Assembly (NCBI GenBank): GCA_023512375.1
Contig: JAILZS010000004.1
Location: 18,036 to 82,035 of the forward strand
Direction: 5' to 3'
DNA length: 64,000 nucleotides
Source: Bacillota bacterium
GTDB taxonomy: Bacteria > Bacillota > Sulfobacillia > JAJZYS01 > JAILZS01
The position numbers and the translations under genes were made by a program. The notes beneath the pieces were generated by a model. The model was not told the DNA's origin, ran no database searches, and saw nothing but the letters and a program-made list of their open reading frames with translations. This document shows, piece after piece, positions 1 to 64,000 of the stretch; the first letter of the stretch is position 1, and the number at the start of each line of letters is the position of its first letter.

Positions 1-1135
1 CCGCGATCGCTTTCTCCACCATGCGGCGCGCCGCCTGGGGGTTCTCCTCCAGGAACGCCCCGAGCCCGTCGCTCACCGTTTGGTCCACGAGCCCCCGGAG
101 CTCGGGGTTGCCCAGCTTCGTCTTCGTCTGCCCCTCGAACTGCGGCTCGACGAGCTGGACGGCCACGACGGAGACGAGCCCTTCGCGGACGTCCTCCCCT
201 CCGAGGTTGGCATCGCCTTCCTTGAGGAGGCCGGCGCGGCGCGCGTAATCGTTCACCACCCGGGTGAGGGCCGCCTTGAACCCGGCCTCGTGCGTGCCAC
301 CCTCCTCGGTGCGGATCGTGTTCGCGAAGGACAGGAACGTGTCCTGGTAGCCCGTGTTGTACTGGAGCGCGAACTCCACCATGGCGCCGTCGAAGTCCCG
401 CCGGGCGTATACCGGCGCGTCGGGGATCACGTCGCGCCCGCGGTTGAGCTCCGCCACCATCGACACGAGGCCGCCTCGGAACAGGAATTGGCGCTCCTCC
501 CCGGTGCGCTCGTCCATCAGGCGGATGCGCAGGCCAGGGTTGAGGAAGGCGATCTCCCGTAGCCGCCCGGTGACCACCGAGGCGTCGAAATGCGTGTCGG
601 GGAAGATGTCGGGGTCGGGCAGGAAGCGGACGAGCGAGCCGCGCTCGCCGCTCTCCCCCAGCCGCATCATGTCCCCCGTGGGTTTGCCCCGACGAAACTC
701 CTGCCGGAAGTGCTCGCCCTCGCGCCAGACGTCGATGGCCATCGAGGCGGACAGCGCGTTGACGACGGACAGCCCGACGCCGTGCAGGCCGCCGGACACC
801 TTGTATCCACCGGCCCCGAACTTGCCGCCTGCGTTGAGCATGGTGGCCACGGCCTCCAGGGCGGGCCGGCCGGTCTTCGCGTGCGTGTCGGTGGGGAATC
901 CACGCCCGTTGTCGCGCACGGCCACCGAGCCGTCGCCGGCCAGGACCACGTCGATCCGGCTCGCGTACCCGGCCAACGCCTCGTCTACCGCGTTGTCGAC
1001 GATCTCGTACACGAGATGGTGGAGGCCCGCAGGCCCTGTGCTGCCGATGTACATCCCAGGGCGCTTGCGGACGTGCTCGATGTCCTCGAGGATCTGGATC
1101 TTCGACGCGTCGTACCGTTCGCTCTCTACCGCCAT
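1..1135 (-). CDS. gyrB: DNA gyrase subunit B, N-terminal part (gene runs off the window start)
   Basis: Not in the ORF track because there is no stop in the window. My minus-strand translation from the ATG at 1133-1135 reads MAVESERYDASKIQILEDIEHVRKRPGMYIGS..LHHLVYEIVDNAVDEALAG..GGLHGVGLSVVNALS, the GyrB GHKL ATPase N-terminus. Its position after recF/DUF721/DUF370 fits origin synteny. Confidence 0.95.
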   Translation of the reverse strand, partial: MAVESERYDASKIQILEDIEHVRKRPGMYIGSTGPAGLHHLVYEIVDNAVDEALAGYASRIDVVLAGDGSVAVRDNGRGFPTDTHAKTGRPALEAVATMLNAGGKFGAGGYKVSGGLHGVGLSVVNALSASMAIDVWREGEHFRQEFRRGKPTGDMMRLGESGERGSLVRFLPDPDIFPDTHFDASVVTGRLREIAFLNPGLRIRLMDERTGEERQFLFRGGLVSMVAELNRGRDVIPDAPVYARRDFDGAMVEFALQYNTGYQDTFLSFANTIRTEEGGTHEAGFKAALTRVVNDYARRAGLLKEGDANLGGEDVREGLVSVVAVQLVEPQFEGQTKTKLGNPELRGLVDQTVSDGLGAFLEENPQAARRMVEKAIA

Positions 1136-1395
1136 GCGGTCACCTCGGGTCCGAACTGCCCGTGTTCGGCACGCCGTAGGATGGTCCAGGACGAGATCGG
1201 CGAGAGATAAAGCGCGTTCTCGGTGAGGACCGCGGACTTGGGCGGCTCGTTGGAGATGCGGACGAGCTTGCCCTCTGACTCCATGATCTCCAGGAACTCC
1301 CGAGACGCCTGCGACGGCCGGATCACGTCGAGGTCGAAGATGGCGATCACCTCGCGTGTCCGGATGGACATATCCGAACCGAGGTGCAGGATCAT
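1126..1395 (-). CDS. DUF370 family protein (RemB/YaaB-like)
   Basis: 89-aa ORF MILHLGSDMSIRTREVIAIFDLDVIRPSQASREFLE.. has the typical DUF370 N-terminus. It sits between recF/DUF721 and gyrB as in Bacillus. An ATGA overlap joins it to the upstream gene. Confidence 0.8.
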   Translation of the reverse strand: MILHLGSDMSIRTREVIAIFDLDVIRPSQASREFLEIMESEGKLVRISNEPPKSAVLTENALYLSPISSWTILRRAEHGQFGPEVTAWR

Positions 1396-1898
1396 GCCCC
1401 GTCATCCCCCTTCCCGGCCGTCGCCGCGTCCCGCGCCAGTGCCCTTGCCACCAAGCGACCGAAGGCGGTCGCCAGGTCCGGATCGGCGACTGGGCGCGCG
1501 ATGCGCTCCGCGCGCGCCACCTCGTCCGCGTGCGGTGCAGGCGCCTGCTGCCGTGTTCCGCCCTCGCCCCCCCACGCGGGGAGGGTACCGATCCGGAACC
1601 GCAGCCGCCGCACCACCGTGCGCCCGCAAGCCGCGTTGAGCTGGGCGACGAGCGCGCTCTCCATCCAGCGTAACTCATTCGCCCACGGCGCGCCATCGAC
1701 GACGACGTGGAGCGTATCGCGCTCCACCCGCTCGGGGCGGGCGTGGCGGGCGACCGCCTCGCCCAGGGCGCGGTCCCACACCGCCATGGCGAACAAGGCG
1801 CTGGCCCTCTTGTGGTAACCGAGTCGGCTCAGGACGGCGTGGAGGAGGGGTCCTACGGGCTCGCTCCTGCGTCGCCCGGCACTTCGTCCCCCGGCCAT
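1392..1898 (-). CDS. DUF721 domain protein (recF-gyrB spacer gene)
   Basis: The C-terminal part of ORF 1392..2111 reads LLHAVLSRLGYHKRASALFAMAVWDRALGEAVARHARPERVERDTLHVVVDGAPWANELRWMESALVAQLN, a DUF721 pattern. I trimmed the start to Met72 (1898). The exact start is uncertain and overlaps the recF 3' end. Confidence 0.7.
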   Translation of the reverse strand: MAGGRSAGRRRSEPVGPLLHAVLSRLGYHKRASALFAMAVWDRALGEAVARHARPERVERDTLHVVVDGAPWANELRWMESALVAQLNAACGRTVVRRLRFRIGTLPAWGGEGGTRQQAPAPHADEVARAERIARPVADPDLATAFGRLVARALARDAATAGKGDDGA

Positions 1899-2986
1899 GC
1901 GCGCAACCCTCCCCGCTCGGTGCGGACGACGGCCGCCTCCGCCACCGGCGGCGCCGCCGTGCTGGAAACGAACGCCTGATGCCCCTTCGCGGCCTCGAGC
2001 AGACGCTCCTGCCGCGACGCGTCCAGCTCGCTCAGCACGTCGTCGAGGACGAGCAGCGGCCGGTCCGCCCGCACCTCGCCCAGATATTCCAGGAGCGCGA
2101 TCTTGACGCACACCACGGCGCTTCGCTGCTCTCCCTGGGAGGCGAAGGCGCGCATCTCCCGTCCGTCAAGGCGGAAGGCGAGGTCGTCGCGATGTGGGCC
2201 GACCAACGTGTGGCCGCGCGCGCGCTCCAGCGTTCGCGCCGTGCGCAGAGCGCGGAGAAGCTCCTCCTCCGTGCCGGCCGCGCCCTCGGCTGCGCCGGCC
2301 GCGTCGATGCAGGGCCGGTAGGCGAACTCCAGGCGATGGCCCTCTCCCGCCAGGCGACGGTAGCCCGCCGCGACGCGCGGCGACAGGGCGTCGACCACCC
2401 GGCGGCGGAAGGCTTGCACGCCGGCACCGAGTGTGGCGACGGCCTCGTCCCAGGGGGCGAGTTCCCCCTCCCCCGCCCTCCCCTCGCCCATAGCGCGCAG
2501 GAGGGCGTTGCGTTGCGCCAACGCGCGCCCGTAACGGCGCAGGAGATCGCGGTACGCCAGGGAGACCTGGGCCAGGTCGCGCTCCAACAGGCGCCGGCGC
2601 GCCTCGGGCCCGCCCTTCACCAATTCGAGGTCGTCGGGGGTGAACGCCACCGCCGCCGGTGTCCCCTCCGCCCCCGCGCGGGTCGCACGCCCGTCGAGGA
2701 GATAGCGGCGCGCCTGGGGGGAGAGCTGGAGCGACACCTCGTGCTCACCGCCCTCGTCGCCCGCCAGCGCAGCGTCGACGCGCAGACTGCCCGCGCCCTC
2801 CCGCACCAAGTCCCGGTCGCGCGCCGCGGGCCGAAGGCGCAGGCCCGCCAAGAGCGCTACGGCCTCCAGGAGGTTGGTCTTTCCGCTCCCGTTGGCACCG
2901 AGGATGACGTTCATGCCCGGGGACGGCTCCCAGGTCAGGTGGCTGTAGGAACGAAAGTCGGCCAAGCGGAGGCGGCGTAGGATCAC
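1853..2986 (-). CDS. recF: DNA replication and repair protein RecF
   Basis: VILRRLRLADFRSYSHLTWEPSPGMNVILGANGSGKTNLLEAV (Walker A) ... LLVLDDVLSELD (Walker B/D-loop). GTG at 2986 is preceded by GAGGGAGGGAGG and overlaps the stop of the upstream S4 gene. Confidence 0.9.
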   Translation of the reverse strand: MILRRLRLADFRSYSHLTWEPSPGMNVILGANGSGKTNLLEAVALLAGLRLRPAARDRDLVREGAGSLRVDAALAGDEGGEHEVSLQLSPQARRYLLDGRATRAGAEGTPAAVAFTPDDLELVKGGPEARRRLLERDLAQVSLAYRDLLRRYGRALAQRNALLRAMGEGRAGEGELAPWDEAVATLGAGVQAFRRRVVDALSPRVAAGYRRLAGEGHRLEFAYRPCIDAAGAAEGAAGTEEELLRALRTARTLERARGHTLVGPHRDDLAFRLDGREMRAFASQGEQRSAVVCVKIALLEYLGEVRADRPLLVLDDVLSELDASRQERLLEAAKGHQAFVSSTAAPPVAEAAVVRTERGGLRAWPGDEVPGDAGASP

Positions 2987-3228
2987 GGCCTCCCTCCCTC
3001 GTCCGCGTGCTCCACGCGCAGACGGACGCCGTCCACCTCCACATGGTCGCCCGGCACGAGCGAGCGCCCTCGCCGCGGCTCGGGCCTGCCGTTCACGCGC
3101 ACCCGGCCCGCGGCGCACATGGCCTTGGCTTCGCCCCCGGTGCGCGCCGCGCCCGCGAGCTTGAGGAAGGCCGATAGGGCGATGGGCGGGCGCGCCACCG
3201 GCACGGCTCGGGCTTCACGCTCCGCCAT
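2983..3228 (-). CDS. S4-domain RNA-binding protein (YaaA/RlbA-like)
   Basis: 81 aa, ..LSAFLKLAGAARTGGEAKAMCAAGRVRVNGRPEPRRGRSLVPGDHVEV.. is an S4 fold signature. It holds the canonical position between dnaN and recF. Confidence 0.8.
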   Translation of the reverse strand: MAEREARAVPVARPPIALSAFLKLAGAARTGGEAKAMCAAGRVRVNGRPEPRRGRSLVPGDHVEVDGVRLRVEHADEGGRP

Positions 3229-3237
3229 GCGCGCGCC

Positions 3238-4332
3238 TCATCCCCGCATCATCGGCAGGACGACGACGTATTGGTCGCGCCGGTCCACCGGCCGCATGCG
3301 CATGAGTTCTTCCGGACCGCGCAGCTCGAGGATCACCTCGTCCCCCTCCAGATGGCTGAGGCCCTCGAGCAGGAGGCGGGCGTTGAACGAGATCTCCATC
3401 TCACCGCCCACGCGCCGTGCCGGCACCGCTTCGCGCGCGCGGCTCCCCACCGCCTCGCCGTGGAGCGCGATTTCCTCCCCCTGGAAGGCGAGGTAGACCT
3501 GGGGCATCCCCGGGTCCACCAGGGCCGCGACCCGGTCGCACGCGCCCAGCAGCGCGGTTCGCTCCGCCACCGCCTGCACGGGATACTCCTCCGGGATGAG
3601 GTGGTCGATCTCCGGATAGGCGCCGTCCAGGAGCCGGCTGTACAGGCGCGCCCCCTCCCAGCGCACGGTCACTCCGTGGCTGTCCCAGGCGATCGCGTAC
3701 GTCTCGGCCTGACCCGACAGGCGGCCCATCGCCACGAGCGCGCTGGCCGGGAACACCACCGAGCTCTCCACCGCCACCCCGCCCTCGATGGGTCGGCTGC
3801 TCATGGCCACCTTGCTCCGGTCCGTGGCGAGAAACTCCACCGACTGCGGCCCGAAGCGTACGCGCACCCCCTCGAGCACCGGCTGACCCGGATCGTAGCC
3901 GGCGGCGAAGGCGACGTGTTCCACGCCTCGGCGAAACTCGGCCCCCGCCACTCGCACGCCCTCGTCGGCCGCGAAGGGGAGGCGGGGAAACTCGTCGGGC
4001 GCCATCGTCGGCAGCGTCGCCTCCCCCTGCGCCCAGCGAAGTTCCACGGACGCGGGCGCCTCGCTATCGATGACGAGGGTTCCCGACTCGAGTCGGCGGG
4101 TGAGGTCCGCTAGGGGGCGGAGGGGGATCACGCTCTGGCCCGGGACATCCACCGACACGGGTAAGGTCCATTCGAGCCCGAGCGACAGATTGTGGGCCGT
4201 GAGCCTTAGCGCGCCTTCCTGAGCATCGCAGAGAACGCCCGAGAGAATCGGGAGTGTTTCGCGATGGGCGCTTACGCTCAAGAGGGCCGCCAGGGCTGGA
4301 CGCAGTCGGGCGGTGTCGACGGCGACTCGCAT
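3238..4332 (-). CDS. dnaN: DNA polymerase III beta subunit (sliding clamp)
   Basis: 364-aa ORF immediately downstream of dnaA. It has three-domain clamp-like length and sequence (..LLSVSAHRETLPILSGVLC..LRLTAHNLSLGLE..). Confidence 0.9.
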   Translation of the reverse strand: MRVAVDTARLRPALAALLSVSAHRETLPILSGVLCDAQEGALRLTAHNLSLGLEWTLPVSVDVPGQSVIPLRPLADLTRRLESGTLVIDSEAPASVELRWAQGEATLPTMAPDEFPRLPFAADEGVRVAGAEFRRGVEHVAFAAGYDPGQPVLEGVRVRFGPQSVEFLATDRSKVAMSSRPIEGGVAVESSVVFPASALVAMGRLSGQAETYAIAWDSHGVTVRWEGARLYSRLLDGAYPEIDHLIPEEYPVQAVAERTALLGACDRVAALVDPGMPQVYLAFQGEEIALHGEAVGSRAREAVPARRVGGEMEISFNARLLLEGLSHLEGDEVILELRGPEELMRMRPVDRRDQYVVVLPMMRG

Positions 4333-4436
4333 GCGGGCCGACTCTCCCTTCGATGGGGCTGTTCTCCTCGGGCGGAGTGGTTCCTCATAGGGCGGAGATG
4401 AAGGACATAGCGCCGTATCCGTCGGCGGTGTGGAGA

Positions 4437-4591
4437 AGTGGATAACCCTGCGGGAGGCCTGAGGGACGGGGATGCGGGCGGTGGATAGGGGTGTGGATCC
4501 TGGGGAGAACTCGGCCGGGTACCTGTGGGTGGGCGGTGGACGTCCCCATCCGCCCCCAACCGTTCGACACGCTATCCACCGGTTATCCCCG
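4437..4591. promoter_or_regulatory. DnaA-box cluster in the dnaA-dnaN spacer (oriC part)
   Basis: Matches to TGTGGATAA/TTATCCACA: AGTGGATAA 4437-4445, GTGGATAGG 4481-4489, TGTGGATCC 4492-4500, CTATCCACC 4572-4580, TTATCCCCG 4583-4591. Each has 1-2 mismatches. Confidence 0.6.
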
Positions 4592-4605
4592 CTCTTGTCC
4601 AGAGG

Positions 4606-5991
4606 TCAGGAGGTGGGGTGCTGGACGGCGTCCACGAGAGCGGCCACCGTGGCCCGGAGCTCGTCGTTGGCAGCCATGAGCTCCTCGATCTTCGTGCACG
4701 CATGCAGGACGGTGGTGTGGTCGCGCCCGCCAAAGGCCTCGCCGATGCGGGGAAGGCTCGCGTCGGTAAGGCGGCGCGAAAGGTACATGGCCACCTGGCG
4801 GGGGAAGGCCACCGCACGTGTGCGGCTCTTCGCGCTCAGGGCCTCCGGGTCGATGCCGTAGTAGGCGGCCACCGCCGCCTGGATCATGGGGATGGTGACG
4901 AGCCGCTTTCGCTCCGGCGGGAAGAGGTCCTTCAGGAGCGACTGGGCGAGGGCCAAGGTCATCGGCTCGGCGTGGAGGGAGGCGTGGGCTGCGAGGCGGA
5001 TGAGGGCGCCCTCCAGCTCGCGGATGTTCGTCTCGACGCGCCGGGCGATGAAGACCAGGACATCGTCCGGGATGTCGATGCCTTCGAGCTGTGCCTTCTT
5101 CTTCAGAATCGCAACTCGCGTCTCAAAATCTGGTGGCTGGATGTCGGTGATCAAACCCCACTCAAAGCGCGAGCGAAGCCGCTCCTCCAACGTAGTAAAA
5201 TCCTTTGGAGGACGATCGGATGAGATGACAAGCTGCTTTTGTGCTCCGTGAAGTGCCTCAAATGTGTGAAAGAATTCCTCCTGCGTTCTTTCCTTTCCAG
5301 ATATAAATTGAATGTCGTCAATTAACAAAATGTCAATGTTTCGGTATCTCGCCCTGAATTCCGCTGTCTTGTCGTCACGAATGGCAGTGATGATCTGATT
5401 CGTGAATGTCTCGGACGTGACGTAGAGAACGCGGCTCTTGGGATGGAGGCTGCGCGCCATGTGGCCGATAGCGTGCATGAGGTGGGTCTTTCCCAGGCCT
5501 ACGCCGCCGTACACGAAGAGGGGATTGTAGGCGCGGGCCGGGTTCTGGGCCACGGCCTGGCAGGCGGCGTGGGCGAGACGGTTGGACGTGCCGACGACGA
5601 ATGTGTCGAAGGTGTAGCGGTCGCGGAGGGGACTTCCCACCTCGGCGGCCGCGTCCCAAGAGGGTTGGGGCGGCGGTTCCGGCGCCTCACGGCGGGCGTC
5701 GCGCGCCCTTGCGGCGGCGGTCTGGTGGCGGCGGGCCGAATCGGCGTCCACGACGAACTCGACGTTGACCTTGCGGGACGTGAGATTGCGCACCGTGTTG
5801 GCGACGACGCCGGCATAGCGGCTGCGTATGGTATCCCTTGCCATCTCGCTAGGAACGCCGATGATGAGCACGTCGTCGTTCATCTGCACGGGGTGCGTCG
5901 GGCGGATCCACGTTTCAAAGCTGGGTGTCGGGAGCTCGACCTCGAGCGCCTTGAGCGTGTCGTGCCAAAGGTCACCCAGGAAATCACGCAT
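4606..5991 (-). CDS. dnaA: Chromosomal replication initiator protein DnaA
   Basis: 461 aa: N-terminal MRDFLGDLWHDTLKALEVELPTPSFETWI, Walker A GGVGLGKTHLMHAIG, Walker B LLIDDIQF, box VII RSRFEWGL, C-terminal DnaA-box binding domain ..FGGRDHTTVLHA. Confidence 0.97.
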   Translation of the reverse strand: MRDFLGDLWHDTLKALEVELPTPSFETWIRPTHPVQMNDDVLIIGVPSEMARDTIRSRYAGVVANTVRNLTSRKVNVEFVVDADSARRHQTAAARARDARREAPEPPPQPSWDAAAEVGSPLRDRYTFDTFVVGTSNRLAHAACQAVAQNPARAYNPLFVYGGVGLGKTHLMHAIGHMARSLHPKSRVLYVTSETFTNQIITAIRDDKTAEFRARYRNIDILLIDDIQFISGKERTQEEFFHTFEALHGAQKQLVISSDRPPKDFTTLEERLRSRFEWGLITDIQPPDFETRVAILKKKAQLEGIDIPDDVLVFIARRVETNIRELEGALIRLAAHASLHAEPMTLALAQSLLKDLFPPERKRLVTIPMIQAAVAAYYGIDPEALSAKSRTRAVAFPRQVAMYLSRRLTDASLPRIGEAFGGRDHTTVLHACTKIEELMAANDELRATVAALVDAVQHPTS

Positions 5992-6119
5992 CCAACGTCC
6001 TCCTCGATGGGCGACGGGCGGGAGTGCGCGCAGTCATGTAGGAATGCATAAGAAGATGTCGCGGGTAGGGAGGTGCCGGGCAAACGCCTGCCGATGGAAC
6101 GAATAGAGAACCCACAAAT

Positions 6120-6150
6120 TCATCCACATACTATCCACACCGGTGGATAA
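6120..6150. promoter_or_regulatory. DnaA-box triplet upstream of dnaA (oriC part)
   Basis: TCATCCACA 6120-6128, CTATCCACA 6131-6139 and GGTGGATAA 6142-6150 (complement TTATCCACC), each one mismatch from TTATCCACA. They sit in a locally AT-richer stretch between dnaA and rpmH. Confidence 0.7.
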
Positions 6151-6337
6151 AATCGGCGAGGTGACAGGCCCCCGCCGGCGGAATTGTACCAGAGGTGGTG
6201 CGGCGAGGGACAGGGCGGCGATCGACTGCGTGGGGCGGCCGTCTCGTCCGCAGGGGGCCGGGGATGCTGCCACGCCCTCGCAGGGCGGCGGGCGCGTGAT
6301 CCCCTCGCTCTGGCGCGGAGGGTAGGCACGCCGTTCC

Positions 6338-6366
6338 TTGACACCCCGTGCACCCCCCCCTATACT
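6338..6366 (+). promoter_or_regulatory. SigA-type promoter of the rpmH-rnpA-yidD-yidC operon
   Basis: TTGACA at 6338-6343, an exact 17-nt spacer, then TATACT at 6361-6366. This lies 25 nt upstream of the rpmH start. Confidence 0.7.
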
Positions 6367-6390
6367 CGTTCTGTCCTACATGGCCTGGGG

Positions 6391-6534
6391 GTGGAAGCGC
6401 TGAAGCGTACCTACCAACCGAAGCGGCGGCGCCGGCGCCGGGTGCATGGGTTCCGGCGCCGGATGCGCACCGCGGGGGGACGGCGCGTCCTCAAGGCGCG
6501 CCGCCGCAAGGGGCGTAAGCGCCTCGCCTTGTAG
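6391..6534 (+). CDS. rpmH: 50S ribosomal protein L34
   Basis: The C-terminal 47 codons of ORF 6184..6534 read (V)[47 protein letters not shown] chose GTG at 6391 because the longer ORF would cover its own promoter. Confidence 0.9.
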
Positions 6535-6580
6535 CTCTCCTCCCCCCGGCGCGGAGCCGGAGCACATCCGCCACCGACAG

Positions 6581-6889
6581 GTGTTCGAGCGCGTGGTGCG
6601 GCAGGGGCGCGGGTACGCCAACCGGTGCTGCGCCCTTTATGTGTTGCGGCGAGGCGATGGGGGTCCGGCGCGGGTGGGGTTCGCGGCGGGGCGAAGGTTG
6701 GGGTCGGCCGTGCGCCGGAACCGCGCCCGCCGGCGCCTGCGGGAGGCGGTGCGGCGCCTGCGGGGGGAACTCCCGGGCGGGGTGGACACGGTGTGGATTG
6801 GCCGCGTCGCGGCGGTCGAGGCCCCCTGGGCGGAAGTGGAGGCGGCGGTACGGCAGCTATTGGCGGAAGCGTTCGGAGACAGGGGCTGA
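6581..6889 (+). CDS. rnpA: Ribonuclease P protein component
   Basis: ..[52 protein letters not shown].. is the RnpA basic motif, directly after rpmH. The start is uncertain: the first canonical start after the rpmH stop is GTG 6581, and the ORF is open from 6446. Confidence 0.75.
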
Positions 6890-6900
6890 GCGCGGCGGGG

Positions 6901-7107
6901 GTGGCGGTGGTCACGGGCGCCATCCGGGGCTACCGGCGCTTCGTATCGCCGCTGTTCCCGCCTTCGTGCCGGTACACCCCCACCTGCAGCGCGTACACGT
7001 TGACGGCGGTGGAGCGATACGGCGTCGCAAGGGGAATCTTCATGGGGCTGAAGCGGATCGCGCGCTGCCATCCGTGGCACGAAGGAGGATACGACCCGGT
7101 GCCCTAG
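6901..7107 (+). CDS. yidD: Membrane protein insertion efficiency factor YidD
   Basis: ..[62 protein letters not shown] is the full YidD signature. GTG 6901 is the first start after the rnpA stop. Confidence 0.85.
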
Positions 7108-7154
7108 GACGGGGACAGCCGGGGGCCGGCGCTGCGCGGTGAGGAGGGGATGGG

Positions 7155-7841
7155 TTGGGCGCCCTGTACCACTTCTTCGGGGCTGTCATGTTGTACCCCA
7201 TCGAGTTCTTCGTGCGGTACCTGCACAGCTATGGGCTGGCGATCGTCCTAGTGACGGTCCTCGTTCGTGTGGTATTGGCGCCCATCAGCATCCGGCAATT
7301 CGAGTCCATGCGCCAGATGCAGCTTCTGCAACCGGAAATGAAGGCCTTGCAGGAGCGATACAAGGGTGACCCGCAGAAGTTGCAGCAGGCACAGGCCGAA
7401 TTGTTCCGTGAGTATAAGGTCAACCCCTTTGCCGGCTGTCTGCCGCTACTCTTGCAGCTGCCGTTCCTTTGGGGGCTGTTTTATGCGCTCATGCACATCA
7501 ACTACCACAATGCGGGGTTCATCTGGATCCCCAATCTGAGCGGGCGCGACCCCTATTACATCCTTCCGCTTTTGTCTGGGCTCACGACGCTTCTCTCCAC
7601 GCAGATGACGTCGTCGGCGTCGCTGCAGACGCAGGACCGAACCCAGCAGATCGTCATGATGTTGCTCATGCCCGCCATCATCGTCTACTTCACGATCCGT
7701 TACCCTGCCGGCTTGGCCCTGTACTGGACGGTAAGCCAGATCCTCACGGTGGGGCAGCAATGGCTCTTCTTCCGCCGCCGCCCCACCCTTCCCGGACGGG
7801 GCCAGGGAGCCGGAGACGCCCGCGTGCAGCATGCGCGCTAG
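7155..7841 (+). CDS. yidC: YidC/Oxa1-family membrane insertase (short, SpoIIIJ/YqjG type)
   Basis: 228 aa: ..GLAIVLVTVLVRVVLAPISIRQFESMRQMQLLQPEMKALQERYKGDPQKLQQAQAELFREYKVNPFAGCLPLLLQLPFLWGLFYAL..YWTVSQILTVGQQW. TTG start. Confidence 0.9.
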   Translation: MGALYHFFGAVMLYPIEFFVRYLHSYGLAIVLVTVLVRVVLAPISIRQFESMRQMQLLQPEMKALQERYKGDPQKLQQAQAELFREYKVNPFAGCLPLLLQLPFLWGLFYALMHINYHNAGFIWIPNLSGRDPYYILPLLSGLTTLLSTQMTSSASLQTQDRTQQIVMMLLMPAIIVYFTIRYPAGLALYWTVSQILTVGQQWLFFRRRPTLPGRGQGAGDARVQHAR

Positions 7842-8616
7842 GCAGGTGGGGGATGGCGATCCCCCCGCACTGGAAGAGGAGGCCGCTGCCATCGGGGCGG
7901 CGGCCTCTGCCGTGGGCGTACGGCTGGAGCCTGAGGCCGCGCGCGCGATGGCCGTCCACGCCCGGCTGGTCCGGGCTGCGCCGTTCAACCTGACGTCCAT
8001 CGTGGAGCCGTCGGCGATGCACGTTCTCCATGTGGCCGACAGCCTGGCGCCGCTGGCGGTGTGGCCGGAAGTGGTGCGCACCGACGGGCCGGCGCTCGAC
8101 CTGGGCGCCGGCGCCGGCTACCCGGGACTGCCGCTGGCGCTGGCGGGGGCGGCACGGGCGGTGACGCTGCTGGAGGCGACGCGCAAGAAGGCGGAGTTTC
8201 TGGCGGAGGCGGCGCGGCGATGCGGGGCACCGGCGCGGGCGGTGTGGGTGCGGGCAGAGCAGGCGTCCGGCTCTGTCGGGCCCCAGGCGCGGGTGTGGGT
8301 GCGGGCGGTTGGCCCCCTCCCGGTAGTGGTCGAACTTGCGTTCGGCCTTCTGGCGCCCGGGGGCGTGGTCGTGGCATGGAAGGGGCCTGGGGCGGAGGGC
8401 GGGGAGGCGGCGGCAGGGGAGGCCGCCTGCCGCGCCCTCGGCGGTGATTACCTGGGGAGGCGCGCGTACTCCCTCCCCGGAGGGGCGGGGGAACGCGCCT
8501 TGTACGCGTACCGTCGCGGTGAGGGGCCCCTTCCGGCCGGGGTGCCGCGCAACCCGGCCGCCATCCGTCGCCGCCCCCTGGGGCGAGCAGCTGGTGATGG
8601 TTTTGTGGATGGATGA
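7831..8616 (+). CDS. rsmG: 16S rRNA (guanine527-N7)-methyltransferase RsmG/GidB
   Basis: ..FNLTSIVEPSAMHVLHVADSL..ALDLGAGAGYPGLPLALA (SAM motif)..LLEATRKKAEFL..; overlaps the yidC end by 11 nt. Confidence 0.85.
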   Translation: MRARQVGDGDPPALEEEAAAIGAAASAVGVRLEPEAARAMAVHARLVRAAPFNLTSIVEPSAMHVLHVADSLAPLAVWPEVVRTDGPALDLGAGAGYPGLPLALAGAARAVTLLEATRKKAEFLAEAARRCGAPARAVWVRAEQASGSVGPQARVWVRAVGPLPVVVELAFGLLAPGGVVVAWKGPGAEGGEAAAGEAACRALGGDYLGRRAYSLPGGAGERALYAYRRGEGPLPAGVPRNPAAIRRRPLGRAAGDGFVDG

Positions 8617-8700
8617 CCCGCCGACTCGCACGTGCGATTTCGGATGCTGGGTGGGGCGGGTTTCGGCGGATGCTGGAGTACAGTGCGCCGTGAAAGCTGA

Positions 8701-9540
8701 CTGCACAGAGCGAGCGAAATTCCCGCCGCCGAAGGGCTAGCCACCCACCTGGACCACGACTGGCTCATGCGCATGCTGGAGCTCAAGGTCGGCGACCCGT
8801 GGATCCTCCGTCTCGTGCGCAAGTGGCTCAAGGCGGGGATCTTCGAGAACGGCACCGTGACGCACCCGGAGGAGGGAACGCCGCAAGGCGGTCCTCTCTC
8901 GCCCGTCCTCGCCAACGTGTAGCTGCACTACGTCCTCGACCTGTGGTTCGGCAAGGTGATCCGGCTCGGGCTGCGTGGAACCGCAGAGACGGTGCGTTAC
9001 GCAGACGACTTTCTCGTCCTCTTCGAGGACGCGAAAGATGCGGAGCGCTTCGCTCAAACCCTACCGGAGAGGTTGGCCAAGTTCGGGTTGGAGGTGGCCC
9101 CGGAAAAGACGGGCCTGATCCCGTTCGGCCGCAAGTTGTGGCGGCAGGGGAAGGGCGCGGCCCGGACCTTCGACTTCTTGGGCTTGAGCCACCACCTGGC
9201 GACACCCGCACCTGGCCCCACGCGAGCAGCAGAAGGTTCTGTCTGCGAAACTGCGTGGCTACTACCGGTACTTCGGCCTCTGGTTCTGCACGCCTAAGCT
9301 CAAGATGGTCGACGGCCAGGCGACTTGGCATTGGACTCGGAGCTGGCGGCAGCGCAGCCAGCGAGCGAAAGGCGCATGGGAGAGTGGGTTCGCAGCCGCG
9401 CGTGGTTCACGCTGCCAGTACCGAGAGTGGTCCACCGTGACGTGGAACGGGCGAGAAACCGGGCAGCCCGGTGCGGGAAATCTGCACGCCGGGTTCTGCG
9501 GGGGGCGGCGGCGCAAGGCGGTCACGCCGGTTCCCCGAGG
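8701..9540 (+). pseudogene. Group II intron-type reverse transcriptase/maturase, degraded
   Basis: The frame open from 8701 reads ..HLDHDWLMRMLELKVGDPWILRLVRKWLKAGIFENG..GTPQGGPLSPVLANV*LHYVLDLWF..VRYADDFLVLF..FGLEVAPEKTGLIPFG..FDFLGLSH. There is an in-frame TAG at 8920-8922 and the N-terminal RT motifs are missing. The thumb/X and C-terminal parts are readable only after frameshifts (KLRGYYRYFGLWF 9248-9304; WFTLPVPRVVH 9403-9435; GAGNLHAGFCGG 9470-9505). Confidence 0.8.
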
Positions 9541-9574
9541 ACACTCGAGCGAAAGCCCGATCCCCTGGGAACGG

Positions 9575-9861
9575 TGCTATCGCTACCGCCGTCGAGGCCG
9601 CCGTCTACCTAGCAGGCAAGCCGGTACGGGCCCCGGGTGACCGTGGCCAAGCGCTTCTACCCATCTTCGAAGACCTGTTGCGGGTGCGGGGTCGTAAGGG
9701 AGAGCCTTGCCTTGTGTGAGCCCGCGTTGGGCTGTGCAGCGTGCGGTGTTGTGAGGGACCGCGACCGGAACGCGGGGAGCAGCCTGGGTGATCTGGGCGA
9801 TCAGGGGAGGTTGCCCGGTCGCCCCAGATTCCGGGGAGACGCAAGACGCTCGTGGAGGTGA
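9575..9861 (+). pseudogene. TnpB (IS200/IS605-family OrfB) C-terminal stub
   Basis: ORF 9637..9861 reads VAKRFYPSSKTCCGCGVVRESLALCEPALGCAACGVVRDRDRNAGSSLGDLG, a CxxC..CxxC zinc ribbon plus the RuvC-III DRDxNA motif. The ~300 N-terminal residues are absent, and there is a frameshift around 9630. Confidence 0.7.
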
Positions 9862-10001
9862 CGTACGACGCCCTCGGGGGGCGGACAGCGGCGAAGCGAG
9901 AAGGGGCCGCGCAAGAGGCTTCGGCGCTTTGCGGAACGGCAAGGGTAGGGACAGGAACCGCCACGCACCTGCCGAATCCGCAACCGGGGCGGTGGCGCTA
10001 C

Positions 10002-10805
10002 GTGGGGCGAATCTTGGCGGTGGCCAACCAGAAGGGCGGCGTGGGGAAGACGACGACCGTCGTCAACCTTGCCGCCTGCCTGGCCGAGGCGGGGCGGCGC
10101 GTTCTGGTGGTCGACGCCGACCCGCAGGCGAACGCCACATCCGGGTTGGGCCTGCGGGGTCGGGGCGGGGGCACGGACCGGCTGCTGTGGGGAGAGGGCG
10201 ACGTGGCGTCGGAGGCCGTGGCGACGGCCGTGCCCGGCCTCGACCTGGTGCCTGCCTCCGAGGGCTTGGCGGGGGCGGACATCACGCTGGCCGAACTGGC
10301 CGACCGCGAGCGGCGCCTGCGTCGAGCCCTGGTGCCGGCGCGCGACGCGTACGACTACCTGCTGGTCGACTGCCCGCCGTCGCTCGGATTGCTCACGGTG
10401 AACGCACTGGCGGCGGCCGATGGCGTGTTGGTGCCGATCCAGTGTGAGTACTACGCCCTTGAGGGCCTGGCCCAGCTCATGGCGACGCTCGAACGGGTGC
10501 GGCGTGGCCTGAACCCCGGACTGGCGATCGAGGGTGTGGTGCTGACGATGTTCGACGCTCGCACAAACCTGTCGGCGCAGGTGGTGGACGAGGTGAAGCG
10601 CCACTTCCGCCACCGGGTCTACGGGGTGCTCATCCCGCGCCTCGTGCGCCTGTCGGAGGCGCCGAGCCACGGCATGCCGATCTCCTTGTACGACCCGCGA
10701 TCGCGGGCGGCGGAGGTGTACCGCCAATTGGCGGAGGAGGTGATGGCGCGTGCCGAGGGCACGGGGTCTGGGTCGGGGGTTGTCCGCGCTCATTCCGGAA
10801 GCTGA
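10002..10805 (+). CDS. parA: Chromosome partitioning ATPase ParA/Soj
   Basis: VGRILAVANQKGGVGKTTTVVNLAACLAEAGRRVLVVDADPQANAT (deviant Walker A). I trimmed to GTG 10002, because the longer ORF from 9852 reads through the TnpB remnant. Confidence 0.9.
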   Translation: MGRILAVANQKGGVGKTTTVVNLAACLAEAGRRVLVVDADPQANATSGLGLRGRGGGTDRLLWGEGDVASEAVATAVPGLDLVPASEGLAGADITLAELADRERRLRRALVPARDAYDYLLVDCPPSLGLLTVNALAAADGVLVPIQCEYYALEGLAQLMATLERVRRGLNPGLAIEGVVLTMFDARTNLSAQVVDEVKRHFRHRVYGVLIPRLVRLSEAPSHGMPISLYDPRSRAAEVYRQLAEEVMARAEGTGSGSGVVRAHSGS

Positions 10806-11682
10806 GCCGGGTCCGGACGACCGGGTCGTGGCGCTACCTCTGGGGGCCATCCGTCCCAACCCGTTTCAGCCGCGGCAGCGGTTCGATGCCGAGGGCCTGC
10901 AGGAGCTGGCCGCCTCGGTGCGGGAGCACGGCGTCCTCCAACCCATCGTCGTGCGCCCGGCGGCGGGTGGATACGAGATCGTAGCGGGGGAACGGCGCTG
11001 GCGCGCGGCGGCAATGGCCGGACGGTCGGACATCCCGGCGGTCGTACGCGAGGTGCCGGAGGAGCGGATGTTGGAGATCGCCCTGGTGGAGAACCTGCAG
11101 CGCGAGAACCTCGGCGTGTGGGAGGAGGCGAGCGCGCTGCGCGCCCTCATGCGGGCGCACGGCTGGACCCAGGACGAAGTGGCCGAGCGGGTGGGCAAGA
11201 GCCGCTCCCATGTGGCCAACATCCTTCGCGTCCTCGCCCTTCCAGAGGGGGCACGGCGACTGGTGGAGGACGGACGGCTGACCCTGGCACACGTGAAGGC
11301 CGTCCTTGAGGCGGGGCCGGAACACGTGGAGGCCTTGGCGGCCGAGGCTGCCGCCAAGGGCTGGAGCGTGCGCGAGGTGGAGGCGCGCGCGCGTGCGCTC
11401 CGGGTTGCGGACGGCTCGCGGCCCGCCCGGCGGCGGGCGGGCGGGGGATGGCCAGCCGGGCTGGAGGCCGCCGCGACGGCGCTGGGAGAACGGCTTGGCC
11501 GTCCGGTGCGCTGGCACGCCGCGCCCAAAGGAGGAGAGATCCGATTGGTGTGCGACGACGACGCGGAGGCGGCTCGGCTCCTCCGAGCCCTCGACCGCGG
11601 CCTTGCGTTCCTCGAGGAACACGAAGGCGGCTGGGGTGAGGATGTTCCTCGAGGAACATCGGGCGGGGGAGGGACGCCTTGA
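10750..11682 (+). CDS. parB: Chromosome partitioning protein ParB/Spo0J
   Basis: [77 protein letters not shown]. Overlaps the parA 3' end by 56 nt. Confidence 0.9.
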
Positions 11683-12128
11683 CGCTCCGCCTGCCCTTCT
11701 CGGGACCGACCTTCCTTGCGCTGGCGCTGGCCCTGTTCGCCCTCGCCCTGGCGTCCTTGGTAGTGGCCCTTGTCGCCCTCCGGCGCACCCGGCTTACGGA
11801 GACCGCCCCAGCGACGCCCGACAGCGCCGTAGCCGAGCTCAGCCGCCGGCTGCAGATCCTGGAGCGGGACCAGGGGAACGCCCTTCAGCGGGTGGGCCTC
11901 GTGCGCTACGACGCCTTTCCCGGCGCCGGGGGTCAGTTCTCGTTCTCCGTCGCCCTCCTGGACGGGACCGCCACGGGCGTGATCCTCACCGCCATCTCCG
12001 GACGCGAGGAGACGCGGATGTACGCCAAGTGGGTCGAGCGCGGCGCCAGCCGCCAGCCCCTCTCTCCCGAGGAGGGCGAGGCGCTGGCCCGGGCCCAGGC
12101 TGCCATCCGGCAACGCCGGGAGGGATAA
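11679..12128 (+). CDS. DUF4446 family protein
   Basis: 149 aa with an N-terminal TM helix, then ..[49 protein letters not shown]... This is the usual gene after spo0J in Firmicutes. TTGA overlap with the parB stop. Confidence 0.75.
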
Positions 12129-12129
12129 C

Positions 12130-13038
12130 GTGGACGCCCTCTTCATCGTCAACCCAGCCGCCGGTGGTGGCCGGGGCCGCGAGCGCTTCGAGCGCGTACG
12201 GCACCTGGCAGCGGCGCCGGGGAAGGTCGTGCGCATCGAATACACCGAGCGACCCGGCCATGCGGGCGAGATCGCCCGCCGGGCAGCCGCCGAGGGCTGG
12301 CGCACGGTCGTGGCCGTCGGCGGCGACGGCACCGCGTCCGACGTAGCCGACGCCCTTGCCCACACCGACACGTCCCTGGGCATCGTGCCCACGGGTACAG
12401 GGTGCGATTTCGTGCGCAGCGTGGGTATCCCGGCCGAGATGGAACGTGCGATGGCCGGCATCTGGTCGTACCCCCCGCGCGCTTGCGACCTGGGGCGGAT
12501 CGGCGAGCGCCGGTTCCTCAATGCCGCCGGCTTCGGCTTCGACGCGGCGGTGGCGGAGGAGGCCAACCGCATCAAGCACGCCACGCGCGCTGGGGGCACG
12601 TGGCCCTTCCTGGTGGCGGTGGGGCGGGTGCTGCGCACCTACCGCCCGGTGTGGGTGCGGGCGCGCGTCGACGACGCACCCGAAGAGCGCATGCAGGTCC
12701 TCCTCGTGACCTTCGCCAACGGTCGCGCCTACGCCGGGGGGATGCGCATCTCCCCCGCCTCCGACGTGGCCGACGGCCGCCTCGAGATGGTCACCGTGCG
12801 CGCCCTGCGCCCCACCCAGGTGGTGCTCCTCCTGCCCAGCGTCTTCCTCGGCCTCCACACCCACCACCCGGCGGTGTCCATCCGGTCGTTCGAACGCCTT
12901 CGGTTGGTGGCCGACGAGCCGGTGGCGGTGCACTGCGACGGCGAGGAGTTTCCCCCCCTCGCCCCCGGCTCGGCTCTCGACCTGGCGGTCGAACCGCGCG
13001 CCCTCCGCCTCCTTGCGCCCGCGTCACCGCCTGCATGA
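12130..13038 (+). CDS. Diacylglycerol kinase family lipid kinase (YegS/BmrU-like)
   Basis: [45 protein letters not shown].. are DAGK catalytic-domain motifs. Confidence 0.85.
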
Positions 13039-13078
13039 CCTGCCGGCGCGCGTGCGACATTAGCGCAGGGGTGGTGCG

Positions 13079-13357
13079 ATGGCCACGCGCATCGGCGTGG
13101 ACCGGGACCTGGGACCGTTCGCCGCCGAGCTCAGGCGGCGCGGCTACGACGTGGTGGGCGCGGAGGGGCCGGACCTTGCAGCCCAGGTAGTGAGCGGACA
13201 GCGGGCCGGCATGTTCGGGACACGCACCACGCGCCCTCCCTGGCCCGTGCTGGACGCGGACGGCAAGACGCCCGCCGAGGTGGCGGCGGAACTGGAGGAC
13301 GTCCTACGCGCCCGCGCCGTCGCCCGCGAGGGGCAGGCCGATTCCCACGCCCGATAG
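13079..13357 (+). CDS. YkuS/UPF0180 family protein
   Basis: 92 aa, MATRIGVDRDLGPFAAELRRRGYDVV..AQVVSGQRAGMFG..VLDADGKTPAEVAAELEDVL resembles the YkuS pattern. Confidence 0.65.
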   Translation: MATRIGVDRDLGPFAAELRRRGYDVVGAEGPDLAAQVVSGQRAGMFGTRTTRPPWPVLDADGKTPAEVAAELEDVLRARAVAREGQADSHAR

Positions 13358-13963
13358 GGGCGTCAGGGCGGCGGGCACCGGTCTGCCGAGCGCGGCCAGG
13401 ACGGCGCCGGTCATGCGCCGGGCCATGGCTACGACCAAACTGAGTCGGGTGTTTTGGAGGACGAAGTACTCCATGAACCCGCTCACGTTCACCGTTCCCG
13501 TGAGGAAGACGTCGCCCACGGGGGGTAGGTCCTTGTTCACCCCGGCTCCAGGCCGCAGGGGCCCGAGACCGGCGGTGAGGGTGCCGACCGACTCCTGCCT
13601 TCCCAGGCAGGCGTCCACGGCGATGACCGCCCCGCGCGGTCGCCGCTGGCGCAACTCTGCCCACACGCGCCGAAGGTTGGACGCGTGCACGGGCAGGGAG
13701 AGGTCGCCCGCCACCTGGTCGCGGGGCAGGCCGTGCTCCAACAGGAGGCTGCCCACGAGCGGCCCGAGGGCGTCGCCGGTGGAGCGGTCGCTGCCGATGC
13801 ACAGCACCACCGGCGCCCCCCGCCACCCCTCGGCCAGGCGCTCGAGCTCCTGGCGGAGGAAATGCCCCAGGCGCTCCGCCGCGTCGCGGTCGTCCAGCCG
13901 CGCTCGCGCCTCCCGCTGCGCCGCCCCCCTGGGCATGTGGGCGCCCCAACCCTCCACGCGCAT
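13304..13963 (-). CDS. yyaC: Spore protease YyaC family protein
   Basis: ..APVVLCIGSDRSTGDALGPLVGSLL..AVIAVDACLGRQESVGTLT..PLRPGAGVNKDLPPVGDVFLTGTVNVSGFMEYFVLQNTRLSLV. I trimmed the start to the Met at 13963, which is preceded by GGGAGGAGAGG. Confidence 0.8.
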   Translation of the reverse strand: MRVEGWGAHMPRGAAQREARARLDDRDAAERLGHFLRQELERLAEGWRGAPVVLCIGSDRSTGDALGPLVGSLLLEHGLPRDQVAGDLSLPVHASNLRRVWAELRQRRPRGAVIAVDACLGRQESVGTLTAGLGPLRPGAGVNKDLPPVGDVFLTGTVNVSGFMEYFVLQNTRLSLVVAMARRMTGAVLAALGRPVPAALTPLSGVGIGLPLAGDGAGA

Positions 13964-14063
13964 CCTCTCCTCCCGCGCCCGGCCCTGCGAGTATATTGGC
14001 GGTCCGCACGCGCTATGCGGTGACGCCGCCAGGGCCCGCATACCCCTGGGTGGGGGTGGCGGG

Positions 14064-15110
14064 GTGCGGCTGGGTCCGGTGCTCGCGGTGGCGGCGGTAG
14101 AGGTGGGTGCGCTCGTCGGAGCCGGCTTCGCCTCCGGACGCGAGGTGCTCGAATACTTCGGCCCCCCTCTTGGCGGCGGATGGGCGGGCATCGTCGCCTT
14201 CGCCGCCTTGCTCGCCCTCCTCGGGGGGGTGGTGCTCGACGCGGCACGGCGACTGGGCTCCCGCTCCTACCGGGACCTCACCCTCGCGCTTGCCGGCCCT
14301 GGCCTGTCGCGCGCCGCGGATCCCGTCGTGGCCCTGGGTCTGTTCCTCGGCCTCGCCACCACGCTGGCGGGCGCAGGCGCGCTGTCCGCGCAGGCCCGGC
14401 TCGCCCCGGAGGGAGTAGGCCTGGCGGCCGCCGCCGTCGTCACCGCGGCCCTAGCGCGGAGCGGCGTGGCCGGCCTGGTGGCGGTGAACGCCCTGGTCGT
14501 ACCGGCACTCGTGGCCGTCGTCGCCCTCGTGGCCGGGCTGCCGCAGCCGCCGGCCGGGGCGGGCTGGCCGCAGGCCGTGAGGGCCCTAGCAGGGGGGGGC
14601 GGGGAGCGCGCCGTCCTGTATGTCCTGTACAACGGCCTTCTGGCCATCGTCCTGTTCGCCTCGTTGGGGTCCCGCATCGGCCGGCGCGAGGAGGGATGGG
14701 CGGCCGCCGCGGTGGGCGCAGGGCTCCTCGGCCTCATGGCCCTCGCCATCCTCCAGACGTTGGAGCGTCACCCCGCCAGCCAGTCGGCCGCGATGCCCCT
14801 CCTGCATGTGGCGCGCTCCAGAGGGGGTGCCCTCGGGGCCGCCTTCACCTGGATCCTGGCGGGCGAGCTGCTCACCACGGCGGTGGGCAACGCGTACGGC
14901 CTGGCAGCTCGCTTGACGGCTGCCGGCGTGGCGCCCGCCGCGGCTGCGGCGGCACCCGTCGCCGGCGCGGCGGCGCTGGCGTCGGCAGGGTTCGTCCCCC
15001 TCGTGCGGTACGGCTACCGGGCCGTTGCCTTCGCTGGCGCGGGCTACCTCCTGTTGCTGGCCGTGGGTGCCGTGTTGCGCGGCGGCAGGGGCGGCGGGCA
15101 CGTCTGGTGA
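14064..15110 (+). CDS. YkvI-family membrane protein
   Basis: The second half of ORF 13413..15110 reads ..AVAAVEVGALVGAGFASGREVLEYFG.. followed by multiple hydrophobic segments. The first half is antisense to yyaC. GTG 14064 is a tentative start. Confidence 0.65.
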   Translation: MRLGPVLAVAAVEVGALVGAGFASGREVLEYFGPPLGGGWAGIVAFAALLALLGGVVLDAARRLGSRSYRDLTLALAGPGLSRAADPVVALGLFLGLATTLAGAGALSAQARLAPEGVGLAAAAVVTAALARSGVAGLVAVNALVVPALVAVVALVAGLPQPPAGAGWPQAVRALAGGGGERAVLYVLYNGLLAIVLFASLGSRIGRREEGWAAAAVGAGLLGLMALAILQTLERHPASQSAAMPLLHVARSRGGALGAAFTWILAGELLTTAVGNAYGLAARLTAAGVAPAAAAAAPVAGAAALASAGFVPLVRYGYRAVAFAGAGYLLLLAVGAVLRGGRGGGHVW

Positions 15111-15171
15111 ACCTAGCGCCGCAGCGTGAAGCCCCGCGGGGCCGCGGGGCGCGAGGGCGGCGTTCGGGGGA

Positions 15172-15753
15172 ATGCCGGTGAGCGACGACAACCGGGCCGA
15201 GCTGGAGGATTACCTGGGGCGGGGCCTGCGCCTGGAGGACCAGGGCGCCTTCGAGGAGGCGCTGGCTCTGTACGCGCAGGCACGGGAGCGCTTCCCTCAG
15301 GATCCCCGGCCGCCGCACCGTATGGGGGTCATGTGCATCCGCCTCGGCCGGCGCGAAGAGGCGCGCGCCCTCTTCGAGGCCGCCCTGGCCCAGGCGCGCG
15401 AATACGCGCCCGCGCTTACGAATCTCGGGAACATGGCCCTTGAGGCCGGCGACGTCGAGCAGGCCGTGCAGCTGTATCGCCGCGCCATCGTCTCGTCGCC
15501 CGACTACCCGGGGGCGCACCACAACCTGGCCGTGGCCCTCCGGCGTCTAGGCCGCTTGGCCGAAGCCGTGTCCGAGCAGCGCACGGCGGCGCGCCTGGAA
15601 CGAACGTACGGGCGGGAGATGGACCGTTTGCGCCTGCGCGCCGCCCGGCGCGCGCGGGGTGGGGGGGGGCCCGGCTGCCTGGGTGGAGGTGCTGCGGCCG
15701 CGCTGGTCCTCACGGCCGGTGCCGTCGCGCTCGCCCGCCTCCACCTCGGCTGA
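15172..15753 (+). CDS. TPR-repeat protein with C-terminal membrane anchor
   Basis: Repeated A-x-x-x-Y/F..A..P helical pairs (..EEALALYAQARERFPQDP..; ..AVQLYRRAIVSSPDYPGAHHNLAVAL..). The C-terminal hydrophobic stretch is AAAALVLTAGAVALA. Confidence 0.7.
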   Translation: MPVSDDNRAELEDYLGRGLRLEDQGAFEEALALYAQARERFPQDPRPPHRMGVMCIRLGRREEARALFEAALAQAREYAPALTNLGNMALEAGDVEQAVQLYRRAIVSSPDYPGAHHNLAVALRRLGRLAEAVSEQRTAARLERTYGREMDRLRLRAARRARGGGGPGCLGGGAAAALVLTAGAVALARLHLG

Positions 15754-15771
15754 GTGGAAGGAGGGAAGGCG

Positions 15772-16350
15772 GTGACCTGGGTCGACTGGGTGATCGTGGC
15801 GTTCCTGGCCCTGGGAGCATGGGAGGGGCTGCGGCGCGGCCTGTTCGCCGGCGCCCTGGCCATCGCCTCCTATGCCGTGGCATGGCTGGCCGCCGCCCGC
15901 CTCAGCGTTCCGCTCGGCACCTTCCTGGACCATCGCTTCGGCATCGTCGCCCGGCTACAGTCGTCTGTGGCCGCCGCCGCCCCCGGCGTCGGCTCGCTCG
16001 TGGTGCGGCCTGTGGCGCCCGTGCTGACGCGCGTGGTGGACGACATCGCCTACGTCCTCGTGCTCCTCGGCGTGCTCGCAGCCGCCTCCGTGGCCGTGCG
16101 CGTCGTCTCGCGCCTGCCCCTCGGCCTCCTTGCCGGGCCCAACCGTTTGGGAGGCCTTCTCCTGGGTGCGGCCCGTAACGCCGTCATCATTCTCATCGTC
16201 TGGGCGGTGTTGGCACCGTACGCGGTGACCGCGGGGCCGCCCATCTCCTCGGCCGTGGACCGTTCCCGCCTTCTGGCCGTCGCCGCCAGCCTGACCGCCC
16301 GCCTGCCGGCGGTGGGGGGACTTCTTCCCGTAGGGAGCGCCGTGCGTTGA
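15772..16350 (+). CDS. cvpA: CvpA family membrane protein
   Basis: VTWVDWVIVAFLALGAWEGLRRGLFAGALAIASY.. is the CvpA N-terminal pattern, with about 4 TM segments. GTG 15772 is preceded by GGAAGGAGGGAAGG. Confidence 0.7.
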   Translation: MTWVDWVIVAFLALGAWEGLRRGLFAGALAIASYAVAWLAAARLSVPLGTFLDHRFGIVARLQSSVAAAAPGVGSLVVRPVAPVLTRVVDDIAYVLVLLGVLAAASVAVRVVSRLPLGLLAGPNRLGGLLLGAARNAVIILIVWAVLAPYAVTAGPPISSAVDRSRLLAVAASLTARLPAVGGLLPVGSAVR

Positions 16351-16589
16351 GTCGCCCGCCGGGGCCGCCCGCCATCCCGCGCTTCGACGTGGGAGACGTA
16401 GTGGAGACGCGCAAGAAGCACCCCTGCGGTTCGGCGACGTGGGAGATCTACCGCACCGGGATGGACATCGGCATCCGCTGCACCGGGTGCGGGCGCCGCG
16501 TGATGATGCCCCGCCCCAAGTTCGAACGGCGTGTGCGGCGTGTCGTCCGCCGCGCGCAGGAACCCGGGCCCGAAGGCGATCGGGGCTGA
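16347..16589 (+). CDS. DUF951 family protein
   Basis: ..FDVGDVVETRKKHPCGSATWEIYRTGMDIGIRCTGCGRRVMMPRPKFERRV is the DUF951 signature. TTGA overlap with the cvpA stop. Confidence 0.8.
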   Translation: MSRPPGPPAIPRFDVGDVVETRKKHPCGSATWEIYRTGMDIGIRCTGCGRRVMMPRPKFERRVRRVVRRAQEPGPEGDRG

Positions 16590-16995
16590 GGGGCCACGGC
16601 GCATCGCCCCTCCGGCCCCCGGCGCGAACCGCGGCCGCTCCCCAGCCTCGCGGCGGGGCGGCGTCGTGCGGCCTGCGACTTACAACACGGCCGGCCGTTG
16701 TTCGCCATGGCGGCTTCGCAGCATACGCCTTCCACGGTAGACGCAAACATGAGTTCGGTGTAGACTGGTAGGGTGTACCAACACCGGCCGTCTCGACCCG
16801 CACCTACGCGGTCCGTTTGGCACTGCCGCCCGTGCCGCCCCGGGCCCGGCACGGGCGCTCGGTGGGGTCCGGGCGTTCCGACCCGGAAGTCGGTTGTGCC
16901 AGCGGGCGACGGTATGGTACCCTGACGGATGCTCCCCGCTCCGCGACACGGGGCCCCCGCTGCGGCGGGGTCCATGGGGAGGAGGTGGACATGGC

Positions 16996-17391
16996 ATGAA
17001 AAACCCGCACATGTACGAAGCCGCGGTCATCTTCCGTCCCACGCTGGACGAGCAGCAGGTGACCGCGGCGGTTGAGCGTTTGTCGCAGGTGATCCGCGAT
17101 GGCGGCGGCACGCCGGGGGAACCGGACCGTTGGGGCCGCCGCCACCTTGCGTACGAGATCGACGGCGTGCGTGACGGCATTTACGTCATCCTGCCGTTCG
17201 AGGCGCCGCCGAAGGTGCCGGGCGAGGTGGAGCGGATCCTGCGCATCTCGGAGGACGTCCTGCGTTTCCTGGTCGTCCATCCGCCCGCGCCCAGCCCGGC
17301 CCGGCGCGCGGCGGCGGAGGGTCCGGGCGAGCCGGCCGCGGCCGCACCCGCGCCCGGCGCCGGCCCGGGCCAAGCCCAGGACGCCCCCTGA
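16996..17391 (+). CDS. rpsF: 30S ribosomal protein S6
   Basis: MKNPHMYEAAVIFRPTLDEQQVTAAVERLSQVI..RWGRRHLAYEIDGVRDGIYVILPFEA. GGGGAGGAGGTG lies upstream of ATG 16996. Confidence 0.9.
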   Translation: MKNPHMYEAAVIFRPTLDEQQVTAAVERLSQVIRDGGGTPGEPDRWGRRHLAYEIDGVRDGIYVILPFEAPPKVPGEVERILRISEDVLRFLVVHPPAPSPARRAAAEGPGEPAAAAPAPGAGPGQAQDAP

Positions 17392-17440
17392 CGGATGGGT
17401 GAAGTCGGACGCTAGAAGGGCTCGAAGGGGAGAGACGGCG

Positions 17441-17842
17441 GTGCTCAACCGAATCGTGCTCATCGGGCGACTCACGCGCGACCCGGAGCTTCGGTACACT
17501 CCGTCCGGTGTCGCGGTAGCCAGCTTCGGCCTGGCGGTGGACCGGCCCTTCTCGAATCAGGCGGGGGAGCGGGAAACCGACTTCATCGACATCGTCGTCT
17601 GGCGCAAGCTGGCGGAGACCGTCTCCGGCCACCTGCAGAAGGGCCGCCTGGTCGCTGTGCAGGGACGGTTGCAGATCCGGTCCTATGAGACCCAGGACGG
17701 GCAGAAGCGCAAGGCGGCCGAGGTGGTGGCCGACGACGTGCGTTTCCTCGACCGACCGCGGGAGGCGGGGGCGGAGTCGTTCGGAGACTACGCCGGGCCA
17801 GCGTCTGGAGCCGAGGACGAGGCGGAGGAGGTGCCGTTCTAG
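17441..17842 (+). CDS. ssb: Single-stranded DNA-binding protein
   Basis: VLNRIVLIGRLTRDPELRYTPSGVAVASFGLAVDRPF..DFIDIVVWRKLAE.., with an acidic tail ending EEVPF. Confidence 0.9.
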   Translation: MLNRIVLIGRLTRDPELRYTPSGVAVASFGLAVDRPFSNQAGERETDFIDIVVWRKLAETVSGHLQKGRLVAVQGRLQIRSYETQDGQKRKAAEVVADDVRFLDRPREAGAESFGDYAGPASGAEDEAEEVPF

Positions 17843-17878
17843 CGCCCGGTGCGCGGGGACGGCGGGGGAGGTGAAGGT

Positions 17879-18109
17879 GTGCGGCGCGATCGGGGGCGCA
17901 GGCCCAAGCGGCGCGTATGCAGTTTCTGCGTCGACAAGATCGACGAGGTGGACTACAAGGAGGCCAGCCGCCTCCGCCGGTTCACGAGCGAGCGGGGGAA
18001 GATCCTGCCGCGGCGCATCACGGGCAACTGTGCGCGGCACCAGCGCCAGCTGACCGCGGCCATCAAGCGGGCCCGGATCCTGGCCCTGCTGCCGTTCACG
18101 GTGGAATAG
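17879..18109 (+). CDS. rpsR: 30S ribosomal protein S18
   Basis: ..[70 protein letters not shown] 17879 follows GGGGGAGGTGAAG. Confidence 0.9.
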
Positions 18110-18297
18110 ACGGCCCTGGAGGGGCGGCGGCCCTCCCCGGGAGGACTCGGGGAAGGGCCGCCGAATGCTGTGCGGTCGAACGCGGGACAGCTCGGGCGGC
18201 CGCAGCGCCTCCCTGGGCGCATGCGCCCGGCGGGGTACGGGCACGCGCCTGCCTCGGCGGCGGCGCCGGAGGCGTGATCGCGCACGGGGGTGGGAGG

Positions 18298-18750
18298 ATG
18301 AAGGTGATCCTGTCGCAGGACGTCGAGGGCCTGGGGCACGCCGGCCAGGTGGTGAACGTGGCCGACGGGTACGCGCGCAACTATCTCCTGCCCCGGCGGT
18401 TGGCGGAGGCGGCGACGGAGGGCGCCGTGCGACGCTGGACGGAGCGCGAGCGGGAGCGTGCCCGCCATGCTCAGCACGAGGAGGCCGAGGCGGCGTCGTT
18501 GGCGGCGCGGCTGGACGGTCAGGCCGTGCACGTACCGGTGCGGGTGGGCGAGGGCGGCCGGCTGTTCGGCAGCGTCACCGCCAAGGACGTGGCGGAGGCG
18601 GTACGCGCCGCCTTCGGCGTCGACCTCGACCGGCGCCGCTTCGACCTGGAACAGCCCATCCGGGCCGCCGGCACCTACCCGGTGGAGGTCCACGTGCATC
18701 CCAAGCACCGCGCCCGCATCCAGGTCGTGGTGGAGGAGGCCGGGGCGTGA
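18298..18750 (+). CDS. rplI: 50S ribosomal protein L9
   Basis: MKVILSQDVEGLGHAGQVVNVADGYARNYLLPRRLAEAAT.. starts at Met128 of ORF 17917..18750, preceded by GGTGGGAGG. Confidence 0.92.
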   Translation: MKVILSQDVEGLGHAGQVVNVADGYARNYLLPRRLAEAATEGAVRRWTERERERARHAQHEEAEAASLAARLDGQAVHVPVRVGEGGRLFGSVTAKDVAEAVRAAFGVDLDRRRFDLEQPIRAAGTYPVEVHVHPKHRARIQVVVEEAGA

Positions 18751-20738
18751 GCATCGGCTGGCGGGGTCGGGGCGCCCGCGCGTCGCGGCGCGTCGAACGT
18801 AGCCAGCTCGAGCGGCGGGTCGACGGGCTCATCGAGATGACCGCCGGCCTCATGGGATCGGACCGGATGGTGTTCAAGGCGGCCAAGCTGGGAAGCCTCA
18901 AGGCCCTGCGTTCCGACGACCTGCGCCAGCGGGCGCAGGCGCTGGGGCGGGTGGTATTGGACGATCCCACCCTGACGGCGCCGGCGGTCGGCCAGTTGGA
19001 CGCCTTCCTCGACCGCGTCGAGGATCAGCTAGCCGACCTCATGGCCCGGCGGTCGGTCGAGGACCGCCTGGAGCGCCGGGTGGCCGAACGCATGCAGGAG
19101 CGGCACGAGTCGTACCTGCGCGAGATCAAGAACCAGATCCTGAACGAGGACGGCGGACCGGAGAACGCCTCCACCCTGCGGCGCCTGGCGGCCATCGAGA
19201 AGCTCAACAGCGTGCACCTGAGCCGCCAGGTGTTGGACCTCCTGCGACCCACCTCGTTCGACCAGGTTGTGGGGCAAGAGGCCGCCATCGCCGCCGTCCT
19301 GGCCAAGGTGGCCTCGCCGTTTCCCCAGCACATCCTCCTCTACGGCCCCCCCGGCACGGGGAAGACGACGGTCGCCCGCCTCGCCCTGCAGGCGGCGCGG
19401 GCCATGGCCAAGAGCCCGTTCGCGCCCGACGCCCCCTTCGTGGAGGTGGACGGCGCCACGCTGCGCTGGGATCCGCGCGACGTGGCCAACCCCCTCCTAG
19501 GGTCGGTGCACGACCCGATCTACCAGGGGGCGCGGCGGGACCTGGCGGAGGGCGGCGTGCCGGAGCCCAAGACGGGGCTCGTCACCGAGGCGCACGGGGG
19601 TGTGCTGTTCATCGACGAGATCGGGGAGATGGACCCCCTGCTTCAGGCCAAGCTGCTCAAGGTCCTGGAGGAGAAGCGGGTGACGTTCGAGTCCTCCTAC
19701 TACGACCCGTCCGACCCCCAGGTCCCCAAGTACGTGAAGAAGCTGTTCGAAGAGGGGGCTCCGGCCGACTTCCTGCTCATCGGCGCCACCACTCGGGAGC
19801 CGGAGGAGATCAGCCCCGCCCTGCGCTCCCGCTGCGCCGAGATCTTCTTCGACCCCCTTTCCGCGGCCGACATCGAGCGCATCGTGCGCGAGGCCGCCCA
19901 GCGCCTGGCGGTGACCCTGGCCGAAGGCCTGGAGAAGCGGGTGGCCATGCACACGGTGGAGGGCCGCAAGGCGATCGGGCTTTTGGCAGACGCGTACGGC
20001 TACGCGCTGCAGCGCACGGGGGGCGAGGACCCGCGAGAGATCCGGATGGAGGACCTCGAACAGGCCCTGCGCGCCGCACGCCTAGGGCCCGTGCGCCCGC
20101 CCGAGGCGACGGCGTCGCCCGTCGTCGGCCGCTGCCTGGGACTGGCCGTGGCCGCCCACACCGGTACGGTGCTGGAGATCGAGGCCGCCGTCTTCCCCGC
20201 CGCCGAACCGGGCCGGGGGAGCGTGCGCTTCAACGAGACCGCCGGCAGCATGGCGCGCGACTCGGTGTTCAACGCCGCCACGGTGATCCGCCATCTCACC
20301 GGGCTCGACCTGGGTGCTTTCGACGTCCACGTCAACGTGGTGGGGGGCGGGCGGGTGGACGGCCCGTCGGCGGGCGTGGCGGTGCTCGTGGCCGTCCTCT
20401 CCGCCCTCACGGGGCGCGCGGTGCGGGGCGACGTGGCGGTCACGGGAGAGGTTTCGCTCAGGGGCGGCATCCGACCCGTGGGCGGCGTGTACGAGAAGGT
20501 GTTGGGGGCGCAACGGGCGGGAGTGCGGCGCGTGGTCGTGCCGGCGGACAACCTGTCCGAGGCGCCGCGCCTCGATGGCGTGGAGGTGGTGGGGGCGGCG
20601 ACGGTGGCGGAACTCTTGCCCCTCGTCCTCGTCGACGCGCGGGCGCCCTTCGCGGTGGCGCCCGAGGTGGCGTCCCGCCCGCCGGCGGCGGAGGCGGTCC
20701 AGGCCGCGGGCCGGGGGGTGGGGTCGCCTTGGCCCTGA
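18747..20738 (+). CDS. Lon-family ATP-dependent protease (LonC-like, spore-former type)
   Basis: Walker A LLYGPPGTGKTT, Walker B VLFIDEIGEMD, protease Ser GPSAGVAVLVAVLSALTG and Lys ..VGGVYEKVLGA. The rplI-lon-dnaB position is typical of clostridial-type genomes. GTGA overlap with the rplI stop; an alternative start is the Met at 18837. Confidence 0.85.
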   Translation: MSIGWRGRGARASRRVERSQLERRVDGLIEMTAGLMGSDRMVFKAAKLGSLKALRSDDLRQRAQALGRVVLDDPTLTAPAVGQLDAFLDRVEDQLADLMARRSVEDRLERRVAERMQERHESYLREIKNQILNEDGGPENASTLRRLAAIEKLNSVHLSRQVLDLLRPTSFDQVVGQEAAIAAVLAKVASPFPQHILLYGPPGTGKTTVARLALQAARAMAKSPFAPDAPFVEVDGATLRWDPRDVANPLLGSVHDPIYQGARRDLAEGGVPEPKTGLVTEAHGGVLFIDEIGEMDPLLQAKLLKVLEEKRVTFESSYYDPSDPQVPKYVKKLFEEGAPADFLLIGATTREPEEISPALRSRCAEIFFDPLSAADIERIVREAAQRLAVTLAEGLEKRVAMHTVEGRKAIGLLADAYGYALQRTGGEDPREIRMEDLEQALRAARLGPVRPPEATASPVVGRCLGLAVAAHTGTVLEIEAAVFPAAEPGRGSVRFNETAGSMARDSVFNAATVIRHLTGLDLGAFDVHVNVVGGGRVDGPSAGVAVLVAVLSALTGRAVRGDVAVTGEVSLRGGIRPVGGVYEKVLGAQRAGVRRVVVPADNLSEAPRLDGVEVVGAATVAELLPLVLVDARAPFAVAPEVASRPPAAEAVQAAGRGVGSPWP

Positions 20739-22060
20739 CGAGAGAGCGGCTTCCGCCCCAGGATCAGGAGGCCGAGCAGGCGGTCTTGGGCGCGATGCTC
20801 ATCGATCCCGAGGCGGTACCGCGCGCCATCGAACTCCTCCGGCCGGACGACTTCTACCGCCCGGCCCACCGCATCGTCTTCCAGACCATGGTCGATCTGT
20901 TCGACCGCGCCAGCCCCGTGGACGTGGTGACCACCGTGGCGGAACTGCGCCGCACGGGCAAACTCGAGGCGGTGGGCGGGGCCGCCTACCTGGCCGAGCT
21001 GCAGGACGCCGTACCGACGTCCGCCAACGTCACCTACCACGCCCGCATCGTAGCCGACCGGGCCCTCATGCGGGCTCTCATCGAGGCCGGCACGGACATC
21101 GCCCGGCGCGGCTACGAGGCCGACGAGGAGCCGGCGACGCTGCTCGACCAGGCCGAAGAGCGCATCTTCCGCCTGTCGCAACGTCGCGCCGGCGCCGCCC
21201 ACCCCCTCAAACGCGTCCTCCAAGACGCCTTCCAGCGCTTGGAGGAGCGCTACCGGAACCCGGACGTGCTGGGTGTGCCGTCCGGCTTTCGCGACCTCGA
21301 CCAGCTCACGTCGGGGTTCCAGCCCTCGGACCTGACGGTCATCGCCGCCCGGCCGTCGATGGGCAAGACCATGTTCTGCCTCAACGTGGCGCGCAACGCC
21401 GCCATGGCCGGCCATCCCGTGGCCATCTTCTCCCTGGAGATGTCGCGCGAGCAGCTCGCCCTGCGCCTCCTCTGCGCCGAGGCCGGCATCGACTCCCAAA
21501 AGTTGCGCCAGGGCCGCGTGGACAACGACGAGTGGCCGATCCTCTCCCTCGCCCTGGGGCGCCTGGGCGACGCCCCCATCTTCATCGACGACAGCCCCTC
21601 CCTCTCCGCCCTGGACATCCGCGCCCGGGCGCGCAGGCTCAAGGCCGAGCAAGACCTCGGACTGGTCATCGTCGACTACCTGCAGCTCATGCAGGGAACC
21701 GGCAGGAGCGAGAACCGCCAGCAGGAGATCTCCCAGATCTCCCGTTCCCTCAAGGCCCTGGCGCGGGAGCTCGACGTGCCGGTGATCGCCCTCTCGCAGC
21801 TCTCCCGTGCCGTAGAGGCACGGCAGGACCGCCGCCCCCTCCTCTCCGACCTGCGCGAGAGCGGTGCCATCGAGCAGGATGCCGACGTCGTGGCGTTCAT
21901 CTACCGCGACGACTACTATCACCCCGATTCGGAGCAACCGGGCGTGGTGGAGGTCATCGTGGCCAAGCAGCGTAACGGCCCCACCGGGCTCGTGCGCCTG
22001 CACTTCCGGAAGGAGACGGGCAAGTTCTACCCCCTCGACAGCCTGCACGCCCAGGAGTGA
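20729..22060 (+). CDS. dnaB: Replicative DNA helicase DnaB
   Basis: ..PPQDQEAEQAVLGAMLIDPEAV..; Walker A AARPSMGKTMF; ..VIVDYLQLM..; ..SQLSRAVE..DLRESGAIEQDADVV. Confidence 0.95.
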   Translation: MALTRERLPPQDQEAEQAVLGAMLIDPEAVPRAIELLRPDDFYRPAHRIVFQTMVDLFDRASPVDVVTTVAELRRTGKLEAVGGAAYLAELQDAVPTSANVTYHARIVADRALMRALIEAGTDIARRGYEADEEPATLLDQAEERIFRLSQRRAGAAHPLKRVLQDAFQRLEERYRNPDVLGVPSGFRDLDQLTSGFQPSDLTVIAARPSMGKTMFCLNVARNAAMAGHPVAIFSLEMSREQLALRLLCAEAGIDSQKLRQGRVDNDEWPILSLALGRLGDAPIFIDDSPSLSALDIRARARRLKAEQDLGLVIVDYLQLMQGTGRSENRQQEISQISRSLKALARELDVPVIALSQLSRAVEARQDRRPLLSDLRESGAIEQDADVVAFIYRDDYYHPDSEQPGVVEVIVAKQRNGPTGLVRLHFRKETGKFYPLDSLHAQE

Positions 22061-22070
22061 GGACGGAAAC

Positions 22071-22086
22071 TGGCACGAAACTCGCA
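22071..22086 (+). promoter_or_regulatory. Candidate sigma-54 (-24/-12) promoter of the ABC importer operon
   Basis: TGGCACGAAACTCGCA matches TGGCACG-N4-TTGCW at 15 of 16 defined or spaced positions (TCGCA for TTGCA). It starts 11 nt after the dnaB stop. AGGGAGG is at 22101-22107 and the ATG at 22118. Confidence 0.6.
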
Positions 22087-22117
22087 AGTACGTGACGGCG
22101 AGGGAGGCGGTGACGAC

Positions 22118-23689
22118 ATGCAGTGGAGGCGGCGCGCCCGGGCCTGGCTTGCGGTGGCGGTCCTGGGCGCGGTGGCGGCGTGGGGGGCGGCGGCGGGAGC
22201 CGCGGCGGCGCCCCAGGGGCCGGTGCTCACCGTGGCGTCGGACAACGCGATCAGTACGTTGGATCCGATCCTGTCCGGCTCCGACGAGGTCCAGTACCTG
22301 GCCAATGTGTACCAGGGGCTGGTGTTCGCCAATCCTCCGGGCTCGAAGACCCCGCTCAGCCCGGAGCTGGCCACGTCCTGGTCACACAGCCCCGACGGCC
22401 TGGTATGGACGTTCCACCTACGGCGCGGCGTCCATTTCCAGGACGGCAGCCTCATGACGGCGCAGGACGTGGTGAACTCGCTCAAGGCCGACATCCCCCA
22501 AGGGGGGCTGCTCTGGAGCAGCGTGCGCCGCCTGGTGGCTGCCGGCCCGTACACGGTGCGCTTCTATCTGCGCTACCCGATGCGCATCGACTACATCCTC
22601 ACTGCGGAGTACAACGCATGGATCGTGGGGCCCAAGGGGCTCAAGGAGCCGCAGTCGTGGTTCAACGCCGGTCACTCCGACGGCACCGGACCGTACGAGA
22701 TCGCGAGCTACCACCCGGGTTCCCAGCTCGTGCTGCGGGCTATGCCCGACTACTGGGGCGGCTGGCACGGACGCCACTTCACAACGATCGTCAACGACCT
22801 GGTCACCCAGCCCGCGGTCCAGCAGGAGCTCCTCCTGGGCGACCAGGCCCAGGTGGCCAACGGTATCCCGGAGACCGGTCTCAGGTCCGTCCAGGCCGAC
22901 CCCCAGCTCCGCGTCGTCGTGGCGCCGTCGAACGACTACTACATCGCGTACTACAACACCCGGCGCAAGCCGCTCGACAACGTCCTGGTTCGGCGGGCCC
23001 TCGACTACGCGATCCCGTACCGGGCCATGATCGCGGTCGCCACCGGCGGGTACGGCCGCCAGATGCAGGGCCCGCTGCCGTACGGCGTCTACCCGCACGA
23101 CAACTCCCTCCCCATGTACACGACCGACCTCGCCAAGGCCCGGCGCCTTTTGGCTCAGGCAGGCTACCCCCACGGCGGCTTCACGCTCACGATGACCTGC
23201 ACGACCGACATCCCCGAGTGCGGCCTCTTCGCCCCGTTGATGAAGGAGAACTTCGCCAAGATCGGGGTCAACCTCGTCATCCGTACCATGAGCTCCGACG
23301 AGGGCCTGGCGATCGCCGACGGCAACCCGGCGAAGGCCCAGGACATCTTCATCTTGGAGGACTGGCCGCAATACTCGGACGACTGGATCGACCTGTATTA
23401 CAACTACAACTGCTACACGCCCTACCAGTGGAACATGTCGTATTACTGCAACCCTGCATTCGACAAACTGTTCCAGAAGGCCAACTCGCTTCAGGTGACA
23501 AATCCCGCTCAGGCCCAACGGCTGTACGACCAGTATCAGCTAGACCTCCTGCAAGCAACCCCTGTAGCGTTCCTATACGACGACCGCAATGTGTTCGTCT
23601 TCAACCGTTCGGTGGGCGGATTCGTCAACACACCCGAGTACCCGGCGGTGATCTTCTACTACAACCTGTACCCCAATCCGACGAGCTGA
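22118..23689 (+). CDS. ABC transporter substrate-binding protein, family 5 (peptide/nickel type)
   Basis: 523 aa with a signal-like N-terminus (MQWRRRARAWLAVAVLGAVAAWGAAAGAAAA), then ..TLDPILSGSDEVQYLANVYQGLV.. and a family-5 SBP layout. Confidence 0.9.
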   Translation: MQWRRRARAWLAVAVLGAVAAWGAAAGAAAAPQGPVLTVASDNAISTLDPILSGSDEVQYLANVYQGLVFANPPGSKTPLSPELATSWSHSPDGLVWTFHLRRGVHFQDGSLMTAQDVVNSLKADIPQGGLLWSSVRRLVAAGPYTVRFYLRYPMRIDYILTAEYNAWIVGPKGLKEPQSWFNAGHSDGTGPYEIASYHPGSQLVLRAMPDYWGGWHGRHFTTIVNDLVTQPAVQQELLLGDQAQVANGIPETGLRSVQADPQLRVVVAPSNDYYIAYYNTRRKPLDNVLVRRALDYAIPYRAMIAVATGGYGRQMQGPLPYGVYPHDNSLPMYTTDLAKARRLLAQAGYPHGGFTLTMTCTTDIPECGLFAPLMKENFAKIGVNLVIRTMSSDEGLAIADGNPAKAQDIFILEDWPQYSDDWIDLYYNYNCYTPYQWNMSYYCNPAFDKLFQKANSLQVTNPAQAQRLYDQYQLDLLQATPVAFLYDDRNVFVFNRSVGGFVNTPEYPAVIFYYNLYPNPTS

Positions 23690-23720
23690 CGTAGGTGGCG
23701 CACCAGCGGGCGGCGAGGGG

Positions 23721-24749
23721 GTGGGGAGGACGGCGGGATACGGGGCGTACGCGGCGAGACGGCTCGGTTACGGCGTGGTGCTCGTGGTGGGCATCACCCT
23801 CGTGGCCTTCGTCCTCACGCACCTCGTGCCGTCCAACCCGGCCCTGGTGTACGCGGGACTCCACCCCAACCCGGCGCAGATCGCCCGCGCCCGGCAGATC
23901 CTCGGCCTCGACAAACCCCTGTACATGCAGTACCTGTTGTTCCTGCGCGGCCTGGCCACAGGGGCGTGGGGCATCTCGATCACCACCCACGGCAGCGTGT
24001 TCCAGAACGTGATGACGTTCCTGCCGCCCACCCTGGAACTCGTCTTCTTCGCCACCCTGGAATCGATGGTCCTCGGCGTCCTCCTCGGCGTTTGGGCGAG
24101 CGAGCGCCCGGACGGCGTGGCGGACGTGGCCGTACGAGTGCTGGGCGCCGGTCTGGTGAGCATGCCGGCCTTCTGGCTGGCCCTCCTCCTGCAGATCGTC
24201 TTCTTCGGCCAGCTCCACCTGCTTCCCCTCACGGGCGAGTACGGCGGCGCTTACGTCCTCACCGCCCGCACCATCACCGGCTTCCCCCTTCTGGACGCGG
24301 CCCTCAGCCACCAATGGGGGCTCGTGGGCGACGAGCTGCGCCACCTCGTCCTGCCCAGCCTGGCCCTTGCGGCCTACTCCATCGGCCTCGTGGCGCGCAT
24401 GACGCGGGCGACGATGCTCGACGCCCTCGGAACGGACTACATCCGCCTCGCTGTGGCCAACGGCGTCCGCCGCCGCCGCATCTACTTCCGCTACGCCCTC
24501 AAGAACGCCATCGCGCCCACCCTGACCGTCCTCGGCCTCACCTTCGCCTACTCCCTCACCGGCGACTTCTTCGTGGAGCAGATCTTCTTCTGGAACGGGC
24601 TTGGGTCGTACAGCGTGCACGCCATCGACAACCTCGACATCGCCGCCGTCATGGGCGTCCTCGTGGTGGTCTCCCTCGCCTACACGGTGGTCAACCTCGC
24701 GGTCGATCTCATCCGGGCGCTGTTCGATCCGCGCCTCCTGGTCGAGTAG
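23721..24749 (+). CDS. ABC transporter permease (DppB/OppB-like)
   Basis: ..YAARRLGYGVVLVVGITLVAFVLTHLVPSNPALVYAG..; EAA-type loop ..YIRLAVANGVRRRRIYFRYALKNAIAPTLT. Confidence 0.9.
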   Translation: MGRTAGYGAYAARRLGYGVVLVVGITLVAFVLTHLVPSNPALVYAGLHPNPAQIARARQILGLDKPLYMQYLLFLRGLATGAWGISITTHGSVFQNVMTFLPPTLELVFFATLESMVLGVLLGVWASERPDGVADVAVRVLGAGLVSMPAFWLALLLQIVFFGQLHLLPLTGEYGGAYVLTARTITGFPLLDAALSHQWGLVGDELRHLVLPSLALAAYSIGLVARMTRATMLDALGTDYIRLAVANGVRRRRIYFRYALKNAIAPTLTVLGLTFAYSLTGDFFVEQIFFWNGLGSYSVHAIDNLDIAAVMGVLVVVSLAYTVVNLAVDLIRALFDPRLLVE

Positions 24750-24774
24750 CCGTGCGTTGGGGAGGGGATGGGAG

Positions 24775-25782
24775 GTGGGCGTGAGCCAGCCGGTCTTGGC
24801 CGTGCGCGACCTCTCCGTCCAGCTCGAGGGGCGCGCGGGCACCCTCAACCTCCTCGACCGCGTCGCGCTCACCGTGGCGCGCGGCGAGGTGGTGGCGGTG
24901 GTGGGGGAGACAGGCAGCGGCAAGACGCTCACTGGCATGGCGGCGCTCGGTTTCTTCCCCGCCCGAGCCCGCGTCCAGGGGAGCGTGCGCGTGGACGGCG
25001 TCGAGCTCGTACCGCCGACGCCGCAGGCACTGGCCGCGGTGCGCGGTCGGCGCGTGGCCGTCGTGCCCCAAAATCCCTCCACCGCCCTCAACCCGGTGTT
25101 CACGGTCGGCCAGCAGCTGGGGGAGCTTCTCCTCACCCACAGGCGGCTCAGGTCGCTCCGCGAGCGACGCGAGGCGGCGCTCTCCCTCTTGCGGGAAGTG
25201 GAGCTGCCGCGGCCGGCGGCACTCCTGAACGCCTACCCGCACGAGCTGTCGGGCGGGATGCAGCAGCGTGTGCTCATCGCCATGGCGCTGGCGTGCGAGC
25301 CGGAGCTCGTCGTCGCCGACGAGCCCACGACCGCCCTGGACGCCACCACCCAGGCCCAGATCCTGCGCCTGGTCCTGCGCCTGCGCGCCGAGCGCGGCCT
25401 CGCCTTGCTCTGGATCACGCACGATCTGGGCGTGGCGGCGCACCTGGCCGACCGCGTCGTCGTCCTGTACGCCGGCAAGGTGATGGAGGACGGCCCCGTG
25501 GCGGCGGTACTCGGCTCCCCACGCCACCCGTACACGCGGGCGGTGATCGACAGCCTGCCGGGCGGTGGACGCCGGGTGCGCGACATCCGCAGCCTGCCCG
25601 GCGACCTACCCAGCCCAGCGGCGCTGCCGGCCGGGTGCCGCTTCCACCCCCGCTGCCCCATGCGCTTCGACCCGTGCGCCGGGACGGAGCCACTTCTGCG
25701 CCTGGTGGGCGACGGGCACGCCGTCGCCTGCCATCGCTACGATGCGCCTTCGACCACGGCGGGCGGTGCCCCCTTGCCATGA
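24775..25782 (+). CDS. ABC transporter ATP-binding protein (DppD/OppD-like)
   Basis: Walker A GETGSGKT, signature LSGGMQQR, Walker B LVVADEPTTALD, C-terminal oligopeptide-type Cys motif ..GCRFHPRCP... The start is GTG 24775 or 24781. Confidence 0.9.
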   Translation: MGVSQPVLAVRDLSVQLEGRAGTLNLLDRVALTVARGEVVAVVGETGSGKTLTGMAALGFFPARARVQGSVRVDGVELVPPTPQALAAVRGRRVAVVPQNPSTALNPVFTVGQQLGELLLTHRRLRSLRERREAALSLLREVELPRPAALLNAYPHELSGGMQQRVLIAMALACEPELVVADEPTTALDATTQAQILRLVLRLRAERGLALLWITHDLGVAAHLADRVVVLYAGKVMEDGPVAAVLGSPRHPYTRAVIDSLPGGGRRVRDIRSLPGDLPSPAALPAGCRFHPRCPMRFDPCAGTEPLLRLVGDGHAVACHRYDAPSTTAGGAPLP

Positions 25783-26750
25783 CGGAGGTCCTCTCGCTGC
25801 GCGGCATCTCCCACGCCTTCGGCGGGCGCGGGCGGGAAGGGGCTGTATGGGCGCTGCGCGACGTGGACCTGACGGTGGCCGGGGGCGAGACCGTCGGCGT
25901 GGTGGGCGAGTCCGGCTCGGGCAAGAGCACCCTCGGCCTCGTGGCCGCCGGCCTCGTGCGGCCGACGGCGGGCGAGGTCCGGTTCGAGGGCCGGCCCCTG
26001 GATCCGGCGCGGCTGTCGGGACGGGTGCAGATGGTCTTCCAGGACCCGGTCTCCTCCCTCGACCCGCGCATGACCGTGGAGGAGATCCTGCTCGAACCCC
26101 TCGCGGCCCTCGGGCGGGGGCGGCGGGAGGAGTGGCGCGAGCGCGCCGTCGCCCTCCTGGAGCGGGTGGGCCTGGGGCGGGAGCACCTTCCCCGCCGACC
26201 CGGTCAGTTCAGCGGAGGCCAGTGCCAACGCATTGCCATCGCCCGGGCCATGATCACCCGCCCCCCGTGCGTCATCCTGGACGAGCCCACCTCTTCTCTC
26301 GACGTGATCGTGCAGGCGCGCGTGCTCCATCTGCTCGAGGACCTCAAGGAGGAGTTCGGCACCGCCTACGTGTTCATCTCCCACAACCTGGCGGTGGTGG
26401 AGGCGGTGGCCGACCGCATCGTCGTGCTCTACCGCGGCCGGGTGGTGGAGTCCGGCCCTACCTCCGCCATCCTGGCGGCGCCGCTCCACCCCTATACGCG
26501 CGCCCTGGCCGCCGCCGTCCTCGACGTCGACTCTTGGCGGCGGCGCGAGGCGCCGACCCCGCCGGCGGGGGAGACCGCCGCATCGCCGACCGTCCCCCCG
26601 CCCGAGCACGGCTGCGCCTACGCCCCGCGTTGCCCGCTGGCCGTAGACGCCTGCCGGACGGCGGTTCCCGCCCTGGTGCCCACGCGGGACGGCCGCCGCG
26701 TCGCCTGTCACGTCCTCGCCCCGGCTGCATCCGAGATCCGAACCGTCTGA
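25779..26750 (+). CDS. ABC transporter ATP-binding protein (DppF/OppF-like)
   Basis: MTEVLSLRGISHAF..; Walker A GESGSGKST, signature FSGGQCQR, Walker B VILDEPTSSLD. ATGA overlap with the previous ATPase. Confidence 0.9.
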   Translation: MTEVLSLRGISHAFGGRGREGAVWALRDVDLTVAGGETVGVVGESGSGKSTLGLVAAGLVRPTAGEVRFEGRPLDPARLSGRVQMVFQDPVSSLDPRMTVEEILLEPLAALGRGRREEWRERAVALLERVGLGREHLPRRPGQFSGGQCQRIAIARAMITRPPCVILDEPTSSLDVIVQARVLHLLEDLKEEFGTAYVFISHNLAVVEAVADRIVVLYRGRVVESGPTSAILAAPLHPYTRALAAAVLDVDSWRRREAPTPPAGETAASPTVPPPEHGCAYAPRCPLAVDACRTAVPALVPTRDGRRVACHVLAPAASEIRTV

Positions 26751-26767
26751 CCGAGAGGGGGTGCGGC

Positions 26768-27685
26768 ATGGCCGCCCTCGTCCGCCCCGACCCTCGGCGG
26801 CGCGCCCGTCTCGCCGACGCCCCGCTGGCGCGCGACCTCCTCGGCCTGGCCCGAGACCTAAGCCCGTTGGGGCGATGGGTCGCCGTCGCCTGCGCTGCCT
26901 TCCTTCTCCTCGTCGTCCTGGCCGCCGTGCTGGCGCCTTGGCTCTCGCCCTACCCGGCCCAGGGCGCGGGCCAGTCCGACATGCTCACCCTGCTCCAACC
27001 CCCCTCGCCTGCGCACCTCCTGGGCACGGACGACGAGGGGAGGGACATCCTCAGCCGTCTCCTGTACGGGGCGCGGCCGTCGCTCGTGGCTGCCTTCGTC
27101 GTGGTGGCCACGGCCATCGTCCTGGGTTCGCTCGTGGGCGCCGCTGCGGGCTACCTGGGCGGCGCGGTGGAGCAGGTCCTCATGCGCATCACCGACTTCT
27201 TCCTGGCTTTCCCCTCCCTCCTCCTGGCGATCGTCATCGCCACCATCATCGGCCCCAGCCTTCAGAACGTCATCGTTTCCCTCGCCGTCACCTGGTGGCC
27301 GTGGTATGCCCGCCTCGTGCACGCGCAGGCGGGCACCCTGCGCCAGGCGGCCTTCGTGCGCTCGGCCCGGCTCTCCGGCGTGCGCGGCCTCGCCATGCTC
27401 GTACGCCACATCATCCCCAACGCCCTGACGCCGGTGGTCGTGCAAGGGACGAGCGACCTGGGCAGCGTGATCATCTCCGCCGCCGGCCTGAGCTACCTCG
27501 GGCTCGGGACGCAGCCCCCGCAGGCGGACTGGGGCTCGATGGTGAGCCAAGGACAGCAGTACATCCTGGCGCAGTGGTGGTACGTGACCTTCCCCGGCTT
27601 GGCCATCCTGCTTACCGCCATGGCCTTCAACCTCCTCGGCGACGCGTTCCGCGACCTCACCGACCCATCGGTGCGCCGAACCTGA
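26768..27685 (+). CDS. ABC transporter permease (DppC/OppC-like)
   Basis: The last 305 codons of ORF 25565..27685 read ..HLLGTDDEGRDILSRLLYGARPSL..FVRSARLSGVRGLAMLVRHIIPNALTPVV.. This is an unusual order (B-D-F-C) but an intact gene. Confidence 0.9.
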   Translation: MAALVRPDPRRRARLADAPLARDLLGLARDLSPLGRWVAVACAAFLLLVVLAAVLAPWLSPYPAQGAGQSDMLTLLQPPSPAHLLGTDDEGRDILSRLLYGARPSLVAAFVVVATAIVLGSLVGAAAGYLGGAVEQVLMRITDFFLAFPSLLLAIVIATIIGPSLQNVIVSLAVTWWPWYARLVHAQAGTLRQAAFVRSARLSGVRGLAMLVRHIIPNALTPVVVQGTSDLGSVIISAAGLSYLGLGTQPPQADWGSMVSQGQQYILAQWWYVTFPGLAILLTAMAFNLLGDAFRDLTDPSVRRT

Positions 27686-28685
27686 GCGCCGGCGGGCGGG
27701 CCGCTGTCCCGCAGGGCGCGGTCGGGGCGCGGGCGAGCGAAGGGGGAGGGAGGGGCCTGCGCCGGCGCTGCGGCTCGTCCCCTTCCCCCTGAGCAGAGGC
27801 CACCGCCGCCAGGACGAGGACGGCCCCGGCGATGCCGGAGGGTGTGAGACGTTCGCCCGTCAAGAGGACGCCGAACGCCAGGGCGGCCACGCCGTCCACG
27901 GAGGTGAGGAGGGCGAAGCGCGTGGGACCGCCCTGGCGTTGCGCCACGCTCTGGACGGCGAAGCCGGCCAGGGTGCCGACGAGGACCTCGTACGCCAGCG
28001 CCGCCCCCAGGAGCGCCGGCGCCGGGCCGGCAGGGAAATGGGCGCCCGAAAGCGCGGCCCAGCCCAGGGCGGCGACACCGCCGCCGCCGAGGGCGAAGGC
28101 CGCCACGCCGAGGGCGTCCTCCTCCGGCGCGACGCGATCGAGGGCAACGGCGTACAGGCTGTAGAGGGTGGCACCCGCCAGGCAGAGAAGGCCGCCGCCC
28201 CACGCGCCGGCGCCGCCGCCTCCTGCCAGGGCGCCCGCGCCGGCGGTCGCGAGCACCACCGCCGCTGCCGTGCGCCGCCGCGGCCGCACGCCGTGGAGAG
28301 CATACGCGAGCAGGGGCGTGAGCACGACCGCCAGGTCGGTGAGAAGACCGCTCACGCCCGGCGACGTGGCACGGAGCCCCACGCACTGCAGGACCGTGGC
28401 GGCCGCCAGCACGAGGCCGAGGGCGACGCTCGGCGCGATCGCCCTGCGGCGCACGGGCACGCGCGCAACAAGGAGCCACGCCGCGAGCAGGATACCCGCT
28501 GCGGTGAACGTGATGCCCACGTAGAGGGCGGGACCGAGGTACGCGATGAGGAACTTCCCTACCGTGAACGACAAGCCCCAGGCCACCCCGACGGCCAGGG
28601 ACAGGATGTCGGCCGTGCGCCGGCCGACCTGCGCGATGTTACCCCCGATACATGCGGTGAAGCCTCCCCTTCTTCGCCCCTCCAT
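27657..28685 (-). CDS. DMT-superfamily (EamA-like) transporter
   Basis: 342-aa ORF with about 10 hydrophobic segments and two EamA-like halves (..WGLSFTVGKFLI.. / ..YEVLVGTLAGFAVQSVAQRQ..). Start uncertain. Confidence 0.75.
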   Translation of the reverse strand: MEGRRRGGFTACIGGNIAQVGRRTADILSLAVGVAWGLSFTVGKFLIAYLGPALYVGITFTAAGILLAAWLLVARVPVRRRAIAPSVALGLVLAAATVLQCVGLRATSPGVSGLLTDLAVVLTPLLAYALHGVRPRRRTAAAVVLATAGAGALAGGGGAGAWGGGLLCLAGATLYSLYAVALDRVAPEEDALGVAAFALGGGGVAALGWAALSGAHFPAGPAPALLGAALAYEVLVGTLAGFAVQSVAQRQGGPTRFALLTSVDGVAALAFGVLLTGERLTPSGIAGAVLVLAAVASAQGEGDEPQRRRRPLPPPSLARAPTAPCGTAARPPALRFGAPMGR

Positions 28686-28889
28686 GGTACGCCGCGCCCG
28701 AGCGGGCGGTCGACGGCGCCCGCGTGGGGTGGAGAGGCGCGGTCAGGGGGCGGCCGGAGCCGGCGTGCCGCCGCGTGCATCCACGGCCAGGGCATGGCGT
28801 CCGTGGCGCCCGGACGCGCGCGGACGGGGTCGACCGCATGCCCGCACCTTGCCATGCCGTCGCCTTCGCCGCCGGGGAGGTCCGTTGTT

Positions 28890-30179
28890 GTGAGCCGCGG
28901 GGGACCGCCGGACGGCCGCACGTACTGGAAGGCGAGCGCAACCGCCTGGTCCCTGCCGCCCGCCGAGGCGCCCCGCCGCGCCGACGTGGCGGTGGTGGGT
29001 GCCGGTTTCACGGGCCTTTCCGCCGCGTACCACCTCGCCCTGGCGGGGGCGTCGGTGGCGGTGTTCGAGGCGGGGGAAGTGGGGGAGGGGGCGAGCGGCC
29101 GAAACGGCGGGCAGGTCCTCCCGGGCTACGACCGCGACTACCCCGAGCTGGTGGAGCGGCTGGGCCTCGCCCGCGCCCAGGCCATGTGGCGGCTGTCGCT
29201 CTCCGCCATCGAACGCATGGAGGCGATCATGGCGCGCGAGGGCATCGAGTGCGGGTGGGAGGCGTACGGCCACCTGGAGGCGGCGACCACGGCCGCCCAG
29301 CGCGACGCCCTGGCGCGCGCCGGCGACGCCCTGGCGCGCGACCTCCAGCACCCCACCCGCCTGTTGGGGCCGGCGGAGATGGAGGCGGCGGTCGGTTCGC
29401 CCTTCTATATCGCCGGGCTCGAGTTCCCGGCCGCTCGCGCCTTCCACCCCCTGCTCTACGCTCGAGGGTTGGCGGCAGCGGCCGCGCGCAGGGGGGCGGT
29501 CATCCTGCAGGGTAGGCGGGTCACGGCGGTGCATCGGCGGGACGGGGGGTACGCCGTGGCGTGGGGCGAGGGGCGGACGTCGTGCCGAGAGGTGATCGTG
29601 GCGACCAACGCCTACGTGCCGCCCTTCGCGCCCTGGCTGCGCCGCCGCATCTTGCCCGTGACCAGCACCGTCGTGGCGACGGCGCCTCTGGCTCCCGGGT
29701 ACGCAGCCCGCATCCTGCCCGGGCGGCAGACGCTCTCCGACCTGAAGACGCCCATGTACTACTTCCGGGTCACGGCCGACGCTCGCCTCGTGTTCGGCGG
29801 CGGCACGGGCGAGGAGGGGCGCTCGCTGGTGCGCGTCTTCCCCTACCTCGAGGGGACGCGGATCGACTACCGCTGGCATGGGCGGGTAGCTGTTTCGGCC
29901 GACTGGCTGCCCCACATCGGCCGCACGCCCGAGGGGTGGCTTTACGCCGCGGGCTACACCGGCCACGGCGCCGCCTTTTCCACGGAGGCGGGCGCCATGC
30001 TCGCCGCGCTGGCCTTGGGGGAGGGTACGGACGATACCGCCACCTTGGGGCCGTTCGCCGCCTTGCCCTTCCCCCCCATGGCCCTCCTCGGCCAGCATGG
30101 GCGGGTGGCCCGCATGGTGCGCGCCTACCTGCGCCTGCGCGAGCGCCTGGCGGCGTATGCGCACCGTCCAGGAGGATGA
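28890..30179 (+). CDS. FAD-dependent oxidoreductase (DAO family, gamma-glutamylputrescine-oxidase-like)
   Basis: ..ADVAVVGAGFTGLSAAYHLALAGASVAVFEAGEVGEGASGRNGG (dinucleotide fold)..GYTGHGAAFS.. GTG 28890 follows GGGGAGG. The ORF is open from 27939, but the upstream part is antisense to the DMT gene. Confidence 0.8.
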   Translation: MSRGGPPDGRTYWKASATAWSLPPAEAPRRADVAVVGAGFTGLSAAYHLALAGASVAVFEAGEVGEGASGRNGGQVLPGYDRDYPELVERLGLARAQAMWRLSLSAIERMEAIMAREGIECGWEAYGHLEAATTAAQRDALARAGDALARDLQHPTRLLGPAEMEAAVGSPFYIAGLEFPAARAFHPLLYARGLAAAAARRGAVILQGRRVTAVHRRDGGYAVAWGEGRTSCREVIVATNAYVPPFAPWLRRRILPVTSTVVATAPLAPGYAARILPGRQTLSDLKTPMYYFRVTADARLVFGGGTGEEGRSLVRVFPYLEGTRIDYRWHGRVAVSADWLPHIGRTPEGWLYAAGYTGHGAAFSTEAGAMLAALALGEGTDDTATLGPFAALPFPPMALLGQHGRVARMVRAYLRLRERLAAYAHRPGG

Positions 30180-30363
30180 GGGCCCGGAGGCGACGTTGGA
30201 GGAGGAGTCGGGAGCGAGGCGGCGAACCCTCCGCCAGTTGCAAAGGGGACGCCCTCTCGCGTCCCCCGATCCCGGGGAGGTCGGTACGCGTCGGGACGGC
30301 GGAGGCCGTCGGCGCGGCACCGGCCTTCGCCGCTTGGTTCGGGGAGCGAAGGGAGGGCGTATC

Positions 30364-31731
30364 ATGCGACGGTGCGACGCCTCCGCGGTGCTCGAGGAGA
30401 CCGCCCGCATCCTGTCCTACGTCGAGGGCGGGCGACTGCAACCCGACGAGGCCGAGCGCCTTACGCGCGAGGCGGCCGAGCTGTACGAGGCGCACGTGAA
30501 CCGTGCCATGCTCGAGCATCGCAAGTGGGCATCGAGCGACTTCCGCGTGGCCGAGTGGGAGGACGGCGGCGCCGTGTTCTATGACACGCGCGGCCGTCGC
30601 TATCTCGACTGCTTGGGGGGCTACGGCATCTACACCTTGGGCCACCGCCATCCGCGGGTGGTGGAGGCGGTCCGCCGCCAACTCGACAAGCAGGCCCTGC
30701 ACAGCCAAGAGCTCATCGACCCCCTGCGCGCCTACCTCGCGTACCTCCTGGCCATGGTCGCGCCCGGCGACCTCGCGTACGCCTACTTCACGAACAGCGG
30801 CGCGGAGACCGTGGAGATGGCGATCAAGCTCGCCCGCCTGGCCACGGGCAGGGCGGGGATCGTGGCGGCGGTGAACGGCTTTCATGGCAAGACGATGGGA
30901 GCTCTCTCCGCCACGGGGCGAGGGACGTACCGCCAGCCGTACCTGCCCCTGGTTCCGGGCTTCTCGCACGTCCCGTTCGGCGACGCCCGCGCCATGGAGC
31001 GGCACGTGCACGGGCTCATCGCCGTGGGGGAGGCGCCGGCGGCCGTCCTCCTGGAGCCCATCCAGGGCGAGGGCGGCGTGCACGTGCCCCCCGACGATTA
31101 CCTTCCCGCCGTGCGCCGCCTGTGCGACGAGACCGGGACCCTCCTCATCCTGGACGAGATCCAGACCGGCATGGGACGCACGGGGGCGCTGTTCGCCTGC
31201 GACCACTGGGATGTGGCGCCCGACGTCCTGTGCCTGGCCAAGGCGCTCGGCGGGGGGGTGATGCCCATCGGCGCCATCGTGGCCCGGCCGCACCTGTGGA
31301 AACGCATGGAGGAGAACCCCTTCCTCCTCGGATCGTCCACCTTCGGCGGCAATCCGCTGGCCTGCGCCGCCGCCATCGCCGCCCTGGACGTCACGCTGCG
31401 CGAAGACATCCCCGGCCAGGCGCGGCAAAAGGGCGAGCGCCTGCTCGCGGGCTTGGCGGTGCTGCGCCGCCGGTATCCCGAGGTGCTGCTCGACGTACGC
31501 GGGCGGGGCCTTCTCATCGGCATGGAGTTCGCCGACGACCGGGCGGGCTACCGGGTGGCGAAGGGGCTGTTCGACCAGGGGATTTTGGTGGGCGGCACGC
31601 TGAACAACGCGCGCGTGGTGCGCATCGAGCCGCCGGCGGTGATCGGGGAGGAAGACATCGACCGCGTGCTCGAGGCGCTGGAGCGCGTGTTCGCGGCGGA
31701 GCGGGCGGGAGCGGCGCCTGCCGGGCGCTGA
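30364..31731 (+). CDS. Class-III aminotransferase (putrescine/ornithine aminotransferase-like)
   Basis: ..DCLGGYGIYTLGHRHPRVV..FTNSGAETVEMAIKLAR..FHGKTMGALS..LILDEIQTGMGRTG..DVLCLAKALGGG (PLP Lys). ATG 30364 follows AAGGGAGGG. Confidence 0.85.
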   Translation: MRRCDASAVLEETARILSYVEGGRLQPDEAERLTREAAELYEAHVNRAMLEHRKWASSDFRVAEWEDGGAVFYDTRGRRYLDCLGGYGIYTLGHRHPRVVEAVRRQLDKQALHSQELIDPLRAYLAYLLAMVAPGDLAYAYFTNSGAETVEMAIKLARLATGRAGIVAAVNGFHGKTMGALSATGRGTYRQPYLPLVPGFSHVPFGDARAMERHVHGLIAVGEAPAAVLLEPIQGEGGVHVPPDDYLPAVRRLCDETGTLLILDEIQTGMGRTGALFACDHWDVAPDVLCLAKALGGGVMPIGAIVARPHLWKRMEENPFLLGSSTFGGNPLACAAAIAALDVTLREDIPGQARQKGERLLAGLAVLRRRYPEVLLDVRGRGLLIGMEFADDRAGYRVAKGLFDQGILVGGTLNNARVVRIEPPAVIGEEDIDRVLEALERVFAAERAGAAPAGR

Positions 31732-31743
31732 CGCCCCTATACG

Positions 31744-33234
31744 TTACGCTTCGGGCGGGTCGCCCAGGACCGTGAAGTGCCAGGGCTTGACCACGTCGTC
31801 GGCGGTGTTCGACATCACGTGCTTGATGTGGGTGTATTCCTCCACGGCGTAGGCGGACAGGTCGTGCCCGATGCCGCTGTGCTTCATGCCGCCGTGCGGC
31901 ATCTCCGATACAAGCGGCAGGTGGTCGTTGATCCACACCTCGCCGAAGCGCAGTCCTGCGCTCACGCGCAGGGCGCGGGCGTGGTCGCGCGTCCACACGG
32001 AGGAGGCGAGACCGTAGCGCACGTCGTTGGCCAGGGCGAGGGCCTCGGCTTCGGAGTCGAAGGGGAGGACCACCACCGCGGGACCGAACACCTCTTCCTG
32101 CACGATCTCGCTCTCCTGGCGTGCGCCCAGAACGAGCGTGGGCGGAACGTAGAGCCCCCCTGGACTGGCGGGGGCGCCGCGGGGTTGGCGCACCTCGGCG
32201 CCCTGCGCGCGGGCGCGCGCGAGGAAGCCCGTGACGCGGTCGAACTGTTCGCGCGACACGAGGGGTCCCATGTCCGTGGCAGGGGAGAGGGGGTCGCCCA
32301 TGCGCACCTCGCCGAGCTTCGCCTCCAAGGCGGCCACGAAGGCGTCGTAGAAGGGGCGCTGTACATACACCCGGGTGGCGGCGGTGCAGTCCTGCCCGCT
32401 GTTCACCGTCGCCGCCACCGCCGCCGCCTGCACCGCCGCCGCCTGGTCGGCGTCGGCGAACACCAGCATGGGCGCCTTGCCGCCCAGCTCCAGATGGACG
32501 CGCTTGAGGCCGGCGCCCGCTGCCGCGGCCACCCTGGCCCCCGTCTCGGTGGCGCCGGTGAGCGACACCATGGCGACGTCCGGATGGGCGACGAGGCGCT
32601 CGCCTACGGCGTCGCCGCCCGCCACGACGTTGAGGACGCCAGGCGGTATCCCCGCCTCGAGGGCCAGGCGCCCCAGCTCCAGGCTGGTGAGCGGGGTCTG
32701 GGGCGCGGGCTTGAGCACCACCGTGTTGCCGGCGGCAAGGGCCGGGCCCACCTTCCACACGGCCATCATGAGGGGGTAGTTCCACGGGGCGATGGAGGCC
32801 ACGACCCCCACCGGCTCGCGCCGGATCCAGCTCGTGTGCACGCCGTCGTACTCGGCCGCGGGCCGCCCCTCCGCATGCCTGGCGGCGGCGGCGAAGAAGC
32901 GCAGGTTGTCGACGGCGAACACCAGGTCGGAGTGGCGCGCGAGCTTGATGGCCTTGCCCGTGTTCTCGCTCTCCAAGCGCGCCAGGCGCTCGGCGTCGCG
33001 TTCCACGAGGTCGGCGAGGCGCCACAGACGCAGGCTTCGTTCGCCCGGGGGGAGGCCCGACCACCGCCCGTCGGCGAAGGCCGCCCGGGCGGCGGCCACC
33101 GCCCGGTCGACGTCCTCTTCCCCCGCCTCGGGCACCTCGGCCACCACTTCGCCGCTGTAGGGGCTACGCACCTGCGCCCGACCCCCTGCGGCGGCGCCGA
33201 CCCATTCCCCGTCGATCACCAGCCCGTACGCCAT
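31744..33234 (-). CDS. NAD-dependent aldehyde dehydrogenase (aminobutyraldehyde-DH-like)
   Basis: The last 496 codons of ORF 31744..34212 read ..[30 protein letters not shown]..; LELGGKAP; ..[14 protein letters not shown] (catalytic Cys); EEVFGPV-type motif EEVFGPAV. Confidence 0.9.
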
Positions 33235-33248
33235 ACGCCTTCCCTCCC

Positions 33249-34478
33249 CTAGCCGGCTCCCCCGCGCGATCTCGGCGCGAGGGGGGTGGCCGTCCTGAGC
33301 CGCGTCTCCCACACGTATACCGGCATGCCCCAGGCCGGCAGGCGCTCGATCCAGGGGTTGGGATCGAGCTGTTCCGGCACGAGTGCGCCGCGTTCGCGGA
33401 TCGTGCCGTCGGCGATCATCTCCACCGCCAGGACCGGCGGCGTGCCCGCCTGCCAGACCGTGACGTTCGCCCCCGCCAGGCGGCGCGCGTCCGCGTGGGA
33501 GGAGAGGGTGTAGATGTACTGCTCCACCTCCTGACCGTCCTTCACCCCCTTCACCCACGTGCCGACGCAGGAGTGCCCTTCGAGTTCCCCCGCCAACCTC
33601 GCCGGTTCGGGCAGGAGCGCCGCCACGACCTTGCGCGGCACCACGGGGTGGCCGTCCACGAGCACCGGCTCTTCCCGGTCGAACCCGAGCTTCTTGAGCA
33701 CCCGGAGGACGGCCACGTATTCGTCGGAGAGCGCGTACTTGAACTCGCACCGCTTGAGCTCCGGCCAGAAGAGAGGGATGGTGCCGGTCTCCTCGTGCGA
33801 CACGCTGCGCACCGTGAGCGGCCCCACCGGGCGGGGGAACTCGAACACCTCCACCCCCGTGTCCAGGGGCTCGCCCTGCACGAAACGCCCGTCGCGATAG
33901 CTGAGGGGCGGCTGCAGGCACTCCTCGATGCTGGTCTCGGGAGAGAAGGGTAGGGCGAACTCGTGCCCGCGCAGGACGGAGTTGTCGCCGTCGTACACCA
34001 CCACCTCGTCCATGCGGTCGAGGTCCTCGGATGCGTACCGGGCGAAAATGTTCGTGAGGCCGGGATCGACCCCGATCCCCAGCAGCGCGATGAGACTCCG
34101 GGCGCGGAAGCGCTCGTCGTAGCGCATCTGTTGCTGCACCGTGACCAACCCCGGCAGCTCCACAGGCCCGTCCGAGGCCATGTCCAGGTAGTGCGCGCCC
34201 GCCTCCAGGCATGCTTCCATGACCGTCAGGTTGTGGCGGGGGAGGCCGGCGTGGACCACCGCGTCGTGCCCTGCCGCCGCCCGCGCCACCTGCTCGCCGT
34301 CGCTCGCGTCCACGGCCGCCGCCGAGGCCGAGACGGTGCTGCGGATCGCCTGCACCACCTCATGGGCGCGCTCGGGCCGCACGTCGGCCACCGTGACGTG
34401 CTCCACGCCCTGCGCCCGTGCCAGACCCCTGGCGGCCACCTCGCCTACGCCGCCCGCTCCCAATACCAGGACCCGCAT
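33249..34478 (-). CDS. Saccharopine dehydrogenase family NAD(P)-binding protein
   Basis: [20 protein letters not shown].. (Rossmann)..[16 protein letters not shown]..; 409 aa, the Sacchrp_dh N+C layout. Substrate not inferable. Confidence 0.85.
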
Positions 34479-34539
34479 CCTATCCTCCCTTTCATCTCAT
34501 CCGGGCCCGGGGCCGCCTCTCGCGCCCCGTCCCGCCGAC

Positions 34540-35865
34540 TCAGGCCGCCTCCCCCGCCTCCGCTAGGGCGCCGGCGAGGCGCTCGGCGAACAGCCGGGTC
34601 TCTTCGTCGCTCAGAATGAGCGGCGGCAGGAGCCGGACCACGTTGTCGTACACCCCCGCCCGCATGAGGAGCAGCCCGCGCCGGCGCGCCGCCGCCACGA
34701 CGGCGAGGGCCAGACCCGGGTTGGGTGAGCCGTCCGGGTGCACGAACTCCAGCCCGATCATGGCGCCCACACCCCGCACGTCGCCCAGGCCGGGGCAGCG
34801 CGGGCGCGCCGCCAGGGCGGCGGCGCGCAGGCGCTCGCCGATGGCGCGGGCGCGCGCCGGCAGGTCCTCCCGTTCCAGCACGTCGAGTACTGCGAGGGCG
34901 GCGGCGCAGGCCACGGGGTTGCCGGCGAAGGTGCCGCCCAGCCCGCCCGGGACCGGTGCGTCGATGATCTCTGCCCGCCCCACGACTGCCCCCAGAGGTA
35001 GGCCGCCTGCCAGGCTCTTGGCCAACAGGACGATGTCGGGCACGACGCCCATCTGCTCCACCGCGAAGAGGCTGCCGGCGCGTCCCATGCCGCATTGCAC
35101 CTCGTCTGCCACCAGGACGGCGCCGGTCTCGTCGCACAGCCGCCGCAGCCCTTGGAGGAAGGCCGGCGGCATGGGCACGAAGCCGCCCTCCCCCTGCACG
35201 GGCTCGACGATCACGGCGGCCAGGTTGTCCTCACCGATCCCCACGGCCACCTGGCGGCGGACCGCGTCCAGGCACTCCACGGCGCACGTCGTGGGCTGGC
35301 GGCCGACGGGGCAGCGGTAGCAGTAGGCGCTGGGAGCGCGGTGCACGTCGGGGGCGAACGGGGCGAAGCCCTCCTTGTACCCGTGCGCCTTGTCGGTGAG
35401 GGTGAGGGCCATGTAGGTCCGGCCGTGGAACGCCTGCTGGAAGGCCAGCACGGCGGTGCGCCGGGTGTGGGCGCGGGCGATCTTGATCGCGTTCTCCACC
35501 GCCTCGGCGCCGGTGTTCACGAGGAGCACCTTCTTGGCGAAGTCCCCCGGCGCCCGTCGGGCCAGCGCCTCGGCGAGCTCGATGTAGGGGGCGTTCCACG
35601 CCGTGTGCGCGCAAGTGTGTAGGAGCGTGCGGGCCTGGGCCTCGATCGCCGCCACCACCGCAGGATGGCCGTGGCCCACGTTCATCACCCCCAGGCCGGC
35701 CATGCCGTCCAGGTATTCGCGCCCCTCGCTGTCCCACAGCCACGCCCCCTGGGCGCGCACGATCACGAGGTCGTGCGTCGTGGCCACGCCGCGCGCCACG
35801 CTGCGCGCCCGGCGCTCGCTCCAGCCGGCGGCCTCCGCCGATCGCGGCGCCGTCCCCTGCTCCAT
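34540..35865 (-). CDS. Class-III aminotransferase (4-aminobutyrate aminotransferase-like)
   Basis: ..ARGVATTHDLVIVRAQGAWLWDSEGREYLDGMAGLGVMNVGHGHP..FHGRT..LVADEVQCGMGRAG..IVLLAKSLAGGLPLG. I chose Met18 (35865) because GAGGAGGGG precedes it and the sigma-54 motif ends at 35927. Confidence 0.85.
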   Translation of the reverse strand: MEQGTAPRSAEAAGWSERRARSVARGVATTHDLVIVRAQGAWLWDSEGREYLDGMAGLGVMNVGHGHPAVVAAIEAQARTLLHTCAHTAWNAPYIELAEALARRAPGDFAKKVLLVNTGAEAVENAIKIARAHTRRTAVLAFQQAFHGRTYMALTLTDKAHGYKEGFAPFAPDVHRAPSAYCYRCPVGRQPTTCAVECLDAVRRQVAVGIGEDNLAAVIVEPVQGEGGFVPMPPAFLQGLRRLCDETGAVLVADEVQCGMGRAGSLFAVEQMGVVPDIVLLAKSLAGGLPLGAVVGRAEIIDAPVPGGLGGTFAGNPVACAAALAVLDVLEREDLPARARAIGERLRAAALAARPRCPGLGDVRGVGAMIGLEFVHPDGSPNPGLALAVVAAARRRGLLLMRAGVYDNVVRLLPPLILSDEETRLFAERLAGALAEAGEAA

Positions 35866-35926
35866 CGGCGACCCCTCCTCGGAAGCGTCCGCCAGACATG
35901 GCGCCCCGGCTTCCATCCCCCCGGTA

Positions 35927-35942
35927 TGCGAGAATCGTGCCA
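35927..35942 (-). promoter_or_regulatory. Candidate sigma-54 (-24/-12) promoter of the gabT-like operon
   Basis: The minus strand reads CC-TGGCACGATTCTCGCA-TA, that is TGGCACG-N4-TCGCA, the same core as at 22071. It lies about 60 nt upstream of the chosen start codon. Confidence 0.65.
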
Positions 35943-36076
35943 GGAGGCTTCCCAGAGTCCGTCGGAAAGGCGCACCGGCTCCGCCCTACCCGCGGCGTAG
36001 GCGAGCCCGAGGCGCCTCACCATGAGGCACCGGGCAATCGAGCCGGGATGATGGCAGGGCGAGCCGACGGCGGGCG

Positions 36077-36562
36077 CTAGTCGAGGTGGAGGGCGCCGCG
36101 CCGCGCCTTGGCGATGTAGAGGATCTGGCCGCCGTGTTCGGACGTGTGGGCGAGCGCGCGCACCAGCGTGTCGCGCAGCGTCGCCTCCTCCCCCTGGATG
36201 GTGCGGCGGGCGTCCAGGAGGGAGGGATCCTTCTGCACGCGCTCGAGCGTTGCCCGCAGGGGGGAGAACCCCTCCCGCAGGCGCTCCAGGAGAACGGACG
36301 CAGGCGGGTGTGAGCGGTCGGCGAACTCGGCCGCGCGGTCGCGGTCGTCGGCTTCGCCGCCGAAGCCCGCCAGGAAGCGCTGGCGCAGGTTGCCCCTCAG
36401 GTGCAGCACGAGGTTGGCGATGCTGTTCGACTCCTCGTTCGGCCGCCAGCCCAGGTCCTCGGGGTCGAGAGGCGCGATCGCCGCAGTGAGCCGGCGCTCG
36501 AGTCCGTCCACCACCGCCAGCGCCGTCGCCGCCCAGCGCGCCCCTGCATCGTCGGGCATCAT
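36077..36562 (-). CDS. DinB-family (DUF1572-like) protein
   Basis: 161 aa: ..WRPNEESNSIANLVLHLRGNLRQRF..ALAHTSEHGGQILYIAK is a four-helix DinB pattern with His residues. It starts 43 nt downstream of the activator gene. Confidence 0.75.
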   Translation of the reverse strand: MMPDDAGARWAATALAVVDGLERRLTAAIAPLDPEDLGWRPNEESNSIANLVLHLRGNLRQRFLAGFGGEADDRDRAAEFADRSHPPASVLLERLREGFSPLRATLERVQKDPSLLDARRTIQGEEATLRDTLVRALAHTSEHGGQILYIAKARRGALHLD

Positions 36563-36605
36563 CTCTCTCCTCCCGTCATGCGAGTCGGTCTTCGGCAGGG
36601 TCGCC

Positions 36606-37853
36606 CTAGCCGGCGCCGTGGGCCAGGGTGAGGTCGCCTGCCCCGATCGAGGTTCCGGTGGCCAGGACGGCGGCGCGCGTCACCAGGTGCAAGAGCTCGC
36701 GCACGTTGCCGGGCCACGGTTGGGCGATCAGCCACTCCCTGGCGTCCGGGGTGAGGGTGCGGTGGATGCCGTACCGCCGGCCGACCTCGGCCAGGGCGCG
36801 CTCCGCCAGGGGGAGGATGTCCTCGCGCCGCTCGGCCAGGGGAGGGATGGCGACCGGCATGGTGCTGAGGCGGTAGTACAGGTCGGCGCGGAACCGGCCC
36901 TCGGCCACGAGCCGGGCGAGCGGCCGGTGGGTGGCGACGATGAGGCGCACGTCGGCACGAACCGGCCGCCGGCCTCCCAGGGGGATGAACTCGCCTGTGT
37001 CGGCGAACGAGAGGATCTTCGCCTGCAGGGCCAGGGGAAGTTCGCCGATCTCGTCCAGGAGGACGGTGCCGCCCTGGGCGCTGCGCAACAGGCCTGGGTG
37101 GCCTTCGCGCCGGGCGCCGGTGTAGGCTCCCGGCTCGTAGCCGAACAGCTCCGCCTCGAACAGCCCCTCGGGCAGGCTGGCAGGCTGGATGGCCAGGAAG
37201 GGCCCTTCCCGGCGCGGGCTCCAGGCGTGGATGCGGCGGGCGAAGTGGGTCTTTCCCACACCGGTGGCGCCCGTGAGGAGCATCGGCACGTCGAGCGCCG
37301 CCGCCCGGCGCATGACCTCGACCGCGGCGCGCAGGGCAGGGGAGGCGTACAGCGTCGCCTCCTCTTCCTCCCCCTCGGCCGGCGCGTTCGCTCGGCGCCC
37401 GGCCGCCGCTGGACCGTCCGGCTGCCCCAACGTCGCGGCGAGGAGCTCGTCGAGGTCGCGCGAGTTGCACACCACCCGCACCACCTCCCCCCGCTCGTCG
37501 CGCACCGGTCGTGCCGTGACCACGAGACGGCGGCCGAGGCGCGTGCGCTGGCGCACCGTCACGGTCTCCCCCTGGGCGAGGGCGAGCCGGGTGGCGGAGG
37601 GGGCGTAGACCCCCCGCCGTTCCAGCTCACGCACCGAAACCCCGATGAGTTCCTCCGCCGCCATGCCGTACAGGCGCTGGCTGGCGTCGCTCACCCACAG
37701 CGTGCGCCCCTCGCCGTCGGTCACGTAGATCTCGTCATAGGAATGGGCGAGCGCGCCGTCCCCCACCCACGCCGGCGCACCCTCCGCCCGCCGTCCCGTG
37801 CCGCCCGCCAGGCCGGTGGGTTCCGGCTTCGCCACGCTACCCCCGCCCCGCAT
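36606..37853 (-). CDS. Sigma-54-dependent activator, PAS + AAA+ domains, no C-terminal HTH
   Basis: The last 415 codons of ORF 36606..39329 give a PAS-like domain (YDEIYVTDGEGRTLWVSDASQRLYGMAAEELIG), Walker A GATGVGKT, ELFGYEPGAYTGA (GAFTGA loop), Walker B LLDEIGE and PGNVRELLHLV. The stop comes 28 residues later. Confidence 0.85.
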   Translation of the reverse strand: MRGGGSVAKPEPTGLAGGTGRRAEGAPAWVGDGALAHSYDEIYVTDGEGRTLWVSDASQRLYGMAAEELIGVSVRELERRGVYAPSATRLALAQGETVTVRQRTRLGRRLVVTARPVRDERGEVVRVVCNSRDLDELLAATLGQPDGPAAAGRRANAPAEGEEEEATLYASPALRAAVEVMRRAAALDVPMLLTGATGVGKTHFARRIHAWSPRREGPFLAIQPASLPEGLFEAELFGYEPGAYTGARREGHPGLLRSAQGGTVLLDEIGELPLALQAKILSFADTGEFIPLGGRRPVRADVRLIVATHRPLARLVAEGRFRADLYYRLSTMPVAIPPLAERREDILPLAERALAEVGRRYGIHRTLTPDAREWLIAQPWPGNVRELLHLVTRAAVLATGTSIGAGDLTLAHGAG

Positions 37854-37940
37854 CCGCCTCGCCGCCCGCTCCCGGCGGCGGTCGGGAGGGGTTCCGCGGC
37901 ACGCGAGCGAAACCCTGCACGGTTGCGGGGGGCGGGTACG

Positions 37941-39224
37941 GTGTCCGCGCGGGCGGAGCTGGGGACGACGGTGGGCGTGGGCGTCGAGCCGCAGACGGCG
38001 CTCTTCCTGAAAGTCCTGGCCTTGCCGCGGGCTGGGCTCGGGGCGTGGCTGGTCGAGGCCGTGGAGCGAAACCCGTTCCTCGCCTGGCGGGGCGAGGGCT
38101 TCGACGGATGGGGCGCGGCGGCGGCCGACGTGCCCTCGGCCCGCGCCGGAGCGGGCGGGCTGTCGGGTTCGCCCGCCGCGGAGCGCGTGCGCCACCTGAT
38201 CGAACAGCTCCCTCCGCTCGACGCCGCCAGCCGCCGCATCGCCTGCGCCCTGGCGGCGGCCGTCGACGTCGACGGCTACCTCGGCTGGCCGCTCGAGGTG
38301 GTGGCCCGGCGCCTGGGGGTGGCCACGCGTGCGGTGGCCGCCGTGCACCGGCGCCTTTTGGCCTGTCTGGAGCCAGCCGGCGTGCTGGCGCGGGACCGGC
38401 GCGAGGCGGCGGCGGTCATCCTGCGCCGTCGCCCGCAGCATGCCGCTGAGCGCGACGCTCTCGCCGCCCTGAAGGCCGGCCTGGAACCGGACGTCGGGGC
38501 GCGTGCCCTCGCCGCCGCCATGGGGTGGCCGCCGGCGCGCGCCCGGGCGGCGGCGTGCTGCCTCGAGTCCCTGCCGGCCGAACCTTGGCCCCGGGAGGGG
38601 GTGCCCGCACCGCCGGCTCTCCCCGACTTCCGTCTCGGCCCGGACGGCGAGGTGGCGGTGGAGGTGCGGGCTCGCTCCTGGGTGGAGCTCGACCGCGCGT
38701 ACGCCCGCCTGCCGGCGCGCGCCTTGGCCGCCGCCGCTGGAGAGGCGGCATTCGTGCGCGCACACCGGCGCGAGGCGCACCTCGTCCTGACCGCGCTGGC
38801 GCGGCGCGACGCGACGATGGCGCGCGTCGGCCAGGCCCTCCTGGGAGGGCAGGCGGCGTTCGCGCGCCTTGGGCCGCGCGCCATCGTGCCGCGGCGGATC
38901 GAGGACGTCTCTCGCCACCTGGGCCTGCACCCGTCCACCGTGTGGCGGGCGGCGCAGGACAAGTGGGTGGCCACCCCGCACGGCACGCTTCCCGTCAGGG
39001 CGTTCGTCGGCCGGCGCGTGCGCGACGGCGGGACGGTGGGAGCGGCGGCCCTGGCGGCGTCGCTGCGCGCCATCGTCGCCGACGAGCCCCCCGAGCGACC
39101 GCTGACGGACGGCGAGCTGGCGGCCCGCCTGTTTGCCCTGGGGATGGCGGTGGAACGCCGCACCGTGGCCAAGTACCGGGCCCTGGCGGGCATCCCTCCC
39201 TCGCGCGCCCGCCGCCGGGCGTAG
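37941..39224 (+). CDS. rpoN: RNA polymerase sigma-54 factor (short, divergent)
   Basis: The last 427 codons of ORF 36144..39224 give region I-like EPQTALFLKVLALPRAGLGAWLVEAVERNPFL, core-binding ..VDVDGYLGWPLEVVARRL..LEPAGVLARDRRE.., HTH ..VSRHLGLHPSTVWRAAQDKWVATPHGTLPVRAFV and the RpoN box ERRTVAKYRALAGIP. Confidence 0.85.
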   Translation: MSARAELGTTVGVGVEPQTALFLKVLALPRAGLGAWLVEAVERNPFLAWRGEGFDGWGAAAADVPSARAGAGGLSGSPAAERVRHLIEQLPPLDAASRRIACALAAAVDVDGYLGWPLEVVARRLGVATRAVAAVHRRLLACLEPAGVLARDRREAAAVILRRRPQHAAERDALAALKAGLEPDVGARALAAAMGWPPARARAAACCLESLPAEPWPREGVPAPPALPDFRLGPDGEVAVEVRARSWVELDRAYARLPARALAAAAGEAAFVRAHRREAHLVLTALARRDATMARVGQALLGGQAAFARLGPRAIVPRRIEDVSRHLGLHPSTVWRAAQDKWVATPHGTLPVRAFVGRRVRDGGTVGAAALAASLRAIVADEPPERPLTDGELAARLFALGMAVERRTVAKYRALAGIPPSRARRRA

Positions 39225-39271
39225 CCGGTCGGCACGGCCACGGCAGACAGGCCGGTTGCGGGCGACCCATG

Positions 39272-39302
39272 CCGTCCCCGTCCGGCGGGCGACGGGGGAC
39301 GG
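39272..39302 (+). terminator. GC-rich hairpin downstream of rpoN (possible terminator, no U-tract)
   Basis: CCGTCCCCGTC-cggcgggc-GACGGGGGACGG forms an 11-bp stem with one bulged G. It begins 48 nt after the rpoN stop. Confidence 0.35.
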
Positions 39303-39880
39303 GTGGGTGCCCCAGCCTCGCCTTTGCACCGCCGAGAAGGTTCCACCCGCCCCCTCGTCGACCTGCGGGCGCGAGGCGCCCCTCTACGCTCGTGCCTTGG
39401 GGGGGCCGGGGGCGCGCTGCACCCCCGTGGCGAAGGCCACGCTGCCCGTCGCCGCCTCCCCGCCTCGATGCGGCACGTGCCCTCACCGCGACCGGCGGTG
39501 TGGACGGCTGTCAGGCGGCCTGCGCGAGGTGGTGGCCGTGCTCTCCATCGCCGCCAGGGGGCCTCCGTCGAGGGATCGGAACCGCGGGTACTGGGCAATC
39601 GGCATCGAAGACGACGCCCACCAAGGGAGGGAGGCCGAACCCGTCGCCTCTGTCGCCGGGGTGGGCGGCCTGCCGGCCGTCGGCGGCGCGCCGTCGAGCA
39701 AGACGGTGACCGGGGAGGTGTCTACCGGCGGGTTGTCGTCGACGTACACCCGATGGGCGTGAGACGGTCGGCGCGGCCTGCGGCGCCGGGCTCCCGGGAA
39801 CGGCGACGGCCCACGGCCCCGCGCAGGCCGTGGGGACGCGCCGCCCGGGACGGAATCACGCGGTCGTCCCGGAGGCCTCC

Positions 39881-40285
39881 TCAGGCGGCGAGGCCGCGCA
39901 CCGCCAGGTACAGGGCGAGGCCGACGCCGCCGGCACCGACCAGGACGGCGAGGGCCACGTCCCAGCCCGGCGCGGTGACATCGCGCCCGCGGGCGATCGC
40001 CTCCCGCCGCCGGGCGTAGCGCGCGGCCCCGAACAGGACGACGCCGGCGCCAAGGGCGGTGATGGCGGCGCCGATGAGGACGTCCAGCCCCCTTGGGGCG
40101 GGCGCCGCGCCGCGGGCGGAGAGCTCGGCGAGGAAGAGGGCGAAGCGGGCGACGACGAAGCCGAAGGCCATCACCGCCACGCCCGTGCGCACGTGGGCGA
40201 GGAAGGTGCGCTCGTTGGCCAAGAACAGGGAGGCGCGCCCGCGTCGGCGCGCCCGCGTCGGCGCATGCGGCTTGGGCCATGGCAT
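39881..40285 (-). CDS. DUF202 (YidH-like) membrane protein
   Basis: ..LFLANERTFLAHVRTGVAVMAFGFVVARF.. is the DUF202 signature, with three hydrophobic segments. Confidence 0.75.
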   Translation of the reverse strand: MPWPKPHAPTRARRRGRASLFLANERTFLAHVRTGVAVMAFGFVVARFALFLAELSARGAAPAPRGLDVLIGAAITALGAGVVLFGAARYARRREAIARGRDVTAPGWDVALAVLVGAGGVGLALYLAVRGLAA

Positions 40286-40339
40286 GGCCGTAGTGTGCCC
40301 GGCCGCCCGACCTGTGCTGGGCGTCGTCCTACGCGCCGC

Positions 40340-41167
40340 CTAGACGCCCATGAGGAGGAGGCCGGTGAGGACCACTCCGGCGGCCATGCTGACGAGGGCC
40401 AACGGCATGAGGCGGTGCGTCTCGAAGTAGCGCATGAGGTAGCGCACCGAAAGGTACGCCACCACCCCGGCGACGACGAACCCGACGAGGCTTTGCACGA
40501 GCAGGCCGTGCATGTGGAGCTTGTGGACCTCGAGCACACCCGCGGCGAGGATGACCGGCGTCGCCATGAGGAACGAGAAGCGGGCCGCCGTCTCGTACGA
40601 CAGACCGACCGCCAGCCCGCCCACCATGGTGACGCCGGAGCGCGAGAAGCCCGGGATGAGGGCGAGGATCTGGGCCACGCCGATGAGGATGGCCTGCCAG
40701 AACGCCATGGCCGGGATGTCCTCCTGCCCGTGCTGCACCAGGCGGTCGCCCGCCAGCATGATGAGCCCGTTGACGATGAGCAGGGCCGCCGCCAGCTGGG
40801 GGAGGCCGTACAGGCCGGCGAAGGCGTGGCGGAAGACCAGGCCCACGATGCCGGCGGGCACCGTGGCCGCGATGAGGAGCCACACCGCCCGCTGGTCGCC
40901 GTCGCGGTCGAGCTCCAGGAGGGAGGTCTGCACGCTGCGGAAGAACGCTCCCACCAGGCGCGCCCAGTCGCGGGCGAAGTAGACGATGAGGGCGATGGCC
41001 GTACCGAGGTGCAGGGCGACGACAAACGGGAGGAATTGGCTCGACGAGGTGTCGATGGCCCAGTGGAACAGGTGTGGGACGATGACCTGGAAGGCGATGC
41101 TGGAGAACGGGAACAGCTCGGTGAACCCCTGCAGGGCGCTCAGAACCACGGCCTGACCGATGGACAC
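40340..41167 (-). CDS. uppP: Undecaprenyl-diphosphate phosphatase
   Basis: MSIGQAVVLSALQGFTELFPFSSIAFQVIV..ALHLGTAIALIVYF..GFSRSGVTMVGGL.. are BacA/UppP motifs; 275 aa. Confidence 0.9.
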   Translation of the reverse strand: MSIGQAVVLSALQGFTELFPFSSIAFQVIVPHLFHWAIDTSSSQFLPFVVALHLGTAIALIVYFARDWARLVGAFFRSVQTSLLELDRDGDQRAVWLLIAATVPAGIVGLVFRHAFAGLYGLPQLAAALLIVNGLIMLAGDRLVQHGQEDIPAMAFWQAILIGVAQILALIPGFSRSGVTMVGGLAVGLSYETAARFSFLMATPVILAAGVLEVHKLHMHGLLVQSLVGFVVAGVVAYLSVRYLMRYFETHRLMPLALVSMAAGVVLTGLLLMGV

Positions 41168-41280
41168 CTTCGTACCTCCTGGACGCCGCGACCGAACGCG
41201 GCGGATGCCGGCGCGTCCGAGCGCCTACCCTGCCAGTATCGCCTGCGACGGCTGGCGTTGCATGAGACGGAGATGAGGCT

Positions 41281-42129
41281 CTAGCCCACGACCATGGAGG
41301 CGGGAAGGAGGTCGGCGATGTACGGCGGCAGGACGAAGGCGGCGCGGTGCACGGCGGGCGTGTACCAGCGCGTGCCGGTCGGCGTCCAGGGGTTCTCCGG
41401 CTGTAAGGGGTCGGGCCCGAGCGAGCCGACGATGAACGTGAAGTAGCCGCCCGGATAGGTGGGGATGGTGGCGGAGAACAGCCGCGCCAGGGGGAAGCGG
41501 GAGGCGACGTCGGCGCTCACGTCGCGTACGACCTCGGGGTTGTAGAACGGGGCGCCGGTGTGCTGGATGTACAGGCCGCGGGGACGCAGCGCCTGCCGTA
41601 CGGCGGCATGGAACTCGGGGGTGTAGAGGACCTTGCCGGGACCGTCGCCTTCCGGGTCGGTGGCGTCCACCAGGATGACGTCGTATTCGGCATCGTGCCG
41701 GCTCAGGAAGGCGGCGCCGTCCTCGAACCGCACCTCGAGGCGGGGGTCGTCGAGCGCGGCCGTGTGGGCGGGGAGGAAGCGCCGCGCCGCCTCCACCACC
41801 GCGGGGTCGATCTCCACCATGGTGGCGGCGCGCACCGTCGGGCAGCGGAGGACCTCGCGCGCGGTGCCGCCGTCGCCGCCCCCGACGATGAGCACCCGCT
41901 CCGGCGCGGGGTGCGTGACCAGGGCCACGTGGGCCAGCATCTCGTGGTAGATGAACTCGTCGCCCGCGGTCGTCTGCATGATGCCGTCGAGCACGAGGGA
42001 CGGGCCGAACTGCTCGGTGTCGATGACCTGGATGTCCTGGTAGGCGGAGCGAACGGAGTAGAGGCAGCGCCGCACCTTCCAACGCAGCTGGTGGTGCGCG
42101 GAGGCGGCCTCGTCGAACCACAGGGCCAC
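41281..42129 (-). CDS. speE: Spermidine synthase (polyamine aminopropyltransferase)
   Basis: ..SAYQDIQVIDTEQFGPSLVLDGIMQTTAGDEFIYHEMLAHV..VLIVGGGDGGTAREVL..MVEIDPAVV..VILVDATDP.. GTG 42129 follows GAGGAGGTGA. Confidence 0.9.
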   Translation of the reverse strand: MALWFDEAASAHHQLRWKVRRCLYSVRSAYQDIQVIDTEQFGPSLVLDGIMQTTAGDEFIYHEMLAHVALVTHPAPERVLIVGGGDGGTAREVLRCPTVRAATMVEIDPAVVEAARRFLPAHTAALDDPRLEVRFEDGAAFLSRHDAEYDVILVDATDPEGDGPGKVLYTPEFHAAVRQALRPRGLYIQHTGAPFYNPEVVRDVSADVASRFPLARLFSATIPTYPGGYFTFIVGSLGPDPLQPENPWTPTGTRWYTPAVHRAAFVLPPYIADLLPASMVVG

Positions 42130-42292
42130 GGCGTCACCTCCTCGAGGGTGTGCGGCGGACGATGCTCCCCCTGTGGTTCGTCCCCGGCCGCCCCGGTCCC
42201 TGTCGCGGGCCACCCGTCCCTGGACGGGCGACGGCGTCGGTACCACCATGGTTGCGGGCCGCTGCGACGACGGCCCGGGGAGGTGGGTGAAG

Positions 42293-43291
42293 ATGCGGGC
42301 GATGGTGGTGGCCGCGCCGGGGCGCCCCCTGGAGGGGCGCGACCTGCCGACGCCCGAGCCGGGGCCAGGCGAGGTGCGCGTGCGCGTACGGGCGTGTGGC
42401 GTCTGCCGCACCGACCTGCACATCGCCGACGGCGAGCTCATGCCGCCCGCCCTGCCCCGAGTGCCGGGGCACGAGGTGGTGGGCACGGTGGAGGCGGTGG
42501 GCGAGGGGGTGGAGGGCCTCGCTCCCGGTACGCGGGTGGGCGTCCCCTGGCTGGCGCACGCCTGCGGCCATTGCCGCTTTTGCCGGCGCGGCCAGGAGAA
42601 CCTCTGCCTCGAGGCGCGCTTCACGGGGTTTCACGTCGACGGCGGTTACGCCGAGCGCCTCGTGGCCGAGGCGCGCTTCGTCTTCCCCCTGCCGCCGTCC
42701 GTGGGGGACGACGTGCACGCAGCGCCCCTCATGTGCGCCGGTCTCATCGGCTTTCGCGCCCTGCGCCTGGCCGGCGACGGCGAACGCGTGGGCCTGTACG
42801 GCTTCGGTGCCGCCGCCCACATCCTGGCCCAGGTGCTCGCCGCCCAGGGGCGGGAGGTCTACGCCTTCACGCGTCCGGGCGACCGTTCCGGACAGGCCTT
42901 CGCCCGCTCCCTGGGGGCGAGGTGGGCGGGCGGCTCCGACGAGGCGCCGCCCGAGCCCCTGGACGCAGCCATCGTCTTCGCCCCTGTGGGGGAACTCGTG
43001 CCCCTGGCCCTGCGGGCCGTCGACCGCGGCGGGCGAGTGGTGTTGGGCGGCATCCACATGAGCGACCTGCCGCCGATTCCGTACCGCATCCTGTGGGAGG
43101 AGCGGTCGATCGCCTCCGTCGCCAACCTGACGCGCGCGGACGGGGAGGAGTTCTTGGCCCTGGCGGCGCGCACGCCGATCCGCACCGAGGTGACGCCCTA
43201 CCCCCTGGAGGCGGCGGACGAGGCCCTGGCCGCCGTGCGGGCGGGGCGGCTGCATGGGGCGGCGGTGCTCGTGCCGGACCGCACGGTGTAG
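42293..43291 (+). CDS. Zinc-binding alcohol dehydrogenase family protein
   Basis: MRAMVVAAPG..ACGVCRTDLHIADGE..PGHEVVGTVEAVG..CGHCRFCRRGQENLC (structural Zn)..LYGFGAAAHI. Confidence 0.85.
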   Translation: MRAMVVAAPGRPLEGRDLPTPEPGPGEVRVRVRACGVCRTDLHIADGELMPPALPRVPGHEVVGTVEAVGEGVEGLAPGTRVGVPWLAHACGHCRFCRRGQENLCLEARFTGFHVDGGYAERLVAEARFVFPLPPSVGDDVHAAPLMCAGLIGFRALRLAGDGERVGLYGFGAAAHILAQVLAAQGREVYAFTRPGDRSGQAFARSLGARWAGGSDEAPPEPLDAAIVFAPVGELVPLALRAVDRGGRVVLGGIHMSDLPPIPYRILWEERSIASVANLTRADGEEFLALAARTPIRTEVTPYPLEAADEALAAVRAGRLHGAAVLVPDRTV

Positions 43292-43337
43292 GCGCGAGCC
43301 CGAGGCGCCAGTAGCACCCGGGAGCACCACCGCATAC

Positions 43338-43712
43338 ATGTCAGCGGAGGTGGTCCCCATCCGGGCGAGCGATGTGCGGGAATACGTCGAGCGGCACTGC
43401 CATGAGGATGACCGGGTGACGGTGATCTGGTCCTGCGGCGGCGATCTCGGTTGCACCACGGGCAAGATCGCAGCCATCTACGACGGTGTGATCCTGGTGC
43501 GGGGACTTGCACCCACCGTGGAGGAACGCTTGCACGGGGATCCCTGCGCCGACCTCGGCGCGTTGGAACTCGTCACCGCGGTCGACTTGGAGCGCGTGTG
43601 CGCCATCGTGTTCGGCCTTCCACCTTGCCGCAAGGCGGCGTTCCCCTTCTGTTGCGTGGAGTTGGATCCTTCTGCACGGACCGGGCCGCGGTCGACCTCC
43701 GGACAGGGGTAG
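43338..43712 (+). CDS. Hypothetical Cys-rich small protein
   Basis: ORF from Met29 of 43254..43712 (MSAEVVPIRASDVREYVERHCHEDDRVTVIWSCGGDLGCTTGKIAAIYDGVILVRG..). I recognise no family. An 8-bp GC hairpin follows at about 43770-43800. Confidence 0.4.
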   Translation: MSAEVVPIRASDVREYVERHCHEDDRVTVIWSCGGDLGCTTGKIAAIYDGVILVRGLAPTVEERLHGDPCADLGALELVTAVDLERVCAIVFGLPPCRKAAFPFCCVELDPSARTGPRSTSGQG

Positions 43713-43865
43713 GCAGGCGTTGGGGCGCGCGGAGGTGCCGGCCAGGAGGAAGGCGCCGCGCGCCGAAGGGGATAGACCGCGCCCGTCACCTCGGGCGCGG
43801 AGGGGGGTCCAGCGGTTGAATTCGTCCCCGGCAGCCGTGTTGCCGCGAAGTGAGCCGCCCGAAGG

Positions 43866-45092
43866 TTGATCGCCCGGCCGCCGGGCCTGGGACTCCCGCC
43901 GGCGCTCGCGCAACCCCGTTCCGACCTCACCTTCGCCCTGCGCATCGTCCTCGGGGCACTTAGCGCCTTCGGTCCCCTGTCGATCGACATGTATCTACCG
44001 TCGCTGCCTGCCTTGGCGCGCAACCTCGGCGCCACGCCCGCGGCGGCGCAGCTCACGCTCACGGCCTGCCTGGTGGGGCTCGCGGCCGGCCAGATCGTGG
44101 CCGGTCCGGCGAGCGACGCCCTCGGCCGCCGCCGCCCTCTCCTGGTGGGCCTGGCGGCGTACGCCCTCGCCTCGCTCTTGTGCGCCGCCGCCCCCAGCGT
44201 GTGGGCGCTGGCCGCCTTCCGCTTCGTGCAGGGCGCAGCGGGGGCCGTGGGCATCGTGGTGGCGAGGGCCGTGGTGCGGGACCGGAGCGAGGGCACGGCG
44301 GCGGCCCGCACGTACGCCGCCCTGATGGCCGTAAGCGGCCTGGCCCCCGTCCTGGCCCCGCTCCTGGGCGGCCAGCTCCTCCGCTTGGGATCTTGGCGGG
44401 TGGTCTTCCTCGCCCTCACGGTCGTGGGGGCGCTCATCCTGGCGGCCAGCGCGCGCATCGTGCCGGAGACCCTGCCCCCAGAGCGGCGGCGCCGGCCCGC
44501 CGGGGTGCGGGCGACGTTCGCCGCCCCCCTCGGGGATCGCCGCTTCGTCGCCTACGCGGCCGCCGCCGCCCTCGGCACGGCCGCGCTGTTCGCGTACATC
44601 TCCGGCTCGCCCTTCGCCCTCGAGGACGTGTACGGCCTAAGCCCCCAGGGGTTCAGCGCCGCCTTCGCCGCCAACGCCCTCGGCATCCTCGCCGTGAGCC
44701 AGGCGGGCGGCCGCCTCGTCGGCCGGGTGGGGCCGCGCCGCTTGTTTGCTACCGGCCTGGGCGCGATGGCGTGCGGCGGCTTCGCCCTCCTCGCGGCGGT
44801 GGCCGCCCACGCCGGGTTGTGGCTCGTCTTACCCGCCTTGTTCTGCGCCGTGGCCAGCATGGGGCTGCTCACGCCCAACGCCACCGCCCTCGCCCTGGCC
44901 GGCCAGGCGGCCTCCGCCGGTGCCGCCTCCGCTCTCCTGGGCGTGGGCCAGTACGTCCTCGGTGCCGTCTTGGCGCCGCTCGCCGGGGCCGCGGGGGCGG
45001 CGTCCGCCCTGCCCATGGCGGCGGTGATCGCCGCCCTCGCCCTGGCTGCGGTGGCCGTGGAGCGCTTCACCCTGCGCGGCGAGCGTGGTTAG
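43866..45092 (+). CDS. MFS transporter, Bcr/CflA drug-resistance subfamily
   Basis: ..LGALSAFGPLSIDMYLPSLPALARNLGATPAAAQLTLTACLVGLAAGQIVAGPASDALGRRRPLL.. is the Bcr/CflA N-terminal signature, with about 12 TM segments. Confidence 0.85.
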   Translation: MIARPPGLGLPPALAQPRSDLTFALRIVLGALSAFGPLSIDMYLPSLPALARNLGATPAAAQLTLTACLVGLAAGQIVAGPASDALGRRRPLLVGLAAYALASLLCAAAPSVWALAAFRFVQGAAGAVGIVVARAVVRDRSEGTAAARTYAALMAVSGLAPVLAPLLGGQLLRLGSWRVVFLALTVVGALILAASARIVPETLPPERRRRPAGVRATFAAPLGDRRFVAYAAAAALGTAALFAYISGSPFALEDVYGLSPQGFSAAFAANALGILAVSQAGGRLVGRVGPRRLFATGLGAMACGGFALLAAVAAHAGLWLVLPALFCAVASMGLLTPNATALALAGQAASAGAASALLGVGQYVLGAVLAPLAGAAGAASALPMAAVIAALALAAVAVERFTLRGERG

Positions 45093-45094
45093 GC

Positions 45095-45129
45095 GGCGAC
45101 CCCGCCCGGCGTGCACGGGCGGGGTCGCC
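45095..45129 (+). terminator. Perfect 13-bp GC hairpin immediately after the MFS gene
   Basis: GGCGACCCCGCCC-ggcgtgcac-GGGCGGGGTCGCC starts 3 nt after the TAG at 45090-45092. There is no U-tract, which is common in high-GC genomes. Confidence 0.6.
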
Positions 45130-45417
45130 AGGGAAGCCACCAGTCGCGCGAGGTACCCGGCTTCGGATGCGGTGCAATGTCGGTCCGGTTGCGTTCGGAA
45201 CCGCGTCGTCAATCCGCATGCGGTCGTCGGTCCTCGGTTCGGCGCGGTTCCACCTGCATGCTAGGCGAGCCGCCCGCTCGGCCCCAGGGTCCTTGGGGGT
45301 CGAGCGGGAGGGACCTTCGGCCCAGACGGGTCACCCGTTCGGCCCGGTCGAACGGCGCGCGGCGGCGATGGAAAGGATTTCTTTCCCGGCGGCGAACCTT
45401 GCGCCGGGGGTGGTGGC

Positions 45418-45987
45418 GTGGATCGCGTGGCCAGGGCGCTGTCCGTGCTGTTCAATCCTATGGTCGCCCTCACCTTGTGGGCGGCGGCCGTGATCGCCCT
45501 TCACCCCGCCTGGTGGGGCGCCGCCGCCTTGGTGTGGCTCCTGCTCGTCGCCCTGCCCGGGCTCGCGCTCGCCGCCGGCCTGCGCCTTGGGGTGTGGTCG
45601 GACGCCGACGTGTCGGATCCTCGCCAGCGGCGCGCCTTTGTGCCCTTGGCGGCGGCCTGCGCCGTCGCTCTCGCCGGCCGCGCTCTCCTCTTCCCGTTCC
45701 CGGCCGTCCTCCGGTTCGCGGCCACGGCGATCGCCGCATGGCTCTGCCTGACGGCGCTGGCCAGCACGGTGTGGAAGATCTCCATGCACGTGGGCTCCAC
45801 CGTCGGCATTCTCTTCCTGTCCGGCGTCGCTCTCGGCTGGCTGGTGGCGCTTGCCCTTGCCTGGGCTCCGTTCGCCGTGGCCTGGGCCCGCCTACGCCTG
45901 CGCCGCCACACCCCCGGCCAGGTCGTGGCCGGCGCGGCGGCCGCCCTGGCCGCGGTGGGGGTGGCCCTACTGGTGGCGGCCCCCTAA
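45418..45987 (+). CDS. PAP2-superfamily membrane phosphatase (BcrC-like candidate)
   Basis: 189 aa and polytopic. The C-terminal motifs ..KISMHVGS.. and ..RLRRHTPGQVVAG resemble PAP2 C2/C3 motifs (SxH; RxxxxxHxxxD-like). Confidence 0.7.
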   Translation: MDRVARALSVLFNPMVALTLWAAAVIALHPAWWGAAALVWLLLVALPGLALAAGLRLGVWSDADVSDPRQRRAFVPLAAACAVALAGRALLFPFPAVLRFAATAIAAWLCLTALASTVWKISMHVGSTVGILFLSGVALGWLVALALAWAPFAVAWARLRLRRHTPGQVVAGAAAALAAVGVALLVAAP

Positions 45988-46500
45988 GCGGCCTGAGGGG
46001 AGGCGGGAGGCGTTGTGCCTTACGCGCAGGCGGAGGCGCACGTCGGCCACGCGCACCCAGTCGCCGGCCGTGAGCGGCTGGACGCGGGAGGCGCGGCCGC
46101 CCGCGTCGTACGCCTGGTGAGGCCAGGGTGCGACGGCACACCAACCGCCGCGCGTGGGGAGGACTTGGACCAGGAGGCTGCCGTCGGGGCCGTGCAGGGG
46201 GACGGCGCGCCCGCGCTCGAGCGCCAGCGTGCGGACGCCGTCCCAGGACACGACCTCCAGGCGGGGCACCGGCCTGACCGCCGGACGGCGGCGCCGGCCG
46301 CGGCCGAGGACGAGGGCGGCGACGGCCCCGGCGTCTAGCGCGGCAGGCGCCAAAGCTCCGGCGGAGCCCGCGCCCGCGCGCTCGCCGGCCGCCAGCGCGG
46401 CGGGCGGGGGAAACGCCCAGCTCGCCGCCTCCAACCCCCCTAGGCAGAGGGCGGCCGCCAGCACTGCGGCGCGCACCCCCGGCCGCTGCCACCGTTGCAC
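45967..46500 (-). CDS. Hypothetical secreted or membrane-anchored protein
   Basis: The ORF has a signal/TM-like N-terminus (VQRWQRPGVRAAVLAAALCLGGLEAASWA) and a beta-rich C-terminal part (..LEVVSWDGVRTLALERGRAVPLHGPDGSLLVQVL..LTAGDWVRVADVRLRLRV). It is divergent from liaF. I recognise no family. Confidence 0.4.
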   Translation of the reverse strand: MQRWQRPGVRAAVLAAALCLGGLEAASWAFPPPAALAAGERAGAGSAGALAPAALDAGAVAALVLGRGRRRRPAVRPVPRLEVVSWDGVRTLALERGRAVPLHGPDGSLLVQVLPTRGGWCAVAPWPHQAYDAGGRASRVQPLTAGDWVRVADVRLRLRVRHNASRLPSGRLGGRHQ

Positions 46501-46567
46501 GACTCTCCCCCCAGCTGGCGGCGTTCGACAACCATATAGCGCCAAGATGGGGAGATGTCAATTACAG

Positions 46568-46590
46568 ATTTACCGTTACGACAGGTAAAT
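46568..46590. promoter_or_regulatory. Perfect 7-9-7 inverted repeat upstream of liaF (candidate response-regulator operator)
   Basis: ATTTACC-gttacgaca-GGTAAAT lies in the only AT-rich patch of the 222-bp divergent intergenic region. It is followed by the hairpin CTCCGCC-tgcg-GGCGGAG (46594-46611). Confidence 0.4.
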
Positions 46591-46722
46591 TGTCTCCGCC
46601 TGCGGGCGGAGGTCGGTCGGCTTGCGGCCCGTGGCGGCCGGTCGGACGCCGCGGTAGGGTGGGATGGGGCGCGCGGGCGTCGGCCGCGGGCGGGAGCGTC
46701 GATAGGTAAGGGAGGAAAGCGG

Positions 46723-47502
46723 GTGCGGGTACGGGTGCCGGCCGTGCGAGTGGCCGTGGGCATCGGTCTCGCCTCGTACGGGGCGTGGGCGGCGCTGTAC
46801 GCCTTGGGCCTTGTGCGCCCCGACGCGGGCCGGGCTTTGGCGCTGTACTGGCCTGTACTCGTCGCCCTATGGGGGGCGCTGGGGGCGCTCGACCGGGTCG
46901 TGGCGAGGCGCGCCCCGTCGGTGGGCTCTCTCCTTCTCGTGGCGGCGGGGATCGCGCTTCTCGCCCGCAACGCGGGCTGGATCGGCGTCGACGCCTGGAG
47001 CCTCGTGGGGGCGGCGGTGGCGGTGGCCCTCGGGTTGGCGATCGCCTTCGGGGGGCGGGCGATGGTGATCGTGGACGAGGGCTGGGGCGCCTTCGGGCGT
47101 TCGGGCCGGTGGTGGCATCGTAGGCGCGGAGGAACCGCCTGGGTAGGCAGCACGCACATCCGCGCCGAAGGCGAGGGCCCGTGGGAGCTGGACGACCGGG
47201 TCTACCGCCAGGCGGTGGGCGATCTGCGCCTCGACCTGAGCCGGGCCCGCCTGCGGGAAGGGGAGACGCGCCTCGCCGTCGAGGGCGGGGTGGGGGAGAT
47301 CCTCGTCCTCGTTCCGGCCGAGATGCCGGTCCACCTGGCCGCCCGGGTGCAGGTAGGGGAGATCCGCCTGTTCGACCTCGAGGCGAGCGGGTTCGAACGC
47401 TTCCTTGAATACGAAAGCGAAGGGTACGCGGCCGCGCCGCGCCGGCTGCGCATCGACCTCAGCATGCGCCTGGGCGACATCGCCGTGGAGCGGGTGGTGT
47501 GA
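46723..47502 (+). CDS. liaF: Cell-wall-active antibiotic response protein LiaF
   Basis: N-terminal TM segments plus a C-terminal DUF2154-like repeat ..VGDLRLDLSRARLREGETRLAVEGGVGEILVLVPAEMPVHLAARVQVGEIRLFD..LRIDLSMRLGDIAVERV. GTG 46723 follows AAGGGAGGAAAG. Confidence 0.8.
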   Translation: MRVRVPAVRVAVGIGLASYGAWAALYALGLVRPDAGRALALYWPVLVALWGALGALDRVVARRAPSVGSLLLVAAGIALLARNAGWIGVDAWSLVGAAVAVALGLAIAFGGRAMVIVDEGWGAFGRSGRWWHRRRGGTAWVGSTHIRAEGEGPWELDDRVYRQAVGDLRLDLSRARLREGETRLAVEGGVGEILVLVPAEMPVHLAARVQVGEIRLFDLEASGFERFLEYESEGYAAAPRRLRIDLSMRLGDIAVERVV

Positions 47503-47503
47503 G

Positions 47504-48589
47504 ATGGCGGCGGATGTCTCGCCCCCGCCAACGGCTCCGGCCGCCGTCGCCCCGACCGGGGGCGGCCGCTCCCTGCGATGGCCGCTTGCGGCCTGGTTCT
47601 CCCTGGCGGGCGGGGTGGGGGCGGGAACGGCCTGGGCGCTGCTGGCGGCCGCGGGCGCGGCTCCCTCGCCGGGCTACCTGGTGCCGACCCTCGCCCTGGC
47701 GGCGCTGGCCGCCGCCGTGCTCGGCTATCGCGTGGCGTGGGGCCTCAGGCGGCGCCTGAGGCCGCTCCTGCAAGGGGTGGCGATCTTCGCCGCCGGCGGC
47801 ATGCGGCATCGCATCCGCGTAGAGGGCGACGACGAGGTGGGCGAGCTGGCGCAGGCGATCAACGCCATGGCCGAGCGCCACGCCGGTCAGGTCGAGGCCT
47901 TGCAGCGCTTGGCGGAGGAACGCCTGGCCCTGTCGGGGGAGGCGGCCCGGGCGGCGGTCCTGGAGGAACGCCAGCGCTTGGCGCGCGACCTGCATGACGC
48001 CGTCAGCCAGGCCATCTTCTCCATCGCCATGATGACGGCGGCCGCCCGGCGCCTTCTCCCGTGCGATCCGGAGGCCGCCGCGGCACGCATGGCCGAGGTG
48101 GAGGCTCTGGCCACCGCGGCGCAGAGGGAGATGCGCGCCCTCCTCCTGGCTCTTCGCCCGGTGGAGCTGGCCGGCCGGCCCCTGGAGGAGGCACTGGCCG
48201 GGCTCGTGGCCGAGGTAGGCGAGCGCTACGGATTGGAGGTGGCGTATGCCGCCGAAGCCGGCGCCGAGCCGCTCCCGCCCGCCCAGGAGGACGCCCTGTT
48301 CCGCATCGCCCAGGAGGCCGTGGTGAACGCCATCCGGCACGGGCATGCGCGCCGGCTGGAGGTGCGCCTGGCCTGGGACGCGGGCCGGGCGGTCCTGAGC
48401 GTGTGGGACGACGGGCGAGGCTTCGATCCCGCGGCGGCGGCGGCGGACGGCCATTACGGCCTGAGGTCGATGCGGGAGCGAGCCCGGGAGATGGGCGGGG
48501 AGCTGAGCGTCGACTCCGCGCCCGGGCGGGGGACGCGGGTGGAGGCGCGCTTGCCGCGCCTTACAGTAGCGAAACGGGGGGACGCGTGA
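47504..48589 (+). CDS. liaS: Sensor histidine kinase LiaS/VraS type (HisKA_3)
   Basis: Two TM segments, HAMP (..GDDEVGELAQAINAMAE..), H-box RQRLARDLHDAVSQ and an ATPase domain ..NAIRHGHA..DDGRGF..GLRSMRERA... The start is 1 nt after the liaF stop. Confidence 0.85.
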   Translation: MAADVSPPPTAPAAVAPTGGGRSLRWPLAAWFSLAGGVGAGTAWALLAAAGAAPSPGYLVPTLALAALAAAVLGYRVAWGLRRRLRPLLQGVAIFAAGGMRHRIRVEGDDEVGELAQAINAMAERHAGQVEALQRLAEERLALSGEAARAAVLEERQRLARDLHDAVSQAIFSIAMMTAAARRLLPCDPEAAAARMAEVEALATAAQREMRALLLALRPVELAGRPLEEALAGLVAEVGERYGLEVAYAAEAGAEPLPPAQEDALFRIAQEAVVNAIRHGHARRLEVRLAWDAGRAVLSVWDDGRGFDPAAAAADGHYGLRSMRERAREMGGELSVDSAPGRGTRVEARLPRLTVAKRGDA

Positions 48590-48590
48590 C

Positions 48591-49256
48591 GTGGAGGGCG
48601 GCACGGCGAAGGAACGGCGCATCCGCGTGTTCGTGTGCGACGACCATGACGTGGTGCGGCGGGGGCTTCGGGCCTACCTGGAGACCGAACCGGGGATCGA
48701 GATCGTCGGGGAGGCGGCCTCGGGCGAGGAGGCGGTGGCCCGCGCCCCTTCCCTCCATCCCGACGTGGTCCTCATGGACCTCCTCCTGCCAGGCATGGGT
48801 GGGCTTGAGGCGACGCGCGACCTCGTGGCCCGCCTACCGGACGTCCGGGTGGTGGTGCTCACCTCTGCCGTGACCGACGAGAAGGTGGTGCCCGCGCTCG
48901 AGGCCGGCGCCCTGTCGTACGTGCTCAAGTCGGCCTCCGCCGCCCAGGTCGTGGACGCCGTGCGCGCCGCGGCGGCCGGGCGCGCCACCTTGGACCCCGG
49001 GATTGCCAACTCCGTGGTGCGCGCCGTGCGCGGCCCCGGCGGGCGGGACGGGGTCTCCTTCACCCTGCGCGAGCGCGACGTCCTCCGGGCGGTGGCGAGG
49101 GGCATGAGCAACCAGGAGATCGCCGATGCGCTGGGCATCGGCGTGAAGACGGTGAAGACCCACGTCTCCAGCCTGCTCGGCAAGCTTGGCCTGTACGATC
49201 GCACCCAGCTCGCGGTGTGGGCCCACACCCACGGCTGGGCGCCCGTGGACCCGTAA
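48591..49256 (+). CDS. liaR: NarL/LuxR-family response regulator LiaR type
   Basis: ..IRVFVCDDHDVVRRGL..DVVLMDLLLPGMGG (receiver Asp)..; C-terminal LTLRERDVLRAVARGMSNQEIADALGIGVKTVKTHVSSLLGKLG. Confidence 0.9.
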   Translation: MEGGTAKERRIRVFVCDDHDVVRRGLRAYLETEPGIEIVGEAASGEEAVARAPSLHPDVVLMDLLLPGMGGLEATRDLVARLPDVRVVVLTSAVTDEKVVPALEAGALSYVLKSASAAQVVDAVRAAAAGRATLDPGIANSVVRAVRGPGGRDGVSFTLRERDVLRAVARGMSNQEIADALGIGVKTVKTHVSSLLGKLGLYDRTQLAVWAHTHGWAPVDP

Positions 49257-49262
49257 GGCGCG

Positions 49263-50231
<969 letters not shown>

Positions 50232-50263
50232 GGGTGCGTCCCTCCTTCGCGGTCGTGCGCGCG

Positions 50264-51073
50264 TCAGCCGTCGAGGGCCAGCGTGAGCTGCGGCGCGGGC
50301 AGCGAGGACGCTTCGCCCGTGGCCACGACGGCGGTGCCCACGGCGAAGAACTCGATCACGTGGCTGCCCCAGCCGTGGCTGCGCTCGTCGATGCGCACGC
50401 CGACGATGCCCTCCGCCTTGCGCTCCGCCGCCTCCGCCTGCATGCGCTCCATGGCCAGCTCGCGCGCGTCGTACATCGCCTGCGTGAAGTTGAGCATCTC
50501 CTGGTTCTGCCCCACCGTGCGCAAGAACTGGGCCACCGTCTGGTGGGCCACGTGGTAGACGCAATTGCCCATCACCAGGCCCACGGGCCGATACCCGGCG
50601 CGCAACAGCGTCCAGAAGTCCTGCCCCGACAGGTCGCTCGTGAACGGCCGGCCGTCGTGGGTGCGATGGCTCGTCCCGCCCGCATGCCGCACCGCCGTGC
50701 CGATGGCGAGGAACTCGGCCAGGTCCGCGCCCCAGTCGTAGCGGTTGACCACGAGTCGTACGCCCACCACGCCGTCCGCGCCCAAGGCGTCCGCCTCTTC
50801 CTCCATGCGCGACATGGCGAGCTCCCGGGCGTGGTAGGTGGCCTGGGTGAGCACCTGCATCTCCTGGTTCTGGCGCCACATGGCGGGCTGGTAGCCGATG
50901 TGGTAGATGGACGACCCCACCACGAGGCCGAGGGGTTCGAAGCCCGCCTGTCGGACGAGCACGAACTCGTTGACGCTCAGGTCGCTGGTGAACAGCCCTC
51001 CCGGCGCCGCCTGTTGCCGAAGCCGCTCCAGGGCGGCGGCCGGAAGGTCGCTGGGGGCACCCTCCTGCGCCAC
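50264..51073 (-). CDS. Protein with two tandem YbjQ (DUF74) domains
   Basis: Two internal repeats, each ..F(T)SDLS..(F/W)..(L)(V/L)R.AG(F/Y).P.GLV.G..(I/V)YH....Q..(M)..T.A.Y.ARELAM.RM..EA....A.G(V/I)VGVR......WG.....EF.A(I/V)GTAV. Confidence 0.8.
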
Positions 51074-51157
51074 GATGATCCCTCCGTTCTCTCCGCCGTC
51101 GATCCCCTGCGGTCGCTCCCGCCGCCGGGTCGCGGCCGCCCCGATCCAGGTAGTCGC

Positions 51158-52066
51158 TCAAGCGGGCGGCGGGCGGTCGGCGAGGGGGACGACGGCGGCC
51201 GGCAGCGCCGCCGGGCGGTCGTCCGCCCGCACCACCGCCGTGCCCATGGCCACGAACTCCAGCACGTGGTCGGTGCGCTCCTGACCACCCCCGCCCCGCT
51301 CCACGCGCTCCACGCTCAGGTTGATGTCGTAGGCGATGACGCCGTCCGCCCGTGCGGCCCGCGCCGTCTCCGCCAGGCGGCGCATGGCCAGTTCGCGCAC
51401 GGTGTAGGTGGCGCTCGTGAAGGCGTCCACCTCCGTGTTGGTCCAACTCCCCGCCTGCCACATGCTCGTCCAGTCGGTCGCCAGATAGGCCACGGACACC
51501 CCCAGGCAGAGGTCGACGCACAGCCAGCCCGCCTGCAGCAGGCGGTACAGGTCGTCGGCGCCCACCGTCGCCAAAAACGGCCGGGGGACGGCCTGGGCAC
51601 GGGGGAAGCGGACTGCCGTGCCCACGGCCGTGAATTCCATGAGGTCCGACCCCCAGTCGCGGTCGCTCCGCTCCAGCCGGACCGCTACGACCCCGTGCGC
51701 GCCCAGGAGCGACGCCTCCTGGCGCAGGCGCTCCAGCGCCAGGGCGCGCACTGCGTGGGCGGCACGCGTGGGCGCCTCGAGCTCACCGCTCTGCCAGCTC
51801 GGCAGGTACGACCAGCCCGTGTGGTAGACGGAACTGCCCATCACCAGGCCCACGGGTTCGGCCCCGACGGAACGCGCCAAGGCCCACTCGGATACGGACA
51901 GCGTGGACGTCCAGGGCAGCGAGCGGGCACGTTCCCGTTCGAGCCGGGCGCGCGTCGAGGCGGGGACCTCCCCACGGGCGAGGGCGTCACGGTCGGCCTC
52001 CCCCCGGTCCCCCGGCCCTGACGGCGGCGGCCCCGCCGGCGGGCGGCGGCCGAACCATGCTGGCAC
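51158..52066 (-). CDS. Paralogous protein with two tandem YbjQ (DUF74) domains
   Basis: It shows the same double-repeat architecture (..[59 protein letters not shown].. and ..[49 protein letters not shown]). GTG 52066 follows GGGAGGTGGGAAGG. Confidence 0.75.
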
Positions 52067-52121
52067 GCCTTCCCACCTCCCGGGAGGCGATTCGGGAATC
52101 CGCGGCTTTCCCCTGCCCCGC

Positions 52122-52835
52122 CTACCCGTCGTCCTCCTCGTCCCAGCGCCGCTGGCTCTCCCGCAGGAAGCGGCGCATGCGGGCGCTGTGCCACACGCCC
52201 GGGTCGCCAAGGACGCGGGCCCGCACGGCCCACAGCCACGTGGCCGCGGCGTAGGCGAGGGCGGCGGCGGGGGAGACGGGAGGGAAGGAACCGGGCAGCG
52301 CGGCCCAGCCGGCGGCAGGGCCGGCGGTCGCCCACAGCCACAGCAGTGCGAAGAGGAGGCCGCTCAGGGCCACGAGCCAGTAGGCGGGGTCACCGAAGCG
52401 GCGTTGGATGCGATCGATGCGGGCGTCGCCCTCGGCCGCAAAGTCGATCCAGGGGTTGAGGGCGACCGGCGCGAGCGTCACCAACAGGGTCAGGGGTGGG
52501 GCCACGCGCGCTACCAGGAGGCGGACGACGACGTAGGCGAAGAGGAGCATGTACATGGGGCCGGCCGCCCGCCCGAGGGTGGGGAGGACATCGGTGGGAC
52601 GCAGGCGCCGGCCGTGGGCCGCTTCGCCCGCCCAGCCCACCCACCAGGCGAGGAAGGCGGGGAAGAGCAGGTTCCCCACCAGGCCCAGGCCGTTGCCGAG
52701 GCGCAAGGTCCAGGCGCTGAGGCCGACGAGCCAACCAAGGGCGCCATAGACGAAGGCCACCGCCAGCGGCAGGACGAGCCAGGGGTTCTGCCATACGCCC
52801 TCGGTGGCCTCTCGCACCGCCCGCCCGAGGTTCAT
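52122..52835 (-). CDS. Hypothetical polytopic membrane protein
   Basis: Translation from the Met at 52835 (preceded by GGGCGGGAGG) gives about 6 hydrophobic segments and an acidic tail RRWDEEDDG. It is the first gene of the YbjQ-YbjQ string. I recognise no family. Confidence 0.5.
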   Translation of the reverse strand: MNLGRAVREATEGVWQNPWLVLPLAVAFVYGALGWLVGLSAWTLRLGNGLGLVGNLLFPAFLAWWVGWAGEAAHGRRLRPTDVLPTLGRAAGPMYMLLFAYVVVRLLVARVAPPLTLLVTLAPVALNPWIDFAAEGDARIDRIQRRFGDPAYWLVALSGLLFALLWLWATAGPAAGWAALPGSFPPVSPAAALAYAAATWLWAVRARVLGDPGVWHSARMRRFLRESQRRWDEEDDG

Positions 52836-52924
52836 CCTCCCGCCCCCCCTTCGCTCCGGCGCGGCCCCGCGGTGCACGTCGCCCGCGCGTTCGCGCCCGC
52901 GCCCGGCACGGGGGCACCCGCGGT

Positions 52925-52940
52925 TGGCACCAGGGTGGCA
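52925..52940 (+). promoter_or_regulatory. Candidate sigma-54 (-24/-12) motif upstream of the DinB-family gene
   Basis: T-TGGCACCAGGGTGGCA-T has GG and GC at the correct 10-nt spacing, with TGGCA in place of TTGCA. It lies 122 nt upstream of ATG 53063. Confidence 0.45.
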
Positions 52941-53062
52941 TCGCGGCGGGCGGCGGTCAAGGGCGAACGCGGGACGCAAAGGGCCTGCGCGCGACGCCGG
53001 CGAGGTATCTTGGAAGGCGACCGCCTCATGCGAGGGGCGGAGGACGGGAGGGGGAAACGGGG

Positions 53063-53581
53063 ATGGGGACCTCCATCCGCGAGGCCATGATCCTGCAGCT
53101 GGACGAGGAGCTGCCTCGGACGCGCCGCACCCTGGAGCGCGTTCCCGGCGACCGCTGGGAATGGCGGCCGCACGAGCGGTCGATGCCGATGGGCCGCCTG
53201 GCGGCGCACGTGGCCACGTTGCCGGCCATGGTGGCGACCGTCCTCACCACCGAGGCGTTCGACCTGTCCGATCGCGCCGGGCGCACGGCGGTTCCCACGG
53301 TGGGGGAGGCGGCGGCGCTGGTGCCGACGTGCGAGCGCCTGTACGGGGAGGCGCGGCGGGCGCTGGAAGCGGCGCGCGACGAGGACCTCGCCGCCACCTG
53401 GTCGCTCTCGGCGGCGGGGCGGCCGGTGGCGCCGCCCGCGCCGCGCCACGCCTACCTGACCACGCTGTTCTTCCACCACCTGGTGCACCACCGCGCCCAG
53501 CTCGGCGTCTACCTGCGCCTTCTCGACATCCCCGTGCCCGCCATCTACGGACCGTCAGCCGACGAGCCGCTCATGCCCTGA
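53063..53581 (+). CDS. DinB-family protein (DinB_2-like)
   Basis: 172 aa: ..ERVPGDRWEWRPHERSMPMGRLAAHVA..; ..LFFHHLVHHRAQLGVYLRLLDIPVPAIYGPS is the typical C-terminal DinB_2 pattern. Confidence 0.8.
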   Translation: MGTSIREAMILQLDEELPRTRRTLERVPGDRWEWRPHERSMPMGRLAAHVATLPAMVATVLTTEAFDLSDRAGRTAVPTVGEAAALVPTCERLYGEARRALEAARDEDLAATWSLSAAGRPVAPPAPRHAYLTTLFFHHLVHHRAQLGVYLRLLDIPVPAIYGPSADEPLMP

Positions 53582-53589
53582 CGCCCGGC

Positions 53590-54018
53590 CGGTCCTGAGC
53601 GTCGAGCCGACGCCCCGGATCGTGACGGCGGCCTGGACGCTCCGCGTCGAGGGCCTGGCGGCGAGGCCCCTCGGGCGTCGAATTCGGCGGCGTATCCCTT
53701 GACACCCGACCCCCTGCCGGAAGCCCGGCACGTTCTGGCCTACTCCCACACGGGCTACGGCGCCAGCCTGGCGCTCGACGACCTGGCGGGGAAGGCGCCT
53801 GGCTGGTGTGGGAGTGCGACGGCCGCCCGCTTCCACCCGAGCACGGCGGCCCGGCCCGCCTCGGGATCCCTCACCTCTACTTTTGGAAGAGCGTCAAGTG
53901 GGCGGCGGGCCTCAGGCTCCTCGCCCGCGCCGAACGCGGCCTGTGGGAGCGAGAGGGCTACCACGACCGGGGCCACCCGTGGCGCGAGGAGCGCTACCGC
54001 GGTGACGGCGAGGAGTGA
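53590..54018 (+). pseudogene. Molybdopterin-dependent (sulfite-oxidase-like) oxidoreductase remnant
   Basis: Pieces appear in three frames: ..WTLRVEGLAARPLG.. (stop at about 53697), ..ARHVLAYSHTGYGASLALDDLAG.., then after a 1-nt shift near 53790-53800 ..WLVWECDGRPLPPEHGGPARLGIPHLYFWKSVKWAAGLRLL..GLWEREGYHDRGHPWREERY*. The N-terminal half and the CVEGWS-type segment are missing. Confidence 0.6.
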
Positions 54019-54039
54019 GGGCGCCGACGCCCCCGGGCC

Positions 54040-54706
54040 TTGGCAGACCGCCCGCGTGCTCGCCGTGCGGCGGGAGACCGCGCGCATGAAGACCTTCCGC
54101 TTCTGCTTGGAGCGGCAAACGCCCTACCTCCCGGGGCGACGCTTCCTCCCCCGCCTGACCGCCCTCGCCGGCTACCGGGGCCGGCGTTCCTCCTCCGCCT
54201 CATCGGCGCCCGATGCGGCGGGCCGGACGGTGGAGCTCACCGTCGAGCGCCTGGACGGGGGCGAGGTGTCGACCTTCCTAAACGACGACTTGGCCGTCGG
54301 CGACGAGCTGGAGATCCGCGGCCCGATCGGCGGCCGGTTCGCGTGGCGGGGGGAGCTGCCGATCCTCCTCGTGGGGCCGGGAGCACGGCGTGCATATGTT
54401 GGCCGCGGTCGACACGCCCGCCGACCTGCCCTTCGCCGCCGCACTCGCGGGGCCGGGGGCGACGGCGGTGGATACGCGCCGCCCGCCGCCCGGCGCGTCC
54501 CGGCCGGCAGAGCCCATCGGTCCGGCCGACCTCGCCCCCCTCTGCGGCCGTCGGCCTTCTGCGACGGCGTGACCGACATGCTGGCGTCCCTGGGACACGA
54601 TCCCGGGCGCATCCGGGTAGAGCGGTTCGGACCCAGCGGTGGGCTCGGCGCATGGTGGCCGCGCCTCCCCTCGGGGCGTCGAACCGGTTTTGCGCCGTTC
54701 GCGTAA
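54040..54706 (+). pseudogene. Ferredoxin-reductase-type FAD/NAD-binding oxidoreductase remnant
   Basis: ..WQTARVLAVRRETARMKTFRF..PGRRFLPRLTALAGYRGRRSSSASSAPDAAGRTVELTVERLDGGEVSTFLNDDLAVGDELEIRGPIGGRFAW.. has lost the RxYS FAD motif. The NAD-binding half is scrambled or shortened before ..DMLASLGHDPGRIRVERFG. Confidence 0.55.
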
Positions 54707-54874
54707 ACACTCGACGCGATCCCGGTTGGCGCATGCGCGAGTGCGATTGCCGGCCCGGGTATGCCATCGCCGCCGGGCCCGCATGGTGGAGCCGTGTGCG
54801 GGGCAGGAACCGCCACGGTTCGCGAGAAATCCATGGGCAACGGAAGTCGGACGCGAGCCGTGGGGTGAGACGCC

Positions 54875-56038
54875 ATGCCTGCGGGGGATCGCCGTTTCGG
54901 CACGGCGGGGGGCGCGCGCGCATTAGGCGCGGTCGCCGCCCTGGGCGCCGCCTTGGCCGCTCTCATTGCCGTACGCGCCCACGTCCTGCCGCTGGCGGCG
55001 CATCTTGCGCGCACGGCCACGCCGGCGGCGGTCGGCCGCGGGCGATCGGCCAGTCGGCCGACCCCGCCTCCCCCGCCTGCGCCTCGGTTGCCGCCGTATG
55101 GGGACCGCATCTGGTGGCAGTCCGCGCTGGCCACCCGGCACTGGCCCGACCCGGCCGGCTTCCGACTCGCCCTGGACGGCGCCCGCCGGCCGTCGGTGAT
55201 CGTGTTCGTCTACCATCAGGTCTGTCCCGTCGACTGGCCCTTGCGCAACGGACCGGACTTCATCACCCCCCAGCGTTTGGCGTCGGAGTTCGCGTTCTTC
55301 GACGCCCATCACGTGCACACCCTGACGCCCGCACAATTCCTCGCCTTCCTCGACGGGCGGCGAAGCGTGCCGGCGGGGTCCGTGTTCCTTGCCTTCGACA
55401 ACGGCCTCGAGGGGGTGTACCGGTACGCGTTCCCCATCGCGCGGCGCTACCGCGTGCACTTCACGGCCTTCCTCATCGGCGATCGCGTGTTCCCGCACTG
55501 GCGGCCAGGCGACAAGTACCTGGGATGGGACCAGGTCCTCGCCATGTACCGCAGCGGCTGGGTGGGCGTGCAGTCGGAGACCTACGACCTTCACACCTTC
55601 GAGACCGTCGCCCCGCATCGCTACGGACCCGACGTCAACCTACGGTGGGAGACCTACCCGCGCGGGCACTGGGAGACGTACCGGGGCTACGTGCGCCGCA
55701 TCCGCGAGGCCTTCCTCCGCCAACGCGCCGTCTTCCTGCGCCACCTCGGCTACGCGCCCACCCTGCTCGTGTGGCCGTTCTCGACGTACAACCGGGTGGC
55801 GCAGCTGGAGGCGCGGGCGGCGGGCTACCGCGCCGCGTTCGCCGTCTACCCGGGCGTCGTGACGGCGGGCGACGGCCTCGACCGCTTCGCCCTGCCGCGC
55901 GATCCCGCCACGTTCATGTGGGACGACGTGCCCGAGGAGTACATGGACCTGCGCGGCGGACAGCTCCGGATGAGCTGGCCGCCTAACCCCGCTCTCCTCA
56001 CCGCCCCCCTGCGGCGCGGCCTCCCCCACGCCGCCTGA
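54875..56038 (+). CDS. Polysaccharide deacetylase (NodB-homology) family protein
   Basis: N-terminal TM segment plus a Pro-rich linker, then ..VIVFVYHQV..ITPQRLASEFAFFDAHHVHTLT..VFLAFDNGLEGVYRYAFPIARRYRVHFTAFLIG..LVWPFS. Confidence 0.8.
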   Translation: MPAGDRRFGTAGGARALGAVAALGAALAALIAVRAHVLPLAAHLARTATPAAVGRGRSASRPTPPPPPAPRLPPYGDRIWWQSALATRHWPDPAGFRLALDGARRPSVIVFVYHQVCPVDWPLRNGPDFITPQRLASEFAFFDAHHVHTLTPAQFLAFLDGRRSVPAGSVFLAFDNGLEGVYRYAFPIARRYRVHFTAFLIGDRVFPHWRPGDKYLGWDQVLAMYRSGWVGVQSETYDLHTFETVAPHRYGPDVNLRWETYPRGHWETYRGYVRRIREAFLRQRAVFLRHLGYAPTLLVWPFSTYNRVAQLEARAAGYRAAFAVYPGVVTAGDGLDRFALPRDPATFMWDDVPEEYMDLRGGQLRMSWPPNPALLTAPLRRGLPHAA

Positions 56039-56107
56039 CGCTCCCAGAGCCAGGGGTTCGCTTCTTCGCGCCTTCGGAAGGCGCAGGTCCTCGGCGCCCA
56101 AGGGAGG

Positions 56108-57289
56108 TCAGACGGCCGCCTCGGCGCGGGCGTCGGCGCGCCGCGCCTCCTCCTCCGCTGCCTGCCAGACGGCCACCGCGGCGGCGGCGCCCCGCCCGTC
56201 CGCCCGTCCGCCCCGGGCTCGCGCGAGGGCCATCTCCGCCGCGGCCACGGCGGCCACGGCGTCGAGCGGGTCGAGGTGGCCTACGTGCCCGATGCGCAGG
56301 ACGCGCTCCGCCAACGGCCCCAGACCGCCCCCGAACCGCGCCCCGGTCTCGGCGCCCGCCGCCCGGACCGCCTGTGGCGACACCCCGTCGGGAGGGATGA
56401 GGGCGGTGACGGTGGGCGACGCCTCCGCGTCGGGGCTGAGCGGCTCCAGGCCGACGGCGCGGGCTCCCGCGCGGACGATGCGCATGAGGGTGCGGTGGCG
56501 GCGGTGGCGCGCCGCCTCCCCCTCCCGTTCCAACCGGTCGAGGGCCCGCTCCAGGGCGTAGTACAGGGAGACGGCGGGCGTGTACGGCACGCCGCCGTCG
56601 AGGTAGGGCCGGAGGTCGAAGTAGTAGCGGCGCCCGCCCGGCGCGCGAGCCGTCTCCAGGGCGCGCGGTCCCAGGGCGACGAACGACAGCCCGGGCGGCA
56701 GCATGAACGCCTTCTGCGAGCCGCACACCGCCGCGTCCACGCCCCACGCGTCCATGGGCAAGGGGACGGCCGGAAAGCCGCTGATGGCGTCGACCACCAC
56801 CAGCGCCTCGGGCGCTCGGTCGCGCGCGCAGGCGGCGACGGCGCGCACGTCCTGCAGCACCCCGGTGGATGTCTCGTTCTGGGTGACGAGCACCCCCCGG
56901 TGGCCGTCCAGGTGCGCTTTGACCGCCTCCGGATCGACGGCGCGCCCCCATTCCACCTCCAGGCGGTCGACCGCGAGACCCATCGCCTCCGCCTGGTCGG
57001 CCCAGCGTGCCCCGAACGCCCCCGCCACCACGGCCAGCACGCGGTCACCCGGGCGGAACAGGTTGACGAGCGCCGCCTCCAGGGCCCCGGTGCCGGAGGA
57101 GGGTAGCACCACCGTCGCCCCGGAGGTCTGGAAGAGGCGGGCGAGGCGCCCGGCGGTGACGGTCAGGAGGGAGTCGAAGGCGGGGGCGCGGTGGTCGGTC
57201 ATCGGCAGGGCCTGGGCCAGCGCCACGTCTGCGGGCACCGGCGTGGGGCCGGGCAGGAACAGGTGGGCGTCGAGCGCTTCGGGTTCCAT
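56108..57289 (-). CDS. Class-V aminotransferase (serine-pyruvate/alanine-glyoxylate type)
   Basis: The last 393 codons of ORF 56108..58030 read MEPEALDAHLFLPGPTPVPADV..SSGTGALEAAL..VVDAISGFPAV..CGSQKAFMLPPG (PLP Lys). ATG 57289 follows GGGAGGT. Confidence 0.85.
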   Translation of the reverse strand: MEPEALDAHLFLPGPTPVPADVALAQALPMTDHRAPAFDSLLTVTAGRLARLFQTSGATVVLPSSGTGALEAALVNLFRPGDRVLAVVAGAFGARWADQAEAMGLAVDRLEVEWGRAVDPEAVKAHLDGHRGVLVTQNETSTGVLQDVRAVAACARDRAPEALVVVDAISGFPAVPLPMDAWGVDAAVCGSQKAFMLPPGLSFVALGPRALETARAPGGRRYYFDLRPYLDGGVPYTPAVSLYYALERALDRLEREGEAARHRRHRTLMRIVRAGARAVGLEPLSPDAEASPTVTALIPPDGVSPQAVRAAGAETGARFGGGLGPLAERVLRIGHVGHLDPLDAVAAVAAAEMALARARGGRADGRGAAAAVAVWQAAEEEARRADARAEAAV

Positions 57290-57405
57290 ACGGAATACCT
57301 CCCATCTGGCCGGCGCCCCGAGCCCGTAGCCCGGCGATCGGCCGTCGCCTTCAGTGTAGCTCCGGCCCCAGGTGACGGGCCACGGTGCCGCGGTCGGGTG
57401 CCCCC

Positions 57406-58533
57406 CTAGCCGGCCGCCCCGACCGCGGCAGGCGCGGCTCGGCCGAGAAGGTCGCCCGGCAGCGGGGCGACGTCCACGTCGTAGCCGAAAGCGGAAGGCC
57501 CCACCACCCTGAGGGCGGCAGGGGTCTTGAGCTCCCACGGCGCGGGCAGGGCGAGGACGTGCAATCTTAGCCCGTAGCGCACCATCTCCGAGCCGAGGGC
57601 GCGCCCGGACTCCTCCTCGATGAGCACCAGCAGGTCCGGCACGGCCACCAGAGCCGCGCCGTCCTCCTCGCGCCGGGCCACCAGGTACTCGTTCTGGAAC
57701 TCGATGCGCAGGCGCTCGCCCCGCCACGCCCCGAGGCCGTCGATGACGACGTGCCCGCGCGCGAATCCCGCTGCGGTGCGGCGAGAGACGTCGACCACCT
57801 TGCCCTCGAACAGCCGCACCCCGCCGGGCACGGCTTCCAGCACGGCGTCCAGGGTGGGGCGTTTGCCGGCGCGGGCTCGCTCCATGGCGCGGCCGATCTC
57901 CTGCGCCAGGGAGAGCGTGCCCGGGATGCCGTACGCCCGCACCTGGGCGGCCGTCACCACCCCCACCACGACGCCGGCGTTGCCGCCCATCGCCCACGTG
58001 AGGGCTCGAGCGTAGCGCTCCGCTGTCCACGGGTCGGGAACGCCCTCGAGCCGAGCCTCCACGCCCTTGCCGTCGTTCAACAGGAGGGGCCTAGGGGGCA
58101 CTCCCGCGATCATGTACGTGTCCATCTGCAGTTCGGGGAAGGCGCGTCCCATGGGGTCGGCATCGACCACGGGCAGGCCGCTCTCCGCTGCGCCGGAGAG
58201 GGGACGCAGGGCGTTGGCGCCACCCACCTCGCCGATGGCCACGAAGGCGGGATCCCGGCCCAGGGCACGGCCTGTGGCCCGAACGAGAGCGCCGAAGCGG
58301 CCGGCCACCGGCAGTCGCTCGATCCCGACCGTGGGCGCCCCCATGCCCGAGAGGACGGGACCAAACGCGTCGTCGGGAAGTTCCTCCGCTTGCACCACCC
58401 GGACGCGTGCCCCTTGCCGGAGAAGGCGCCTCAGGTCGAGACCGGCCAGGTAGGTGTTGCCTCCTCCGCCGGTGCCCAGGACCGCCGCCCCCTCCGCGAT
58501 CCACTCCACTTCCCGCTCGCCGATCTCGCGCAC
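57406..58533 (-). CDS. DUF917 family protein (copy 2)
   Basis: The last 375 codons of the 1347-aa track ORF read ..AEGAAVLGTGGGGNTYLAGL..GMGAPTVGIERLP..ESGLPVVDADPMGRAFPELQMDTYMIAG..; GTG 58533 follows GGGAGGCGGAGG. Confidence 0.85.
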   Translation of the reverse strand: MREIGEREVEWIAEGAAVLGTGGGGNTYLAGLDLRRLLRQGARVRVVQAEELPDDAFGPVLSGMGAPTVGIERLPVAGRFGALVRATGRALGRDPAFVAIGEVGGANALRPLSGAAESGLPVVDADPMGRAFPELQMDTYMIAGVPPRPLLLNDGKGVEARLEGVPDPWTAERYARALTWAMGGNAGVVVGVVTAAQVRAYGIPGTLSLAQEIGRAMERARAGKRPTLDAVLEAVPGGVRLFEGKVVDVSRRTAAGFARGHVVIDGLGAWRGERLRIEFQNEYLVARREEDGAALVAVPDLLVLIEEESGRALGSEMVRYGLRLHVLALPAPWELKTPAALRVVGPSAFGYDVDVAPLPGDLLGRAAPAAVGAAG

Positions 58534-58562
58534 CCGTCCTCCGCCTCCCTGCCCGGCGCCCG

Positions 58563-59678
58563 TCACGCCGGCACCGCCGCGCGTCCCAGGAGGTCTCCCG
58601 GCAGCGGGCGGAAATCCACGTCGTACCCGAACGCCTTCGGCCCCACCACGGCCAGGGCCGCCTCCGTCTTCATCTCCCACGCCGCGGGCAGGCCCAGCAC
58701 GTCGACCCGAAGGCCATAGCGCACGGCTTCCGATCCCAGCGCTCGCCCCGACTCCTCCTCCAGGAGGACCAACAGGTCGGGTACCGCGAGGAGCACGTCC
58801 TCCATCCGGTCGCCCGTGCGGGCGATGAGGTACTCGTTCTGGAAGTCGATGCGCAGCTCCTGGCCACGGCGGCTCCCCAGGCCCTCGATGCGGATGGTGC
58901 CGCGGGCGAAGCCGGCGGCGGTGCGGCGCTCCACGTCGACCACCTTGCCGTAGAAGAGGTGGCGCGTGCCGGCCACCGCCTCGGCCACACCCTCGGACGT
59001 CGGCGCGTGACGGCGACGGGCGCGCTCCATGGCACGCCCGATCGCCTCCGCCAGGGAGAGCGTGCCCGGGATGGCAAGGTGGCGCACCTGGTCTGCGTTC
59101 ACCGCGGCGAGTACCAGCCCCGCCCCGCCGCCCATGGCCCAGGTGAGGGCGCGGGCGTAGCGCTCGGCGGTGCGCGCGTCGGGAAGGTGCTCGAGCAGCG
59201 CCGTCACGCCCTTGGCGTCCTCGAGCAGCAGGGGCTGTGGCCGAAGGCCGGCGATCATGTACGTGTTCATCTGCAGTTCGGGGAAGGCGCGTCCCATGGG
59301 GTCGGCGTCGACCACAGGCAGGCCGCTCTCCGCCGACCCGATCAAAGGCGAGATGGCGTTGCCGCCGCCGATCTCGCCGATGGCGATGAACCCGGCCGGA
59401 CGGCCGAGCGCCCGCCCCACGGCTTCCACCAGGTGGCCGAAGCGGCCGGCGGTGGGAAGGCGCTCGATACCCACGGTGGGGGCGCCCATCCCGGCCAGGA
59501 TGGGCCCCACCTCGTCGGATGCCGGCTCCGAGGCGTCCACCACCCGCACCCTCGCCCCCTGGCGCATCAGGCGGCGAAGCACCAGGGCCGACTGGTAGGG
59601 GCTTCCCCCTCCCCCTGCTCCCAGGACGGCCGCGCCCTCGGCGACGGCGCCGATGTCCTCCTCGCGGATCTCGCGCAT
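58563..59678 (-). CDS. DUF917 family protein (copy 1)
   Basis: 371-aa ORF, collinear with the downstream copy over its full length (..AEGAAVLGAGGGGSPYQSAL..ESGLPVVDADPMGRAFPELQMNTYMIAG..). Confidence 0.85.
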   Translation of the reverse strand: MREIREEDIGAVAEGAAVLGAGGGGSPYQSALVLRRLMRQGARVRVVDASEPASDEVGPILAGMGAPTVGIERLPTAGRFGHLVEAVGRALGRPAGFIAIGEIGGGNAISPLIGSAESGLPVVDADPMGRAFPELQMNTYMIAGLRPQPLLLEDAKGVTALLEHLPDARTAERYARALTWAMGGGAGLVLAAVNADQVRHLAIPGTLSLAEAIGRAMERARRRHAPTSEGVAEAVAGTRHLFYGKVVDVERRTAAGFARGTIRIEGLGSRRGQELRIDFQNEYLIARTGDRMEDVLLAVPDLLVLLEEESGRALGSEAVRYGLRVDVLGLPAAWEMKTEAALAVVGPKAFGYDVDFRPLPGDLLGRAAVPA

Positions 59679-59690
59679 GCCCGCCGCCTC

Positions 59691-61256
59691 CTAACGTCCG
59701 GCCGGCGCGGGGAGCGCGGCGAGGTCGCCCACGGCCCGCACCCGCACCCGCACCTGGTGGCCCGGCATGTACGTGAACGGGGTCTCCTCCACCTCGACCA
59801 CCTCGACGGTGGCCGGGTCGGCCCCGGCCTCCACCGCGCGCTCCATCGCCTCCTGGCGCAGGGCGCCGAGGCGCTCGGCGCGATGGGCGGGGTCGAGGTC
59901 GGCCACGCGGTCGATCTCTGCCCCCACCTGCGCGAGGGCGGCCCCCACGGCGTTGGCCACCTGGGCGTGGGGAGGACGGACGACCTCCCGCACGCCCTCG
60001 AGCGCGTCGGGCAAGAGGACGCTGCCACCTCCGACGAGGACCGCCGTCACCTCCCCGGCTTGGGTCTTCATGCGGTCGATGGCCTCTTCCGCCATGCGGG
60101 CGGCTTCGGCCAAGACGCGCTCCCCCCACGCCCGGTCGCGCCCGGGCGGGAGGGGGTGGGTGCCCAGGGCGAGGCGCCCCGCCGCCACCGCGGCGTCCGT
60201 GAGCGTCACAGCCGTGCCGCCGAAGGCGAGGGCCTCCTCGGTCAGGCGGTAGCCGACGCTGTCCGGACCGATGCGCACGCCGCCGTCCTCCTCGCGCACG
60301 CGGCTGCCGCCGCCGAGCCCGAGGGAGAGGACGTCCGGCATGCGGAAGTTCGTGGTGACGCCGGCGAGCGAGACGTAGACGGCCGCGGGTCGGGGGAAGC
60401 CGGCCACGAGCACCCCGACGTCGGTGGTCGTTCCGCCCACGTCCACCACGACGGCATCCCGGATGCCCGTGATGGCGGCGGCGCCGCGCATGGAGTTGGT
60501 GGGTCCGCTGCCCACCGTGCGCACGGGGTAGCGCTTGGCCAAGTCGGCGGCCATGAGGGTGCCGTCGTTCTGGGTGAGGTAGAGGCGGGCCGTAAGGCCG
60601 AGGCGGCGGAGCGCGGCGGAGAAGCCGTCCACGACGCGCTCGGCCACGTCTCCCAGGGCGGCGTTGAGGACGCAGGCGTTCTCCCGCTGGAGCAGGCCGA
60701 GCGAGCCGATATCGTAGCCGAGGGAGACGCGCGCCTCGGGGATCACCTCCCTCACCAGGTCGGCGGCCAGGCGCTCCTGGCTCGGATCGACGGGAGAGAA
60801 GACGCCCGTGATGGCGACGTCGCGGATCCCCTGGGCGCGGAAGGCGCGGGCGGCGTCGCGGATCTCCTCGGGGTCGACCTCCGCCACGGGCGTGCCGATG
60901 ACCTCGAAGCCGCCGTGGACCTGGCGCACCACGGGGTCGACGGCCCGTACCAGATCCGGCGGCCAGTCCTCGAGGGGCGGGATGGCCGTACCGATGGGGA
61001 GGGCTAGGCGCAACACGCCCACCCGCACCAGCCCCCGCCCCTGCACGATGGCGTTGGCGAACTGGGTCGTGCCCAGCATGACGGCCTCGACGCGCTCGGC
61101 GGGTACGGAGGCGGAGCGCACCAGCTCCGCCAGCGCCTGCTCGATGCCGGTGGCGACGTCTTCGGTGGTGGCCACCTTCACCCAGGCGACGACACGGCGA
61201 CCGTCCATGAGCACCGCGTCGGTGTGCGTGCCGCCGACGTCCACTCCCACGTGCAA
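59691..61256 (-). CDS. Hydantoinase/oxoprolinase family protein (HyuA-like, A subunit only)
   Basis: MHVGVDVGGTHTDAVLMDG.. (ASKHA fold)..VVVDVGGTTTDVGVL..; 521 aa. There is no HyuB-like partner in the window. Confidence 0.85.
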   Translation of the reverse strand: MHVGVDVGGTHTDAVLMDGRRVVAWVKVATTEDVATGIEQALAELVRSASVPAERVEAVMLGTTQFANAIVQGRGLVRVGVLRLALPIGTAIPPLEDWPPDLVRAVDPVVRQVHGGFEVIGTPVAEVDPEEIRDAARAFRAQGIRDVAITGVFSPVDPSQERLAADLVREVIPEARVSLGYDIGSLGLLQRENACVLNAALGDVAERVVDGFSAALRRLGLTARLYLTQNDGTLMAADLAKRYPVRTVGSGPTNSMRGAAAITGIRDAVVVDVGGTTTDVGVLVAGFPRPAAVYVSLAGVTTNFRMPDVLSLGLGGGSRVREEDGGVRIGPDSVGYRLTEEALAFGGTAVTLTDAAVAAGRLALGTHPLPPGRDRAWGERVLAEAARMAEEAIDRMKTQAGEVTAVLVGGGSVLLPDALEGVREVVRPPHAQVANAVGAALAQVGAEIDRVADLDPAHRAERLGALRQEAMERAVEAGADPATVEVVEVEETPFTYMPGHQVRVRVRAVGDLAALPAPAGR

Positions 61257-61268
61257 GCGAGAAACCCC

Positions 61269-62171
61269 CTACGGTGTGCTGAGTGTGCGGCCGGCGGCGC
61301 GCGCGCGCGGGTCGAGGGCGTCGCGCAGGCCGTCGCCGGCCACGTTGAAGGCGAAGACCACGGACATGATGGCCAGGCCGGGGAAGAGCGACATCCACCA
61401 CTGGCCGGAGACCAGGTACTGGCTCCCGTCGGACACCATGCTCCCCCACTCCGGCGCCGGGGGCTGGACCCCCAGGCCGAGGAAGCTGAGGCTGGCGCCG
61501 GTGAGGACTGCGAATCCGAGGTTGAGGGTGGCGATGACGAGCACGGGGGCGAACATGTTGGGCAGGATGTGCGCCCGCACCACGCGCCCGAAGGTGGCGC
61601 CGGCGGCGCGGGCGCTCTCCACGTACAGGAGGTTCTTGATCGCCGCCGTCTGGGCCTGGGCCTGGCGGGCGAAGACGGGCACGCTCACGAGGCTAATGGC
61701 CACGAGCTCCCCCGCCATGCCCGGGCCGACCGCGGCGCCCACGGCCAGCGCCAGCACGAGGGAGGGGAAGGCGAGGAGGATGTCCATGATGCGCATCACC
61801 ACCTCGCCCCCGAACCCCCCGCGGTAACCGGCGTAGAGCCCCAGCGGCACGCCCAGGACGGCGGCGGCGGAGGTGGAGACGATGGCCACGAGCAGGGACA
61901 GGCGGGCGCCGTACACGATGCGGGTGAGGATATCCCGCCCGTACTCGTCCGTGCCCAGGAGGTGATGGAGGTCGGGCGGCGCAAGGCGGGCCGTCATGTC
62001 CGGCACGTCGGGGGCGTAGGGCGAGACGACGGGGGCGAGGACGGCCACCGCCACCCAGAAGGCCACCACCCCGAGGCCGACGAGGAGCATGCGGTGGCGG
62101 CGCCAGATGCGCGCCGTCGACGCGGCGATGCCGGGACCGACGGCGAGGGTGTCGACCGGGACCTCGATCAT
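61269..62171 (-). CDS. ABC transporter permease (DppC/OppC-like)
   Basis: ..HLLGTDEYGRDILTRIVYGARLSL..YVESARAAGATFGRVVRAHILPNMFAPVL.. Confidence 0.9.
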   Translation of the reverse strand: MIEVPVDTLAVGPGIAASTARIWRRHRMLLVGLGVVAFWVAVAVLAPVVSPYAPDVPDMTARLAPPDLHHLLGTDEYGRDILTRIVYGARLSLLVAIVSTSAAAVLGVPLGLYAGYRGGFGGEVVMRIMDILLAFPSLVLALAVGAAVGPGMAGELVAISLVSVPVFARQAQAQTAAIKNLLYVESARAAGATFGRVVRAHILPNMFAPVLVIATLNLGFAVLTGASLSFLGLGVQPPAPEWGSMVSDGSQYLVSGQWWMSLFPGLAIMSVVFAFNVAGDGLRDALDPRARAAGRTLSTP

Positions 62172-62183
62172 CGTCCGCCCCCC

Positions 62184-63161
62184 TCAGTTGTAGGTGATGC
62201 GCGGGTCGATGGCCGCGTTGACCACGTCGACGCACAGGTTGATGACGGAGTAGAAGAGGGCGCTCAGGAGGGCGAACACCTCCACGGGTGCATAGTCGCT
62301 GGCGAGGATGGCGCTGGTGACGTAGGAGCCAACGCCGGGCCAGTTGAAGACGGTCTCGACCAGCACTGCCCCGCCCAAGAGGTAACCGATCTGCAGGCCG
62401 AAGATCGTCACCACGGGGACGAGCGCGTTGCGGAAGGCGTGCACCATGTAGACCCGCCAGGCACCGTTGCCCTTGGCCCGAGCCGTGCGGATGAAGTCCT
62501 GGTGCAGCACCTCGAGCATACTGGCGCGGAGCATGCGCACCAGGATGGCGATCGTGCCCGTGCTGAGGGCGAGGGCGGGCAACACGAGGTGCCCGAGCGC
62601 CGACCAGAGGACCGGCCAGTCACCCTCGATGAGGGCGTCGAGGACGAGGATGTGGGTGATCGGCGGCGGACTCTGGTAGATGATGCCCAGGTCGCCCATG
62701 GGCGCAGGGGCGATGTGGAGGGCGGAGTAGAACACCATGATGAGGAGGAGCCCGAGCCAGAACAGGGGCATGGAAACGCCGGAGAGCGATACGACGTGGG
62801 CGAGCCAGTCGATCCACGTGTCGCGCCGGAGGGCGCTGAGGACGCCGAGCGGCACCGCCACCACCAGGGCGATGACGACGCTCGCCACCGTGAGCTCCAA
62901 CGTGGCCGGCAGGCGTTCCGCCAGGTCGGAGAGCACCGGATGCCCGGTGACGATCGAGGTACCGAAATCTCCGTGCAGGGCGGCGGCGATGAAGTCGAGG
63001 AGCTGTCGCCACAGCGGCAGGTTGAGGCCGAGCGCGACCTCCTCGGCCCGGATCTCGGCCGGGGTGGACTGCAGCCCCACCACCAGGAGGGCGGGGTTGG
63101 CCGGTACCACGCGGGCGAGGACGAAGGACAGGACGAACACGCCCAGGATCACCGGCACCAT
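62184..63161 (-). CDS. ABC transporter permease (DppB/OppB-like)
   Basis: ..VILGVFVLSFVLARVVPANPALL..FIRTARAKGNGAWRVYMVHAFRNALVPVVT.. The ATG at 63161 removes the conserved (M)LAYVLRRVLL start, which is still encoded in frame upstream (see findings). Confidence 0.85.
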   Translation of the reverse strand: MVPVILGVFVLSFVLARVVPANPALLVVGLQSTPAEIRAEEVALGLNLPLWRQLLDFIAAALHGDFGTSIVTGHPVLSDLAERLPATLELTVASVVIALVVAVPLGVLSALRRDTWIDWLAHVVSLSGVSMPLFWLGLLLIMVFYSALHIAPAPMGDLGIIYQSPPPITHILVLDALIEGDWPVLWSALGHLVLPALALSTGTIAILVRMLRASMLEVLHQDFIRTARAKGNGAWRVYMVHAFRNALVPVVTIFGLQIGYLLGGAVLVETVFNWPGVGSYVTSAILASDYAPVEVFALLSALFYSVINLCVDVVNAAIDPRITYN

Positions 63162-63216
63162 GAGCAGGACGCGGCGTAGGACGTAGGCGAGGATGTCGGC
63201 TCCCCCCTTTGGGCCG

Positions 63217-63270
63217 GCTCCCGCCCCGGGTGGGGCGGGAGCGCCAGGCCGGCACGGCGTGCCGGCCTGG
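63217..63270 (-). promoter_or_regulatory. Two adjacent perfect GC hairpins in the SBP-permease spacer
   Basis: Hairpin A: 63217-63227 pairs with 63232-63242 (11 bp, 4-nt loop). Hairpin B: 63244-63255 pairs with 63259-63270 (12 bp, 3-nt loop). Both lie between the SBP stop (63291) and the permease start. Confidence 0.5.
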
Positions 63271-63290
63271 CGCGGGTTACGGCGTCCGGG

Positions 63291-64000
63291 CTACGAGAAC
63301 AGGAAGAAGCGGATCAGCGTGTCAGGGTAGAAGACGTAGCCCGAGACGCCGCGTGCGGTGACCACGGTGGTCTTGTACTGGTACAGGTACAGCCACGGCG
63401 CCTGCTGGTTGACGATTCTCTGGATCCGGGCGTAGATGGCGTTGCGCTGGGCTGTGTTGGGGTCGAACTCGGCCTGGGCGAGGAGCTTGTTCACCGTGGG
63501 GTTGTTGTAGTTGGCGGCGTTGGTCTGCATGCCGCCGGCCATGAGGAAGCCGAGGTGGTAGCCAGGGTCGTTGACGAAGGAGTCCCAAGAGGAGATGAAG
63601 GCCTGCATCTTGCGTGCGGCGAGGGCGGTCTGGAACTGGGCGTCGGCCATCTGCACGATCTTCATGTTGACACCGATCTTGGCGAACGACGCCTGCAGGA
63701 GGTTGGCGTCTTGCACCCAGTCGGGTCGGCTGGCATCGAGGGTGAACGTGAACGTGAAGCCGTGCGGGTAACCGGCCTTGGCGAGCAGGGCGCGCGCCTT
63801 GGCCAGGTCGTAGCGGTACACGAAGCCGGCGCCGGTGTGGGTGGGCATGCCGATGGGCACGACCGAGTCCATGGGCGCCGCCTGCCCGTACATCACCTGC
63901 TGGATGAGGGTGGAGTACGGCACGGCGTAGGCGAGGGCCTGGCGCACGAGCACGTTGTTGAACGGCGGGTCGGACTCGTTCATGCCGAAGTAGACGACGG
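63291..64000 (-). CDS. ABC transporter substrate-binding protein, family 5 (C-terminal part; gene runs off the window end)
   Basis: ..NNVLVRQALAYAVPYSTLIQQVMYGQAAPMDSVVP..YDLAKARALLAKAGYPHGFTFTF..PWLYLYQYKTTVVTARGVSGYVFYP.. The reading frame stays open to position 64000. Confidence 0.85.
   Translation of the reverse strand, partial: VVYFGMNESDPPFNNVLVRQALAYAVPYSTLIQQVMYGQAAPMDSVVPIGMPTHTGAGFVYRYDLAKARALLAKAGYPHGFTFTFTLDASRPDWVQDANLLQASFAKIGVNMKIVQMADAQFQTALAARKMQAFISSWDSFVNDPGYHLGFLMAGGMQTNAANYNNPTVNKLLAQAEFDPNTAQRNAIYARIQRIVNQQAPWLYLYQYKTTVVTARGVSGYVFYPDTLIRFFLFS

Follow-up and report, generated by a model that had tools for sequence, protein, structure and literature searches.

The window, by which we mean the whole 64,000-nucleotide stretch analysed here, carries two divergent neighbouring genes, one encoding a complete but very divergent sigma-54 and the other an enhancer-binding protein (bEBP) that is intact but has no DNA-binding domain (DBD). 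On balance, we consider it probable that this pair, together with two putative -24/-12 promoters, forms a dedicated sigma-54 circuit for the catabolism and uptake of amines (putrescine/GABA-type), in which the activator would work enhancer-free from solution. Although unusual, the system can be recognised as a variant of a type of regulation that is already known. The coordinates of its elements are collected in Table 1.

Table 1. Features of the sigma-54 locus and its putative target operons (nucleotide positions in the window; residues of the respective protein).
Feature	Position	Strand	Evidence or remark
Putative sigma-54 promoter P1, CTGGCACGAAACTCGCA	22070..22086	+	exact match to CTGGCACGAnnCTCGCA
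Operon A: Opp/Dpp-type ABC importer	22118..27685	+	Pfam BPD_transp_1, ABC_tran + oligo_HPY, OppC_N
Operon A family-5 substrate-binding protein	22118-23689	+	GsiB-like 1.5e-42 (NCBIfam), below cutoff
Operon A permeases	23721-24749, 26768-27685	+
Operon A ATPases	24775-25782, 25779-26750	+
FAD-dependent amine oxidoreductase (DAO)	28890-30179	+	functionally related neighbour
Putrescine aminotransferase	30388-31731	+	functionally related neighbour; NF008570 622.7 bits, cutoff 612
Operon B last gene: aminobutyraldehyde dehydrogenase	31744..33234	-	NF010000 653.5 bits, cutoff 615
Operon B gene 2: saccharopine-dehydrogenase-family oxidoreductase	33249..34478	-	Pfam Sacchrp_dh_NADP, Sacchrp_dh_C
Operon B gene 1: class-III aminotransferase, 4-aminobutyrate (GABA) transaminase-like	34540..35865	-	Aminotran_3 5e-124
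Putative sigma-54 promoter P2, CTGGCACGATTCTCGCA	35927..35943	-	exact match to CTGGCACGAnnCTCGCA
DinB/DUF1572-family gene	36077..36562	-	Pfam DUF1572 7.5e-21; 43 bp downstream of activator
bEBP without DBD, 415 aa	36606..37853	-	Pfam
Activator PAS	res 37-136, nt 37446-37745	-	Pfam PAS_4 6e-11
Activator linker, disordered	res 143-164	-
AAA+ sigma-54 interaction domain	res 170-334, nt 36852-37346	-	Pfam Sigma54_activat, PF00158, 4e-55
Activator GAYTGA loop	nt 37113-37130	-
AAA+ lid	res 341-409, nt 36627-36833	-	Pfam AAA_lid_14 2.7e-17; stop codon directly after
Divergent intergenic region between activator and sigma-54 start codons, 87 bp	37854..37940	.
Divergent sigma-54 gene, 427 aa	37941..39224	+	Pfam CBD and DBD matches
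Sigma-54 region I	res 15-47, nt 37983-38081	+
Sigma-54 region II, about 25 aa	about res 53-77	+	short, disordered
Sigma-54 core-binding domain (CBD)	res 78-244	+
HTH sequence HPSTVWRAAQDKW within the sigma-54 ELH-HTH	res 330-342, nt 38928-38966	+
Sigma-54 RpoN box, ERRTVAKYRALAGIP	res 404-418, nt 39150-39194	+

An earlier note on this DNA had called the 37941-39224 product rpoN-like because of its RpoN box, HTH and ERNPFL string (residues 42-47 of the translation), and the profile searches agree with this assignment; every feature that it listed was recovered at the positions given. Pfam matches were obtained for Sigma54_DBD (3.3e-34, residues 271-426) and Sigma54_CBD (2.2e-11, residues 84-244, 44.3 bits against a cutoff of 22.9). 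The order of region I, region II, CBD, ELH-HTH and RpoN box is that of canonical sigma-54 (RpoN of E. coli and K. pneumoniae, SigL of B. subtilis), with which the window system also shares an ARRTVAKYR-type box, the R383 equivalent and a GG/GC promoter type. In contrast to the canonical proteins, region I falls under the Pfam threshold. With the entire protein as query, Sigma54_AID (PF00309, cutoff 23.8) scores 14.1 bits, and with the N-terminus by itself 18.1 bits; residues 17-47 align at the expected place to profile positions 14-44. Region I is present yet degenerate, and the AlphaFold2 (AF2) model places two confident helices at residues 17-43. The protein also remains under the NCBIfam equivalog cutoff for rpoN_sigma (TIGR02395, 174.1 bits against 277.35), in a full-length alignment of residues 22-425 to profile positions 14-434. 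A further difference from canonical systems lies in the -12 element, which reads CTCGCA and not TTGCA/T.

The window protein aligns with residues 129-475 of the E. coli/K. pneumoniae sigma-54 and keeps the equivalents of E. coli R383 and R455/R456, while the string ERRTVAKYR is invariant throughout the sigma-54 alignment. Beside the R383 equivalent, a serine is replaced by tryptophan, as in only one of 158 other sigma-54 proteins. The region I helices, CBD, ELH-HTH and RpoN domain are all folded in the AF2 model (pLDDT 83, above 90 in the CBD). Short length and a glutamine-poor region I, both singled out in the earlier note, proved to be unremarkable: region I has one glutamine against a median of six, but 13 of the 151 nearest sigma-54 representatives have no more than two, and nine of the 151 are no longer than 430 aa.

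The architecture proposed for the 36606-37853 product, a PAS-AAA+ activator, was likewise confirmed by Pfam and by the translation, in which Walker A GATGVGKT (a departure from the usual GESGxGKE), GAYTGA, Walker B LLDEIGE and GNVREL are all found. GAYTGA is an accepted functional variant of GAFTGA (PMC6615313, PMC4676750), and since it occurs in ordinary EBPs we rejected it as a mark of a special sigma-54 pairing. The N-terminal domain is PAS, with no Response_reg match in Pfam, and the FlgR model NF049963 is matched by the AAA+ part alone (227 bits, cutoff 750). The Fis-type HTH is absent, as had been claimed: no match to HTH_8, HTH_50 or any other HTH family was found in the activator at E<=0.01 (Pfam). 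Only 28 residues follow GNVREL, compared with at least 83 in 99 other homologues, and these long-tailed proteins carry HTH_8 or HTH_50. The alignment with PDB structures stops where the NtrC1 AAA+ construct stops, and Foldseek superposes the AAA+ domain of the activator on those of NtrC1 and FlrC (TM about 0.9, 1.4-1.6 A).

The earlier note had located one target operon with a -24/-12 motif. This promoter, P2, was recovered, but a second one, P1, had been missed. P1 starts 10 bp past the dnaB stop codon, with its end 32 nt before the start codon of the substrate-binding protein gene, and P2 precedes the start codon of the aminotransferase gene by about 60 nt. The two exact matches to CTGGCACGAnnCTCGCA in the 64-kb window compare with 0.04 expected even with one mismatch allowed. 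Each of the five clade loci has the motif, whereas 80 unrelated loci all lack it; the P2 core is identical in loci L001-L004, and the 16-nt core of P1 is identical to the site in L005. Searches relaxed to two mismatches returned chance-level counts, and we claim no further sites. A GGCACG...TGCA string at 37887-37908 was rejected as a -24/-12 element because of its wrong spacing, and no sigma-54 promoter was found upstream of the DAO-putrescine aminotransferase pair, including in the alignment with L001.

The gene content behind P2 points to GABA or putrescine breakdown. The first product scores slightly below the TIGR00700 cutoff for GABA transaminase (GABAtrnsam, 472 bits against 507), and the second has weak similarity to carboxynorspermidine synthase. 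Judging from the sequence, the sigma-54/activator pair most likely switches on this operon and the transporter operon via P2 and P1. The position of a gabT-like gene behind P2, near the gene of a PAS and AAA+ activator that would control it, corresponds to the GabR-type (group 2) layout. In Bacilli, gabT is enriched in sigma-54 regulons (PMC12316311).

The arrangement recurs outside the immediate relatives of the window. L005 likewise has the genes of a sigma-54 (40-46% identity) and of a DBD-less GAYTGA activator (62% identity) side by side in divergent orientation, and there, too, the orthologous aminotransferase is preceded by TGGCACGAAACTCGCA. The pair is inverted there relative to the operon, and so it moves as a unit. 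Since the linkage of sigma-54, EBP, promoter and aminotransferase is kept at 40-46% sigma-54 identity, it behaves as a regulatory unit. This upholds the idea of a regulatory module, but not the attribute 'portable' that the earlier note gave it. Both the pair and the promoter-aminotransferase combination recur in two related lineages, the only ones found among billions of proteins; with three lineages in all, the base for comparison is thin. Of 1.84 billion representatives, two 50% clusters make up the sigma-54 clade, and past it the score drops from 703 bits to 191 bits for the next match. Scans of GTDB species representatives with clade-specific sigma-54 peptides returned no relatives, and metagenome scans with the sigma-54 and activator alignments returned no further clade members (best activator match 42%). 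The non-clade homologues of the activator (37-47% identity) are mostly PAS-AAA+-HTH proteins.

The same linkage bears on an explanation that we regard as unlikely, namely that this is the sole general-purpose sigma-54 of the cell, serving conventional EBPs. The adjacent activator would then be a lineage-specific accident, and the DBD-less protein either auxiliary or dependent on a partner in a mixed ring, as in FleQ/FleT; FleT acts together with FleQ. With promoters of the canonical type and nothing unusual in its RpoN-box and R383-equivalent residues, the protein could serve any ordinary sigma-54 promoter. Most genomes have a single rpoN, about 5% having more than one (PMC12316311), and Clostridiales genomes have one sigL each (PMC6615313). 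However, the divergent pairing persists at the low sigma-54 identity to L005 in spite of the inversion. No EBPs were found beside the nearest non-clade sigma-54 genes examined (P0003, P0024), and no further EBP or sigma-54 within the 64 kb. Moreover, sigma-54 has diverged faster than the neighbouring proteins (40-46% against 62-68% identity to L005), as expected for a very small regulon.

In the dedicated circuit that we favour, RNA polymerase carrying the divergent sigma-54 would bind two near-identical promoters of the canonical -24/-12 type to form closed complexes. We infer this binding by the holoenzyme because the RpoN box and HTH are intact and the promoters are conserved. By analogy with GabR of B. 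thuringiensis, the PAS sensor probably keeps the AAA+ domain inactive until a signal, perhaps a small molecule or a redox change, arrives. The activated protein would then assemble into an AAA+ ring whose GAYTGA loops touch region I of its presumed sigma-54 partner, and ATP would drive promoter opening. Because the activator lacks a DBD, it most likely works from solution without an upstream enhancer, in the manner of FlgR and CtcC. Specificity would come from the very small number of sigma-54 promoters in the cell, and probably of activators as well.

The upstream regions are compatible with such enhancer-free action. The sequences upstream of P1, P2 and the L005 promoter have no common upstream activating sequence (UAS), sharing only chance-level 8-10-mers such as GTGCGCCT, which lies at inconsistent distances from the promoters. 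There is no intergenic room for an enhancer, as P1 follows the dnaB stop so closely and the L005 promoter begins about 20 bp past the sigma-54 stop. The 87-bp divergent spacing given in the earlier note is correct (37854-37940). Neither a sigma-70-like consensus nor a correctly spaced -24/-12 element was found within it by scan and inspection. Scans of 35800-39900 for sigma-70 promoters and terminators gave no matches and are uninformative at 75% GC, and an Rfam scan of the whole window gave zero matches.

Could the locus instead be a horizontally mobile accessory island with a second sigma-54 of its own, insulated from a housekeeping rpoN at some other genomic site? The clustering of sigma factor, activator and targets would suit this idea, as would the two different arrangements of the pair and the outlying position of the sigma-54 (under the TIGR02395 cutoff, with a sub-threshold AID and two 50% clusters). 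We nevertheless judge it quite improbable, and the labels 'portable' and 'accessory island' find no support in the genomic setting. The distance from the cassette to dnaA is about 30 kb, and in this oriC region the locus has dnaB on one side and uppP on the other; in a 91% relative the DNA is collinear, the same genes flank the cassette, and dnaA, dnaB and uppP share one 47-kb contig. The GC content across 28-44 kb (0.715-0.78) is inside the general range of the window and the same as that of the flanking DNA. No integrase or transposase appears in the 20-46 kb gene list and no repeat boundary was found; the sole tRNA call falls within an ORF and is probably false. Nor is the rarity of the sigma-54 clade evidence of mobility, since sampling of the entire lineage is sparse: the 90% clusters of ribosomal protein S18 and SSB have members only from the lineage of the window. 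In the DnaB genome scan, the best hit among the matches listed was a Bacillota MAG at 61%. The contrast with a 'housekeeping rpoN arrangement' drawn in the earlier note rests on a proteobacterial notion and does not suit an endospore-former-like Bacillota host. The LonC of this host passes its NCBIfam cutoff.

We find it very hard to believe that the activator is a truncated form, decaying or unable to activate (a pseudogene remnant or dominant-negative modulator), or that an assembly error or a frameshift makes the HTH appear absent: all non-clade homologues have a C-terminal HTH, from which it follows that the ancestor had one, but the stop is the same in four independent assemblies of the same sequence and in the 92% and 62% relatives, the AAA+ motifs are invariant among these three proteins, the confident AF2 model (pLDDT 86.5) ends cleanly in the lid helix, and the frameshift check called for by the earlier note found no HTH in three frames downstream of the stop, only 43 bp before the next gene (36563-36605, as first reported).

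Among the known systems closest to the window activator are FlgR and CtcC, which combine a regulatory domain with an AAA+ sigma-54 interaction domain and likewise stop after the AAA+ lid. Both are presumed to act enhancer-free from solution, and both occur in hosts with very few sigma-54 activators. To our knowledge, all characterised DBD-less sigma-54 activators are either phospho-receiver proteins (FlgR, CtcC) or a bare AAA+ domain (FleT). The window activator, in contrast to the response regulators FlgR and CtcC, is a one-component PAS protein with no linked kinase. FlgR and CtcC control flagellar or developmental genes and have no adjacent rpoN, whereas the window pair is adjacent and associated with amine catabolism. 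DBD-less bEBPs on record are FlgR, CtcC and FleT (PMC7175178, PMC3162934, PMC7482065); FlgR (Helicobacter/Campylobacter) and CtcC (Chlamydia) form 'group 5', without a D domain (PMC7175178), and FleT is without both R and D domains (PMC7175178, PMC3162934).

GabR resembles the window activator in its PAS and AAA+ domains, its place beside a GABA-aminotransferase operon with a -24/-12 promoter, and its Bacillota host. However, GabR carries an HTH at its C-terminus, and its footprints fall on repeats ahead of gabT, while the window activator has no HTH and no shared upstream repeat was found. In B. thuringiensis, sigL is not known to lie next to gabR. GabR is a PAS-AAA+-HTH protein that drives gabT with SigL, its PAS domain being inhibitory (PMC4279683).

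Sigma-54 genes that are co-localised with their cognate activators and targets, as in the window, are otherwise familiar from specialised proteobacterial copies. Such genes lie inside the clusters that they serve in Rhodobacter sphaeroides (rpoN1-4), R. capsulatus (nifR4) and Xanthomonas (rpoN2-fleQ). In these proteobacterial paralogues region I is normal, and most of the associated activators keep a DBD, whereas the window pair belongs to a Bacillota-like genome and sits with catabolic genes. Species with multiple rpoN copies include R. sphaeroides (up to four), X. campestris, B. japonicum and R. etli (PMC3162934, PMC12316311), and the R. sphaeroides copies have distinct functions (PMC12316311).

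The window circuit would be a compact natural case of enhancer-independent one-component sigma-54 control. A bEBP that is reportedly an isolated AAA+ domain acting from solution has been used in Salmonella. This bEBP, described as promiscuous and constitutively active, reportedly served to define the Salmonella sigma-54 regulon (PMC3844500). A ligand-sensing PAS-AAA+ activator without a DBD falls outside all five bEBP groups of the 2020 review (PMC7175178), and here it is tied by gene order to a highly divergent sigma-54 and just two recognisable promoters. Surveys of rpoN that demand AID, CBD and DBD Pfam matches together (e.g. PMC12316311) would miss the clade.

A more speculative extension, to which we give little credence, is that this is a natural minimal insulated circuit, in which a fast-evolving private sigma-54, its region I degenerate and poor in Gln, would have evolved together with one PAS-gated, DBD-less GAYTGA activator. 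Specificity would then reside in the protein pair and a handful of promoters and not in enhancer DNA. The protein might be a second sigma-54 free of cross-talk with housekeeping RpoN and its EBPs, and the clade-specific Trp substitutions in the HTH that reads the -12 element might be matched to its CTCGCA sequence. If the pair were orthogonal to standard RpoN/EBP systems, it would provide a ready-made three-part switch (sigma factor, activator and 17-bp promoter), of interest to synthetic biology because orthogonal sigma-54 systems currently must be engineered (PMC12096077).

Two further features of the surrounding DNA deserve mention. The DinB/DUF1572 gene is probably co-transcribed with the activator and has the same position in L001-L004. 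As a conserved partner it is a weak candidate, the L005 counterpart being a sub-threshold DinB_2 match with no pairwise similarity to the window protein. Upstream of P2, the window and L001 have a conserved 26-nt block (GCCGCGGGT.AGGGCGGAGCCGGTGCGC) in common, which could be a binding site of some other factor and as such speaks against the favoured circuit. The spacing of block and promoter is not the same in the two loci, with a difference of 76 bp, and P1 has no such block upstream.

The window's sigma-54 gene, the divergent gene for its activator and the -24/-12 promoters form a real, conserved module. The sequence CTGGCACGAnnCTCGCA occurs in two exact copies, promoters P1 and P2 (0.04 expected even at one mismatch). 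The earlier note had correctly described a target operon with a -24/-12 motif, which is the GABA-type operon behind P2, but missed P1, which precedes an ABC importer. The aminobutyraldehyde dehydrogenase of the P2 operon scores above its NCBIfam cutoff. Genes for an FAD amine oxidoreductase and a putrescine aminotransferase, the latter also above its cutoff, are situated between the P1 and P2 operons; no -24/-12 element is detectable for this pair. The metabolic theme of the locus is the conversion of putrescine via 4-aminobutanal and GABA to succinic semialdehyde, and in Bacilli gabT is an established target of sigma-54 (PMC4279683, PMC12316311). Genes of polyamine synthesis and degradation are neighbours here, because a spermidine synthase is encoded 2 kb away from the cluster for putrescine/GABA catabolism.

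Features of the sigma-54 locus and its surroundings (window positions unless a locus is named)
Feature	Position	Strand	Description
Replication-origin region	1-22060		Bacillota-like chromosome, gyrB to dnaB
dnaA	4606-5991	-	within the origin region
Reverse transcriptase fragments	8767-9297	+	two, out of frame, group-II-intron/retron type (…GTPQGGPLSPVLANV; …RYADDFLVLF…)
P1	22070-22086	+	10 bp past dnaB stop codon; upstream of five-gene Opp/Dpp-type ABC importer
P2	35927-35943	-	~60 nt upstream of three-gene operon
P2 operon			GABA-transaminase-like class-III aminotransferase, saccharopine-dehydrogenase-family enzyme, aminobutyraldehyde dehydrogenase
26-nt block	35972-36000; L001 8014-8041	-; -	upstream of P2
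DinB-superfamily gene	36077-36562; L005 5324-5800	-; +	directly 3' of activator
Activator	36606-37853	-	415 aa; PAS_4 residues 37-136, Sigma54_activat 170-334 (4e-55), AAA_lid_14 341-409
Sigma-54	37941-39224	+	427 aa; ERNPFL, HPSTVWRAAQDKW, ERRTVAKYRALAGIP
Sigma-54 region I	residues 17-43		two helices (AlphaFold model)
Sigma-54 region II	residues 53-77		short, disordered (AlphaFold model)
Sigma-54 remainder			core-binding domain, long ELH helix, HTH, RpoN domain (AlphaFold model)
Segment after sigma-54	39225-39880		sigma-54 stop to DUF202 gene
ORF	39529-39762		77 aa
tRNA-Asp call	39926-40016	-	91 nt
Spermidine synthase	41281-42129	-
Two-component pair	47681-49256	+	HisKA_3 histidine kinase, LuxR/GerE-type response regulator

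A Pfam search detected no HTH family in the activator. The earlier note had claimed the absence of a Fis-type HTH and weighed HTH_8 alone; HTH_50, the TyrR-type domain that most of the activator's relatives carry, is absent as well. The loss of the DNA-binding domain (DBD) is real on four grounds. The alignment to Aquifex NtrC1 ends where the crystallised AAA+ construct ends, and in the AlphaFold model (pLDDT 86.5; PAS 30-141, disordered linker 143-164) the AAA+ domain finishes with the lid helix at residue 413. No HTH-like sequence follows the stop codon in any of three reading frames, one of which continues directly into the DinB/DUF1572 gene; the identical protein is present on three independent Logan assemblies, and its 92% (P0028) and 62% (P0029) relatives have the same C-terminal end. 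The truncation is thus not due to a frameshift, for which the earlier note had advised a check. Superposed on NtrC1 and FlrC, the AAA+ part fits at 1.4-1.6 A (TM ~0.9). In the 102 homologues with a recognisable GNVREL, the tail after this motif measures 28, 28 and 31 aa in the three activators of the clade (the window and its related loci) and at least 83 aa in the 99 others, whose long tails include an HTH_8, an HTH_50 or an HTH without annotation; the domain was hence lost a single time, in the ancestor of the small clade. The GAYTGA loop was rejected as a special feature, being a documented functional variant (PMC6615313, PMC4676750). The DinB-superfamily genes next to the DBD-less activator in both lineages (DUF1572/DinB_2 in the window, sub-threshold DinB_2 in L005, the locus of the distant relative) share no pairwise similarity; their products may be partners of the activator, or their position may be a coincidence.

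The start codons of the activator and sigma-54 genes are separated by 87 bp, and 43 bp lie between the activator stop and the next gene; in these gaps, as in ORF coordinates and motifs, the earlier description was right in every item. Sigma54_CBD (2.2e-11) and Sigma54_DBD (3.3e-34) were identified by Pfam, and region I (activator-interacting domain, PF00309) aligns at its expected position, residues 17-47, with 14.1 bits, below the 23.8 cutoff. The NCBI rpoN model TIGR02395 gives a full-length alignment of 174 bits, under its cutoff of 277, and all expected elements are folded in the AlphaFold model (pLDDT 83). The protein is indeed short and its region I glutamine-poor, but neither property is special: among the 151 nearest representatives, 9 do not exceed 430 aa and 13 have no more than two Gln in region I. 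For this highly divergent sigma-54 we found no evidence of altered DNA specificity, because its RpoN-box arginines and R383 equivalent are the usual ones and the promoter belongs to the canonical type. One exception is a clade-specific Trp for Ser beside the R383 equivalent (found in 1/158 other sigma-54 sequences), which coincides with C, not T, at -14. The ~650 bp that follow the gene, with a GC-rich hairpin right after the stop and an ORF without a Pfam match, are missing from L001, the locus of the 91% relative.

Relatives of the sigma-54 were sought by a word-indexed search of 5.8 billion clusters and an exhaustive HMMER search of 1.84 billion representatives. Both returned its own cluster P0001 (91%) and the distant P0147 (40-46% identical), followed by a drop from 703 to 191 bits; two metagenome scans yielded no further clade members. 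Gene order in L001 equals that of the window from the FAD oxidoreductase through uppP and speE, and its 47-kb contig also has dnaA, rpsF, rplI and dnaB. In L005, too, the sigma-54 gene has a DBD-less GAYTGA activator as its divergent neighbour. TGGCACGAAACTCGCA follows the sigma-54 stop at ~20 bp and precedes the orthologous aminotransferase (68% identity) and saccharopine-dehydrogenase-like (65%) genes. The pair has been kept there although its orientation to the operon is the reverse of that in the window, so it behaves as one unit. The promoter motif occurs in 5/5 clade loci and 0/80 unrelated loci, the latter fetched for DnaB. The sigma-54 has diverged more rapidly than its neighbours (40-46% vs 62-68%). 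No activator adjoins the nearest non-clade sigma-54 genes inspected, and the 64-kb window contains no other sigma-54 or enhancer-binding protein.

The analysis shows the domain content, the loss of the DBD, the promoters and the gene linkage. The most parsimonious interpretation is a dedicated sigma-54 switch of the one-component kind, for which we infer the pairing, the enhancer independence and the signal. The sigma-54 holoenzyme would sit on P1 and P2, and the PAS domain of the activator would gate the AAA+ ring, the role that PAS has in GabR of B. thuringiensis (PMC4279683). The GAYTGA loops would contact sigma-54 region I, and ATP hydrolysis would open the promoter. Because the activator lacks a DBD, it has to work from solution or through a partner. 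Isolated AAA+ domains, too, can act promiscuously on sigma-54 promoters from solution. A promiscuous, constitutively active enhancer-binding protein is reported to have been used to define the Salmonella sigma-54 regulon (PMC3844500), which bears on this point. We favour action from solution without an enhancer, since DBD-less activators are established (FlgR, CtcC, FleT; PMC7175178, PMC3162934, PMC7482065), the coding sequences in front of P1 and of the L005 promoter end so close by that there is no intergenic space for an enhancer, and no motif common to the promoter upstream regions was found. A caveat is the 26-nt block (GCCGCGGGT.AGGGCGGAGCCGGTGCGC) upstream of P2, which is conserved between the window and L001. 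A 76-bp insertion between block and promoter in L001 makes their distance differ by 76 bp from that in the window, and the block was not found at P1. A PAS-AAA+ activator that lacks a D domain belongs to none of the five activator groups of a 2020 review (PMC7175178); here it is paired with a highly divergent sigma-54.

The proposal of a portable cassette in an accessory island found no support. The window has ~73% GC throughout and carries gyrB, recF, dnaN, dnaA, rnpA, yidC, parA, rpsF-ssb-rpsR, rplI, lonC and dnaB, which makes the cassette part of the core DNA near oriC. Its GC does not deviate, no mobility genes flank it, and the only tRNA called by ARAGORN falls within the coding sequence of DUF202 and is probably spurious. 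The sigL gene of Firmicutes usually lies near glycolytic genes (PMC3162934), so the present context is unusual, which alone is not proof of mobility. The lineage is deep and sparsely sampled, as indicated by a best DnaB match of 61% among the GTDB-representative matches listed and by S18 and SSB 90% clusters restricted to this lineage. Since even these clusters hold this organism alone, the rarity of the sigma-54 clade is partly due to sampling. LonC scores above its equivalog (spore_lon_C) cutoff, which points to an endospore-former-type Bacillota host. In a lower-GC part of the oriC region, between an rsmG-like gene and parA, the two reverse transcriptase fragments look like a decayed RT. 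The two-component pair further downstream is unrelated to the sigma-54 cassette.
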